From the NCBI GenBank assembly GCA_032718475.1, contig JAUCBJ010000075.1, forward strand, positions 1 to 64,000: a DNA stretch of 64,000 nucleotides, read 5' to 3'. Position 1 is the first letter of the stretch. Each line of letters opens with the position of its first letter. The notes below the pieces were generated by a model. That model worked only from the letters and a program-made list of their open reading frames with translations, made no database searches and was not told where the DNA came from. Source of the stretch: Nemertoderma westbladi. Its lineage: Eukaryota > Animalia > Xenacoelomorpha. Shown here in pieces: positions 1 to 64,000 of the stretch. A program made the position numbers and the translations under genes.

Positions 1-517
1 CACGTTGTGGGGTCTTCGAGCAGCACGTGTTCAAATGTTCAATGACTGAGCAGCGACTAATTAACACATTTATGAGAGATTCATTGACCAGCTACAGACA
101 GATCAATATTGTTACATATATTTTAGTTTAATGTTTGATTCAATTAAAGGCACAAATTAAAAAGGCTACAATTATATAGGGGTGAATAATTAAATTAGTC
201 ACCCATTAAAAGGTAGCCAAATATAAGTTGCAATCTATATAAATTTTTAAATTCAGTAGTGTGCGTGTGTTGTGTATAGATTCCGTAGATTTCATGTTGA
301 AATAGCGTTCATTAATTTAATTTCTATTTAATTATTCAGGCATACTAATACCCACATTAAATTAGTTCGTGTGTGTTAAGTGTGTAAGATTTGATTGTTT
401 CGGCACGAACCCATTAGGGCACAGAAACTGACGGATTCGTCGCGAATTTCGCAAACGTTGCGAATTTCGCAAACGTCGCAAACATCGCGAATTTATTCTA
501 CAATTTTGACTCCTTAA

Positions 518-881
518 GCAAAAGGGTCCCTTTATTTTTTTGTGATTTTGAGTGCTTTTTTATATTAGTGAATGTTCTAGAACCTTAGTAGATTTTTTAT
601 GGTATAATGCTAGTATTTTTTACTAGCTAGTAATTTTTGGAAATTATTTTGGTCATTAATATATTCTTCAACAGTTTAACCTGAAATATCATGGACTTTC
701 ACATTTTTTATAATTTCTAAAAATACCAGCTAGCAAAAAAACACTACCGGTAGCTATCATAAAAATTATATCTACTAATGTTCTAGAATTTTCACCAATA
801 CCAAAAAAATTTAAAGACTCTAAAAAAGGATTAGTGAAAAATGGCTGGGGTGTCGACAGGGCGAAGTAGGGACCGTGTTGC
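518..881. mobile_element. Foldback/MITE-like element with imperfect long inverted arms, flanked by TTAA
   Basis: ttaa|GCAAAAGGGTCCC (514-530) is the inverted match of GGGACCGTGTTGC|ttaa (869-885). Internal arms ~560-647 and ~708-802 are imperfect reverse complements. Confidence 0.6.
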
Positions 882-1145
882 TTAACCCCTTAGAGCCTAT
901 GACGTCCAGTGCATGTCACACCATGGACAACACTAAGACGTGCATTGGACGTCATGCTGGAATACATGTTTTATTGGAAGGCTCTTGGTCTAGGTATACT
1001 GGTGGACAGTATTAAAGACATTTAGTGCTCTTCATGGGAAAAAATCCATTCTGTACTGTAGATAGGCTGTATTGTAGACTGTATTATCAATGTTAAGTAT
1101 ATGGCGTAATGCCAACCACAGTACAGTAGTACAGACTGAAAGTAA

Positions 1146-2095
1146 GACCGACAGACAGACAGACTAGATTTATTAAACGTGAAAACTGACATCTGAAATG
1201 AAATCAGCACCCATTAAAACCCCCATAACGAGAATGTTAGTTAGTTTGTATTCTTTTTTAAGTTTTGACAGACTGACTGACAGAAAGACGGATAGACCGA
1301 CAAACAGACATACTAGATTTATTAAACGTGAAAACTGACATCTGAAATGAAATCAGCACCCATTAAAACCCCCATAACTAGAATTTTAGTTAGTTTGTAT
1401 TCTTTTTTAAGTTTTGAGAGACTGACTGACAGAAAGACCGACAGCCAGACAGACTAGATTTATTAAACGTGAAAACTGACATCTGAAATGAAATCAGCAC
1501 CCATTAAAACCCCCACCACGAGAAATGTTAGTTAGTTTGTATTCTTTTTTAAGTTTTGACAGACTGACTGACAGAAAGACCGACAGCCAGACAGACTAGA
1601 TTTATTAAACGTGAAAACTGACATCTGAAATGAAATCAGCACCCATTAAACCCCCATAACGAGAATGTTAGTTAGTTTGTATACTTTTTTAAGTTTTGAC
1701 AGACTGACTGACAGAAAGACCGACAGCCAGACAGACTAGATTTATTAAACGTGAAAACTGACATCTGAAATGAAATCAGCACCCATTAAAACCCCCATAA
1801 CGAGAATGTTAGTTAGTTTGTATTCTTTTTTAAGTTTTGACAGACTGACTGACTGACAGAAGACCGACGACCGACAAACAGACAGACTAGATTTATGTAA
1901 ACCTGAAAACTGACATCAGAAATGAAATCAGCACCCCTTAAAACCCCCATAGCGAGAATGTTAGTTAATTTGAATTATTTTTTATGTTTTGACAGACTGA
2001 CTAACAGAATTACCGACAGACAGACAGACTAGATTTATGTAAACGTGAAAACTGACATCAGAAATGTAATCAGCACCCCCATAGCGAGAATGTTA
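1146..2095 (+). repeat. Tandem repeat, ~140-150 bp unit, 7 copies
   Basis: ACTAGATTT...GAAAACTGACATC...GAAATCAGCACCC recurs at ~1161, 1311, 1451, 1593, 1733, 1884 and 2026, with a GACA microsatellite at the unit junctions. Confidence 0.9.
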
Positions 2096-2727
2096 GCGAC
2101 AAGTTTTAATTATTAACCATATTTCGTAAGATATATTTTAAAACATTTATTTATTAATAATGCAATAACTGAATAACCAGATAACGGAAAGACCAACCGA
2201 ATTGAAACTTTTAATTACTAATAATAATTGTGGTGAGAGGTGATTGGAAATCAAGGATATATGTTATGTTATGGTAGGCACAGGCAAATGAATTGATGTC
2301 TGTTGAGATGTATTGAAGGAGCACTATTCCTTCTACAAGACTACTACAGTTATGTCCTTGTGTGCTAGCCTAGGCACTGGCTTGGTCAATGACTTTAGCT
2401 TGCTTCAAGAAATATTATTGGGCACGGCTGCCCTTGCCATGCCTTAGGCTCTATGGGGGAGAATGGAATCAGCATATGAATTTACAATGTTAATTATGTT
2501 TAAATCAATGAAAAATACCTTTATTAACGCAAATCACTTGAAAAAATAAAAAACTATAATGGAATGGGGTACATGGATTCCAGATATCTAATTTCTGTGC
2601 AAAATAACTTTAATCGTATGGTGCTAAATAATTAATTTCCATGGAGAGACCGTTCAAAATGACTCAACCATACAATTTAGCTGAAGATATTAATTTAGAT
2701 TATGGCTTCCGACATTTATGGCTTCCG

Positions 2728-2749
2728 ACACACACACACACACACACAG
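2728..2749. repeat. (CA)n microsatellite
   Basis: Direct CA run. Confidence 0.85.
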
Positions 2750-2799
2750 ACTTTTGAAAAACGGCCATAGTATAATTATATCAGTTCGCTGATGGCTCG

Positions 2800-3375
2800 C
2801 CATTCGTGTCTCGCCCCACAGACGAGATACTCCGTACTATCTTAGAGGAAGTCACTGCCTACCTAAATAGTTGACCCCTCATGCCTGTTTCGACCAGCCA
2901 CAAAGCGCTAGAGGCCCTCACACCAGCCCACTTTCTGATGAAAAAGAAAGTAGTGTTTTTACCAGTCTCGGCGCCCGAGGATGGTGACGAGTTATTGCGA
3001 CAGACCTGGAAGATGACTCAACTTTTGTCAAGCCGATTCACGAACCACTTTGAGCGCTTTTATCTCCCCAGTATACAACTTAGAAACAAATGGTTTTCAG
3101 TAAAGGACAACGCTAGAGTGGGCGACATGGTATTAGTAGTGGATCCCGATCTTCCCTGTAAATATTGGCAGACAGCGCGCATCGTAGAGACACACGTCAG
3201 CAGATCAGTGGATCTGGTAGTGCTCAGGGAAAAGGGTAAGCTAAACTTCGTTCCCCAGAGACTAAACCGTCCCATAGGCCGCCGCTGCCTATTAGAAATG
3301 GCACGCGAAGAGTCTGGCAACTATGGAAAACAAGAAGTCAAGCCGACAGACTTGACATATTTTTTATTGAAATAG
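2800..3375 (+). pseudogene. BEL/Pao integrase C-terminus (DUF5641-like) of degenerate element C
   Basis: TDEILRTILEEVTAYLNS*PLMPV...LTPAHFL...YLPSIQLRNKW...GDMVLV...LNRPIGRRCLLE aligns with 43350-43949 of element B. Contains an in-frame stop and the 5' part is missing. Confidence 0.9.
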
Positions 3376-4102
3376 TTAACTCCCTTAACGTTTGAGTGCG
3401 CTGCATATCACACTCAATCGTGGGAACGGGTTATGTGTCGTTAACCACTGACCCCATACGTTTTTAAAAAATATGCCATATATTCAGCTTGACAGGCTAA
3501 CATAATTTATCCTTACATCGCCTCCGTCCCAAATAACAATAGGACTGTGGGATGTTTCATGATAAACTGTTTTATATACACAGCTTGCATGAAACTTGAT
3601 CTCAGTTCTAGAACATTCTATAATATTTTTAAGAAAAGTGGGAGGTTCATGATAAGTGGTTATAAACACGACGCATGAAACCTGAACCCAACTTTGACAA
3701 CATGTTGCGATAATTTATTATTAAACATGACGCATGACAATAACAAACCTTGGTCTTGCTGTATTATGACGGCCCAATAACACTTGAATGTAGAGTCTTA
3801 ATTACGAGAGCTTAATTACTACTCCCGCTTCTTGTCAATCGCCAGAGTACAGTTAGAGATGTCAATTATTAGTTGGCTTGAAACTTCAAGAACCAATCTA
3901 GCTTGATATTGATTAATACAATATCACATCCATATAAATCCGTTCAATTCACTGTAATAATAAGCATTACGGGAACGGTCGCGGTCCACTTAGTGGCTCT
4001 CCCCCAAGGGATGAGTAAACCTAGTTTAAGTCACTGGATCTCGTAAATCTATATTTATATTATCCATTAATGGTTTAATACCACCAACCCTTTAATCACG
4101 AC

Positions 4103-5176
4103 ATTATATTATATATATTATATTATATTATTCGGAGTCCGGAGACATCACGGTCATAGCAGCGAAAGTACACATTAAAATATAACATAAACAGGTAACA
4201 CATTAAAATAAACAGTAATACAGCTGAGCGACTTATGCTATGGCACGAAAGTAAAGTAAGTAAGTACTGTATGTAAATAATATTTAGTACATAAAATAAC
4301 AGAATAAAATAAGATCTGAACGCATCTTGAGCAGAATTAAATAAAACTTTAGTTAAACATAAAATACCATTTAAAAGTGTAGTTACATAAAACGATCAAA
4401 TTTAAGAAAACTATTAAAATTCATTGCAGATATACCAGACTTAAATTGTTCTAAAGTAGGTGATGTTATTGTATCTAAGGGAATATAATTCCATGGCTTC
4501 ACAACACGATTACAGAAAGTATTTTGTACAGCTACTGATCGGCACGATAATTGTTGTAATTTACATGTGTGGCCGCGTGTTGATCGTGATGCAGGTATGG
4601 GTTTAAAAATATCAGTAGGACTAATATTTACTAGACCATTAAATATTTTATACACAAGGATCACATCAAAGTGGATACGGCGCAGTTCTAGTGCTTCTAA
4701 TTTTAGAAAGTTTAACCTGTTTGGATATGGAATACTTGCATCTAGTGAGCACCTCTTAAATAAACGCATTGTGAAGTATCGCTGCACCGATTCCAGTTTG
4801 TCACATAAGCCAATAAAGGGCTTACAAGGTATAAATGGGTTCCACACTGCACTTGCATACTCTACGAGTGGTCTAGCATAAACTTTGTAGGCAAATAGAA
4901 GAGCACTGATATCATTGGTAACAAAGCATCTAAATATTAGATTAATTGTTTTATAGCATTTGGTTACTATATTATCTATGTGGTCCTTAAAATAAAGTTT
5001 CGTATCTACTTCAACACCTAGATCACGATAGGATAGAACATTTTCTAACACCTTCATGTTTATATTATAGTTAGCACCACAATTACAGTTACCTAAAGTA
5101 AGCACCTTGCATTTGTCACCTGCAACGTTAAGTTGCCAGGTATTGGACCAGTTCGAAAATGTATCCAGGTTCGATT
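4103..5176 (-). mobile_element. 3' part of a 5'-truncated CR1-group LINE (RT C-terminus, 3' UTR, (TAATA)n tail)
   Basis: NLDTFSNWSNTWQL...DLGV...RPLVEYASAVWNP...LESVQR...STRGH...NRVVKPWN motifs in frame 4383-5170. Simple-repeat tail at ~4103-4131. Confidence 0.9.
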
Positions 5177-5318
5177 TGATTTGATTTAGTTTAATTCACA
5201 TATAGTGACAATGACACATACACATAAACACAAAATACACATAATGTTTAATATATATAGTAAAATGCTTAGTAAAAACTGTTAGTTCAGACTAATAAAA
5301 GCACGAAAATTAAAATTG

Positions 5319-8300
5319 CTAAATGTTGAAAAAGTCGGTAATATGTTTGTGCTTAGCACTGAAAGTGATCCCTGATAATTTATAAATCTGTTGTATAAAT
5401 CGCGCTTCTTCAGCGTGTTGTGGTGATGCGGTTGGTGGGGATAAACGTTGGAATAAATTTTTAGTATGGTACTCGTAATTGCAGAGTGATGTAATGGAGG
5501 GTAGTCCGTAACTTACGACCGATTTTCTGTGCATGCTCCCCAGTCCTTGATACTCAGAACGATGGTTAGATTGCAATGTAATCCGGAGGGATTCTTGGAC
5601 ATTTGTGTTGGGGCATTTTAGCGCACGAAGCAACGTACCCAAACATGATTTGTAACCCTCTAGCGACAGTGTTCCAGTTCCAAACAGATGATAAAGGGTC
5701 TCATTGGATACGTAGCATCCTAAGTGCAGGATCCCCCGTAATTGTTTCCTGTAATACAATTCCACAGTTTCAGTGTCCTTTTTGGATAGCTCCCCAATGC
5801 GAAACTTGAGTCGGTATAACAAGGATGATAGGGCAACAGTCCGCCATAACATTGCCACCGTCTGTACAGGATAGTGTTTCGTCGTCCACCCGTTTCTGTG
5901 GAACGAGTCTGTGAGAGCGGCGATCGATTGTATGATGTCTGAGGCCCCTGTTTTGTTATGTCCCGGACTTCCATAGATTGTGACCCCAAGAAATGTTAGG
6001 AACGGTGATGCTGCATGAAGATGGTCATTAATGGAAATCATGAGTGGTGGGCTCTGATTTTTTTTATTATGGTATGGTTCTTTGAATATCCAATTCACTT
6101 TGGTTGTTTCCAAGACAAGGTTTAGATTAGTCAGTTTGGATTGTATGAGAGTGGTCATCTGTTTGATTTCGTTGTCGGAGGTTCCCAGCAGCAGTATGTC
6201 ATCAGCATAAGATAGCGCGCTTATAATCAAATGAAAAATTCGGCAACCTCTACTGTCTGGACCCCCATCGTGTAGTTGTGAGAGAACACCATTCGTGTAG
6301 AAGTTAAATAAAATTGGTGATATGATTGATCCTTGTTTCAAGCCATTGTGCATTGCGAATCCATTTACATCTACTGAGCCATTGATGTTTATGAATACTG
6401 TGCTCAAATTATAGTATACAGCCAGAAGTCGACATATATGGGGATTCATATGACCTGATAGTTTCTTGAACAAGAGGTAATGGTTGACTGAGTCAAATGC
6501 TGATGCAATGTCCATTTGGCAGACATACACCCCGGACCCCCTGCTGCGATAGAATTCAATATATTCCAGTATGGCACTGATTATGACATCAGACCCTATG
6601 AGCTTTTGGTAGGCAAATTGCATTCCGTCAGGCTGTAAGTCAGCTAAGTAATCCTTCAGTATTACACCTTCAAGAATTTTTGCGAATAGACTGATAGATG
6701 CAATAGGGCGGTAGGATGAAGGATTTAGAGTGTCTTTGCCTTTACCTTTGTAGAGACACTTGATAACTGTTTCTCCAAAAAAGGATGGTAGGACACCGAG
6801 GCGGATTGATTCGTTGAACAATCTGGATAGGTGTTTACAAACTGCTTCTTTGTCTGTATAGAGCAAGTGTTCAATGGTGAGTGTTCGGTTGTCTGGTGCT
6901 TTGCCCTTGCCTAATAGTAGGACTACCTTTTCTATTGTTTTCTCCGAAATTACAGGGCGTTCCGTTTCCTTGCATTTTATATCGATGTCATCCATTAACG
7001 TTTCCCATTCACCTGATTGTTTTGAGTCTCTGTGAAATTGTTCACGTAAATGAGTTGTGAGAGGAGTTCGCATAGATTCTGGTGTGTCTGAGGTTTGTTT
7101 TCCATTAAGATGGCTCCAAAGGTTTCGTCGCCTGGCTGTTTGATTATCAACTACCTTGTGAATGTATTGGGATAATTTCTGCTTTGTTAACCAGTTTCTG
7201 AGGCGTCTCACCGCACGTTTGGAGTCCTTGAACATCTGGTGGAATGGATCCGACAGACCTTTTCCACGCTCACACCAAATGCCATACAGAGTTTTGGTAA
7301 TTTTGGATTTCTCGTTGAGTCGATTATTCCTTATCCTATAGTTGCGCGTTCGTTTCCTGATGCTAACCTGAGGGATATATACACAGGCAGCTTCGTAGAA
7401 TATGTTCTGTAGTGAGTCTCCATACCACTCAAGGTCCTCTTTGGTCCAGCTTTTTGAGTTGCCTTCAATAATCCCATCAAGGCTGTTGAGACCAGTAAGG
7501 GTCGAAATCTTGTAATTTTCCAATTGTTCTTCACTGCATTTGTCCCAGTTGAACCGGCGTATGCTGCGGTGCATTGAGTCCCTGGGTCCTTTGATGTTAG
7601 GTGATGATTTTAATGTGGTGTTTATTTTTAACTTAGCTGATATTGGCACGTGATCAGAATGGTTTAACACATTATCCATATTATAAATTCTGCCATTCGT
7701 GATAAGTTCCGACCCTACTTCAGTAGTTACAATGTGATCTATGTAGGTGCAACTACGTCCATAGAAAGTGCAACATGGCCCTTGAAAATTATCTAGGGTA
7801 TCCGCCGCTACAAGGGAATGTTCAGTTAGAAAGGTGTTCAGGTGTTGTCCTCTAGTGGAGGCCTCTGGCCGGCTACACCGAATGCCTTGCAAGGGCCCAA
7901 CATCAGCGTTCCCATCTATTAGAATTAGAGGTATTGCTAAAGGTTGAGAGTTTATGGTATTGCTTAGTCTACCAAGAAAGTCATTGTATATGGATGTTGG
8001 CTTGCTTGAGTCTGGTGCATAAGCTGAGAGAATAAGCAGCTGTTTCTCCGACCCGTCTACAGTGGCCTTGACTCCAATTATATCATTCTTAGACTCAATA
8101 TGATCAATCGACTTGAAAATACCACGTTTAATGAGTAAACATACTCCCCCCCTTGTGATTTTCGAGGCCTCATGTGTGGTTCCAGGTAAGTATTTGCATA
8201 TGTACCCCTTGCCAAAAGTTCCATCAAGGATCTCTTTACATTCCACTGCATCCATCCAGTGCTCCTGTATACCTAAAATACTCATATCATGTAGTAAGCT

Positions 8301-8498
8301 ACTAATGTACTCTAAGTTGCCAATGAGACCTCTGGTGTTGAAGCTACCACAGTTTAACAGAAGACCGTCAGTAGAATTGATATTGTTAGAATCTAGACTT
8401 GTACAAGGGTTTTGATTGGTATCGCTGACATTGTGCTTGGTTGCTGACTGTGAGCAATTGGCTGTGATCCCACTGCCATTATTAAAGATGTGGCCGTC
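5319..8498 (-). CDS. LINE ORF2: APE endonuclease plus reverse transcriptase
   Basis: Frame is open from 8498 (first ATG at 8285). EN motifs SFNTRG, IQEHW, AYAP, DGNAD, IDHI, SDH; RT motifs YRPIA, DIASAFD, GLKQGSIISPILFN, YADD, FLGV. Confidence 0.92.
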   Translation of the reverse strand, partial: DGHIFNNGSGITANCSQSATKHNVSDTNQNPCTSLDSNNINSTDGLLLNCGSFNTRGLIGNLEYISSLLHDMSILGIQEHWMDAVECKEILDGTFGKGYICKYLPGTTHEASKITRGGVCLLIKRGIFKSIDHIESKNDIIGVKATVDGSEKQLLILSAYAPDSSKPTSIYNDFLGRLSNTINSQPLAIPLILIDGNADVGPLQGIRCSRPEASTRGQHLNTFLTEHSLVAADTLDNFQGPCCTFYGRSCTYIDHIVTTEVGSELITNGRIYNMDNVLNHSDHVPISAKLKINTTLKSSPNIKGPRDSMHRSIRRFNWDKCSEEQLENYKISTLTGLNSLDGIIEGNSKSWTKEDLEWYGDSLQNIFYEAACVYIPQVSIRKRTRNYRIRNNRLNEKSKITKTLYGIWCERGKGLSDPFHQMFKDSKRAVRRLRNWLTKQKLSQYIHKVVDNQTARRRNLWSHLNGKQTSDTPESMRTPLTTHLREQFHRDSKQSGEWETLMDDIDIKCKETERPVISEKTIEKVVLLLGKGKAPDNRTLTIEHLLYTDKEAVCKHLSRLFNESIRLGVLPSFFGETVIKCLYKGKGKDTLNPSSYRPIASISLFAKILEGVILKDYLADLQPDGMQFAYQKLIGSDVIISAILEYIEFYRSRGSGVYVCQMDIASAFDSVNHYLLFKKLSGHMNPHICRLLAVYYNLSTVFININGSVDVNGFAMHNGLKQGSIISPILFNFYTNGVLSQLHDGGPDSRGCRIFHLIISALSYADDILLLGTSDNEIKQMTTLIQSKLTNLNLVLETTKVNWIFKEPYHNKKNQSPPLMISINDHLHAASPFLTFLGVTIYGSPGHNKTGASDIIQSIAALTDSFHRNGWTTKHYPVQTVAMLWRTVALSSLLYRLKFRIGELSKKDTETVELYYRKQLRGILHLGCYVSNETLYHLFGTGTLSLEGYKSCLGTLLRALKCPNTNVQESLRITLQSNHRSEYQGLGSMHRKSVVSYGLPSITSLCNYEYHTKNLFQRLSPPTASPQHAEEARFIQQIYKLSGITFSAKHKHITDFFNI

Positions 8499-10259
8499 CT
8501 ATTGGGATAGGTGTGTATGTGTAACGCTTGGTATGGAGCTGTGAATGCCCTATGTTGTTGGTTGATGGAATTGGGTGGGGACGATTGAATGTTTCTCTTC
8601 GATCTTTCCAGGCTACACATATAATCCCTTCCGTCCAGAAGTTCCTTTCCAAAAGATTGTGTGAGTTATGTGTATACGCTATTACCTTCATATTCTTACA
8701 GTTGTTATGAATCCTTGTAGTAATCCGGTATACCCTAACCCCTCTTTCTTCAATGTAAGCAACAACATCCTCTTCAGAGTGTTTCCTGTCTATCCCATTA
8801 ACAAAGTACGCTGCTGTTGGCAGTGGGTCCGCTGCTGTGAGATTATGTTTATGATATTTGGTTTGTGAGTCGTATGAATCCCTTCTTTTGAAATTACTTG
8901 AAGCGGATATTCTATCATTACTCATGTCTTTCTGTGACCCTTTGCTGAGGTTGCTGTATAATGAGTTTTTCGGCTTGTTATGTTCCAAATAACTGCTTGT
9001 TTCATACCTTCGCTTGTAATCTAGAATAGGCCTAGATGAAGATCCATTATCAATTGTATCAACAGTGGACCCACTCAGGGACTCGTACCTGTTGTGAAGC
9101 AAAATGTTTGGGTTAATATATTCTCCGTCTCTCTCATCTTCTCTCCGGTTTGGTGGGACTGAGGTAGTTGTTTCATGGAGACGGGAGGAATGAGTTCTGT
9201 TGTCCCAGTTAGTTGATGACGAATCTTTAGAAATTGCCGTGTTGTTCCATTTTGATTTGTTGGGGTTCGTAATATGTTCGTTGCAAGTGACATTATTTGC
9301 TGAATAATTTTGGGACACTCGGTTTGATATCTCTGTTGGTTTGTCATCGGAATCGCCACTGGAAGAAACTGAGTCAATAACTATCAAATTATCTGGATCT
9401 TCGCTCCAGTCGTCGAGACTGATAGGAGGTCCTTCATCTGAGCGAACAGATGTGAAACAGTTCTTGTATGGAACTGATACTTGTGAATAGGGTATACTTC
9501 CTGTTCCATTTGGTTGTGTTGTCAAGATATCGACTTTATGTTGTAGTACCATTCTATGGTGTCTCTCATGGTTCAGTTCATCCGTGATATTCCTTACCTC
9601 TTGTTTTAACTCGTCCTGGTATGTTTCATTCTTGCAGATACGAGTTTGGAGAACCGCTATGGTATTAATGAAGTCTTGTCGTAGCCTGTCCAATGATGAT
9701 GTGGAGTCCTCAGCTATGTTTAAATCCTTTTTTAGGCGGCGTTTACAGCTGTCTGTGAAGCAATTGTCCTCTTTACATCTGTACAGCTCGTATATATCAA
9801 TAGCCATCTCCTTAGCAGAAGCTCTCGATCGTAGTTGTAGTGTGGCGCAGTTGATTGGGGTCATTAAGAATTTTACGTCATTTAATAGTTGCTCTCTCAA
9901 AAGATTCCGAAGATCAATTGGATACTGCGAGATTAATCTAATAGCATCTTGGCGTGGATGCTGCACAATTTGGTGGAGAGGAGACCCATCCATGAGGTTG
10001 TTTAACACTGGCCAATGACTTGAGTCAGATAAATCCTTGCCACCCACAAGAGAAAGAGTGGGTACCTTTGGCGATCCTATGGTCTCTCGTGATTGTGTTT
10101 GTTTGACATGGTTGAATGCAAGCGGGTTTGTATCCGTATTAAGGCTTGGTGTTGAATTGGTATTTGTGTTTGTGGTAGTGTACTGATTAAGGGTGGTGGT
10201 TAACGGAGATGTAGAACTGAAGTGTTCGTATGGGTCATTGTATTTTACGCTGTTTAGTA

Positions 10260-10840
10260 TGTTTAGTATCCACCTTCGGACAGGCACTGACCCCCCTGTG
10301 TTGTTGGGCAGATAAGATTTGCCATGTGCGATGGCAGATGCGTATTGACAAACAAATGCGCCACAGTCATATGCGTTGTCTTGTAAAGGAAATGTGTGAT
10401 ATGTCATCGAGTCTGTGCATTTCCAGGGTGTTAATTTGGTGTGAGCAGGGTCAACTTTTTTATAGTGATGGTCCATAAGATTGAGGAGTGAGCCCAATCT
10501 TCTGGTGACATCATTTGGTTTGGTGTTCCCGAGTGGACACAATTTGTATACAGATCGGTGTTCAGTATCCACGATGTGAATGATATGGTGGGAGCTTGAG
10601 CATTGTGGAATCAGGATATATTTTACAGGCGTGTTGACCTAGTAGGTAGACTTAGCATATAACTTCTTGCAATGTATTTTGCTGCTTCAACTCTATTGTA
10701 GTTTCGATATGCTAGCTTTTGTGTTAATTCGTCACTCACCCACGCAATGTTGTCCATGTTGCGCTCGAGTATCCAACAGAATGCGTTTATCACACCGTTT
10801 GTTATTAAATTATTTCCGTTCAGTGATTGTGTGTCTATAA
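10260..10840 (-). other. Ulp1/SENP (peptidase C48)-like domain inside ORF1
   Basis: LITNGVINAF ... YILIPQCSSSHHIIHIVD ... PLQDNAYDCGAFVCQYA parallels the C48 motifs WLNDEVINFY / IP-x-HW / PQQxNxxDCGVF. Confidence 0.7.
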
Positions 10841-12261
10841 TGGTTGGCTGTGATATTCCATAATATAGTCCTTCAGTGTCAGACTTGTATATCTTTGCCG
10901 CTATTGTGTTTAATTCGTCATTAAGTGTAGAGGTTGATTTTTGCTTAATGTCTTTGCTCACATTGGTTTTGATCTCAATGACTGAGGAGTTGAGATCATC
11001 AGACCAGATTCCACCTACTTCACTGTATATATTTGCTACTTTCGCTTCGCTACTTGAAGCAGTTGGGTTTTCTTGGTTATTTCTTTCGGTACCTTTGCAC
11101 TTTCTTTCTACCCATGTGCCATTCTCCTGTAAGTCATCTATCATCACACATTCCTTAATGACTAGACAGGGGGCACGGTCCATTTGAACTGGAGGTTGGA
11201 ACGCTGTACAATTGGCATTGAGTAGGCCATTGAGTTGACCCACCGCGACTACATCTTTGTTGAAGGTGTTTTCGATGTCCGGGTAGACAGTAATGTTCTC
11301 CTTGTGGGTACTGGAAGGTCCTTCACCAAGGAAGGTAATATCGTTGGGGCAGAAGAGAGGTGCTGTGGCTGATAGGGCCGAGTGGGCGCCTGAAGAAGTT
11401 GGAGTTGTAGTGTCCTGTTCGGGTAAGGATGTTGTTTGTGACTGAACTGTAGGTGTCTGTGGCAAGGGAGATGTTGTAGATCTCTCAGGGGTGGAATTCG
11501 AATTTGAATTGTTAAAGTGCTCAAGCTCAGCCGCGATGGATACGCAGTCATGGGTTACTGGTTGTGACATAGTAATTGGTTGGAATTGGACAGTGGGCGA
11601 TGATTGAATCTGCGTTACTGGCGTTGTTTGGGAATGTGCTGGTGGAGTTTGCAATTCCAACGTTGCATGTGCTATGGGCGTCTTCTTTTTGCCCTTGACT
11701 ACTTTATTGGGCTTAGTGAGGGATGGTATTGGGGCAGGTAGGCCTTTGCTCCTCGTACAGGGTCCTGAGGAAATATAACTAGGTGAGCAAGCTGTCTCTG
11801 TATGTGTTGTATTGTGGCGTGGGGCAGGGTGTAGTAGGTGTTCTTCAGTGTCAGTGAAGCTATTGACGGGTATGTGGCTATGTATGGTCGAATTGGGATT
11901 ATCTGAGGAGACTTTAAAAGTGGCGTCCAAGGGGACATGTGTAATACGGGACATTTGGGGTGGAGTGGTGTAGGCTATACTATTACTGGTGCTACTAGAA
12001 ATGTGTGATGGTTTCAGTGGTGGGCGGGTGGAGGTAACAGTACACGACATTGGTAGGGATGGGCCCATGCATATGCATGCCGCACTATACACAGTACAGT
12101 TACTGCTACAAATACAGGTATTTATTGAAAAAGATACACAAGTTTTACTATTGATTGGATCAGTTGTTGAAAAAGATACACAAGTTTTACTATTGATTGG
12201 ATCAGATGTAACAAAATTATGATTGAATCGATCCAACCTTTCAAGTCCGATTTGCCCCTCA

Positions 12262-14215
12262 GTCGTCGTCCCGTGGGAACCCGCCGAGGGAGCGGTGACC
12301 GTCCCCCTGGGGGAACCTGCCGAGGAAGCGGCAGCCGTCGTCCCGAGTGAACCCGCCGAGGAAGCGGTGGTCGTCGTCCCGGTTAAACCCGCCAAGGAAG
12401 CCATGGTCATCATCCCGGGTGAACTCGCCGAGGAAGCAGTAGTCGTCGTCCCGGGTAAACCAGCCGAGGAAGTGGTGGTCGTCGTCCCGGGTAAACCCGC
12501 CGAGGAAGCAGTGGTCGTCGTCCTGGGAAAACCCGCCGAAGAAGCAGTGGTCATCATCCCGGGTCAACCCGCCGATGAAGTAGTGGTCGTCGTCCTGGGT
12601 AGACCCGCCGAGGAAGCAGTGGTCATCGTCCCGGGTGAACCCGCCGAGGAAGCGGTGGTCTTCATCCCGGGTGAAACCGCCGAGGAAGCAGTGGTCGTCG
12701 TCCCGGGTAAACCCACCGAGGAAGCAGTGCTCGTCGTCCCGGGGGAACCCGCCGAGGAAACAGTGATGGTCGTTGTCGCAGGTGAACCCGCCGAGGAAGC
12801 GGTGGTCGTCCCCCCGGGGGAACCCGCTGAGGAAGCGGTGGTCGTCGTCCCGGGGGAACCCGCCGAGGAAGCAGTGAACATCGTCCTGGGTAAAACCGCC
12901 GAGGAAGCGATGGCCGTCATCCCGGCGGAACCCGCCGAGGAAACAGTGATGGTCGTCTTCGCAGGTGAACCCGCCGAGGAAGCGGTGGTCGTCCCCCCGG
13001 GGGAACCCGCTGAGGAAGCGGTGGTCGTCGTCCCGGGGGAACCCGCCGAGGAAGCAATGAACATCGTCCCGGGTAAAACCGCCGAGGAAGCAGTTGTCAT
13101 CGTCCTGGGTGAACCCGCCGAGGAAACAGTGGTCATCGTCCCGGGTGAACCCGCCGAGGAAACAGTGGTCATCGTCCCGGGTGAACCCACCGAAGAAGCA
13201 GTGGTCGTCGTCCCAGGTGAACCCGCCGAGGAAACGGTGATGGTCGTCGTCGCGGGTGAACCCACCGAGGAAGCAGTGGTCGTCGTCCTGGGTAGACCCG
13301 CCGAGGAAGCAGTGGTCATCGTCCCGGGTGAACCCGCCGAGGAAGCGGTGGTCGTCGTCCCGGGTGAACCCGCCGAGGAAGCGGTGGTCGTCGTCCCAGG
13401 TAAACCCGCCGAGGAAGCAGCAGTCGTCGTCCAGGGTAAACCCGCCGAAGAAGCAGTGGTCATCGTCCCGGATGAACCCGCCGAGGAAGCAGTGGTCGTC
13501 GTCCCGGGTGAACCCGCCGAGGAAGCGGTGGTCGTTGTCCCGGGGGAACCCGCCGAGGAAGTGGTGGCCGTCGTCCCGGCGGAACCCGCCGAGGAAACAG
13601 TGATGGTCGTCGTCGCAGGTGAACCAGCCAGGTGTGAATCCGCCGAGGAGGCGGTGGTCGTCCCCCCGGGGGAACCCGCCGATGAAACGGTGGTCGTCGT
13701 CCCGGGGGAACCCGCCGAGGAAGCGGTGAACATCGTCCCGGGTAAACCCTCCGAGGAAGCAGCAGTCGTCGTCCAGGGTAAACCCGCCGAAGAAGCAGTG
13801 GTCATCGTCCCGGATGAACCCGCCGAGGAAGCAGTGGTCGTCGTCCCGGGTGAACCCGCCGAGGAAGCGGTGGTCGTTGTCCCGGGGGAACCCGCCGAGG
13901 AAGTGGTGGCCGTCGTCCCGGCGGAACCCGCCGAGGAAACAGTGATGGTCGTCGTCGCAGGTGAACCAGCCAGGTGTGAATCCGCCGAGGAGGCGGTGGT
14001 CGTCCCCCCGGGGGAACCCGCCGATGAAACGGTGGTCGTCGTCCCGGGGGAACCCGCCGAGGAAGCGGTGAACATCGTCCCGGGTGAACCCGCCGAGGAA
14101 GCAGTGGTCGTCGTCCCAGGTGAACCCGCCGAGGAAGCGGTGGTCGTCGTCCCGGGTGAACCCACTGAGGAGGTGGTCGTCGTCGTCCTGGGTGAACCCA
14201 CCAAGGAAGCGGTGA
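12262..14215. repeat. GC-rich 33(36)-bp coding minisatellite, ~55-60 units, with higher-order duplications
   Basis: Unit GAACCCGCCGAGGAAGCRGTGGTCGTCGTCCCGGGT; encodes TTTASSAGSPG in the ORF1 frame. Confidence 0.95.
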
Positions 14216-14234
14216 TCGATTGATTCGCCATCAC

Positions 14235-14441
14235 TCGATTGTAATAAGTTACGATCGTCACTATAACCAAATGATGCAAATAATTTTGTGTCATCAGCGA
14301 ACAGTCTAGCACTGGTCCCCTCTGTAAATATACCTGGCATATCATTGACAAACATAAGAAATAGCAGCGGCCCACTACAGGACCCCTGTGGTACCCCTGA
14401 TATAACTCTCCGGTAGGATGAGTAACTATTAGGAACCTTTT
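14235..14441 (-). mobile_element. 5' part of the same CR1-group LINE (RT core)
   Basis: SGVPQGSCSGPLLFLMFVNDMP...LFADDTKLF...DRNLLQS joins in frame to NLDTF at 5170 once 5177-14234 and one TSD copy are removed. Confidence 0.9.
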
Positions 14442-17370
14442 AATTTTTAACCTTTTTAATTAATACGACAATAGTATAAACACCGATACTATACAGACAA
14501 ACACCACAACCAAGTAAATGAATTAAATAATACAACCAACAAAGACGTAATAATATCACAGTAGACCCAGATCTGTGTGAATGAGCAATACCCTATTCTA
14601 CCGCTATATTTACAGAATGTTGATCTTCGATACATTAATAACTAATTTAGAACATTGGGACGCTGGTGTGTCACTCGCCCAACCCTTTTAACAAAGTTCT
14701 AGAATTTTATCGTATATTTTTCCTAAAATTAATAACTTTAAATTTATGTAATGAGTATCCATGGAAATTCAAAATATCAATATTCGGGAAATAGTAGGTT
14801 TTGTAACGGACATTTGTGCGTGTTATGGCATTGGGTGTGTTAGTTTGTGTGATAGTACAAATAACAGCTATTCTCTGTATGTTTACTGTAGCGAACCGAA
14901 ACCCTATTGCAGACTAATTTCAGTCGCACTACAGTATAACAGTCAATACAACCCCCGACGGACAGCCCTTAGAGAGACCGGTCTCGAGCTTCGCCAGCGC
15001 ATTAGCCGTTTGTCTTCCACCCATTCTTCCACATCTGTTGGCTAGGGAGTAGACATAGTGGCGCTAACGTGGCCAGGGGCGGCTTGGGTCCGTGTCGGGC
15101 TGGGGGTGGAGGGTGGCTCAGCTTCGCCGGCCCTATACAAACTCAAGTTATCATAACAATTATCGACTCATTGGTTCACTTCTGTTGGATTAATAATATA
15201 TTTTTGCTTATTTATAATAACAATAACGGGTACTTCTAAAGATGATTTGAGATAGGTCGAACAAACACAAATATACGTGACACGCCTAGTTATGAATTTA
15301 TAAGAATAGCGCGTGGAGAACCGAGTTCATCGGATACTCCATGGACACAGTAGAACTGACCACCGAAGTGGCTAATGCTGAATGGTTACATACAGTTAAT
15401 ACTATTCATAGTTACGGCATTATGATCTACGATAATGAAGGCTCAGTACCGGATCCTGAGTTCGGTTCAACTCGGTTGATTCATATCCGCGGCCTCACTG
15501 GAGCCACACACGTTTTTACGCGTACTCGTCACGGCACCAACAGCGTTTTCCCAGCCTTGACCGCCTCAATGCCGTGCAAGACATCAACAGTTTGTTAAAG
15601 CGGAGGCTTACGTCAACGACACGAATCAACACCCAGCCATGGGAATAGACGCCGCTCTATTACCACAACCCGTACTGGAAATTCTATTAGATTAATCCAT
15701 TTATAAACTCGGTTCAGCCAATCGGGATTTGACAGATGATTTCCCTATCGTCCATGACATACCATATCCCTTTGTCGACACCCAAACCATCCTTCCTTGG
15801 GCGCAACCACGCGGCTTCTTCCGGGTTATGTATCGATGCAACGCTAACGGTACGTATAGCAGAGTTGACCGTACGTCCTCTGGCCACATTGCGTTTCAAG
15901 AGTACGGTTGAAACTTGAAGGAAACCGATTGCGAGACGTATTCCAGAGTATTGCGGATGTCTGAAGCCGTACGTTGAGAGCGCACCCGTTGTTGTTGGGA
16001 ACCCAACTTGCCAAACTCAATGAACTCGGTAAATTCCTGAACTTCGAATGCTTTTGGCGTTTCCTGACCCCCTTTGCCAACATTGACAGTCAGTTTCGCG
16101 TGAAGTTGCTGTCTCAACAAGAGTTACGTCGTTCCGCACCGGATGAGCTAGCCAGGGGCGGCTTTGCCATATTCCGGGACGTATGTATTTCAAACCTACA
16201 TCAATCGGTGATTGAGAGACCCATTATCAAACCTGGCTTCTTGGTTGGGCAAATACAGACTGATATTATGGACGCCCCGGACCAAGCGGAAGAACCAATC
16301 CATCTAGAAGCGACCTGAGTAGCTACCACTACTGTCGTGCACGCCACTGACAATGAGTCCGCTTTAATCGACTGGTATCGCGGAACCGAGCGGCTCACGG
16401 TTCGAGGTTTCCATTATGCGTTATTTTGCAAACATGTCCGCTGTGCGCATTGCGGTCTTCGCACGCACAAGGCTCCCATCCAACCTGGAGTTCTTTGTGA
16501 GCACCTCACCGATAGTCACATCAAACTCTATTGTCCCTACTGCCGCATTAATAACGATCATATCTTCTTCTCCTGTCTAGTCTTTGCCACCCAGTGCGAG
16601 CGTTGCCAACTCAAGGGACACAGTAGTCCAAACCTCCCCTTTGGTCCCGACATCGAGGATGATAGAGAAGATGAAACAAGTGTTACACGATACATTCGAT
16701 CATGGGAAGGATGCACAGATCTCAACGCGATCACCACGTCCCAAAACGCCGCAGCGAAAGCTCACCTCGGAGTATACGCGGTTGCCCCCTTCACCTGCGC
16801 AACAGATGTTCGGCGTGCTTGGCTACCGAGTTACGAGCTCCTCAACCGTGTAGCTTCCTGCACCAACACCCGTTTCGTCCGACGCTTCCTTCGCGAGATA
16901 CATCCGTAGCGCGTGACGTCCTACGATATAATAAAGTTTATTTGTGACTCTCCATTTTATGGTTTCAAGTTCCTGGAAGGACATCCCGAGCTGCTCCCAC
17001 AGCATTGAGTTTTCAGCGAACACGCTCAACATGAAGGACCAGTTCTCCACGCTAAAACTATCATGTTTGTAAATAATGAAGAATATGTATTTCTTACCGT
17101 AAGATTGAAACTCAATATATTAGTTCCTAGTTGAGTTTATGTATTTTTATATTTGAAGGATAATATGACTCAATATTTACCTACTTACGTCGATTAATTC
17201 ACCTACTTACCATACTTGTAAATATATTAAACTCTAATGTTGTTTGAAAGGTTGTTTAATACTTATTTAGTCTTACCGGAAGTGACTCAACAAACTTTAT
17301 TACTTTATGTGAGGAATTTGATCTACCCTTAATTACTTTCGTTTAATTTAGTTAAATTGTTTATCGCATT
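14442..17370 (+). mobile_element. Continuation of BEL element C: 3' accessory region
   Basis: Collinear matches to the 3' region of element B: 14566-14606 vs 45027-45068 (37/42), TGTTTACWGTAGCGA at 14880 vs 45315, GACGGACAG at 14957 vs 45393. Right boundary uncertain; no LTR recognised. Confidence 0.6.
15341..16909 (+). pseudogene. Decayed ~520-aa accessory ORF with three CxxC-H zinc-knuckle-like motifs
   Basis: ORF pieces 15341-15598, 15729-15911, 15974-16318 and 16337-16909 are linked by stops and frameshifts. Motifs CAHCGLRTH, CPYCRINNDHIFFSC, CERCQLKGH. GC-richer than the flanks. Confidence 0.55.
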
Positions 17371-17372
17371 TA

Positions 17373-18990
17373 ATTGTGGGGCGAGCCACGAAGTTGGCGG
17401 AGCCTTAGCGAATTGACACTGTTAGGGGGTGGGTCAATTTATGCAAATAGTTGTCGTCGTCGTCGTTGTCGTCGTCGTCGTTGTCGTCGTCATTACGATT
17501 TTGACATGCTAATAACTTTGTCGGATTTAAAGCTGCCAAGTTGAAAATTTGTAGGTATCAATATGAGCAAAAGTTGAGATTTTTGAGAGACTTTCAGACA
17601 CCATCAGTGCAATGGTCTCCCGCTAGAGGGCCACATGTCTAAACATTAAATGCCCTCCCATTTCTTTGCTTTTAATCCGTTTAAGCTGAAACTTGGCAGA
17701 TATGTATTAGACCATTAGCTGTGACTTTCAAAGGAGGCGAATCCATCTGCAGTTCTCCAGTCTGCCGCTAGAGGGCCAAAGGTCTGAAAGTGAAATCGTT
17801 GTCGTCGTTACGATTTTGACATGCTAATAACTTTGTCGGATTTAAAGCTGCCAAGTTGAAAATTTGTAGGTATCAATATGAGCTAAAGTTGAGATTTTTG
17901 AGAGACTTTCAGACACCATCAGTGCAATGGTCTCCCGCTAGAGGGCCACATGTCTAAACATTAAATGCCCTCCCATTTCTTTGCTTTTAATCCGTTTAAG
18001 CTGAAACTTGGCAGATATATATTAGACCATTAGCTGTGACTTTCAAAGGAGGCGAATCCATCTGCAGTTCTCCAGTCTGCCGCTAGAGGGCCAAAGGTCT
18101 GAAAGTGAAATCGTTGTCGTCGTTACGATTTTGACATGCTAATAACTTTGTCGGATTTAAAGCTGCCAAGTTGAAAATTTGTAGGTATCAATATGAGCTA
18201 AAGTTGAGATTTTTGAGAGACTTTCAGACACCATCAGTGCAATGGTCTCCCGCTAGAGGGCCACATGTCTAAACATTAAATGCCCTCCCATTTCTTTGCT
18301 TTTAATCCGTTTAAGCTGAAACTTGGCAGATATGTATTAGACCATTAGCTGTGACTTTCAAAGGAGGCGAATCCATCTGCAGTTCTCCAGTCTGCCGCTA
18401 GAGGGCCAAATGTCTGAAAGTGAAATCGTTGTCGTCGTTATGATATTGACATGCTTATAACTTTGTCGAATTTAAAGCTGCCAAGTTGAAAATTTGTTTT
18501 GTTAAAAATCAGTTCAACAGTCACCCGCTATAGGACTACTTTATGCCTGAAAGTGAATAGATTCTCCCGTCTCATTGATTTTAATCAGTTTAAGCTGAAT
18601 CTTGCCATATATTCTGGACCACATGCTGCGTCTTTGTGGGGGGGGGGAGATTTAATCGGTCTGCCGCTATACGACGAAATTTCTGAAAGTGAGATCCGTC
18701 TCTCATTTCGTTATCCGTTATTCAAGATGAAACTTGGCCGATGTACGTATGTACTATTCATCCATAGGCTGTGTCTTTGTGGGGCTGGAGACCCTAATCC
18801 ATCTTCAGTTCTCACTATACCGCTAGAGTCAGAAATGTCTGAATAGAAATGAAAGAGGTAAAAAGTGATTAGGCGAAATCTGCTTAAAATTTGCTAATAC
18901 AGTAATACTTTCGAATTAGTACTTAAATTAAATTTAAGTCACGTGCTGCGCGAAGGCCCCACTTCGTGTACTGTATGTAGCGAGTATTTG
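17373..18990 (+). mobile_element. Non-autonomous Helentron/DINE-1-like (HINE-type) element
   Basis: 5' GTGGGGC sub-TIR (17377), (GTC)n microsatellite at 17450-17490, central tandem repeats, 3' GCCCCAC inverted partner at 18956-18962. This matches HINE architecture. Confidence 0.55.
17490..18500 (+). repeat. 315-bp tandem repeat, 3 near-identical copies plus a partial and a degenerate copy
   Basis: TACGATTTTGAC at 17494, 17809 and 18124, with a variant at 18439 (period 315). Each unit has two subunits sharing CCGCTAGAGGGCCA. Confidence 0.95.
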
Positions 18991-20234
18991 ATATCGAAGT
19001 CACCTTTGATCGTCGAAAGATTGTATATACTCTTTTCCATGTAAATTTCAGAAAAAACTCAATATTGTGTTACTCATACTGTAGAACGATTGTTGAACTT
19101 GTACGTGATTTTAGGGAACGGGTTTGCTGCATACGCTAACTTCATAGCGAAATCTTATATTTTTATCAGAAAATCATTCAATTTCCATGCGTATGATATT
19201 TCGTCACCTTCAAGGCAGAACCCCCTAAGTCGATTTTTTTCGATTTTCATGTTTTTGACTTTTTGTGTAATTCGATATCGGCTTTTTCGTCTGGCAGAAC
19301 CCCGAAGCTTTTCTACCAGCCATTTTTGAGTTATAAGCCAAAGACAGTTCCCCGTAACTTATGCCCACTTCGAGGCAGAACCCCACAAGTCAATAATTGG
19401 CTTGCAAAACACCGTAAATTCAAGTATATGAAATTCAGTCCACCTGGCAAAACCCCTTAAATCAGAAATAACAACCTGTAAAACCCCTTAAATAAGAAAC
19501 AATAGCCTGGCAAAACCCCGTAATTTATCATTTATATACTGGTTTGTATTGCGGCCATGACACAAACATTATTGAGGGAACACATAACATTTATTTATAC
19601 TGTATAATCTGGGACACAAATTTTAATGAGGGACACAAACATTAATGTGGGACATAAAACATTAATAGGGGTCCATGGTTGCCAATGGATATTAATATGA
19701 GCGATGGTGATGCTTGCCATCAGACGATCAGATATTAAGTGATTAACTGAAAAAATACTACCATGGGAACGTGAGCTTCGATCAAAGTACCGCCGTTTTG
19801 TATACATTCCATCTTCCTAATTAGATTGAAATTAATTGAAAGCTACGTTCGATTACGTTGTTCAGCTGCCTGTTTTGCTGCTACCCCAACCCCCCCCCCC
19901 CCCCCGGCTGTTATACCCACATATTTTCAATTTACCCCCCCCCCCCCCCCATTCCTGTCTCCCCCTCATGTTCATCATTTTTTTACTCCTACTCCTTCCC
20001 TTTTTAGTAACAACATCGTTTATTGTTTTGGTTAGAAAAACCATCTCTGTAACCTGATCCTTTCCTTCAATTGGCAATAACATAGTTTATTGGTTTGGTC
20101 AGATTAATATGTTATTATTTATTGTTGTTATTTTATTGCTTGACAGTAATGAGAATTGTAATACTGTAATTTATTGTATGTGTATGGGTGGTAACATGAA
20201 TCATACTAAGTGCGAAGGGCGATAGTGTCCATGA

Positions 20235-21102
20235 TTAATGTTTGTGCCCTTGATTGATATCTGTCCCTCGTTTATTGTTTGTGTCCCTCATTAATGTTTG
20301 TGTATCTCATTAATGTTTGTGTCCCTCATTAATGTTTGTGTCCCTCATTAATGTTTGTGTCCCTTATTAATGTTTGTGTACCGCATTAATGTTTGTGTCC
20401 CTCATTAATGTTTGTGTCCCTCATTACTGTTTGTGTACCTCATTGTGTCCTTCATTAATGTTTGTGTACCTCATTAATATTTATGTCCCTCATTAATGTT
20501 TATGTCCCTCATTAATGTTTGTGTCCCTCATTAATGTTTGTGTCCCTCCTTAATGTTTGTGTACCTCATTAATGTTTGTGTCCCTCATTAATGTTTATGT
20601 CCCTCATTAATATTTTTGTCCCTCATTAATGTTTGTGTACCTCATTAATATTTATGTCCCTCATTAATGTTTATGTCCCTCATTAATGTTTTTGTCCCTC
20701 ATTATGTATTTGTGTCCCTCATTAATGTTTGTGTACCTCATTAATGTTTGTGTCCCTCATTAATGTGTGTGTACCTCATTAATGTTTGTGCATGCCCCTT
20801 GAATCCATCTTTAATGTTTGTGTACCTCATTAATGTTTGCGTCCCTCATTAATATTTGTGTCCCTCATTAATGTTTGTGTCCCTCATTATTGTTTGTGTC
20901 CCTCATAAATGTGTGTGTACCTCATTAATGTTTGTGTCCCTCATTACTGTTTGTGTACCTCATTGTGTCCTTCATTAATGTTTGTGTACCTCATTAATAT
21001 TTATGTCCCTCATTAATGTTTATGTCCCTCATTAATGTTTGTGTCCCTCATTAATATTTGTGTCCCTCATTAATGTTTGTGTCCCACATTAATGTTTGTG
21101 TC
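20235..21102 (+). repeat. 19-bp minisatellite (TCCCTCATTAATGTTTGTG), interrupted by element A
   Basis: About 45 units. Degenerate units resume at 32245-32399, and inverted copies lie at 19558-19672. Confidence 0.95.
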
Positions 21103-22260
21103 TGTTCGCGCTTTTAGACCTTAGGCAGTTTAACCCGCCTAATTTAGTTGTCTTTTAGTTTGTAAATCGACTTTAGCCTACGACGAGTATTTGATACACT
21201 ACATTAGCCGAAGCCAGCCTATGCGCGATCATTCACCCGCTGGATATACCCGGGAGACTGGATTCGGGGGCTCTGACCTTATTGCGGTGTAGGCCTACTG
21301 TATTATTCGATTGATCGTTAATATATAATCTCTGACAATATTATTCACTTTCGGGAAATATTAACAGTTCCTTTAGGACGTGGCGCTCTAAATATATAAA
21401 CAGAGCTATGACTTACACTAAACACAACGGGATGGCTTATGATTCACGTATAAGGCGCATTCTTTAGGAGATGCTTTGTTATCTGTCCCAATCATGCACA
21501 CTATCGGTACCGCACAATACTGCACACTGATCTGCCGACCTTTACTAATTTTAGTCACATATAAAGAGAATAGTAATTGACCCATGTAGTGCCTATGAAA
21601 TAGCATTAGATTCACTCCAAAACCAATATCATATAAGTCGCAATTGCTATATGTAACCGGTCTCTTACCTTCAGTATATCAAGAAGATGGGGTTTTATAT
21701 TTATTTATCGATATTATCCAAATATAACGATATTCCATCAACAGATACAATTAATAACCGACAGTAAATAGCAGTAAAATAATGCGGTGTGTATATAATG
21801 CAGTTGACAGGCAGGATAACAGTTATACATTCCGGTAATCAAAGCCATTCTAATGTTTTGGCTAAAGTCTGAAACAGAATAATTCCATAGCCGATGTTCA
21901 TGGCATCAGGAAAACCAACACACTGAAACCTGTGGGCTGTTGTAGGCAGCTTTCAACACAAAGAGAAATAGCTCTCATTGGCAGAACTCCAGATTCTATA
22001 GGTTCCACGAACGTCTAAATGCCAAACCTCCCTAGCCTTTGCAGCCCATAGCCAACACAAGGCTAAATCGCTCTGATTGGTCGATCATTGTTCTGATTGG
22101 TTAATCGAACAGAACAAAGAGGCCATACGTACAGCAAATCGGCCAATCAGCCAGCAGAATGCATCACTCGAGCAAGGCAGTTTTAGAGTATTTGAGCGCA
22201 TTGAGGGAAAACTGGATTGCGGAGAAAAAGGGCCAGTTACATCCTGCAAAAGCTTTTACA
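21103..22260 (-). repeat. 3' LTR of element A
   Basis: Direct repeat of 31087-32244; about 6 substitutions seen by eye. Confidence 0.95.
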
Positions 22261-22268
22261 CCGCTCCC
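22261..22268 (-). promoter_or_regulatory. Polypurine tract of element A
   Basis: GGGAGCGG immediately before the LTR TGT on the minus strand; same sequence in B. Confidence 0.75.
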
Positions 22269-22666
22269 AGAAAATGGGATTTAATTCTATAAAATATAAA
22301 AAATCACAGTTTCTAAAATATAAAAATACTCTAAACAGTTAGTCTTTCTTGCGCGGACGGCGTTTATGCAGTTTTTTGAGGCTAGCGAGAGTCCTTTTCT
22401 CTTTGGGGCGAGCCACTTTACTAGGAGGGCTATAACTCCTGGGCGAAGGGTGCAATACAATTGCATCAGAAGGTTAGGGTTACGGTCGGTGTCTCGTCCA
22501 TTTCGATATGCTTCTCCTCGAGCTGATTTTCCTCCGCTTGTCATTGGATGTGTCCGTCCAAAAATTCTCGCGGAGAATAGGGTCGTCCAAGTTCGATAAC
22601 TTCTTAGAGATTCTGGATTTCCCGATCGAACTGAGATAAAGTTACTTTGTTTACCGCTTGGACCTG

Positions 22667-23700
22667 CTAGTGCAATTTACGTTTATCTGAACAAGCGTAG
22701 GTTCCTTTTCTGATCTTTTGTAGAATAGCGTCTAACGCGCTTGGCACAACGCTCTCCTCCACTCTGATGACAGGTTGTATCGGTGTTAAACCGGGACGAT
22801 GGCAAGGGTCAAACGGCGACATTAAATGTCCGCATCCCAATCCGGCTAGGTAGGATGGGCTAATATCTAGGAAGACCACAACCGGGGTGCAACCGACTAA
22901 CTGTTCAGGTAACACTAGATCTTTGAACAGTGAGTACAGTTCGGGAGGATCCGTGATACTATTAGGATCAAGAGTCTGAGGTCTAACTAGGGAATGAGGA
23001 GGTCTGACCGAGTATTCCGGAACTCTGATCATAGGTTTATTTAAGGATCGTTTGAATCGAGCGAGCGTAGGTGATACATCGAACAAGTTTCGCTCGAAAC
23101 TCCCGTAAATATAGCGAGTAAAACTGTGTTTAAAGCAACGTCTCCGCGGATGTTTATGTCTTTCCGTTTGTTGGTTGGGTCTTTGGCATTCATCGCAATA
23201 ATACCAAAGACGCACGTATTGTAGGGGAAACGCGGGTGATATTTATTCGGTGTTACAACGTTTCTCTCAAGAATTCCAAATATACGTTAGAGTTACTGCG
23301 TTTATCCGGTTCTTTAACGTCTTCTCTTTCGAGTCGATTTCGAATAGAATTTTCACATTCGATTTTCAGTTTATCGTTCCGACTCCGCTGGGTAGGATAC
23401 TCAAAACAGTACCATTTCCCTTTCGGTGTCGACATCGTCCGTATCGTGTAAATCGATAGAATGACTAGTAGTTAAGAAGTCCATATACATACCATTACGA
23501 TGCGTATAGCGAGCGGTGAATTTTCTATAGTCCAATTCACGCGTAAGTTGCTCCTGGGACATTGGCGGTTCGATATAACGACCATCGTCCTCCGTAGTAG
23601 TTGGACCAGCGTCGCCGCGTATCAAGCTATCAACAAACGCTTGTAAAGGTAGAGTATATCGCTCCCTGATACCAAGATTATCTTCTATCAACTCAGTCAT
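22667..23700 (-). pseudogene. Accessory ORF of element A (frameshifted and internally deleted)
   Basis: Pieces 23401-23700, 23253-23435 and 22667-23215 align to 45583-46777 of B. Confidence 0.8.
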
Positions 23701-25334
23701 ATCTGCTATATGAGTTTATCAATATTATAATGAGTTTATATTTAGGCTAGCGGGCGTCGCTGCCTACCCCTCTCGGCCCCCGGACAGCGCAAGATCCTCA
23801 GCGCTGGTGTACTTTCGCCGATGTGCCTATCGCCAACGTCGTAGCTGCACAACGACCACAACAACCAGCACGAGTCACTCCACCATCCGTCCCAAAGGCT
23901 TAGATATACTTCAGGTTCTTACTGGAGAGTTAGGGCTACTTTCACAATTGCGACTCGCTACTGTAAACACACTTTAGTAGTAACATTCACCCATAAACGC
24001 ACAAATTCCACACAACTGTCACAAACCGCACATATTCGGGCCATTTGTCCTTTAGTCAGTGCCTTCCAGAATGCCATGTTATTATTGGGTATCCTGGGAT
24101 ACTAGCAATGTGCTATTTTATTCCTTATGCTATTTAATGGGGCAAGCTTTCTATTGTTCTTTTAACTCACTTCTAATTCTAGCGTGGTTGTTGCCATGGT
24201 GACATTATGGAAAGCTAGCGGTAGAATTAGGGTAATTCTCATGCATACAGATCTGGGATGCTATTTAATAGTAATTCTTTAATTGTCAATATTCCTCTTT
24301 ATACATGATTTTATGAATTTTATCAGCTATTGACTATATATTGGAGATTCTCGCACACTAATATACTTAATAGGGTGAATCTCCGCTCCCATGATCTATT
24401 AATTTATGGAATTTTGGGAATGTTATAAATTGTATAACATGACAATTTATCAAATTCATTAAAATATGAATTTAAATTTATTCCCGTAAATTTTATTATT
24501 TAATATGAAATAGACACAATTTTATTCCAGAACATGTCTGGGGACTAGGATCCTTGATTCTAGGAAATTGGTCCTTTTAAGAATATCGGTAAGTGCTACG
24601 ATATCTTAATAGACTAGAATTTTAAAGGATCTAAAATTTGACAGATTTTGTAAATATTAATAATTAATATTTAGGATGGGCACCAGTTTATTCCAGAACT
24701 TGTCTGGGGACGTTAACCACTGATTCTAGAATTTTGTCTTTCAAGTATATCGGTGGGTGCCGCGATATCTTAATCGACTAGAATTACAGATGGTTAAAGG
24801 GTTTAACAGATTTATTTGCGTTGTACGCTACTGTTAAAGGGACATCACGCTACTATATGTATTATTTAATATACGGTATGAGAGCAATATCGCATGAAGC
24901 AATGTCAGTGAGAAGAGGCAAGTCGTTTCCAAGGTCTACCCAGAGCTTGGTTTAGCCGAGACACGAGGATCTGAATTTTGCATTCCTAATACTCTACTTA
25001 CCAATAATACTTGAATATAGTAGGAGCTTTATTGTACTTTGATAAGTACGGACATTTCATCTTACTGTAGTCACGTATTTATAATATGATACGGACAGTG
25101 AGGAAAGAGAAAAAGAATTATTTCTCGCCGTCGCACTAAATATAATATACAGGTAATTAAGTAATAAACGCTAATATATATTGCACTAATCTACTAAATA
25201 ATCGCTAAAATAACATTCTACTAAATAAAATTAAAGAAAACGATTATAATAAAATTACATAATAATACATACATAAGATAAAATAATAAAAATAAATATA
25301 AAATAATATAGTCACACACCCACTCCGTATGTTG

Positions 25335-28300
25335 TTACGTTATAGAGTCCCTAGATATTTGTTGGATTAGGGAGGTGGTCCTGGGAAGAGTATCTTGCCT
25401 TCCATAGTTTCCGGACAGTTTTCGGTCTCTTTCCAGTAAACATAAACGACCAGCTTGGCGATTGAGTGGTTGTGTTACTTTCTCCGCTCCCTTGGCCTGT
25501 CTAATCTTCGCCGGGGTAAGATGAGGAGGCCATTCATCTTCTTTACTTAGGAAGTCGGGTCCACCTAACCGGTCTGGAGTATCTGTCAGTTCTTGAGGAG
25601 TTGCTCCTCTGGAAGCGATGTCGGCTAGATTAATCGTCTCGGGGCAATGTCTCCATTGATCTACATTGGAGTTAATATCGTCATTATCTGAGGAGTATGG
25701 TGTTCCCTCAGTTGGGTCGTAGTCAACTTCACTGCTCTCCACTTCCCATTCACTTAATTGATATACTTGTTCTTTTGGTAATCTTTCCATAAGAGTTCTA
25801 CGGGAAGGGCCAGTAAAGTACCAACCTACTCTAGTTCTTCCCTCATAGGCTTGTAGTGGTTGCGGTTGAGCAGGCCGTTTCTCCAATGTCTCAAGCGCTT
25901 CATGCGCATTTTGGCCGATGAGTATTTGCACTCCAGGGTAATCTGTGTTGAATCTAGGAATATTAAGCTGCTGGGTGGAATCGTCTTCATCCCAGTTATA
26001 AGGTTCTACTTGGCTGGTAGCGAAGTTCTTTATCGCCACCATTTTTACTGACCTTATACTATGTTCTCCTAGTTCATCCTGGGGGGTGGACAACGCACCT
26101 ACATAATAATCCGCTATTACTGTAGATTTCCAAACCTGCATAATTCCTGACATGTTTAACTTAGTTCGGAACTTGGGTTGTCCAGCAAAGATGTCTTCGG
26201 CTAGTTCTTTGTCGATGAATGTTCCTGTGCTACCGGAGTCAAGGAGGGCATTCACTATATAACTCCTTTTAGGTCCGTGGACCCTTAATTGCACTACAGG
26301 AAATTCACGGATTCCTACATTGGAAGTTGGTGCTTTCCAAGATGGTTGTCGATCAGAAGTAGTTAGGGTGAGCTCGCTGTTTGTGTCTTTTTCATACGTA
26401 AGTGCTCGATACACTGCGGTATTTATCATGTAACAGGATTCATCTTCGTCGGAGAATTCGTCCGTATAGAATCCTTCCATCTCAGAACTTTGGTCAGTGT
26501 CGTTCACATCACTGAATTGGACATGTAGTTCAGACTCACTTACCTGACTCGGGCTGTTTTGATCGAATTCAGTGTGCAACAAGATATGATGTTTTGCGCC
26601 GCACTTTGCACACCTTGCGTCGGAGTAACAGGTTCGCCGTTGGTGTCCTCGTCTGAGGCAATTATAACACAACCACTTATCCCACATGACTTCACGTCTG
26701 TCCTTAAGTGATTTCCTCAGGAATTCATCACACGCACTTAAACGGTGGGGCCCGTCGCACAGCACACATTTTGGTTTGATGTTACTTACCTTACTTTGAG
26801 TAACGTTGTGCACACTCGTTCTTTCTTTGGGCTTTCTTACATGAATTCTCTTAGGAGACGTAGGAGGAGTTTTTCTTACCTGTTCTCTCCTGTCATTGGT
26901 TCGAGACTTGAATTTACTTACGTCCTTAGGCGCTGTGTTGTCATAGTAAGATCTTTCAGTGTCTTTCCCGCTGTCTTCCTCTTGAGAAGCCTGGCTTTCG
27001 CCATCGTCTGTATAACACACTGGTATTACCTTTCTCCTAGAAACGGGTTTCTCACTTACCTTATTTTCCGGTGTCTTCTCTCTGGACTGTTTTAGAAGCT
27101 GTAATTTTACCTCTCCATCTAAGAATGACATGAGATCAGCCATGGCAGGGTCTCTTCGTTGTTGTTCCATCATATATAACACTTTCTTGTCCCAGCGTGT
27201 ACCTACTCCACCCTTGGGCAAAGTAGATGCTAAGGCTCCTACAACCATAGAATTCTGGTATTCATGAGACTTACCTAACCAATCTAGTTGTCTACAGATC
27301 TCTTGAATCTCGTCGGAAAACTCTATAATCCCGCTGCTAAGAAACTTTCGGGGCGCCATTAATTTCGCATATAAATACCTAGCTATGTTAGTCCTATTAC
27401 CATACCTGATGTTTAGTGTATCCCAAACTTGTCTTAATCCATCTGGATGTCCAATAAACTTTAACGCCATTAACTTGGGAGATCCTTCCAAGCACTCGAT
27501 GAGGAATCTAAGCTTTTCTCCATTAGATAACACGGAGTTCTGTATGTTATCTTTGTAATATTCATTAAAAGGTAACCATTTCATCTCATCTCCATTGAAC
27601 TTGACGATCTCTCCCATCTTTACCGCTTGACGGGCTTCGGTTCTAGCCATTTGACGCGTAAAACTTTCTTGGGCCATAGTATTATTTAATATCGAGTTAT
27701 CGGTATATAAATTTCTCGGATTATTATCAAGTCTATATGGAATATCACTGTCAACAGGTTTATAATTACCCTTAATAGGGTTTACTATAGGAGTTTCCAC
27801 TTCGCTAGCAGTATAGATGCGTGTAGGCTCCACACCTTGCGCATGAAATACTTCAGACCTAACAGGTTGACACATTGTTACAGGGGGTGGTGGTATACCC
27901 TTTTGTGTATTTACTAATTTATCGCGTTCTAACGCGATACTTTGCTGCACTTCTTGCAACGCTAACCTACCCTCTCTTACTGCTCCCTTTAACTGCTGAA
28001 CAGTCCCTTCCAACTCCCGGACCTGCTGGGAGGAACATTTACAATGTTCCCTCAGCTGCCCGAGCAGGAGACCCATCTCCCGTCGTCCCTCAGCTACCCA
28101 CTTGACCGCCGAAGAGGGAGTCGCCAACGTAGTAGCGGGCAAGCGAGAGACGACGGGCGATAAATTCTTGATATCTCGCTCGGCGTCCAGGATGGGTTCG
28201 GACTCGGGAACAGTCCTACTGGGCACAGGTAGTTTCGTGCTGTGCAAAGGGAATTTAGAGGTAGGTTCTGGGAGTACAGGTGTCTCTATCACCGAAGGGG

Positions 28301-28808
28301 TGGCTTCGAGAACAGGCCTAATTATTTCAGGCTCATCTACTATAGTAGGGAGTCTTTCTACTGTAATAATTTGGTCTGTGGGTTCTGTACCACAGCGAGT
28401 TCTGTAATACACTGGATAGTCTACACTATCCAGTTGCATTCTCACCTCAGGAGGTAACGTCCGCTTGAGCATCCGTCTACGTCCGCTTGAACGAGATTTA
28501 TTACCTCTACCTTCGGGATCTCTTATATCACCTTCATCGGAGGAGGCAAATCCCTGTCTTCTGGTTTGTTTCTTCAAGTAATCTTGTTTCGCCTGAAGGT
28601 TTTCCAGCTCTAGTTGGGTAGTCGCTTCAGACGCCTTCCGTTCTGCTTCTGCCACTGCCTCTGCCGCTTTTCTTTCCGCTTCTGCCGCTGCTACTTTTCT
28701 TTCCGCTTCTTTTCTGTCTTCTATCCTTTTAAGACACTGTCCAAGTCGAAGACTCATTCTAACACCTTTCAAAAGACTATCTGACAGTGCCCATTTTGTG
28801 TCAGACAT
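25335..28808 (-). CDS. BEL Gag (DUF1759-like, 3 Zn knuckles) plus aspartic protease, with RNase H and integrase remnants fused in frame
   Basis: KFNGDEMKWLPF; CVLCDGPH..C, CYNC..GH..C, CAKC..HH..LH; LLDSGS; then directly DQWRHCP..NLADIASRG and LNRQAGRLCLLE. RT and the integrase core are absent. Confidence 0.92.
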   Translation of the reverse strand: MSDTKWALSDSLLKGVRMSLRLGQCLKRIEDRKEAERKVAAAEAERKAAEAVAEAERKASEATTQLELENLQAKQDYLKKQTRRQGFASSDEGDIRDPEGRGNKSRSSGRRRMLKRTLPPEVRMQLDSVDYPVYYRTRCGTEPTDQIITVERLPTIVDEPEIIRPVLEATPSVIETPVLPEPTSKFPLHSTKLPVPSRTVPESEPILDAERDIKNLSPVVSRLPATTLATPSSAVKWVAEGRREMGLLLGQLREHCKCSSQQVRELEGTVQQLKGAVREGRLALQEVQQSIALERDKLVNTQKGIPPPPVTMCQPVRSEVFHAQGVEPTRIYTASEVETPIVNPIKGNYKPVDSDIPYRLDNNPRNLYTDNSILNNTMAQESFTRQMARTEARQAVKMGEIVKFNGDEMKWLPFNEYYKDNIQNSVLSNGEKLRFLIECLEGSPKLMALKFIGHPDGLRQVWDTLNIRYGNRTNIARYLYAKLMAPRKFLSSGIIEFSDEIQEICRQLDWLGKSHEYQNSMVVGALASTLPKGGVGTRWDKKVLYMMEQQRRDPAMADLMSFLDGEVKLQLLKQSREKTPENKVSEKPVSRRKVIPVCYTDDGESQASQEEDSGKDTERSYYDNTAPKDVSKFKSRTNDRREQVRKTPPTSPKRIHVRKPKERTSVHNVTQSKVSNIKPKCVLCDGPHRLSACDEFLRKSLKDRREVMWDKWLCYNCLRRGHQRRTCYSDARCAKCGAKHHILLHTEFDQNSPSQVSESELHVQFSDVNDTDQSSEMEGFYTDEFSDEDESCYMINTAVYRALTYEKDTNSELTLTTSDRQPSWKAPTSNVGIREFPVVQLRVHGPKRSYIVNALLDSGSTGTFIDKELAEDIFAGQPKFRTKLNMSGIMQVWKSTVIADYYVGALSTPQDELGEHSIRSVKMVAIKNFATSQVEPYNWDEDDSTQQLNIPRFNTDYPGVQILIGQNAHEALETLEKRPAQPQPLQAYEGRTRVGWYFTGPSRRTLMERLPKEQVYQLSEWEVESSEVDYDPTEGTPYSSDNDDINSNVDQWRHCPETINLADIASRGATPQELTDTPDRLGGPDFLSKEDEWPPHLTPAKIRQAKGAEKVTQPLNRQAGRLCLLERDRKLSGNYGRQDTLPRTTSLIQQISRDSIT

Positions 28809-31074
28809 ATTAGATTTGTACAGTTGAATGCCTACTGCTATATTACAGTTAAAGCAAGTCTAGTAATTCAGTATCAACTGTTAGCCTAGTAATTAATTAC
28901 CGATATCGTTACTCTATGTAACGTGATATATATACAATATATTAGAATACCGGTATACACTTACAATATATATAAGTATTATTACAGACTAGGTTTGTCA
29001 CAGAATACCGGTATGTAATTTCAGCACAAATATATATAAATATATAATAGGCCTATCGTGAATACCGGTATACAGCTTACACTTATAGTATATATAAGTA
29101 TAATTATGGACTAGAATTAATTACAGAATACCGGTATAATTTCAGCCTAAATTTATAGAAATAAATATAATAAGTCTATTGTAGATACCGGTATATCAAT
29201 TATTTTAGAATAATTAAATTTCTGAATTTTAGGGGTTACTTGGTTACTTTAACTTACTTTATTACCGTTATTTAAGCAGTACTCCAACTGATATTGAGAC
29301 CTAATTGTTGTATGATAGGCCTACTATTTTATAAATCGGTTTGAGTTGATTTATAATATATATACCCATATAATGGGTTTTGTCAATATTTGAAATAAAT
29401 GTTATTATTTCTGGGAAGGAGTCACTACACAGAAGCTGTGCGCTCTCAGTGAAGTGCTACTTGTTGGACACTAAAACAAATAATTCTAATTTACCTAAGT
29501 TACTTAATACTACAAATTACATACAATTCTGGGTGAGATTATAATCTCTAAATAAACACAAAAATTACACGTACGAATTTTTAGGGTAATTTCACAAGAA
29601 GTCTACAAACCAGCCTAACAAAGGGTTAGATTATCTGGTTATTACAACGGACAGAGTACTACGGTATTTGAAAATAACTAAGCAGTAGTAAATATACTGC
29701 GTTGTCCAGATAGGAAAAATACCACCGTCTGACGACTTATAGCCGTATCGCTATAAGTACTACGTTATGTATCACGGAGTGTTCCTACCTAGAAGTTAAA
29801 TACCGCGGTCTACCAGAACCAACGTGCCTATTAACCACTTTACAACACAAATATACTGCCTACACACTAATTACCTTCGGGAAGCACTGTACACTAAACC
29901 CTAAATTAGGTACAAGTACTTATACAACAAATAATCAGTAGTTAAAATACTTGAACAGCTAAAAGAACCACGGTATCTGCTGGAGTGACCGGGGCACAAA
30001 ATCACCAGTCTTTACCTACGCCAAGCAGCCCTGATGTAGTACCGGGGTTAATTTAACTATAACGGTATATATAACAAGCACAATTTCTGTAGGAATAAAC
30101 TTGGGGGTATGAATGTTGCGAATAATCGCATAAACTCTGAATAATAAATATTACGCTACCCGTACAAACTACCGGTACTCAAACAAAATACAAACCAAAC
30201 GCTGGCAGACTACTATCAAGCCTAAATAAACTACAGTATGTGCAGACTCCGAAATGGTTAGTTAGTACGCGTTCTAACCGAGTAGTACGACTTATTCTTT
30301 CGGGGGGGGGGGGGGGGGGGGGATTTACCTTACAGTACTGGATGCCCCTACTTTCCTAACCGGCACTTTATCGGACATACACTCCACACACACTACAATC
30401 TCTTCAGACCTAACAACAGCCAGACAACAATCTAACCTATAAATTATCTGAATAAGAAATATTACGGTACCTGTACAGACTACACAAACAAAATACAGAC
30501 TAAACGCTGGCAGACTACTATCAAGCCTAAATAAATTACAGTACATGCAGACTCCGAAATGGTTAGTTAGTATGCGTTCTAACCTAGTAGTACGACTTAT
30601 TCTTTCGGGGGGGGATTTACCTTACAGTACTGGATGACCCTACTTTCCTAACCGGCACTTTATCGGACATACACTCTACATGCACTGCAATCCGTTCAGA
30701 CCTATCAACAGTCAGACAACAGTCCAGCCTACAAATTATCTATACGATCTGAGCAGGCTTACACATCTTCTGCTCAATATTAGCCTACAGATAAATAAAA
30801 CTGACAGAAATAAGTAAACCATACAAAGGAATAAGGGGTGATCAATCCCTAATCCCCTAACAGCCTACAATATACAATATATCACAATCGAAATAATACT
30901 AGTACCTTTACTGCTGTAAGTACCGGTTCCGGTGGTTAGGTAGTTAGGCCTACAGGTTACTGGTCGACCGGTACTTCAGCTTTATTGCTTACTGCAATAA
31001 AGAAGCAATAACTGTTACTGTTCTTACCAGAACAATAGTAAACTGTATTTATTGCCTACACTGCAATCAGAGTT

Positions 31075-31086
31075 CATAACTGTTAT
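31075..31086 (-). promoter_or_regulatory. Non-tRNA primer-binding-site position of A (ATAACAGTTATG)
   Basis: Abuts the 5' LTR, has no TGG, and is complementary to the LTR site at 31800-31811. Confidence 0.75.
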
Positions 31087-32244
31087 TGTTCGCGCTTTTA
31101 GACCTTAGGCAGTTTAACCCGCCTAATTTAGTTGTCTTTTAGTTTGTAAATCGACTTTAGCCTACGACGAGTATTTGATACACTACATTAGCCGAAGCCA
31201 GCCTATGCGCGATCATTCACCCGCTGGATATACCCGGGAGACTGGATTTGGGGGCTCTGACCTTATTGCGGTGTAGGCCTACTGTATTATTCGATTGATC
31301 GTTAATATATAATCTCTGACAATATTATTCACTTTCGGGAAATATTAACAGTTCCTTTAGGACGTGGCGCTCTAAATATATAAACAGAGCTATGACTTAC
31401 ACTAAACACAACGGGATGGCTTATGATTCACGTATAAGGCGCATTCTTTAGGAGATGCTTTGTTATCTGTCCCAATCATGCACACTACCGGTACCGCACA
31501 ATACTGCACACTGATCTGCCGACCTTTACTAATTTTAGTCACATATAAAGAGAATAGTAATTGACCCATGTAGTGCCTATGAAATAGCATTAGATTCACT
31601 CCAAAACCAATATCATATAAGTCGCAATTGCTATATGTAACCGGTCTCTTACCTTCAGTATATCAAGAAGATGGGGTTTTATAATTATTTATCGATATTA
31701 TCCAAATATAACGATATTCCATCAACAGATACAATTAATAACCGACAGTAAATAGCAGTAAAATAATGCGGTGTGTATATAATGCAGTTGACAGGCAGGA
31801 TAACAGTTATACGTTCCGGTAATCAAAGCCGTTCTAATGTTTTGGCTAAAGTCTGAAACAGAATAATTCCATAGCCGATGTTCATGGCATCAGGAAAACC
31901 AACACACTGAAACCTGTGGGCTGTTGTAGGCAGCTTTCAACACAAAGAGAAATAGCTCTCATTGGCAGAACTCCAGATTCTATAGGTTCCACGAACGTCT
32001 AAATGCCAAACCTCCCTAGCCTTTGCAGCCCATAGCCAACACAAGGCTAAATCGCTCTGATTGGTCGATCATTGTTCTGATTGGTTAATCGAACAGAACA
32101 AAGAGGCCATACGTACAGCAAATCGGCCAATCAGCCAGCAGAATGCATCACTCGAGCAAGGCAGTTTTAGAGTATTTGAGCGCATTGAGGGAAAACTGGA
32201 TTGCGGAGAAAAAGGGCCAGTTACATCCCGCAAAAGCTTTTACA
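31087..32244 (-). repeat. 5' LTR of element A
   Basis: Direct repeat of 21103-22260; reads TGTAAAAG...CGCGAACA on the minus strand. Confidence 0.95.
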
Positions 32245-32502
32245 GTGTCCTATATCAATGTTTATGTCCCACATTAATGTTTGTGTCCTACATCAATGTT
32301 TATGTCTCAGATTAATGTTTGTCCCCCTGATTAATGTTTGTCCCACATTAATGTTTGTGGCGCTGATAAATATCTGTCCCTCATTTAATGTTTGTGTCCA
32401 AGTTGCTATTAGTTACTCTAGGTTGCCGGACGTTTTGGACAATTTGGTCAGCAACTAGCAACTTAATTTGAGTAACATTAACTTTTAGTCCCCGTTATAT
32501 GA

Positions 32503-33680
32503 TGTAAAGGCTTTTGCGTAATTAGCCGGTTATTTTCCCGGTAAAGTACTCTGTAGTTGGTTTAACAGGCATAAAAAGCCGTGTCCTTACTGTACTGGTG
32601 TTTTAGAGGACATAAAAGTCATTTCTTCTGTATGTGTACTTTAACGGACATAATTCGCAATTTTATGACGCAATGCGCCAAATCCTCTGTAAACAGTGTA
32701 GCTACCATGGCGACGGCTAACAGCTGATGCTGTACACGTGGAGCTTGTTCTTTGTTCTCTGTTCCTTCTTTGTTCGGTCGACCAATCAGAGCGTTTTTTG
32801 CCTCTGTGTTAGAGATTGTATATAGAAACTCGTGGAGTTGAGTCAGTATGTGATTTGTCCACAGCCTAGAACATCGGCTTTGGAACCTCCGTGTTTCAGT
32901 CTTTAGCCCAACATTAGTAGGCTTAATTATAGAACGTATATCCGTTATCTCACTCACATACATATTATCATACCATACCTAACCCAATCGATCATATCAA
33001 TTTATACCTTAACATTTTACTGCTTTTACTGTCGGTTATTCATTATATTTGTTGATGGAATATTATATTTGGAATACTGATGAATAATCAGACACCCCAA
33101 TCTTCTTGATATACTAAAGGTTAGAGAGACCGGTTACATATAACAATTGCAACTTACATTAAGTGGTTTGAAGTGAATCTAATGCTATTTTATAGGCCCT
33201 ACACGTATTGTCTGTTGTTCTCCTTATATGTGACTAAAATTAGTGAAGGTCGGCAGATTGGTGTGCAGCATTGTGCAGTATTGTGTATGATCGTGATTGA
33301 TAACGAAGCATCTCCTAAAGAATGCGCCATATACGTGAATCTATAGCCATCCCGTTGTGTCTAGTTTAAGTCATAACTCTGTTTATATACTTAAAGCGCC
33401 ACGTCCTAAAGGAACTGTTAATATTTCCCGAAAGTGAATAATATTTGTCAGAGATTATATATATTACGATCAGTTGAATAATACAGTAGGCCTACCCCGC
33501 AATACGGTTAGGCTTCCGAATCCAGTCTCCCAGGTATATCCAGCGGGTGAATGATCGCGCATAGACTGGTTTCGGCTAATGTAGTGTATCAAATACTTGT
33601 CATAGGCTAAAGACTATCTATCATCTCAAAGACATCCCAATTTGGCAGGTTAAACTGCTAAAGGTCTGAAAGCGCGAACA
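32503..33680 (+). repeat. 5' LTR of element B (1178 bp)
   Basis: TGTAAAGG...CGCGAACA; direct repeat of 47184-48274. Confidence 0.95.
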
Positions 33681-33692
33681 ATAACGGATATA
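33681..33692 (+). promoter_or_regulatory. Non-tRNA primer-binding-site position of B (ATAACGGATATA)
   Basis: Abuts the 5' LTR and is the exact reverse complement of TATATCCGTTAT at 32937-32948. Confidence 0.8.
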
Positions 33693-33961
33693 GCTTCTGT
33701 ATTGCAGTAGGCAATAAAGCTGAAGTACCGGTTAACCGGTACCTAGTAGGCCTGACTACCTAACCACCCGGACCGGTACTTACAGCAGTACAGGTACAGC
33801 AGTATTATTCGATTGTGAAATTGTATACCGGTAGGCTGTTTAAGAGATTAGGGACTGTACACCCCTTGTTTCTTTTGGAGCTTACTTATTTCTGTCAGTT
33901 TTATTTATTTGTAGGCCAGTATTGAGCAGAAGGCGTGTAAGCCTGCTCAGATTGTACAGAC

Positions 33962-34520
33962 AATTTGTAGGCTAGACTGTTGTCTGACTGTTGTTAAGTC
34001 TGAAGGGACTGTAGTGTGTGTAGAGCATATGTCCGAAAAAGTACTAGTTAGGAAAGTAGGGGCTGCCAGTGCTGTGAGGTGAACCCCCTCGAAAGAATAA
34101 GTCGTACTACTCGGTTAGAACGCATACTAACTAACCATTTCTGAGTCTGCATTATATTGTAGTTTATTTAGGCTTGATAGTAGTCTGCCAGCGTTTGGTC
34201 TGTACCTTGTTTGTGTAGTCTGTACGGGTAGCGTAATATTTCTTACTTAGATAATTTGTAGGCTGGATTTTGTCTGGCTGTTGTTAGGTCTTGAGAGATT
34301 TCGGTGTGTGTAGAGTGTATGTCCGATAAAGTGCCAGTTGGGAACGTAGGGGCTTCCAGAGCTGTGAGGTAAACCCCCTCGAAAGAATAAGTCGTACTAC
34401 TCGGTTAGAACGCATACTAACTAACCATTTCGGAGTCTGCATATATCGTAGTTTGTTTAGGCTTGATAGTAGTCTGTCAGTATTTGGTCTGCATTTTGTT
34501 TGAGTAGTCTGTATGCGTAA
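33962..34520 (+). repeat. ~291-bp tandem duplication in the 5' leader (also in A at ~30190-30740)
   Basis: AATTTGTAGGCT...GAAAGAATAAGTCGTACTACTCGGTTAGAACGCATACTAACTAACC occurs twice, with units starting at 33962 and 34253. Confidence 0.85.
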
Positions 34521-35870
34521 TATTTATTATTCAGAGTTTATGCGATTATTCGCAACATTCATTCCCCAAGTTTATTCCTACAGTAATTGTGCTTGTTATA
34601 TATACCGTTACAGTTAAACTAACCCCGGTACTACATCAGGGCTGCTTGGCGTAGGTAAAGACTGGAGATTTTATGCTTTGGTCACTCCGGCAGATACCGT
34701 GGTTCTTTTAGCTGTACAAGTATTTCTAACTGCTAGTTATTTGTTGTATAAGTACTTGTACCTAATTTAGGGTTTAGTGTACAGTGCTTTCCGAAAGTAA
34801 TTAGTGTGTAGCCAGTATATTTGTGTTGTAAAGTGGTTAATAGGCACATTGGTTCTGGTAGACCGCGGTAATTAACTTCTAGGTAGGAACACTCCGTGAT
34901 ACATAACGTAGTACTTATAGCGATACGGCTATAAGTCGTCAGACAGTGGTATTTTTCTATCTGGACAACGCAGTATATTTACTACTACTTATTATTTTCA
35001 AATACCGTAGTAACCTGTCCGTTGTAATAACCAGATATTCTAACCCTTTGTTAGGCTGGTTAGTAGACTTCTTGTAAAATTACCCTAAAAATTCGTACTT
35101 GCAATTTTTGTGTTTATTTAGAGATTGTAATCTCACCCCGAATTGTACGTAATTTGTAGTATTAAGTAACTTAGGTAAATTAGAATTATTTGTTTTAGTG
35201 TCCAACAAGTAGCACTCCACTGAGAGCGCACAGCTTCTGTGTAGTGACTCCCCCCAGAAATAATAACATTTATTTCAAATATTGACAAAAACCCATTATA
35301 ACGGGTATATATATTATAAATCAACTCAAACGATTTATAAATAGTAGGCCTGCCATACATCAATTGTCTCAATATCAGTTGGACTACTGCTTAAATAACG
35401 GTAATCAAATAAAGCAAAGTAACCAAGTAACCCCTAAAATTTCAGAAATTCAATTATTCCAAAATAATTGACATGCCGGTATTCACGATAGGCTTATTAT
35501 ATTTATTTCTATAAATTTAGGCTGAAATCATACCGGTATTCTGTAATTAATTCTAGTTAATAATTATACTTATATATACTATAGGTGCAAGCTGCATACC
35601 GGTATTCACGATAGGCCTATTATATATTTATATATACTTGTGCTGAAATTACATACCGGTATTCTGTGACAAATCTAGTCTGTAATAATACATAAGTAAT
35701 AATAATAAATAAAAATAACAATAATAAAGTCTGTTCTAATATATTATATATATATCACGCTACACTGAGTAGCAGTATCGGTAATTAATTACTAGGCTAA
35801 CCGTGATACTGAATTACTAGACTTGCTTTAACTGTAATATAGCAGTAGGCATTCAACTGTACAAACAAAC

Positions 35871-38800
35871 ATGTCTGACACAAAGCCAAACCTGTCAGAC
35901 AGTCTCCTAGATACAACCATCTGTGACCCAGACAGGAGTGTGGAACGTGAGAGGCCGAAGTTCAATTCACCTCCTACTGTAAGAAAGATCATCCCTCCAG
36001 TAGTAATATCAGAACCTAGGCTGGTACAACACCGTAGGTCTGTCATAGGCACTAGAGCTCAGGTCAAGCGGGACCAAGAAGCAGCGGAACAGCAACCACC
36101 CGCGAGCCGAGAACTTATTTCTCAGCGGCCCGACAGCTCCAGTAGTGCAGATACTGTAGAGCTGACACCCGAGCACGGAGCAAAGATGACAGATGCGGTT
36201 TATTCGGATCCCCTTCTCATCCTTCCTGCAGCCGTACTCACTAGGTTATTGATTGCGGTGGAAGAACACCAGATCGATTGGGCGAGAAATAAGCGATCGA
36301 CTAAAGATAGTTATGCGGGATACACAAGGGAAGAACTGAAGTCTATTGTCAAGTCGCAATGGAACTTCCCCGGACCCGGACTACCTTTCGACTTATCAGA
36401 AGCTGCCTGGGAAGACATACACAGGATGGGAGTAATAAAAGAAACCATCGATCCAGCTGTGTGGAAGAGGTCAGCAGCAGGATACGTACAGGGATTCTTC
36501 AGCTCTATGGAGCGATTAAAAGAACAACTGTTTCAACAACCCCAAGGACCTCAAGAGCAGGGACAGCTGCTTTATCAAGTTAGAGAAAGAATTCTACGAA
36601 TCAGGCTAATCTTATCGGCCTTTGAGGAGGCTTCTAAAAGAAGACAAGACACGTCGTTGCAAGTTGCCGTAAAGACTTGGTTTCAACGGGTGAGTCTCCA
36701 GGTTCAAGGAACGGCTCAGTGGAAAGCTCAGCTGGAGGAGCGCTCAACCCATGGAGAATCAACAGACGCTACTTTTTCCCAAGTGGAAAGTGAAGCGACG
36801 GCAGAGAAACCGCATAAGAGGGATGCCATTGACATCTATCTGTCAGACTATCAACGTTTTTTAGGTGATGAAGAGTTGAGGAGAAGGCTAGATGGACTTA
36901 GCCCTAATAGTGAAGGAGCCCAGCGTGTGTTGGACGCCATCGATGTGGATAGGTTAGCTGCGAACCAAGCTAAATTCAATGAAAGCATCCCCATCGCTAA
37001 GGTTCAAGAAGAACAAGTAAAGAAAAAACGTATAGAAGACAGAAAGACAGTGGCAGTGGCAGCAGCAGTGGCAGCGGCAGAAGCGGAAAGAAAGGCGGTA
37101 GAGGTGGAAAGAAAAGCGGCAGCGGCAGAGGCAGAAGCGGAAAGAAAAGCAGCCGAAGTGGAAAGAAAAGCGGCAGTGGCAGTGGCAGAAGCAGAACGGA
37201 GGGCATCTGAAGAGACAACACAACTAGAGTTGGAAAATCTTCAAGAGAGGCAAGACAACTTCAATAAACAGTTAACAGCTAGTAATATGCAGATGATGAG
37301 TCGATCTATTCCCAAAAGACAAGGTTATACATCATCTGAGGAAGGCGATACCACCGTTACTGAAGGCGGAGGAAATAGATCTCGTCTAAGCAGACGTAGA
37401 AGAATATCCCACCGCCAGAAATTGCCAGATTTGCCCCCAGCTGTTAGAAAGCAACTAAATAACACAAACTTAGGTAGTACAGAACCCACAGACCAAATAA
37501 TTGAAATAGAAAGACTCCCTACTATAGTAGATGAGCCTGAAATAATTAGGCCTGTTCCCGAAGCCACCCCTTCAGTGATAGAGACACCTGTACTCCCTGA
37601 ACCTACCTCTAAATTCCCTCTGCACAGCACTAAGCTATCTGTGCCACACAGAACCACCCTTGGAAATGCTCATGTCCTGGACTCCGAGCGAAATATTAAT
37701 GATTTGTCGCCCATTGTCCCTCGTCGGCCCGCTACAACGTTGGCGGCTCCCGCTTCGGCGGTCGAGTGGGTGGATGAGAGACGACGGGGGATGGATCTCC
37801 TGCTCGGGCAGATGCAGGAGACTGTTCAGCAATTCAAGGGCACAGTAAGGGAAAGTAGGTTAGAGTTGCAAGAAGTGCAGCAAAGTATCGCGTTAGAACG
37901 TGATAAATTAGCAAATACACAAAGAGGTATACCACCACCCCCTGTAACAATGTGTCAACCTGTTAGGTCTGAAGTATCTCATGCGCAAGGTGTGGAGCCT
38001 ACACGCATATATACTGCTAGCGAAGTAGAAACTCCTATAGTGAACCCTATTAAGGGTAATTATAGACCTGTTGATAATGATATTCCCTATAGACCTGATC
38101 ATAATCCGAGAAATTTATATACCGATAACTCGATATTAAATAACACGATGGCCCAAGAAAGTTTTACGCGTCAAATGGCTAGAACCGAAGCACGTCAAGC
38201 GGTAAAGGTGGGAGAGATAGTCAAGTTCAATGGAGATGAGATGAAATGGTTACCTTTTAATGAATATTATAAAGATAACATACAGAACTATGTACTATCT
38301 AATGGAGAGAAACTTAGATTCCTCATCGAGTGCTTGGAAGGATCTCCCAAGTTAATGGCGTTAAAGTTTATTGGACATCCAGACGGATTAAGACAAGTTT
38401 GGGATACACTAAACATCAGGTATGGTAATAGGAATAACATAGCTAAATATTTGTATGCAAAATTAGTAGCGCCCCGAAAGTTCATTAGCAGCGGGATAAT
38501 AGAGTTTTCCGATGAGATCTGTAGACAATTAGATTGGTTAGGTAAGTCTCATGAATATCAGAGTTCTATGGTCATTGGAGCCGTGGCTTCTACTTTACCG
38601 AAGGGTGGAGTAGGTACACGCTGGGATAAGAAAGTGTTATATATGATGGAACAACAACGACGAGACCCTACCATGGCTGATCTCATGTCATTCTTAGATG
38701 GAGAAGAGAAATTACAGCTCCTAAAACAGTCCAGAGAGAAGACACCGGAAAACAAGGTAAGTGAGAAACCCGTTTCTAGGAGAAAGGTAACACCAGTGTG

Positions 38801-41800
38801 TTATACAGACGACGGCGAAAGCCAGACTTCTCAAGGAGAAGATAGCGGGAAAGACACTGAAAGATCTTATTATGTCAATAAAACGCCTAAAGAACAGGTA
38901 AGTAAATTCAAGTCTCGAAACAATGACAGGAGAGAACAGGTAAGAAAAACTCCTCCTACGTCTCATAAGAGAATTCAGGTGAGAAAGCCCGAAGAAAGAA
39001 CGAATGTGCACAATGTTATTCAAAATAAGGTAAGTAACATCAAACCAAAATGTGCGCTATGTGACGGGACCCACCGTTTGAATATGTATGATGAATTCCT
39101 GAAGAAATCATTAACGGAGAGGCGGGAAGTCATGTGGGATAAGCGGTTGTGTTATAATTGCCTCAGACAAGGACACCAACGGCGAACCTGTTACTCCGAC
39201 ACAAGGTGTGCAAAGTGCGGTGCGAAACATCATATCTTGTTGCACACTGAATTCGAACGAAACAGCCCGAGTCAGGTAAGTGATTCCGAACTACATGTCC
39301 AATTCAGTGATGTGAACGACACTGACCAAAGTTCTGAGATGGAAGGATTCTATACTGATGAATTCTCCGACGAAAATGAATCCTGTTACATGATAAATAC
39401 TGCAGTGTATCGAGCACTTACGTATGAAAAAGACACGGACAGCGACCTCACCCTAACTACTTCTGATCGACAACCATCTTGGAAAGCGCCACCTTCCAAT
39501 GTAGGAATCCGAGAATTTCCTGTAGTACAGGTAAGGGTCCACGGACCTAAAAGGAGTTATGTAGTAAACGCCCTCCTTGACTCCGGTAGTACAGGAACAT
39601 TCATCGACAAAGAACTAGCCGAAGACATCTTTGCTGGACAACCCAAGTTCCGAACTAAGCTAAACATGTCAGGAATTATGCAGATTTGGAAATCTACAGA
39701 AATAGCGGATTATTATGTAGGTGCGTTGTCCACCCCCCAGGATGAACTAGGAGAACATAGTATAAGGTCAGTAAAAATGGTGGCGATAAAGAACTTCGCT
39801 ACCACCCAAGTGGAACCTTATAACTGGGATGAGGACGATTTCACCCAGCAGCTGGAAATACCTAGATTCAACACCGATTACCCTGGAGTGCAAATACTCA
39901 TCGGTCAAAACGCGCATGAAGCGCTCAAGACATTGGAGAAACGGCCCGCTCAACCGCAACCACTACAAGCTTATGCGGGAAGAACTAGAGTGGGTTGGTA
40001 CTTTACTGGCCCTTCCCGTAGAACTCTCATGGAAAGATTACCGAAAGACCAGGTATGTCAAGTGAGAGAATGGGAAGTCGAGGGCAGTGAGTTAGATGAT
40101 CCAACTGAGGGAACACCATACTCCTCAGATAATGACGATGTCCACCAACGTTTCGATGAGGAGAATACCATCGATCTCCTTAAGGAAAACGAGACTTGGC
40201 AAAACCAAGTGAACTTATGTCAGCTCCTTCTTCCATCAGAGCGAGACGACTATAACGACGAGCTTAATGACGTCATTGAACGTTATAATGCCAAGACTCG
40301 GGATGAACACGCCGTACGATTCTTTACTCAAGAGGCTGTAGAGCCCAATTCCTACGATAAGGCCCTATCGGTAGAGGAAGAAAGAGCCAAGCAGATCCAA
40401 GAGACAACTACACGTTTTCTTAAAGATCAAGGTAGATATGAGATCGGTCTACCTTTCCGAAAGCGAGAACCAAAGTTCGTAAACAACAGACCCTTGGCGG
40501 AGAAAAGAATTGCTCAACTACATCGACGCCTTACGGCAAATTCTTCAGCTAAAGAAATGTATCAAACGCAGTTGAAGAAATTTATTAGCAAGGGATATGC
40601 GGAGCTAGTACCGAAAGAAACACCTATAACTGAGAGAACGTATTATTTAACTCACCATTACGTTCCCAAACCCAGTAAACCCCATGAGGTACGAGTGGTG
40701 TTTGACGGCTCCGCCCTCTATATGGGCCAATCCCTTAATTCTGAATTGTTACCCGGACCCAACTTACTCCAATCCTTGTTGGGAATACTCTTAAGATTAA
40801 GACAATATTCAATTGCTTTCGCCTCAGATATAGAAGGCATGTTCTTACAAGTCAAGGCGCTGGATAGGGATCGAGACAGCCTACGATTTCTGTGGTGGCC
40901 TGAAGGAGACCTCAACCAGAAACCGGTGGAGTACTGGATGACCATCCAGGCTTTTGGGATAATCTCAAGCCCTTCAAACGCCTGTTCAGTGGTGCGCACC
41001 ACTGCGGATGACAACCGAGAAGCCTTCTCTAAAGAGGTGATTGACAACATCAAGCGGGATATATACATGGACAATAATCTAAAGTCCCTTCCATCAGTCG
41101 AAGAAGCCATTGACGTCGCTAAAGGAACGGTAGAATGCTTAAAAAGAGGTGGATTTCGATTAACTAAATTCACCAGCAACTCCCGTGAGTTTCTGGAGTC
41201 GATCCCGGTAGAAGATCGAGGAGCGATAGACCTGGATCTAATAAAAGATGATCTCCCAGAAACTATGACCCTTGGTTTGAAATGGGACACCGAAAGAGAT
41301 ATCCTGTTTTTCCAACTAAAACAGCGAGATAATCCAGTTCGGACTAAACGGATTTGTTTAAGTATCCTGAGCACTTATTTTGATCCATTGGGATTTATTA
41401 GCCCAGTTATATTGATTGCTCGGAGTTTGGTACAACAAATGTGGCTTGAAAACCACTCATGGGACGATCCACTTAAGGGAGAATTATTAAAGAAGTGGAT
41501 GAAATGGGAAGATTCTCTACCAGCCATCGAGAACTTTATAATTTCCCATTCATATTTTGGTCATGTTCTCCCTACGTATTCCTATCAACTCCATGTGTTT
41601 GGAGACGCCAGCGATATGGGAATAGGTATAGTAGCCTACCTAAGGGTGGAAACTCCGGACGGAATCAAAGTCGCCTTGGTTACCTCTAAGGCACTGATAA
41701 ACAACAAGTTGAAAGTTCCTCTAGCGGAGTTAAAGGCGGCTCTATACGCTACAGCCATCGGCCGGAATGTAACAGAACAGATCGACTATCCACTGGAGAA

Positions 41801-43949
41801 AACTGTCTATTGGACCGACGCTTTACTCGTGTTGGAGTATATAACCAATGAAGTCTGTCAGTTCAGCGTCTTCGTTACCAACAGAGTAGCCATTATACTC
41901 AGTCGCACAATGATGGATCAATGGAGACATTGCCCCGGAACGATTAATCCAGCAGACATCGCCTCCAGGGGAGCAACTCCACAAGAACTGGTAGACACTC
42001 CAGACTGGTTAGGTGGACCCGACTTCCTCTACAAAGAAGAAGAAGAATGGCCTCCTCATCTTACTACAGCAGAGATTAGACAGGCCAAGGGAGCGGAGAA
42101 AGTCAAACCTAAAACTCGGGCGAGTAAATCGAAGTTATTCAAACCCATGGTAGATCTGTCTGTACTACATATTTCCGGAGACGACGCTTTGGATCAGAAA
42201 CCCACAGCCACAAATAAACTTGTTGTGGAAATCCGTGAGAAGGATTGGAAATCTGGAATACCAGATGTCTCGCAAGGACTCTCACCTCTTCTGCAGAGAG
42301 CGATATATCACTACAGTTCCTGGAATCGGCTCTGTAAGGCCGTTACATATTTAAAGAGATGTTTTCACCATCACTACTCCAGGATGAAGGCCAAAGGTGA
42401 TACCGCTCCAATAACATCAGTGCAGGTCCATGTTATTAAAGATCTTCCCAAATATAAGATACCCGACAGGTTTCTGAAGGAGAAGATCAGTTATCAGGAG
42501 CATGAAGAAACCAACAAGCAGATGCTGAGACTCCTGCAATGCTATGAGGATTCCGATAAGTATTTCCTGTTGTTGAGAAATCCACAGATGCGCTTAAGGG
42601 ATCGTTTCTCTAGCACAATGATAGATGGGTTGATACGTGTTGGAGGAAGATTAACGAATGCTCCATTATCCTTTGACACTAAGTTTCCCATACTCATTAG
42701 AAATCTTGAAATACAAGTCAAGATGATTGTAGACGTTCACAGCAAACTTTATCATGCTGGTAGGGAACGAGTTCTTAGCGAAATTCGAACTCGCTATTAT
42801 TTTTATAAACCCCGTAGAGCTCTGAACCAAGTTCTTATGAACTGCATACCCTGTAGGAAAGCATTCAGTAGGCCTTTAACACAGCGAGAGGCAGAATTAC
42901 CTAGGGAACGAGTAAGCTTCTATGAACCACCCTTTACTAATACCGGTGTGGATTTATTTGGCCCTATTGAAGTATATCGTGCTAGGACTATAGTCAAGAG
43001 ATGGTGTGTCATCTTTGTTTGTATGACTTGTAGAGCTATCCATCTCGATATGGTGAACGATTTATCTACCAACAGCTTTCTATGAAGCTTACGACGACAG
43101 ATCGCTCGCTTTGGCACTAGTAACACGATGAGATCTGATAAGGGAACAAACTTCATTGGTGCCAACAATGAAATCAAAGCTTACGTCAAAGATTGGAACC
43201 AAAGACAGGTGGACGATCAGCTACGAGTAACAGCGTCTAGCTGGACCTTCAACGCCGCCGACGCCCCTTGGTGGGGAGGAAGTTGGGAGAGATTAATAAG
43301 AAGTGTGAAGACAGCATTTCACTTTATAGTGCCTTGCCGCGCGTATCTCACCGACGAACTTTTGCGGACGTTAATGGAGGAAATCGCCGCCTATCTCAAC
43401 GAGAGACCGCTTATGCCAGTCTCATCGAGTCCCAATTCCCTGGAAGCGCTAACACCCGCGCATTTCCTACTAAAGAAACCTGTAGCCATGCTCCCACAAT
43501 CGGAAATCACAGACGGAGACGAATACTGCCGGCAAACTTGGCAACTCATGCAGTTGTTATCCCGTCGTTTCGCTGACCATTTCGAAAAACATTATCTGCC
43601 CACGCTACAACTTCGAACTAAGTGGTTTGCGCAGCAAGAAAACGTCAGCGCTGGAGACATGGTTCTTATTGTGGATGTAGATCTTCCACGTAAGCGGTGG
43701 CAGACAGGTCGTATCATCGAGACTCACATCTTGGATGATGGTTTGGTGCGATCGGTAGAACTCGTCGTCATGCGACGTAACTTCAAGAAACCGGGAATTG
43801 TCTTCGAGACACAGCAGCTCAATCGCCCAGTTGGTCGCTTATGTTTACTGGAAAGAGACAGAGAACTCTCCGGAAACTATGGGAGGCAAGATACTCTTCC
43901 CACGACCACCTCCCTAATCCAACAAACATCTAGGGACTCCCCAACTTAA
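35871..43949 (+). pseudogene. BEL/Pao Gag-Pol polyprotein (~2690 aa) with one in-frame TGA at 43083-43085
   Basis: ORFs 35871-43085 and 43128-43949 share a frame. Motifs: DSG protease; RT RVVFDGS, SDIEGMFLQV, YMDN (expected YMDD); RNase H FGDAS, AELKAA, WTDA, NPADIASRG; integrase H..H..CIPC, GVDLFGP, SDKGTNF, GGSWERLI. Confidence 0.95.
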
Positions 43950-45306
43950 CAACGGCTGGAGTGGGTGTATGACTAGATTTTATATTTGTTTTATTCTTTT
44001 ATATTTATGTATATATTATTATGTAATTTTATTATAATCGTTTTCTTTAATTTTACTTAGTAGGACGTTATTTTAGCTATTATTTAGTAGATTAGTGCAA
44101 TATATATTCGCGTTTATTACTTAATTACTTATATATTATATATTTAGTGCGACGGCGAGAAATAATTATTTTTCTCTTTCCTTACTGTCCGTATTACATT
44201 ACAAATACGTAACTACAGTAAGATGAAATGTCTGTACTTATTAAAGTACAATAAAGCCACTACTATATTCAAGTATTATTGGTAGGCAGAGTATTAGGAA
44301 TGCAAAATTCAGATCCTCGTGTCTCGGCTAAACCAAGCTTTGGGTAGACCTTGGAAACGACTTGCCTCTTCTCACTGACATTGCTTCGTGCGATATTGCT
44401 CTCATACCGTATATTAAATAATACATATAGTAGCGTGATGTCCTTTTAACAGTAGCGTATAACGCAAAATAAATCTGTTAAACCCTTTGACCATCTGTAA
44501 TTCTAGTCGATTAAGATATCGCGGCACCCACCGATATACTTGAAAGACAAATTCTAGAATCAGTGGTTAACGTCCCCAGACAAGTTCTGGAATAAACTGG
44601 TGCCCATCCTAAATATTAATTATTAATATTTACAAAATCTGTCAAATTTTAGATCCTTTAAAATTCTAGTCGATTAAGATATCGTAGCACTTACCGATAC
44701 TCTTAAAAGGACAAAATTCCTAGAATCTAGGATCCCAGTCCCCAGACACGTTCTGGTATAAAATTACGTCTATTTAACATTAAATAATAAAATTTACAGG
44801 AATAAATTTAAATTCATATATTTCAATGAATTTAATAAATTGTCATTTTATACAATTTATAACATTCCCAAAATTCCATTAATTAATAGATCACGGGAGC
44901 GGAGATTCACTCTATTAAGTGTATTTGTGTGCGAGAATCTCCAATATATAGTCAATAGCCGATAAAATTCATAAAATCATATATAGAGAGGATATTGACA
45001 ATTAAAGAATTACTATTAAATAGCATCCCAGATCTGTATGCATGAGAATTACCCTAATTCTACCGCTAGCTTTCCATAATGTCACCATGGCAACAACCAC
45101 GCTAGAATTAGAAGTGAGTCAAAAGAACAATAGAAAGCTTGCCCCATTGAATAGCATAGGGAATAAATAGCGCACTGCTAGTATCCAAGGATACATAATA
45201 AATAAAGTGACATTCTGGAAGGTACTGACTAACGGACAAATGGCCCGAATGTGTACAGTTTGTGGCAGTTGTGTTGAATTTGTGCGTTCATAGGTGAATG
45301 TTACTG

Positions 45307-45555
45307 CTATAGTGTGTTTACAGTAGCGAGTCGCAATTGTGAAAGTAACCCTAACTCTCCAGAAAGAACCTGGAGTACATCTAAGCCTTTGGGACGGACA
45401 GTGGAGTGACTTGTGCCGGTTATCGTTGTCGTTGTGTAGCTAAATCGTTGGCGAAAGCACAGCGACGACGGTACATCGGCGCTGAGGATCTTGCACTGTC
45501 CGGGGGCAAAAGAGGGGTAGGCAGCGACGCCCGCTAGCCTAATATATAAACTCAT
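45307..45555 (-). CDS. Candidate antisense mini-ORF or exon in the 3' region
   Basis: Homologue in A at ~23741-23977 with the same stop position and many synonymous differences. Confidence 0.4.
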   Translation of the reverse strand: MSLYIRLAGVAAYPSFAPGQCKILSADVPSSLCFRQRFSYTTTTITGTSHSTVRPKGLDVLQVLSGELGLLSQLRLATVNTL

Positions 45556-45582
45556 TATAATATTGATAAACTCATAGCAAAT

Positions 45583-46777
45583 ATGACTGAGTTGATAGAA
45601 GATGATCTTGGTATCAGGGAGCGATATACTCTACCTTTACAAGCGTTTGTCGATAGCTTGATACGCGGCGACGCTGGTCCAACTACTACGGAGGACGATG
45701 GTCGTTATATTGAACCGCCAATGTCCCAGGAGCAACTTACGCGTGAATTGGATTATAGAAAGTTCACCGCTCGATATACGCATCGTAATGGTACGTATAT
45801 GGACTTCTTAACTACTGGTCATCCTATCGATTTACACGATACGGACGATGTAGACACCGAAAGGGAAATAGTTTTATTTAAATATCATACCCAGCGGAGT
45901 CGGAAGGATAAACCGAGAATAGAACACGAGAACTCTATTCGAAACAAACTCGAAAGGGAAGACGTTGAAGAGCCGGATAAACGCAGCGACTTTAACGATT
46001 ATCTGGAATTCCTGAGAGAGACATATCTCAATATTGCCAGCCAACAAAATCTCGAAACTTGATATCCTCAAGGTATACATCATGACCCTATGATAGAACT
46101 CAAACGACTCTATTTCACTATGATGTATCTTACCGCCGATCGACCGCTACCTGTCGTTCCAGATAGCTTCGAACAGATGGAGGAATATTGTAAAACTGGA
46201 GAACGATCACCCGCGTTTCCCCTGCAGGACGTGCGTCTTTGGTATTATTGCGATGAATGCCCTAGACCCAACCAACAAACGGAAAGACCTAAACATCCGC
46301 AGAGACGTTGCACTAAACACGGTTTTACTCGCTATACTAGCGGGAGTTTCGAGCGAAATTTGTTTGACGTATCACCTACGCTCGTTCGACTCAGACGATC
46401 CTTAAATAAACCAATGATCAGAGTTTCGGAATACTCGATCAGACCTCCTCATTCCCTAGTGAGACCTCAGACTCTTGATCCTATTAGTATGATGGATCCT
46501 CCCGAGCTGTACTCACTGTTCAAAGATCTAGTGTTACCTGAACAATTAGTCGGTGGCACCCCGGTTGTGGGCTTCCTAGATATTAGCCCATCCTAACTAG
46601 CCGGATTGGGACGCGGACATTTAATATCGCCGTTTAACCCTTACCATCGTCCCGGCTTAACACGATATAACCTGTCACCAAAGTGGCGGAGAGCGTTGTA
46701 CCAAATGAGTTAGACGCTATTCTACAAAGATCAGAAAAGGAACTTACGCTTGTTCAGATAAACGTAAATTGCACTAG
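45583..46777 (+). pseudogene. Accessory ~400-aa ORF of unknown function with a CxxC-H-C motif
   Basis: 45583-46062 and 46090-46596 share a frame, separated by TGA. The TAA at 46594 is TAC in A. The A homologue extends to ...SDKRKLH*. Confidence 0.75.
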
Positions 46778-47175
46778 CAAGTCCAAGCGGTAAACAAAGT
46801 AACTTTATCTCAGTTCGATCGGGAAATCCAGAATCTCTAAGAAGTTATCGAACTTGGACGACCCTATTCTCTGCGAGAGTTTTTGGATGAACGTATCCAG
46901 CTACGAGCGGAGGAAAATCAGCTCGAGGAGAAGCATATCGAAACGGCGGATACCCCGACCATAATCCTACACCTTCTGATGCAATCATATTGCACCCTTC
47001 ACCCAGGATTTATAGCCCTCCTAGTAAAGTGGCTCCCCCAAAGAGAAAAGGACTCTTGCTAGCCTCAAAAAACTGCATAAACGCCGTCCTCGTAAGAAAG
47101 ACTAACTGTTTAGAGTATTTTTATATTTTAGAAACTGTGATTTGTTATATTTTATAGACTTAAATCCCATTTTCT

Positions 47176-47183
47176 GGGAGCGG
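47176..47183 (+). promoter_or_regulatory. Polypurine tract of element B
   Basis: GGGAGCGG directly before the 3' LTR. Confidence 0.75.
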
Positions 47184-48274
47184 TGTAAAGGCTTTTGCGT
47201 AATTAGCCGGTTATTTTCCCGGTAAAGTACTCTGTAGTTGGTTTAACAGGCATAAAAAGCCGTGTCCTTACTGTACTGGTGTAGCTACCATGGCGACGGC
47301 TAACAGCTGATGCTGTACACGTGGAGCTTGTTCTTTGTTCTCTGTTCCTTCTTTGTTCGGTCGACCAATCAGAGCGTTTTTTGCCTCTGTGTTAGAGATT
47401 GTATATAGAAACTCGTGGAGTTGAGTCAGTATGTGATTTGTCCACAGCCTAGAACATTGGCTTTGGAACCTCCGTGTTTCAGTCTTTAGCCCAACATTAG
47501 TAGGCTTAATTATAGAACGTATATCTGTTATCTCACTCACATACATATTATCATACCATACCTAACCCAATCGATCATATCAATTTATACCTTAACATTT
47601 TACTGCTTTTACTGTCGGTTATTCATTATATTTGTTGATGGAATATTATATTTGGAATACTGATGAATAATCAGACACCCCAATCTTCTTGATATACTAA
47701 AGGTTAGAGAGACCGGTTACATATAACAATTGCAACTTACATTAAGTGGTTTGAAGTGAATCTAATGCTATTTTATAGGCCCTACACGTATTGTCTGTTG
47801 TTCTCCTTATATGTGACTAAAATTAGTGAAGGTCGGCAGATTGGTGTGCAGCATTGTGCAGTATTGTGTATGATCGTGATTGATAACGAAGCATCTCCTA
47901 AAGAATGCGCCATATACGTGAATCTATAGCCATCCCGTTGTGTCTAGTTTAAGTCATAACTCTGTTTATATACTTAAAGCGCCACGTCCTAAAGGAACTG
48001 TTAATATTTCCCGAAAGTGAATAATATTTGTCAGAGATTATATATATTACGATCAGTCGAATAATACAGTAGGCCTACCCCGCAATACGGTTAGGCTTCC
48101 GAATCCAGTCTCCCGGGTAGATCCAGCGGGTGAATGATTGCGCATAGACTGGTTTCGGCTAATGTAGTGTATCAAATACTTGTCATAGGCTAAAGACTAT
48201 CTATCATCTCAAAGACATCCCATGGGATGTCTAATTTGGCAGGTTAAACTGCTAAAGGTCTGAAAGCGCGAACA
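47184..48274 (+). repeat. 3' LTR of element B (1091 bp)
   Basis: Matches the 5' LTR except for a 98-bp loss, an 11-bp gain and about 6 substitutions. Confidence 0.95.
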
Positions 48275-48884
48275 TATGAGGCATCTTTTACAGCAACAAA
48301 CTTCGCGTTTACATAGAGCAACTTGATCGGCAACCTGACATGCTCACTAAGTTGCTGATAGAGTTGCTCAAAATATACTGTAGAAAAAACAGGTCTTTAA
48401 TTATTCGTCATGACGTACTGTAAGTGAATTTTACTTTAACGTAGCTGTAACCCTGTAGCTAGACTTTGTTCTTACTGTAGAGTACCACCCATGGCTATAT
48501 TTTGTACTTAGAGTTCCGCTTTCTTGAATCTAAATTTTGTTCTTATAGTTCTGCATTTTGGCTACATTTTGTTCAATTTGTATTGATACATGATTCTAAC
48601 TACAGTCCCGTACTTATTTTAGAAGCAATTAATACCAAAATATCAAAAACCTTATGGAGCACTTTAGAATTTTGAATTCAAAAATTTCCAACATGTGCGC
48701 AAGTGTGTTAGCTATATTGTATGTGATTATTTGTTATTATTGCGGTTACAGGTAATACTAACACCTGATCATGTGCTAGTTAACATGTTAGATAGCACGT
48801 ATTAGCTAATAACAAATGCGCGCATGTATTACGTGCGCACTACGCACTAAATAATTAAGGACGTACGATACGCCTTGGCTATAA

Positions 48885-49080
48885 TTTGATATATTTTGCG
48901 TGTTTTTTGTAAAAATTCGGACTTGTGGTGTTTTGCCAAATTGAGGATACCTTGTTTTCCAGGCAATACCCCGCAACTATCGTATAGTTACGGGATAATA
49001 CCAGAAAATGGTGTTCCCCTTTGTTTTGGCAAAACACCATAAGTCCGAATTTTTACAAAAAAACCGCAATATATTTCAAA
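48885..49080. mobile_element. ~195-bp palindromic foldback/MITE
   Basis: TTTTTTGTAAAAATTCGGACTTGTGGTGTTTTGCCAAA pairs with TTTGGCAAAACACCATAAGTCCGAATTTTTACAAAAAA; symmetry continues to the centre at ~48982. Confidence 0.8.
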
Positions 49081-50199
49081 GGCAATTCTAAATCAAATTG
49101 AAAGTTTAGTTATATGAATTCTATATATATTTATTTGTCAAAAAACACAATAACAAGTAAACTGAGGCATCTCCCTAAAAAATAAACAGTTTTTATCGAT
49201 TATCTCAGAACTACAAAAATCGACTTAGGGGGTTCTGCCTTTAAGGTGACGATTTATGCCTAACTCATGTTGTATACCACCGTTAACCTTGTTTATATGT
49301 TGCCTAGCAGCAGTTATGGTAGTGCTGGGCTCCCATTGGTAACTACCGATAAAGGTATTCTTGCGTCCTATTGGCTGTTCTATTTTGCAGTGTTGTTTGT
49401 TTATATAGTCGATGTTCATCCCATTACTCTCAGGCATAACCTAACAACATATTAGCCTGTTGCGAGTCATGTAACTTGCAGGACTCGTATTATTTCACCT
49501 TGCTGTATTGCATTATTATTAATTACTATTATTGCACTGCTATTGTTGATGATACGAGACCAGAGATCAAACCAACTCGATTCCACACGGTTAGTGTTGA
49601 CTGCGCCCTGTCTGTAATAGATTCGGTTCATTTTAGTGCGAGTGTGTGCGTCCATAGTACTGCAATATTATTCCCCAACTGGTAAATATCATCTAAAAGG
49701 CCGTAAAAGCCTTGACAGACATTTCCTAAAGAAATTCCACCAAAAACATTTTACTTCACTTTTTTCGCCGGGAAAAAATTTAAATCAATGCAATCTTATG
49801 GGTTACTTTTTTTCCCTAGGAGAAACAAGTGAAACTTTTTCTCCCGATTTTGGGGTATATTCGATCGAAAAAGTACAATTTAAGAATAAAAGTTTTTGTA
49901 ATCTTTTCTTGTTCTCCCGACTTTTGCAAACTCGTTCGAACGTCTTTACAAAACTCGAGTCTCTAGCAGAATGGTTAGAGCGCCAGACTTCCAACGTGGA
50001 CGTCACCAGTTCGGACGTCACCATTACCTTCTTACTTCTTGCTAAAAAATAAAACACTTAAAATGATTTAATTTAAGCAAATATTTGTAGTTTGTTACGT
50101 TACGATATCAGTGTAATCTCCATATATTGTTTACTACACTATTACAGTAGTATTACCATTTAATTCTCATCGATATATTGTTGAAAACCTAGTGCAGTT

Positions 50200-50691
50200 T
50201 AAACACCCGTGTATTATGCTTTACTCTCGCTTCGTTTCATTTTGTTTATCATTACGTAGGTCTAACAAAATGTGCATTCGTTTTCTTGCTAATATATGTT
50301 TAGTTGATTGTCGTACCCGGTCTGGGAGAAATTTACGAGAAATAGGAAACATGTGTAACATATTTAATCTTGAATTGCTGACATCTCGTGCGGTATCTAA
50401 TCTTACTTATGTACCGTTACTGAACGCAGATAAGTGGCGAGTTAATTTTTGTAGGGAAATTATTTGGTGCCTAAACAACGGAGGTAGTGTAGATGGCTTT
50501 ACCCGCCAGGAATTGAGTAATATTTTAAATAGTGTATCTTCATCATAATTAATCACCTTCTTAGATCTGCAGTACTTAGACATATCATATTATTTTATAA
50601 TAGTGCTTGTATTATTAACCTATTGTGCTTTGTGTACCCATCTGTATATTTGGTGTACGAAATTAAATTAAATTAAATAAAATTAAATTAT
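50200..50691 (+). mobile_element. 5'-truncated LINE 3' end (ORF2 C-terminus, 3' UTR, (AAATT)n tail)
   Basis: RFVSF...RTRSGRNL...KWRVNFCREI...GFTRQELSNILNSVSSS* resembles C-termini of CR1/L2-group ORF2. A GTGTAC stem-loop-like end is followed by an AAATT tail at 50660-50690. Confidence 0.7.
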
Positions 50692-50766
50692 ACCGGTAGT
50701 GGAAAGCAAGCACCTCAAAGTAGCTACTGTATTTACAGAGACATTGAATATGTTTCAACAATCGAG

Positions 50767-51114
50767 TTATTTTATGCAGCAGACCAGACAGGAGTTCTCG
50801 GGAAGAGTGCACACGCAAGCATCCTCGGTAGGGTATCCGATGAAGGGGTCTCTGCCACATAATCCACAACCGTTGGTTCCGGCACATAGTGGTTCATAAT
50901 CAATTCTACTCAGCAAACAGACACCCATCAAACTCATTTTCTGACAAGTACAGGATGTAAAGTTTGTATCGATACAGGATTGGCAGGTTGTTGTGGTTGT
51001 TTCGGGAATACAGCTCGGTTGAGTGAGTGAGGCTGATCGGGTTTCAGTAAGAAGTAAACTCATCGCCGCAATGATTAGTACCGGTAAACAAGCCATCACT
51101 GAAAATCGAGTCAT
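50767..51114 (-). CDS. Small secreted cysteine-rich protein (115 aa), candidate host gene
   Basis: Hydrophobic signal peptide, 14 Cys in the mature part arranged as two similar modules, intact single-exon ORF, upstream TATA and initiator. Confidence 0.65.
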   Translation of the reverse strand: MTRFSVMACLPVLIIAAMSLLLTETRSASLTQPSCIPETTTTTCQSCIDTNFTSCTCQKMSLMGVCLLSRIDYEPLCAGTNGCGLCGRDPFIGYPTEDACVCTLPENSCLVCCIK

Positions 51115-51166
51115 TGGTCGTGGGAGTGAATATAAAAGTCTTTATTAAGAGAAATGTAAATTTATT

Positions 51167-51196
51167 ACTGAAGGAGCAAGTTATGTTGTTATATAT
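51167..51196 (-). promoter_or_regulatory. Putative core promoter (TATATAA plus TCAGT initiator)
   Basis: Minus-strand TATATAA at 51195-51189, TCAGT ~26 nt downstream, ATG ~55 nt further. Confidence 0.45.
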
Positions 51197-51468
51197 GTTA
51201 CTTTTTTAAAATTATATTTTGTTTGTTTATCTATTTATAGTTTCTAATTTCTAAGCAACATAATACAAAATTGCGATGAAAAAGTAAGAAATAGTGATGA
51301 TCAAAATAGAGTGACCCATGAAGTTTATTCATACCAATAAGTACTTCATTTATATTCCACAGTCCTATGCACTTTTACGATATAATTTTTGACCAGATAT
51401 CACTCAGCGTGTATTCCATTAACATCGGCTAAAATGAGAGGCCAGGATGATGGAAATTACGGGCGTAT

Positions 51469-51811
51469 CATATCATATCAACACCTTTCGGGATTGATAA
51501 AATTACTCAAAATACATAACCACGAGACCATACACTATGCTTTTTTGGTTTGTTGAATTCATTATTAGTAATCGAAAGCAAGATTAGAAGCAAAATCATC
51601 ATGCTTTCTACTTCAGTAATACAGTACTGGTCCGGTAATGCAGTGTATTTTTAAAAAATGAAAATTTTGCTTCTAATCTTACTTTCGATTACTAAAAATG
51701 AATTCAACAAACCAAAAAAGCATAGTATGGTTTCGTGGTTATACCCAAGTCTTTGAAGGGTGATGTATTTTGAGTAATTTTATCAATCCCGAAAGATGTT
51801 GATATGGTATG
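51469..51811. mobile_element. ~340-bp foldback/MITE with ~130-bp inverted arms
   Basis: 51469-51602 is the reverse complement of 51658-51811, apart from a ~20-bp insert. Confidence 0.85.
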
Positions 51812-52802
51812 GGTGCCAGGAACTCCTCATATCTCGAAAACTACTGAAGCAATTTAATTTTTATTTGTCTCATCTGAAAGCGGAAATAACTGGCCCCCTA
51901 ATTTTAAGGGCTTTGCAGTAGCTTGGCGGGTCGTATCTATAGTACAGTAGGTCATGTCACATCGAATTTGAAGTAATCGAAAATTGCCCCGTACGGATAC
52001 AAAAAATATAGAATTCCACTGTTGGGAAATTTAATAAGGTCAACTAAAATGTTAGCAGAGATTTTTCACATAAAAAATTGCTATATTGATTTTATGTGTA
52101 ATTTATATAATTGTTTTAGTAAAAAACTACACTAGTTTTAGTATAGATACTAAGGTACAGTATTTACACTACTAGTATAGAGTCAATGTTTTGGGAACAA
52201 GGGTTTTTGAGGTCGGCAAATATGACGGGGCCTCTTTATATTTTTTCGTTTAGTGGGGAATTTTATTAAATATTATGGTCGCCCTATTGTTTGAGCTAAA
52301 TTGTTCGAGACAAAACTCATTAAAAAAAGATTAGACACATTTCCGTTGATCGAGAACTGAAACTAAATTGGTACCTATGTACAGTAGAAGTGCATACTGT
52401 AGTTCAGTGAATCGAAAGTAATTGGCATAAAGTTTGACTACACCAAATTTTGCATAGTTATAAAACCCGAAAATAACGAAAAAGACGAAATGATAAACGA
52501 AAATATCGAATTTATCAAACAATCTGAAAAATCTCGCTTTCCAGTAAGATCGGTATTATTAGAAGGCACACTTTATAAATTTTTTAATTAATAAAATCCG
52601 ATAATTTCGCCCCATTTTCGACCTTAAAAGTAATTTAATACCAAATACTGTCTGCTGGTTGGTTGTTAGGTGTTTGCTGTTGACCAATGGCGGCTTGGAT
52701 GAAATCAGTGTACTGCAGTATATGTCTGGTGCACGGTTGAAGGAACCCAGAACCGGACCGGTACCCCAAACCAACACTGAACGATATGGCAGTAGGGGAT
52801 TA

Positions 52803-54326
52803 CAGGCCTCCCAGAGTTTCCTTTTTTCCTTTTTTTTCCTTTTTTTTTAGAAAGTTTCCTTTTTTTCCTTTTTTTTTAGAATGTTTCCTTTTTTCCTTTT
52901 TTTGTCAATTTTCACACCTTTTTTCCCTTTTTTTAGTTCAGAAAATAGCCTGATGTAAGTGTAACATGTTCTAGTCAGTACAAGGCAGCGCAGCGGGGAG
53001 ACAGCTGGACAGGTCTTGTAGTCTAATCAATTACCGGTACTGTACCACTGTCAGACTGTAGTTCCATATATGACGATTTCAGTACTTACTATATCAGTAT
53101 AGTAGTCCTTGGCTTGGTACTAAACTAATATAACAACAATGTACGGGACAAGTGCTGAAGTGATTTTCCTGTTATCTGCAATCATACTTACCGGTAACTG
53201 TACCAATGGAAACCATCCAAGCAATCATAAGATAAGCTGAAATTTCAGCTTGCTGCTGATATTGACAAGGTTATAACAGAGATTGAGGGGCTATGTCGAT
53301 TATATTTTGATTATATATTTTTTTGACAAAAATCACAAGCTACTGTAAGCTACAATAAAAATGTAGCTCTGTGGTTAGAACTTTAATATATTTATTTCTG
53401 AGACAGAGGCTGTCTCTGTCTCAGAAAATATGTAGGCCTATATTAAAGTTCTCTCCACAGCTACATTTTTAGCGTGTGATTTATTATAATTGACGCAAAA
53501 CCCGCCTTGGTGAATCAACAATGATGATTTTCAATTTAGGGAAAGGAAGAGGTTGCAGTGGCAGTCTATTCTAACCAAAACAATAAAAGAAAGCATATAA
53601 CACTGTTACAGTTTCATTTTTGCTCGTAATAATCTGTTATTTGCGTCCATTTTCCCCTGGAGATGGTTGTATTTTGATTGCGTCTTTTAAAGCATTTTTG
53701 TTATTTATATAAATGTAGCCACGACCGGAAATCCGTAACAAAGTTTTTATAACACTTTCAAACTAAAGTTATATTTACAAGAATTTGATAGACCTCTATC
53801 AATGACCATCAATCGGCGGAGCTCGACAATCTTTTATAACTAGGCAAAAAAGGTGAAAATATCTGTATAATTATATATATATATATATGTATATATAATT
53901 AATATATATAATTAATATATATAATTAATAATAATTATATTGCTATTGCCGTTGTTCTCTTTCCTGTGTGTTATATTTTTTAACTTTCTTTGATATCTTC
54001 CTGTCATTTAAAACCGTGACGTTTCTTAATGGGATTCTTCAAATTATATACCGGTACAGTTGTTAATGAAATAGATTCAAGAAACAGCACTAAAGACATA
54101 ATGTTTACTATTACTTTTGTAAAGATAATATCTATTCAGTTTTTCCCTTTTTTTTTTAATTGTATTCGATCCTTTTTTTCATTATTTTTTTTTCATTTAT
54201 TTATTTTCCTGCATCCTATCTTTTTTTCCTTTTTTTTAACTGCATCCTGTCCTTTTTTTCCTTTTAATTGAAAATATAAAATCCTTTTTTCATTTTTTTT
54301 CTCGATATTTTTGGCTGGGAGGGCTG
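52803..54326. mobile_element. Non-autonomous hAT-like DNA transposon with 6-bp TSD
   Basis: TIR CAGGCCTCCCAG / CTGGGAGGGCTG (11/12); GGATTA on both sides (52797-52802 and 54327-54332); TCCTTTTTT subterminal repeats. Confidence 0.7.
53331..53481. repeat. ~150-bp imperfect palindrome
   Basis: TTTCTGAGACAGAG-gctgt-CTCTGTCTCAGAAA core with flanking arms AGAACTTTAATATA/TATATTAAAGTTCT and AAAAATGTAGCT/AGCTACATTTTT. Confidence 0.8.
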
Positions 54327-54387
54327 GGATTAGGCATTCTGCATTCAGCATTCATTGGGAGGTAGTTCAACAACAGATTACTATCAG

Positions 54388-54625
54388 AGCGACTGAGTCT
54401 ATTAAACTGGAACGATGGCGACGGAGTCTATTGAACCCGGAAAGATGGCGACGGAGTCTATTAAACCCGGAACGATGGTGACGGAGTCTATTACACCTAG
54501 AATAATGGCGACGGACTCGATTAAACCCGGAACGATGGCGACGGAGTCTATTAAACATGGAACCATGGCCTCTTTTAAACCTGGCCTGGCTGCCTGGGAC
54601 GTTGGCGACGGAGTCCATTAAACCA
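54388..54625 (-). repeat. 30-bp minisatellite (inverted copy of 55660-56062)
   Basis: GACGGAGTCTATTAAACCCGGAACGATGGC, about 7 copies. Confidence 0.9.
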
Positions 54626-55659
54626 AGGCCTACCGAATTAGGCAAATGATGGATTCCCTGAGGGAGATGGAGTTTACAACGGTTTTGATATAGTTTGGGG
54701 TAGGGCGGGTTAAGTTGACCTCAGGTCACCCAACCAACCTATCTAGAGACGAAACTACCTCTCTAGAGACGAACTCCGCGCCCTGAACTGAAGTAAAAGA
54801 GTAACAGTTTAATTTTAGTACAACTGTAACTAATTCTGGTTAAATTTATTTAAACTTAAATTTGGTACAGTTGTTGTGATGGTTTAATTTCGGTGTAAAA
54901 TGTAGCATGTAGTAAACTACTGTAATACAGCATAAATATAATATTGCAATTTGTCATATTAATTTGGTGCGGGATTAGCAAGTAACTGTGTTCAATTAGC
55001 ACTTGTTGGAGGCCTTCTGACTCCTGCCACTGTCGGTTTTGTGGCGCGCCTGCCACAAATATTCTACACTCGTTACACTGCAGTCTTCTACCTGACGATC
55101 TATCCCATCTGCGTCTCGCTTTTCACTTGCAGTCCTTACAAGACTCGTCACTTAATTTATCTTAAGTAATTCTTACTTTAATCATTTTGCGATCTTTCTT
55201 CGACTTATTTATTTTATTGCTGTATTGGTGGATACAGTGCATAATAGTGATTGGCTGCTCAGGTTCAAATCTGGCTAAAGGCTGTATCAATTTCGCACTG
55301 GTGTGCCCCACAACCCACCCCCCCCCCCCCCCCCCCCATAATAATCAACATTGACGTTAAAAGCAATGATTCGAATTAATACCACACTGATATGATTCAT
55401 ATGTAATGTTAAAAATAAGGAGATTATCATAAAAGTTGCCGGTAGCTCATGATTAATCATAAATTGACACGTAACATATAAAGTCAGAAAGTGATTGACA
55501 GATTGATGTTAAATAATTTCAAAATTATCAATATCAAAATACAGAAATATATTACCGTATTATGATTTTAGTATTGGCGACAAACCAGTCTGACTTTGAA
55601 ACTCTCTTGTTCAATGTATTTTCCTGGTTATTTGATTGGCATCACAATCCCTCGGGCAG

Positions 55660-56062
55660 TCGGGGTTTAATAGACTCAGCATTCGATCGATCTCGTAATT
55701 CCGGGTTTAATAAACTCTATCGCTATCGTTCCGGGTATAATAGACTCCGTCGCCATCGTTCCGGGTTTAATAGACTCCGTCACCATCGTTCCGGGTTTAA
55801 TAGACTCCGCCGCCATCGTTCTGCAGTTCTGGGTTTAATAGACTCCGTCGCCATCGTTCAGTCGTTCCGGGTTTAATAGACTCCGTCACCATCGTTCCGG
55901 GTTTAATAGGTAGACTCCGTCGCCATCGTTCTGGGTTTAATAGACTCCGTCGCCATCGTTCCGGGTTCATTCAGGGTTCGATAGACTCCGTCGCCATCGT
56001 TCTGGGTTTAATAGACTCAGTCGCCATCATTCCGGGTTTGATAGACACCGTCGCCATCGTTC
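55660..56062 (+). repeat. 30-bp minisatellite
   Basis: GGGTTTAATAGACTCCGTCGCCATCGTTCC, about 12 copies. Confidence 0.9.
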
Positions 56063-56780
56063 CTCCTTTTAATAATTATCCTCTACCGGTATCTGATAGT
56101 CCAGAATAAATCCTTATGCTGTACCCCCTACGCCCTACCCCGTGGGACGCTATCTCTCTGTCTGTCAGCGCAACAGCTCATGTAGGCTGATAGGACTGTT
56201 GTACCATGCTGACCATGTGGCCTGGTTGTACTGTTGTAGGCCTGTACATCAGTACACCTGTAGCGCCACATCTGTAATGCACCAGACCAATACTGCAGTA
56301 CACTGATTTCATCCAAGCCGCCATTGGTCAACAGCTAACACCTAACAACCAACCAGCAGACAGTATTTGGTATTAAATTACTTTTAAGGTCGAAAATGGG
56401 GCGAAATTATCGGATTTTATAAATTAAAAAATGTTGACCATGCATGGCCTGGTTGTACTGTTGTAGGCCTGTACATCAGTACACCTGTAGCGCCATATCT
56501 GTAATGCACAAGACCAATACTGCAGTACACTGATTTCATCCAAGCCGCCATTGGTCAACAGCTAACACCTAACAACCAACCAGCAGACAGTATTTGGTAT
56601 TAAATTACTTTTAAGGTCGAAAATGGGGCGAAATTATCGGATTTTATAAATTAAAAAATGTAAAGTGTGCCTTCGAATAATACCTATCGTACTGGAAAGC
56701 GAGATTTTGCAGATTGTTTGATAAATTCGATATTTTGGTTGATCATTTCGTCTTTTTCGTTATTTTCGGGTTTTATAACT

Positions 56781-57039
56781 ATCCCCAAATTTTGTGGTTA
56801 CAGTAGTTACACCAAAAATTCCACCAATAGTTAGTTACCTTGTTGCTATGTGAAATCTATGTTGCTAAGGAAAGAAATAGGAAATTTTGTAAGTTTTTAT
56901 ACAGCATATTATCCCCAAATTTTGTGGTTACAGTAGTTACACCAAAAATTTCACCAATAGTTAGTTACCTTGTTGCTATGTGAAATTTATGTTGCTAAGG
57001 AAAGAAATAGGAAATTTTGTAAGTTTTTATACAGCATAT
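56781..57039 (+). repeat. 130-bp tandem duplication
   Basis: ATCCCCAAATTTTGTGGTTACAG... starts at 56781 and 56911; the copies are nearly identical. Confidence 0.95.
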
Positions 57040-58232
57040 CTTCAGATTTTTTGGCGCATGGGCGCATATGCACTCACACAGGTAGGGCCTACTCTCAGTT
57101 TGGCAGTTTTGTAACATTTTTTTTCTTATTGTGACGCTAAGCCACATTTACTTAATCTTACATACAAAATCCCGCAATATATTATGTCGGACTTGTAGAG
57201 AATATATTATTTAAAATAAAACTTATTTAGTTTGTTTGTAATTTACTGCCACCGTGCTGCATAATAGTGAACTTTATAAATCAAATTATGTTTGCGAATA
57301 AGAAACAAATTCAGTAAAGCAGAATATTAATAAGAACAGATTTTTTCATTCACATCAGTTCTTACAATGTTACGTTGATATAAGGTTAGTGTGACATTTT
57401 CCGTAGAAATGCAAATATGCACAAACTCTTAGTTATAACGTCATCATGTGATTTATCACGCTGTAATTTCAACACAAATAATAGCTATGTGGGTGTTCTA
57501 ATGATGAAATAAAGTACTGAACACAGATTTTGTAATCTTTTGGGTGAATTAATTTTTAGCTGAAGCTAATATTGAATGACTCAAAAAATTGTCTTATAAA
57601 ATCAAGGTAATTCAAAATAATCTACAAATTTTGAGACATAAATAATTGATTTCTTACACTAAACTTGAACAAGTTTGTTTATAGTGTCGTTTAATTAACG
57701 GAAAAAACATAATAAATAATAATTGTGAGAATTTAAGTCAATAATTTTCCCTATGAATTTACTTTTATTCTAGGCGAACTGTTAAATCGACACTGTCAAA
57801 AACTTGGTTCATGGATTTAATAATTATAGGTGAAAGATTCATTTTAACATTTGTATTTGTCTTTTAGTTGTTGTGAATATTGATACATAGCTGTTTATTG
57901 TTCATTATTTATTTTGATGCAAAATTTGTGAATGTACTATATAAGTCGTAATGAACTATGTATTACCGTTAGATATAAGCCTAATACACACTCAATGCGT
58001 TTAAACCAATGTTGTCTGTAGGCTAATACCTATACGAAGTGGGGCCTTTGAGCATCACGTGGCATTTATGGGGGTTACAGTGTGTCCTGGCTATGTTGGA
58101 AATCTAGTTTGTGATAGACAGAGGGTAGCAGTTACAAAGTCGGGTCTAGAAGATCCAAATATTCCTAAATTTTGTATCCCTAAACATTTTGGTATGCCTA
58201 TATGAAATATGGGCTCCGATTAAACGTAAAGG

Positions 58233-61200
58233 CCAAAGTAACCCAGGTTAATTGGAACACGTAGGAAAAGCAAACAAACTGGCAGAGGCGCAGGCCATAG
58301 TAACCCAGGTTAGTTGGAACGCGGAACAACAACACACAGACTGCCACAGGTGCAGGCCACAGTAACCCAGGTTAATTGGAACACGGAACAACAGCAAACA
58401 AACTGGCACAGGTGCAGTCCACAGTAACCCAGGTTAGTTGGAACACGGAACAACATCCCACAGACTGGCAGAGGTGCAGGACGCATTAACCCATGTTAGT
58501 TTGAACACGGAACAACAGCACACAGACTGGTACAGGTGCAGGCCGCAGTAACCCATGTTAGTTTGAACACGGAACAACAGCACACAGACTGGCTGAGATG
58601 CAGGCCACAGTACCCCAGGTTAGTTGGAACACGGAACAACATCCCACAGACTGGCAGAGGTGCAGGACGCATTAACCCAGGTTAGTTGGAACACGGAACA
58701 ACAGCACACAGACTGGTACAGGTGCAGGCCACAGTAACCCAGGTTAGTTGGAACACGGAACAACAGCACACAGACTGGTACAGGTGCAGGCCACAGTAAC
58801 CCAGGTTAATTGGAACACGGAACAACAGCAAACAAACTGGCACAGGTGCAGTCCACAGTAACCCAGGTTAGTTGGAACACGGAACAACATCCCACAGACT
58901 GGCAGAGGTGCAGGACGCATTAACCCAGGTTAGTTGGAACACGGAACAACAGCACACAGACTGGTACAGGTGCAGGCCGCAGTAACCCAGGTTAGTTGGA
59001 ACACGGAACAACAGCACACAGACTGGTACAGGTGCAGGCCGCAGTAACCCAGGTTAGTTGGAACACGGAACAACATCCCACAGACTGGCAGAGGTGCAGG
59101 ACGCATTAACCCAGGTTAGTTGGAACACGGAACAACAGCACACAGACTGGTACAGGTGCAGGCCGCAGTAACCCAGGTTAGTTGGAACACGGAACAACAT
59201 CCCACAGACTGGCAGAGGTGCAGGACGCATTAACCCAGGTTAGTTGGAACACGGAACAACAGCACACAGACTGGTACAGGTGCAGGCCGCAGTAACCCAG
59301 GTTAGTTGGAACACGGAACAACAGCACACAGACTGGTACAGGTGCAGGCCGCAGTAACCCAGGTTAGTTGGAACACGGAACAACATCCCACAGACTGGCA
59401 GAGGTGCAGGACGCATTAACCCAGGTTAGTTGGAACACGGAACAACAGCACACAGACTGGTACAGGTGCAGGCCACAGTAACCCAGGTTAGTTGGAACAC
59501 GGAACAACAGCACACAGACTGGTACAGGTGCAGGCCGCAGTAACCCAGGTTAGTTGGAACACGGAACAACAGCACACAGACTGGTACAGGTGCAGGCCAC
59601 AGTAACCCAGGTTAGTTGGAACACGGAACAACAGCACACAGACTGGTACAGGTGCAGGCCGCAGTAACCCAGGTTAGTTGGAACACGGAACAACAGCACA
59701 CAGACTGGTAGAGGTGCAGGCCGCAGTAACCCAGGTTAGTTGGAACACGGAACAACATCACAAAGACTGGCAGAGGTGCAGGACGCATTAACCCATGTTA
59801 GTTTGAACACGGAACAACAGCACACAGACTGGCTGAGATGCAGGCCGCAGTAACCCAGGTTAGTTGGAACACGGAACAACATCACAAAGACTGGCAGAGG
59901 TGCAGGACGCATTAACCCATGTTAGTTTGAACACGGAACAACAGCACACAGACTGGCTGAGATGCAGGCCGCAGTAACCCAGGTTAGTTGGAACACGGAA
60001 CAACATCACAAAGACTGGCAGAGGTGCAGGACGCATTAACCCATGTTAGTTTGAACACGGAACAACAGCACACAGACTGGTACAGGTGCAGGCCGCAGTA
60101 ACCCAGGTTAGTTGGAACACGGAACAACAGCACACAGACTGGTACAGGTGCAGGCCGCAGTAACCCAGGTTAGTTGGAACACGGAACAACATCACAAAGA
60201 CTGGCAGAGGTGCAGGACGCATTAACCCATGTTAGTTTGAACACGGAACAACAGCACACAGACTGGTACAGGTGCAGGCCGCAGTAACCCAGGTTAGTTG
60301 GAACACGGAACAACAGCACACAGACTGGTACAGGTGCAGGCCGCAGTAACCCAGGTTAGTTGGAACACGGAACAACAGCACACAGACTGGTACAGGTGCA
60401 GGCCGCAGTAACCCAGGTTAGTTGGAACACGGAACAACAGCACACAGACTGGTACAGGTGCAGGCCGCAGTAACCCAGGTTAGTTGGAACACGGAACAAC
60501 ATCACAAAGACTGGCAGAGGTGCAGGCCACAGTAACCCAGGTTAGTTGGAACACGGAACAACATCACAAAGACTGGCAGAGGTGCAGGACGCATTAACCC
60601 AGGTTAGTTGGAACACGGAACAACAGCACACAGACTGGTAGAGGTGCAGGCCGCAGTAACCCAGGTTAGTTGGAACACGGAACAACATCACAAAGACTGG
60701 CAGAGGTGCAGGACGCATTAACCCAGGTTAGTTGGAACACGGAACAACAGCACACAGACTGGCAGAGGTGCAGGCCGCAGTAACCCAGGATAGTTGGACC
60801 ACGGAACAACATCACACAGACTGGTGCAGGTCGCAGTAACCCAGGTTAGTTGGAACACGGAACAACATCCCACAGACTGGCACAGGTGCAGGCCGCAGTA
60901 ACCCAGGTTAGTTGGAACACGGAACAACAGCACACGGACTGGCAGAGGTGCAGGCCGCAGTAACCCAGGATAGTTGGACCACGGAACAACATCACACAGA
61001 CTGGTGCAGGTCGCAGTAACCCAGGTTAGTTGGAACACGGAACAACATCCCACAGACTGGCACAGGTGCAGGCCGCAGTAACCCAGGTTAGTTGGAACAC
61101 GGAACAACAGCACACGGACTGGCAGAGGTGCAGGCCGCAGTAACCCAGGATAGTTGGACCACGGAACAACATCACACAGACTGGTGCAGGTCGCAGTAAC

Positions 61201-63243
61201 CCAGGTTAGTTGGAACACGGAACAACATCCCACAGACTGGCAGAGGTGCAGGACGCATTAACCCATGTTAGTTTGAACACGGAACAACAGCACACAGACT
61301 GGTACAGGTGCAGGCCGCAGTAACCCATGTTAGTTTGAACACGGAACAACATCCCACAGACTGGCAGAGGTGCAGGACGCATTAACCCATGTTAGTTTGA
61401 ACACGGAACAACAGCACACAGACTGGTACAGGTGCAGGCCGCAGTAACCCATGTTAGTTTGAACACGGAACAACAGCACACAGACTGGCTGAGATGCAGG
61501 CCACAGTACCCCAGGTTAGTTGGAACACGGAACAACAGCACACAGACTGGTACAGGTACAGGCCGCAGTAACCCAGGTTAGTTGGAACACGGAACAACAG
61601 CACACAGACTGGTACAGGTACAGGCCGCAGTAACCCAGGTTAGTTGGAACACGGAACAACAGCACACAGACTGGTGCAGGTCGCAGTAACCCAGGTTAGT
61701 TGGAACACGGAACAACATCCCACAGACTGGCACAGGTGCAGGCCGCAGTATCCCAGGTTAGTTGGACCACGGAACAACAGCACACAGACTGGTACAGGTG
61801 CAGGCCGCAGTAACCCAGGTTAGTTGGAACACGGAACAACATCACAAAGACTGGCAGAGATGCTGGCCGCAGTAACCCAGGTTAGTTGGACCAAGGAACA
61901 ACATCACACAGACTGGTGCAGGTCGCAGTAACCCAGGTTAGTTGGAACACGGAACAACATCCCACAGACTGGCACAGGTGCAGGCCGCAGTATCCCAGGT
62001 TAGTTGGACCACGGAACAACAGCACACAGACTGGTACAGGTGCAGGCCGCAGTAACCCAGGTTAGTTGGAACACGGAACAACATCACAAAGACTGGCAGA
62101 GATGCTGGCCGCAGTAACCCAGGTTAGTTGGACCACGGAACAACAGCACACAGACTGGTGCAGGTCGCAGTAACCCAGGTTAGTTGGAACACGGAACAAC
62201 ATCCCACAGACTGGCATAGGTGCAGGCCACAGTAACCCAGGTTAATTGGAACACGGAACAACAGCAAACAGACTGGCACAGTAACCCAGGTTAGTTGGAA
62301 CATGACATAACATCACACAGACTGGCAGAGATGCAGGCCGCAGTAACCCAGGTTAGTTGGACCAAGGAACAACAGCAAACAGACTGGCACAGTAACCCAG
62401 GTTAGTTGGACCACGGAACAACATCCCACAGACTGGCACAGGTGCAGGCCGCAGTATCCCAGGTTAGTTGGACCACGGAACAACATCACACAGACTGGCA
62501 GAGGTGCAGGCCACAGTAACCCAGGTTAATTGGAACACGGAACAACAGCAAACAGACTGGCACAGTAACCCAGGTTAGTTGGACCACGGAACAACATCCC
62601 ACAGACTGGCACAGGTGCAGGCCGCAGTATCCCAGGTTAGTTGGACCACGGAACAACATCACACAGACTGGCTGAGGTGCAGGACGCAGTAACTCATGTT
62701 AGTTTGAACAGGGAACAACAGCACACAGACTGGTACAGGTGAAGGCCGCAGTAACCCAGGTTAGTTGGAACATGGAACAACATCACACAGACTGGCAGAG
62801 GTGCAGGCCACAGTAACCCAGGTTAATTGGAACACGGAACAACAGCAAACAGACTGGCACAGTAACCCAGGTTAGTTGGAACATGACATAACATCACACA
62901 GACTGGCAGAGATGCAGGCCGCAGTAACCCAGGTTAGTTGGACCACGGAACAACAGCACACAGACTGCTGACTGGTGCAGGTCGCAGTAACCCAGGTTAG
63001 TTGGAAAACGGAACAACAGCAAACAAACTGGCAGAGGTACAGGCCGCAGTCACTCAGGTTAGTTGGAACACGGAACAACAGCAAACAAACTGGCAGAGGT
63101 ACCCAGGTTAGTTGGAACACGGAACAACATCACACGGACTGGTTGAGGTGCAGGCCGCAGTAACCCAGGTTAGTTGGAACACGGAACAACATCACACAGA
63201 CTGGCTGAGGTGCAGGCCGCAGTAACCCTGGTTAGTTGGAACA
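58233..63243 (+). repeat. 62-bp satellite array (~5 kb, ~80 units) with local higher-order repeats
   Basis: Unit AGTAACCCAGGTTAGTTGGAACACGGAACAACAGCACACAGACTGGTACAGGTGCAGGCCGC; a 180-bp three-unit repeat at ~60720-61230; 56- and 50-bp variants toward the right. Confidence 0.97.
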
Positions 63244-64000
63244 ACAATGTCGAAGCATCGACATCCAATATCGAGCGCTTCATCTTTATATTGAATTGTT
63301 TTTTTTCCATAAAATTTCGCATTTTATACTGGTATCTAATATTATAAGTTCTTTCCTTTTTCATCTACTCAAGGTGAAATATACCCAATAATAAATAATA
63401 ATTATTATTTAATAAACTAATTATTGATTTAATATAACATTTTTACACAGTATTTATTAACTACTATTATTAGCTAATAACATTGCAATGCAAATGAGCG
63501 GACGAACTGGGAAAATAATACAGTAAAAAAGTTACTGTATGACACAGTAGGTATGTAATCTAAACATAACGAACCCAAACACGGCTAAGGGCAATTACAT
63601 CCTGTAAAATACTAGAATTGCACCTGAAGATTTAAGAAGATGCTATTTTTCATGCGCAATAAGAGTGTAGTGAAAACAAAATTCTACATTATTTAAAACT
63701 AACTTAATAATTTAATTTTCAAATAAACATTAATAATTTGTTAAAAGAATTCGATTGGCGACAGTGAAATAAAAGTAAAATAAAATAAATTATCTCTCCG
63801 AAGGGGGGGGGGGGGGGGGGGGTGCATAACTCGGAGACATTGTATGCCATCCTTGTGAATCAATTCAATAAATGCACCAAATATTATACCGGTAAATGCC
63901 AGTCATGCACCAATTTAAGCCGGCTAGAAAGCCAATAAAAATGAATTCAACAATACACACGATTTCAATATAACAAATAATAATGACGGTCTTTTTTATG

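Follow-up and report, generated by a model that had tools for sequence, protein, structure and literature searches.

Two related LTR retrotransposons, here called A and B, lie head to head with 258 nt between them in Nemertoderma westbladi contig JAUCBJ010000075.1, as revealed by self-comparison of the 64,000 nt stretch analysed (the window). Both are BEL/Pao elements. In each, the bases directly after the 5' LTR are not a match to a tRNA end and are complementary to a site within the element's own LTR. This complementarity is confirmed as a real, non-random feature. It is probable that reverse transcription of A and B is self-primed by a piece of their own 5' RNA, by the same logic as in Tf1 but outside of the Tf1 group. 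The features are as follows.

32244-21103, minus strand: element A, 11.1 kb, with a 5 bp target duplication, GACAC
31087-32244, minus strand: 5' LTR of A, 1158 nt, TGT...ACA, 99.5% identical to the 3' LTR
31800-31811, minus strand: LTR site of A complementary to its PBS, 11 Watson-Crick pairs and one G:U; putative 3' end of the self-primer
31075-31086, minus strand: non-tRNA PBS of A, flush with the LTR end
22261-31086, minus strand: internal region of A, with leader and gag-protease part; large deletions, non-autonomous
21103-22260, minus strand: 3' LTR of A, with the PBS-complementary site repeated at 21827-21816
32503-48274, plus strand: element B, 15.8 kb, with a 5 bp target duplication, TATGA
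32503-33680, plus strand: 5' LTR of B, 1178 nt, TGT...ACA
32843-32847, plus strand: TCAGT initiator-like motif from a motif scan, candidate transcription start; homologue in A at 31910-31906
32937-32948, plus strand: LTR site of B complementary to its PBS, 12 Watson-Crick pairs; putative 3' end of the self-primer
33681-33692, plus strand: non-tRNA PBS of B, flush with the LTR end
35838-43949, plus strand: gag-pol frame of B, with zinc knuckles, protease, RT, RNase H and integrase
47176-47183, plus strand: short polypurine tract of B preceding the 3' LTR; the copy in A is identical
47184-48274, plus strand: 3' LTR of B, 1091 nt, with the site at 47520-47531 and a C-to-T change at 47526

The BEL/Pao identity proposed for both elements in the earlier note is supported by Pfam domains and by motif order. 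The gag-pol frame of B matches DUF1759, Peptidase_A17, Integrase_H2C2 and DUF5641, and Pfam and motif searches place its domains in the BEL/Pao order of gag zinc knuckles, protease, RT, RNase H and integrase. Homologues of the frame are BEL/Pao polyproteins with 31-41% identity, the named ones coming from marine invertebrates and fish, and PF05380 is carried by all 120 of the B homologues among the matches listed. The LTR features of the Belpaoviridae are also present, namely a length of 0.2-1.2 kb, TG...CA ends, a target duplication and a polypurine tract. The LTRs of both elements are close to the upper size limit of this family.

A and B are about 85-92% identical to each other. The frame of B is interrupted by a single stop (43083-43085, in the integrase region); judged by sequence motifs, its RT motif appears degenerate and its RNase H motifs are present. 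Element A has lost RT, integrase and most of RNase H: in a tblastn comparison, residues 397-1441, 2026-2089 and 2658-2703 of the B polyprotein are covered and nothing else, and DUF1759 is the sole Pfam match in the internal region. Both are therefore recent, defective copies. The LTR pair of B is 98.3% identical outside of a 98-nt deletion and an 11-nt insertion. An intron was considered as the cause of this 98-nt difference and rejected: GT-AG ends cannot be placed on it and it has a direct repeat of 4 nt, which make it a deletion. Public contigs, in which depth is not equivalent to copy number, show the A/B family to be abundant and diverse.

Other features of the two elements and of the window can be noted here. 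The leader of approximately 2.2 kb (33681-35837) contains a tandem duplication of approximately 290 nt (33958-34535), in A and B alike. Between pol and the 3' LTR, B has an extra frame of 348 codons with one stop (45550-46596, plus strand); its homologue in A (22667-23242, minus strand) is about 91% identical and the frame has no Pfam match. Element A is inserted within a minisatellite of approximately 19 nt (20225-21102 and 32245-32399), and B is inserted head to head with A, 258 nt from its 5' end. A non-LTR-type element at 5319-12563 (minus strand) has an Ulp1-like (Peptidase_C48) frame followed by a frame of 1059 codons, which begins like an endonuclease and has an RT (RVT_1). A C-terminal fragment at 4383-5195 (minus strand), with no Pfam match at threshold, resembles a second non-LTR RT frame. 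Repeats include a 62-nt satellite with more than 70 copies (58100-62500), a degenerate GC-rich tandem array with three frames open (12260-14218), a triplication of approximately 315 nt with 98% identity (17478-18497) and a tandem array of approximately 145 nt (1131-2096).

The pairing between PBS and LTR stands as it was described in the earlier note, in which all letters and coordinates are correct. TGG is absent from the first 30 nt after the 5' LTR in both A and B. The 12-nt PBS of B is the exact reverse complement of 32937-32948, and in A there are 11 Watson-Crick pairs between 31086-31076 and 31810-31800, plus one G:U. The two sites are at homologous positions in the LTR alignment (offset 434-435). 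Anywhere in either LTR, the second-longest Watson-Crick run with the element's own PBS is 5 nt. When the LTRs were shuffled with dinucleotides preserved, the exact site arose in 24 of 20,000 cases for the 11-mer of A and in 13 of 20,000 for the 12-mer of B. A single one of the 13,492 internal 12-mers of B has a reverse complement in the LTR, and it is that at position 1; for A this is the case for 5 of the 8,816 internal 11-mers, position 1 included. Both sites are at the right edge of a conserved block with 78% identity over 85 nt.

Positions 6 and 8 of the pairing differ between A and B in both partners, as expected of compensatory changes, but the 3' LTR of B now has a T at position 6 (47526), as in A, making this a G:U pair. 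CpG transitions account for most LTR substitutions (5 of 6 between the LTRs of B and 4 of 6 between those of A), and for this reason the T is most likely decay after insertion. If the partners are exchanged, pairing A site with B PBS and B site with A PBS, 5 nt of pairing are left at the site. By hand count, the chance that both site changes land on the three changed PBS positions is 3/66, before base identity is considered. Since A and B are related, there has been one event and two compensatory changes, rather than two events. Covariation within the window family is a comparison of two elements, A and B. Among the matches listed in public contigs, a minority of the total, there are no variants of the A/B site or PBS, and with that coverage those contigs are uninformative on covariation. 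The seven further pairs that had been noted in B are present but not significant on their own, 176 of 2,000 shuffles being as low; the same test for A gave 1,574 of 2,000.

A splice-junction primer within A or B was also considered and rejected. The best match in A is 8 nt, and the 11-nt junction of B needs an AG that is absent from A. A C/A-rich hypervariable segment, in which A and B differ in length, begins directly 3' of the site (32950-33020), and contig cover falls sharply there.

The earlier note suggested that complementarity be sought across related BEL families, and this check was passed by 9 of 11 distant relatives, in each case specifically with the element's own LTR. The relatives were drawn from 80 BEL/Pao loci in metagenome contigs, the best 80 of 541. 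Eleven were kept by eye, in which the 5' LTR's end is fixed by its divergence from the 3' copy; loci with an LTR start only, or with a repeat that does not end like an LTR, were left out. Pairing was scored both as contiguous matches and as matches spanning GT..AG. In the nine positive relatives, two of which are one family, a non-tRNA PBS pairs over 10-15 nt with the LTR. One of these pairings (L006) is contiguous and eight are across a GT..AG junction; the introns are 67-186 nt long, and in most cases the donor is GTAAG and the acceptor rich in pyrimidines. L080 is positive only after the offset range was extended from 0-3 to 0-5. The two relatives that have TGG reach an own-LTR pairing score of 4. 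Pairs of PBS and LTR from different families reach 10 nt in 2 of 154 cases and 11 nt in none of the 154.

When 55 5' flanks were scanned blind, 15 had matches, versus 3 on the reverse strand, and 13 versus 0 had matches of the splice type. Two contiguous matches and one splice match were discarded from the scan as misplaced or unverified, that of L007 being inside the reading frame, that of L009 unverified and that of L080 off the LTR end. Together, the 11 relatives and the blind scan yield 13 families, in which the PBS letters are all different. In 12 of these metagenome-contig families (L001, L004, L005, L012/L013, L014/L017/L024, L019, L033, L039, L041, L043/L044, L064 and L080) the PBS is paired with the junction of two LTR exons that are separated by a GT-AG intron. 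That the pairing strand of most relatives is formed by splicing was not foreseen in the earlier note. Two exon-1 letters differ between the sister families L001 and L033, and the PBS changes match. As a separate observation, the PBS of locus L050 (406-420), TGGTAGCAGAGC, is identical to the tRNA-Met PBS that a passage of PMC5445492 reports in GalEa copia elements of metazoans.

The contiguous relative, L006, is different at its two ends. Its upstream LTR (1-345) has a splice acceptor at the junction and its downstream LTR (6694-7103) has the uninterrupted site. This LTR pair is 88% identical and perhaps merged from two copies in assembly; it possibly represents the halfway state that would be expected if an intron were lost through splicing of the 3' copy. 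No intron-bearing sister of the window family was found, the LTR-end motif has no matches in metagenome contigs, plasmid sequences gave no match, and three scans of viral contigs contained no BEL relatives. A rapidly built RT-RNase H tree with 99 rows, none of them a reference element of the named BEL/Pao clades, has self-pairing families throughout, with TGG elements among them. B is on a long branch (1.65) with unsure placement, and its relatives are at most 44% identical. This supports a shared principle and does not prove common descent of the trait.

If A and B are self-primed, the transcript would have its start within the 5' LTR, either at the site or upstream of it. The LTR site would anneal to the PBS, which is approximately 715-730 nt downstream; the two could be on one RNA molecule or on two that are packaged together. 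The RNase H of the element would then cut next to the site on its 3' side (after position 32948 in B and 31800 in A), freeing a 3'-OH from which RT would copy U5 and the rest of R. Plus-strand synthesis would later copy the primer into a new PBS, as it does in the standard reverse-transcription scheme (outlined in part of PMC7175516), and PBS and site would be expected to change together as a consequence. The primer might be approximately 11 nt, if the RNA starts at the site as in Tf1, or approximately 100 nt, if it starts at the upstream TCAGT. In most relatives the pairing strand would exist only once the 5' LTR intron has been spliced out, and the window family would have its uninterrupted site likely through the loss of such an LTR intron. 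Because the 3' end of a primer defines the right end of the LTR, a complement that is flush with this end, replaces the tRNA site and tracks the LTR is best read as a self-primer. Element A has no RT, and its LTRs are nonetheless 99.5% identical with the pairing kept, as would be expected of a signal acting in cis.

Where transcription begins can be approached through motifs. A motif scan of B places a TATA-like motif 24 nt and a CCAAT about 60 nt upstream of TCAGT. Of 14 families, 11 have a pyrimidine-purine step at paired base 1 or 2 (p 0.018, the background being 0.24 per position), and in L001 there is a TATA box at -31. In four families TATA-like motifs are 119-135 nt upstream of the site, and in three, A and B included, TCAGT is 86-100 nt upstream, both of these windows having been picked after the data were seen. 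In addition, a second pairing, an upstream helix between the 14 nt upstream of the site and leader sequence past the PBS, was compared across 14 families, two of them sisters. It is better when both strands come from one family than when they come from different ones (27 of 20,000 permutations), although A and B are not outstanding in this test (13/28 and 10/26). Together, the upstream motifs and the upstream helix suggest RNA that reaches further upstream, and a primer exceeding that of Tf1 in length, in some of the families. A stretch of 54-55 nt (32846-32899, plus strand; 31907-31853, minus strand), starting with GT(A/G)TGT, ending with TTTCAG and kept in both LTRs, is found 37-41 nt upstream of the site. 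It could be a short intron or a trans-splice acceptor.

The claim of probable self-priming in the earlier note has held as regards the BEL/Pao identity, the lack of a tRNA-end PBS and the covarying pairing, and priming by this route remains an inference. It has fared less well in folding, where the helix forms in one of four full 5' constructs. In partition-function folding of full 5' transcripts, its probability is 0.8-0.99 in the construct of B that starts at 32938, and in the other three it is 0.0. Forcing the helix costs 0-8.5 kcal/mol, and 3.7-8.5 kcal/mol in four of five constructs. Although long-range predictions of this kind are weak, the result speaks against an easy fold in cis. In two-strand folds the central helix is mostly formed in A and fully formed in B, and the flanking helices differ.

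It could be argued that the pairing is structural, a long-range switch in dimerisation, packaging or translation, and that another RNA or another site primes. There are further conserved hairpins in the leader and U5, the near-palindromic 11-mer of A could pair between RNAs, and the enrichment of the upstream helix across the 14 families indicates structure in excess of a bare primer duplex. A switch of this kind does not account for the position of the match, which always starts 0-4 nt after the LTR end in place of the TGG site, nor for its presence in the nine relatives without TGG and absence from the two that have it. No other PBS is evident, and the PBS of B is not palindromic, making a purely structural role unlikely. 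Even less probable is priming at the A/B PBS by a fragment of a host tRNA or by some other small RNA of the host, with the LTR match being secondary. Half-tRNA priming is known in Ty1/copia lineages, according to a section of PMC6317226; ARAGORN identified no tRNA genes in the window or in eight loci, and Rfam gave no match above threshold. A host RNA leaves unexplained why 13 families have differing PBS, each tracking its own LTR and often across a junction, and also the two paired positions at which A is unlike B.

There is a similarly small probability that the primer is the element's own RNA from another source, the 3' end of the transcript or short solo-LTR transcripts, and that the 5' leader is not cut as in Tf1. 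Both LTRs contain the site, the family is highly abundant, the canonical AATAAA is absent from either LTR and the cis fold is weak in three of four constructs, all of which would be compatible with such a source. A cut would still be needed for a free 3'-OH at the site, however, and the relatives retain the 3' LTR intron, so that their 3' copy is unspliced and the primer would have to come from the spliced 5' copy or another molecule. Chance, or the relic of a template switch that once copied a stretch of LTR, is very improbable. The common ancestry of A and B, and a site that is conserved no more than the block around it, would suit a relic, but the site has a chance of about 1 in 1,000 per LTR, to be multiplied by approximately 0.05 or less for the placement of the site changes (3/66), and the pattern recurs in the relatives. 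Self-priming from the 5' RNA is preferred.

A wider proposal, that a large and widespread branch of animal BEL/Pao is self-primed by an internal piece of the leader, is offered tentatively. This piece would usually be assembled by splicing, so that splicing would gate replication in most families; the window family, intron-less and with a putative fold spanning upwards of 700 nt, would have lost this gate together with its intron. Tests of self-priming are confined to Tf1/Tf2; for the Ty3/gypsy group to which they belong, and for a single copia lineage of plants, it has been inferred. The ICTV describes BEL/Pao as tRNA-primed. A self-primed branch, if true, would be a further independent switch. 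It would also account for BEL/Pao elements that have no recognisable PBS and are missed or mis-bounded by annotation tools, and it predicts that the cut and the strong-stop end fall at a single base. If the relatives do assemble their primer by splicing, this would tie host splicing to the start of reverse transcription. At title and abstract level, in a search with most of the subscription literature and Repbase outside its scope, there is no report of self-priming in connection with BEL/Pao or with LTR introns, nor is there one in passages of PMC5445492, PMC3601003 and PMC3286476. The words PBS, tRNA and self-priming are absent from the main text of two BEL/Pao surveys (PMC3118150, PMC6238403).

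A and B are like the Belpaoviridae in domain content and order, in LTR size and in their single gag-pol frame. The ICTV profile gives this family an 18-nt PBS for tRNA-Arg or tRNA-Gly and a length of 4.2-10 kb (PMC8742986), and part of a description of Achilles from the olive fly reports a tRNA-Tyr PBS (PMC4580426). In contrast, A and B have no tRNA-end PBS and are 11.1 and 15.8 kb. The tRNA PBS is only descriptive in the profile, the Belpaoviridae being delimited by pol, and the lack of a tRNA-end PBS thus makes A and B a variant within BEL/Pao.

The lack of a tRNA PBS is shared with Tf1/Tf2 of Schizosaccharomyces pombe, Tj1, Tosmo1-3 and Tf1/sushi elements generally. According to the earlier note, the Tf1 PBS may also start with ATAAC. 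As in Tf1/sushi, where sections of PMC7175516, PMC4600332 and bioRxiv 2022.12.06.519325 describe about 11 nt after the 5' LTR that pair with the same LTR, both A and B have the Tf1-type complementarity to the LTR of at least 10-11 bases in this position. In Tf1 the PBS is paired with the first 11 bases, and base 11 is followed by the RNase H cut (PMC7175516, in part). The text consulted of bioRxiv 2022.12.06.519325 adds that Tf1 self-priming requires a three-duplex structure, the 'pretzel'. Unlike Tf1/sushi, which are Ty3/gypsy chromoviruses, A and B have a BEL/Pao polyprotein with no chromodomain match in Pfam. Their loop of about 715-730 nt is also unlike Tf1, an internal piece, in place of the first 11 nt, may be their primer, and their BEL/Pao relatives would need splicing to form the primer.

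Self-priming is reported for Tf1/sushi in parts of PMC6317226, PMC4600332 and PMC5341516, and is predicted, in a portion of PMC6317226, for the Tcn1 clade and the plant Ty1/copia TAR lineage (Houba, Osr-1). TAR and Tcn1 are recognised there by the same feature, at least 10 bases after the 5' LTR that are complementary to the LTR, although they belong to other superfamilies and other hosts than A and B. The switch to self-priming has therefore already been inferred more than once, which makes a third case less surprising. In fungal GalEa copia elements a Conserved Hairpin Site replaces the PBS (PMC5445492, in part). Both GalEa and the elements described here have a conserved, partly palindromic sequence in place of a tRNA PBS, but the partner in A and B is in the LTR, and that of GalEa is downstream in the leader, the same part of PMC5445492 stating that no LTR complement was found.
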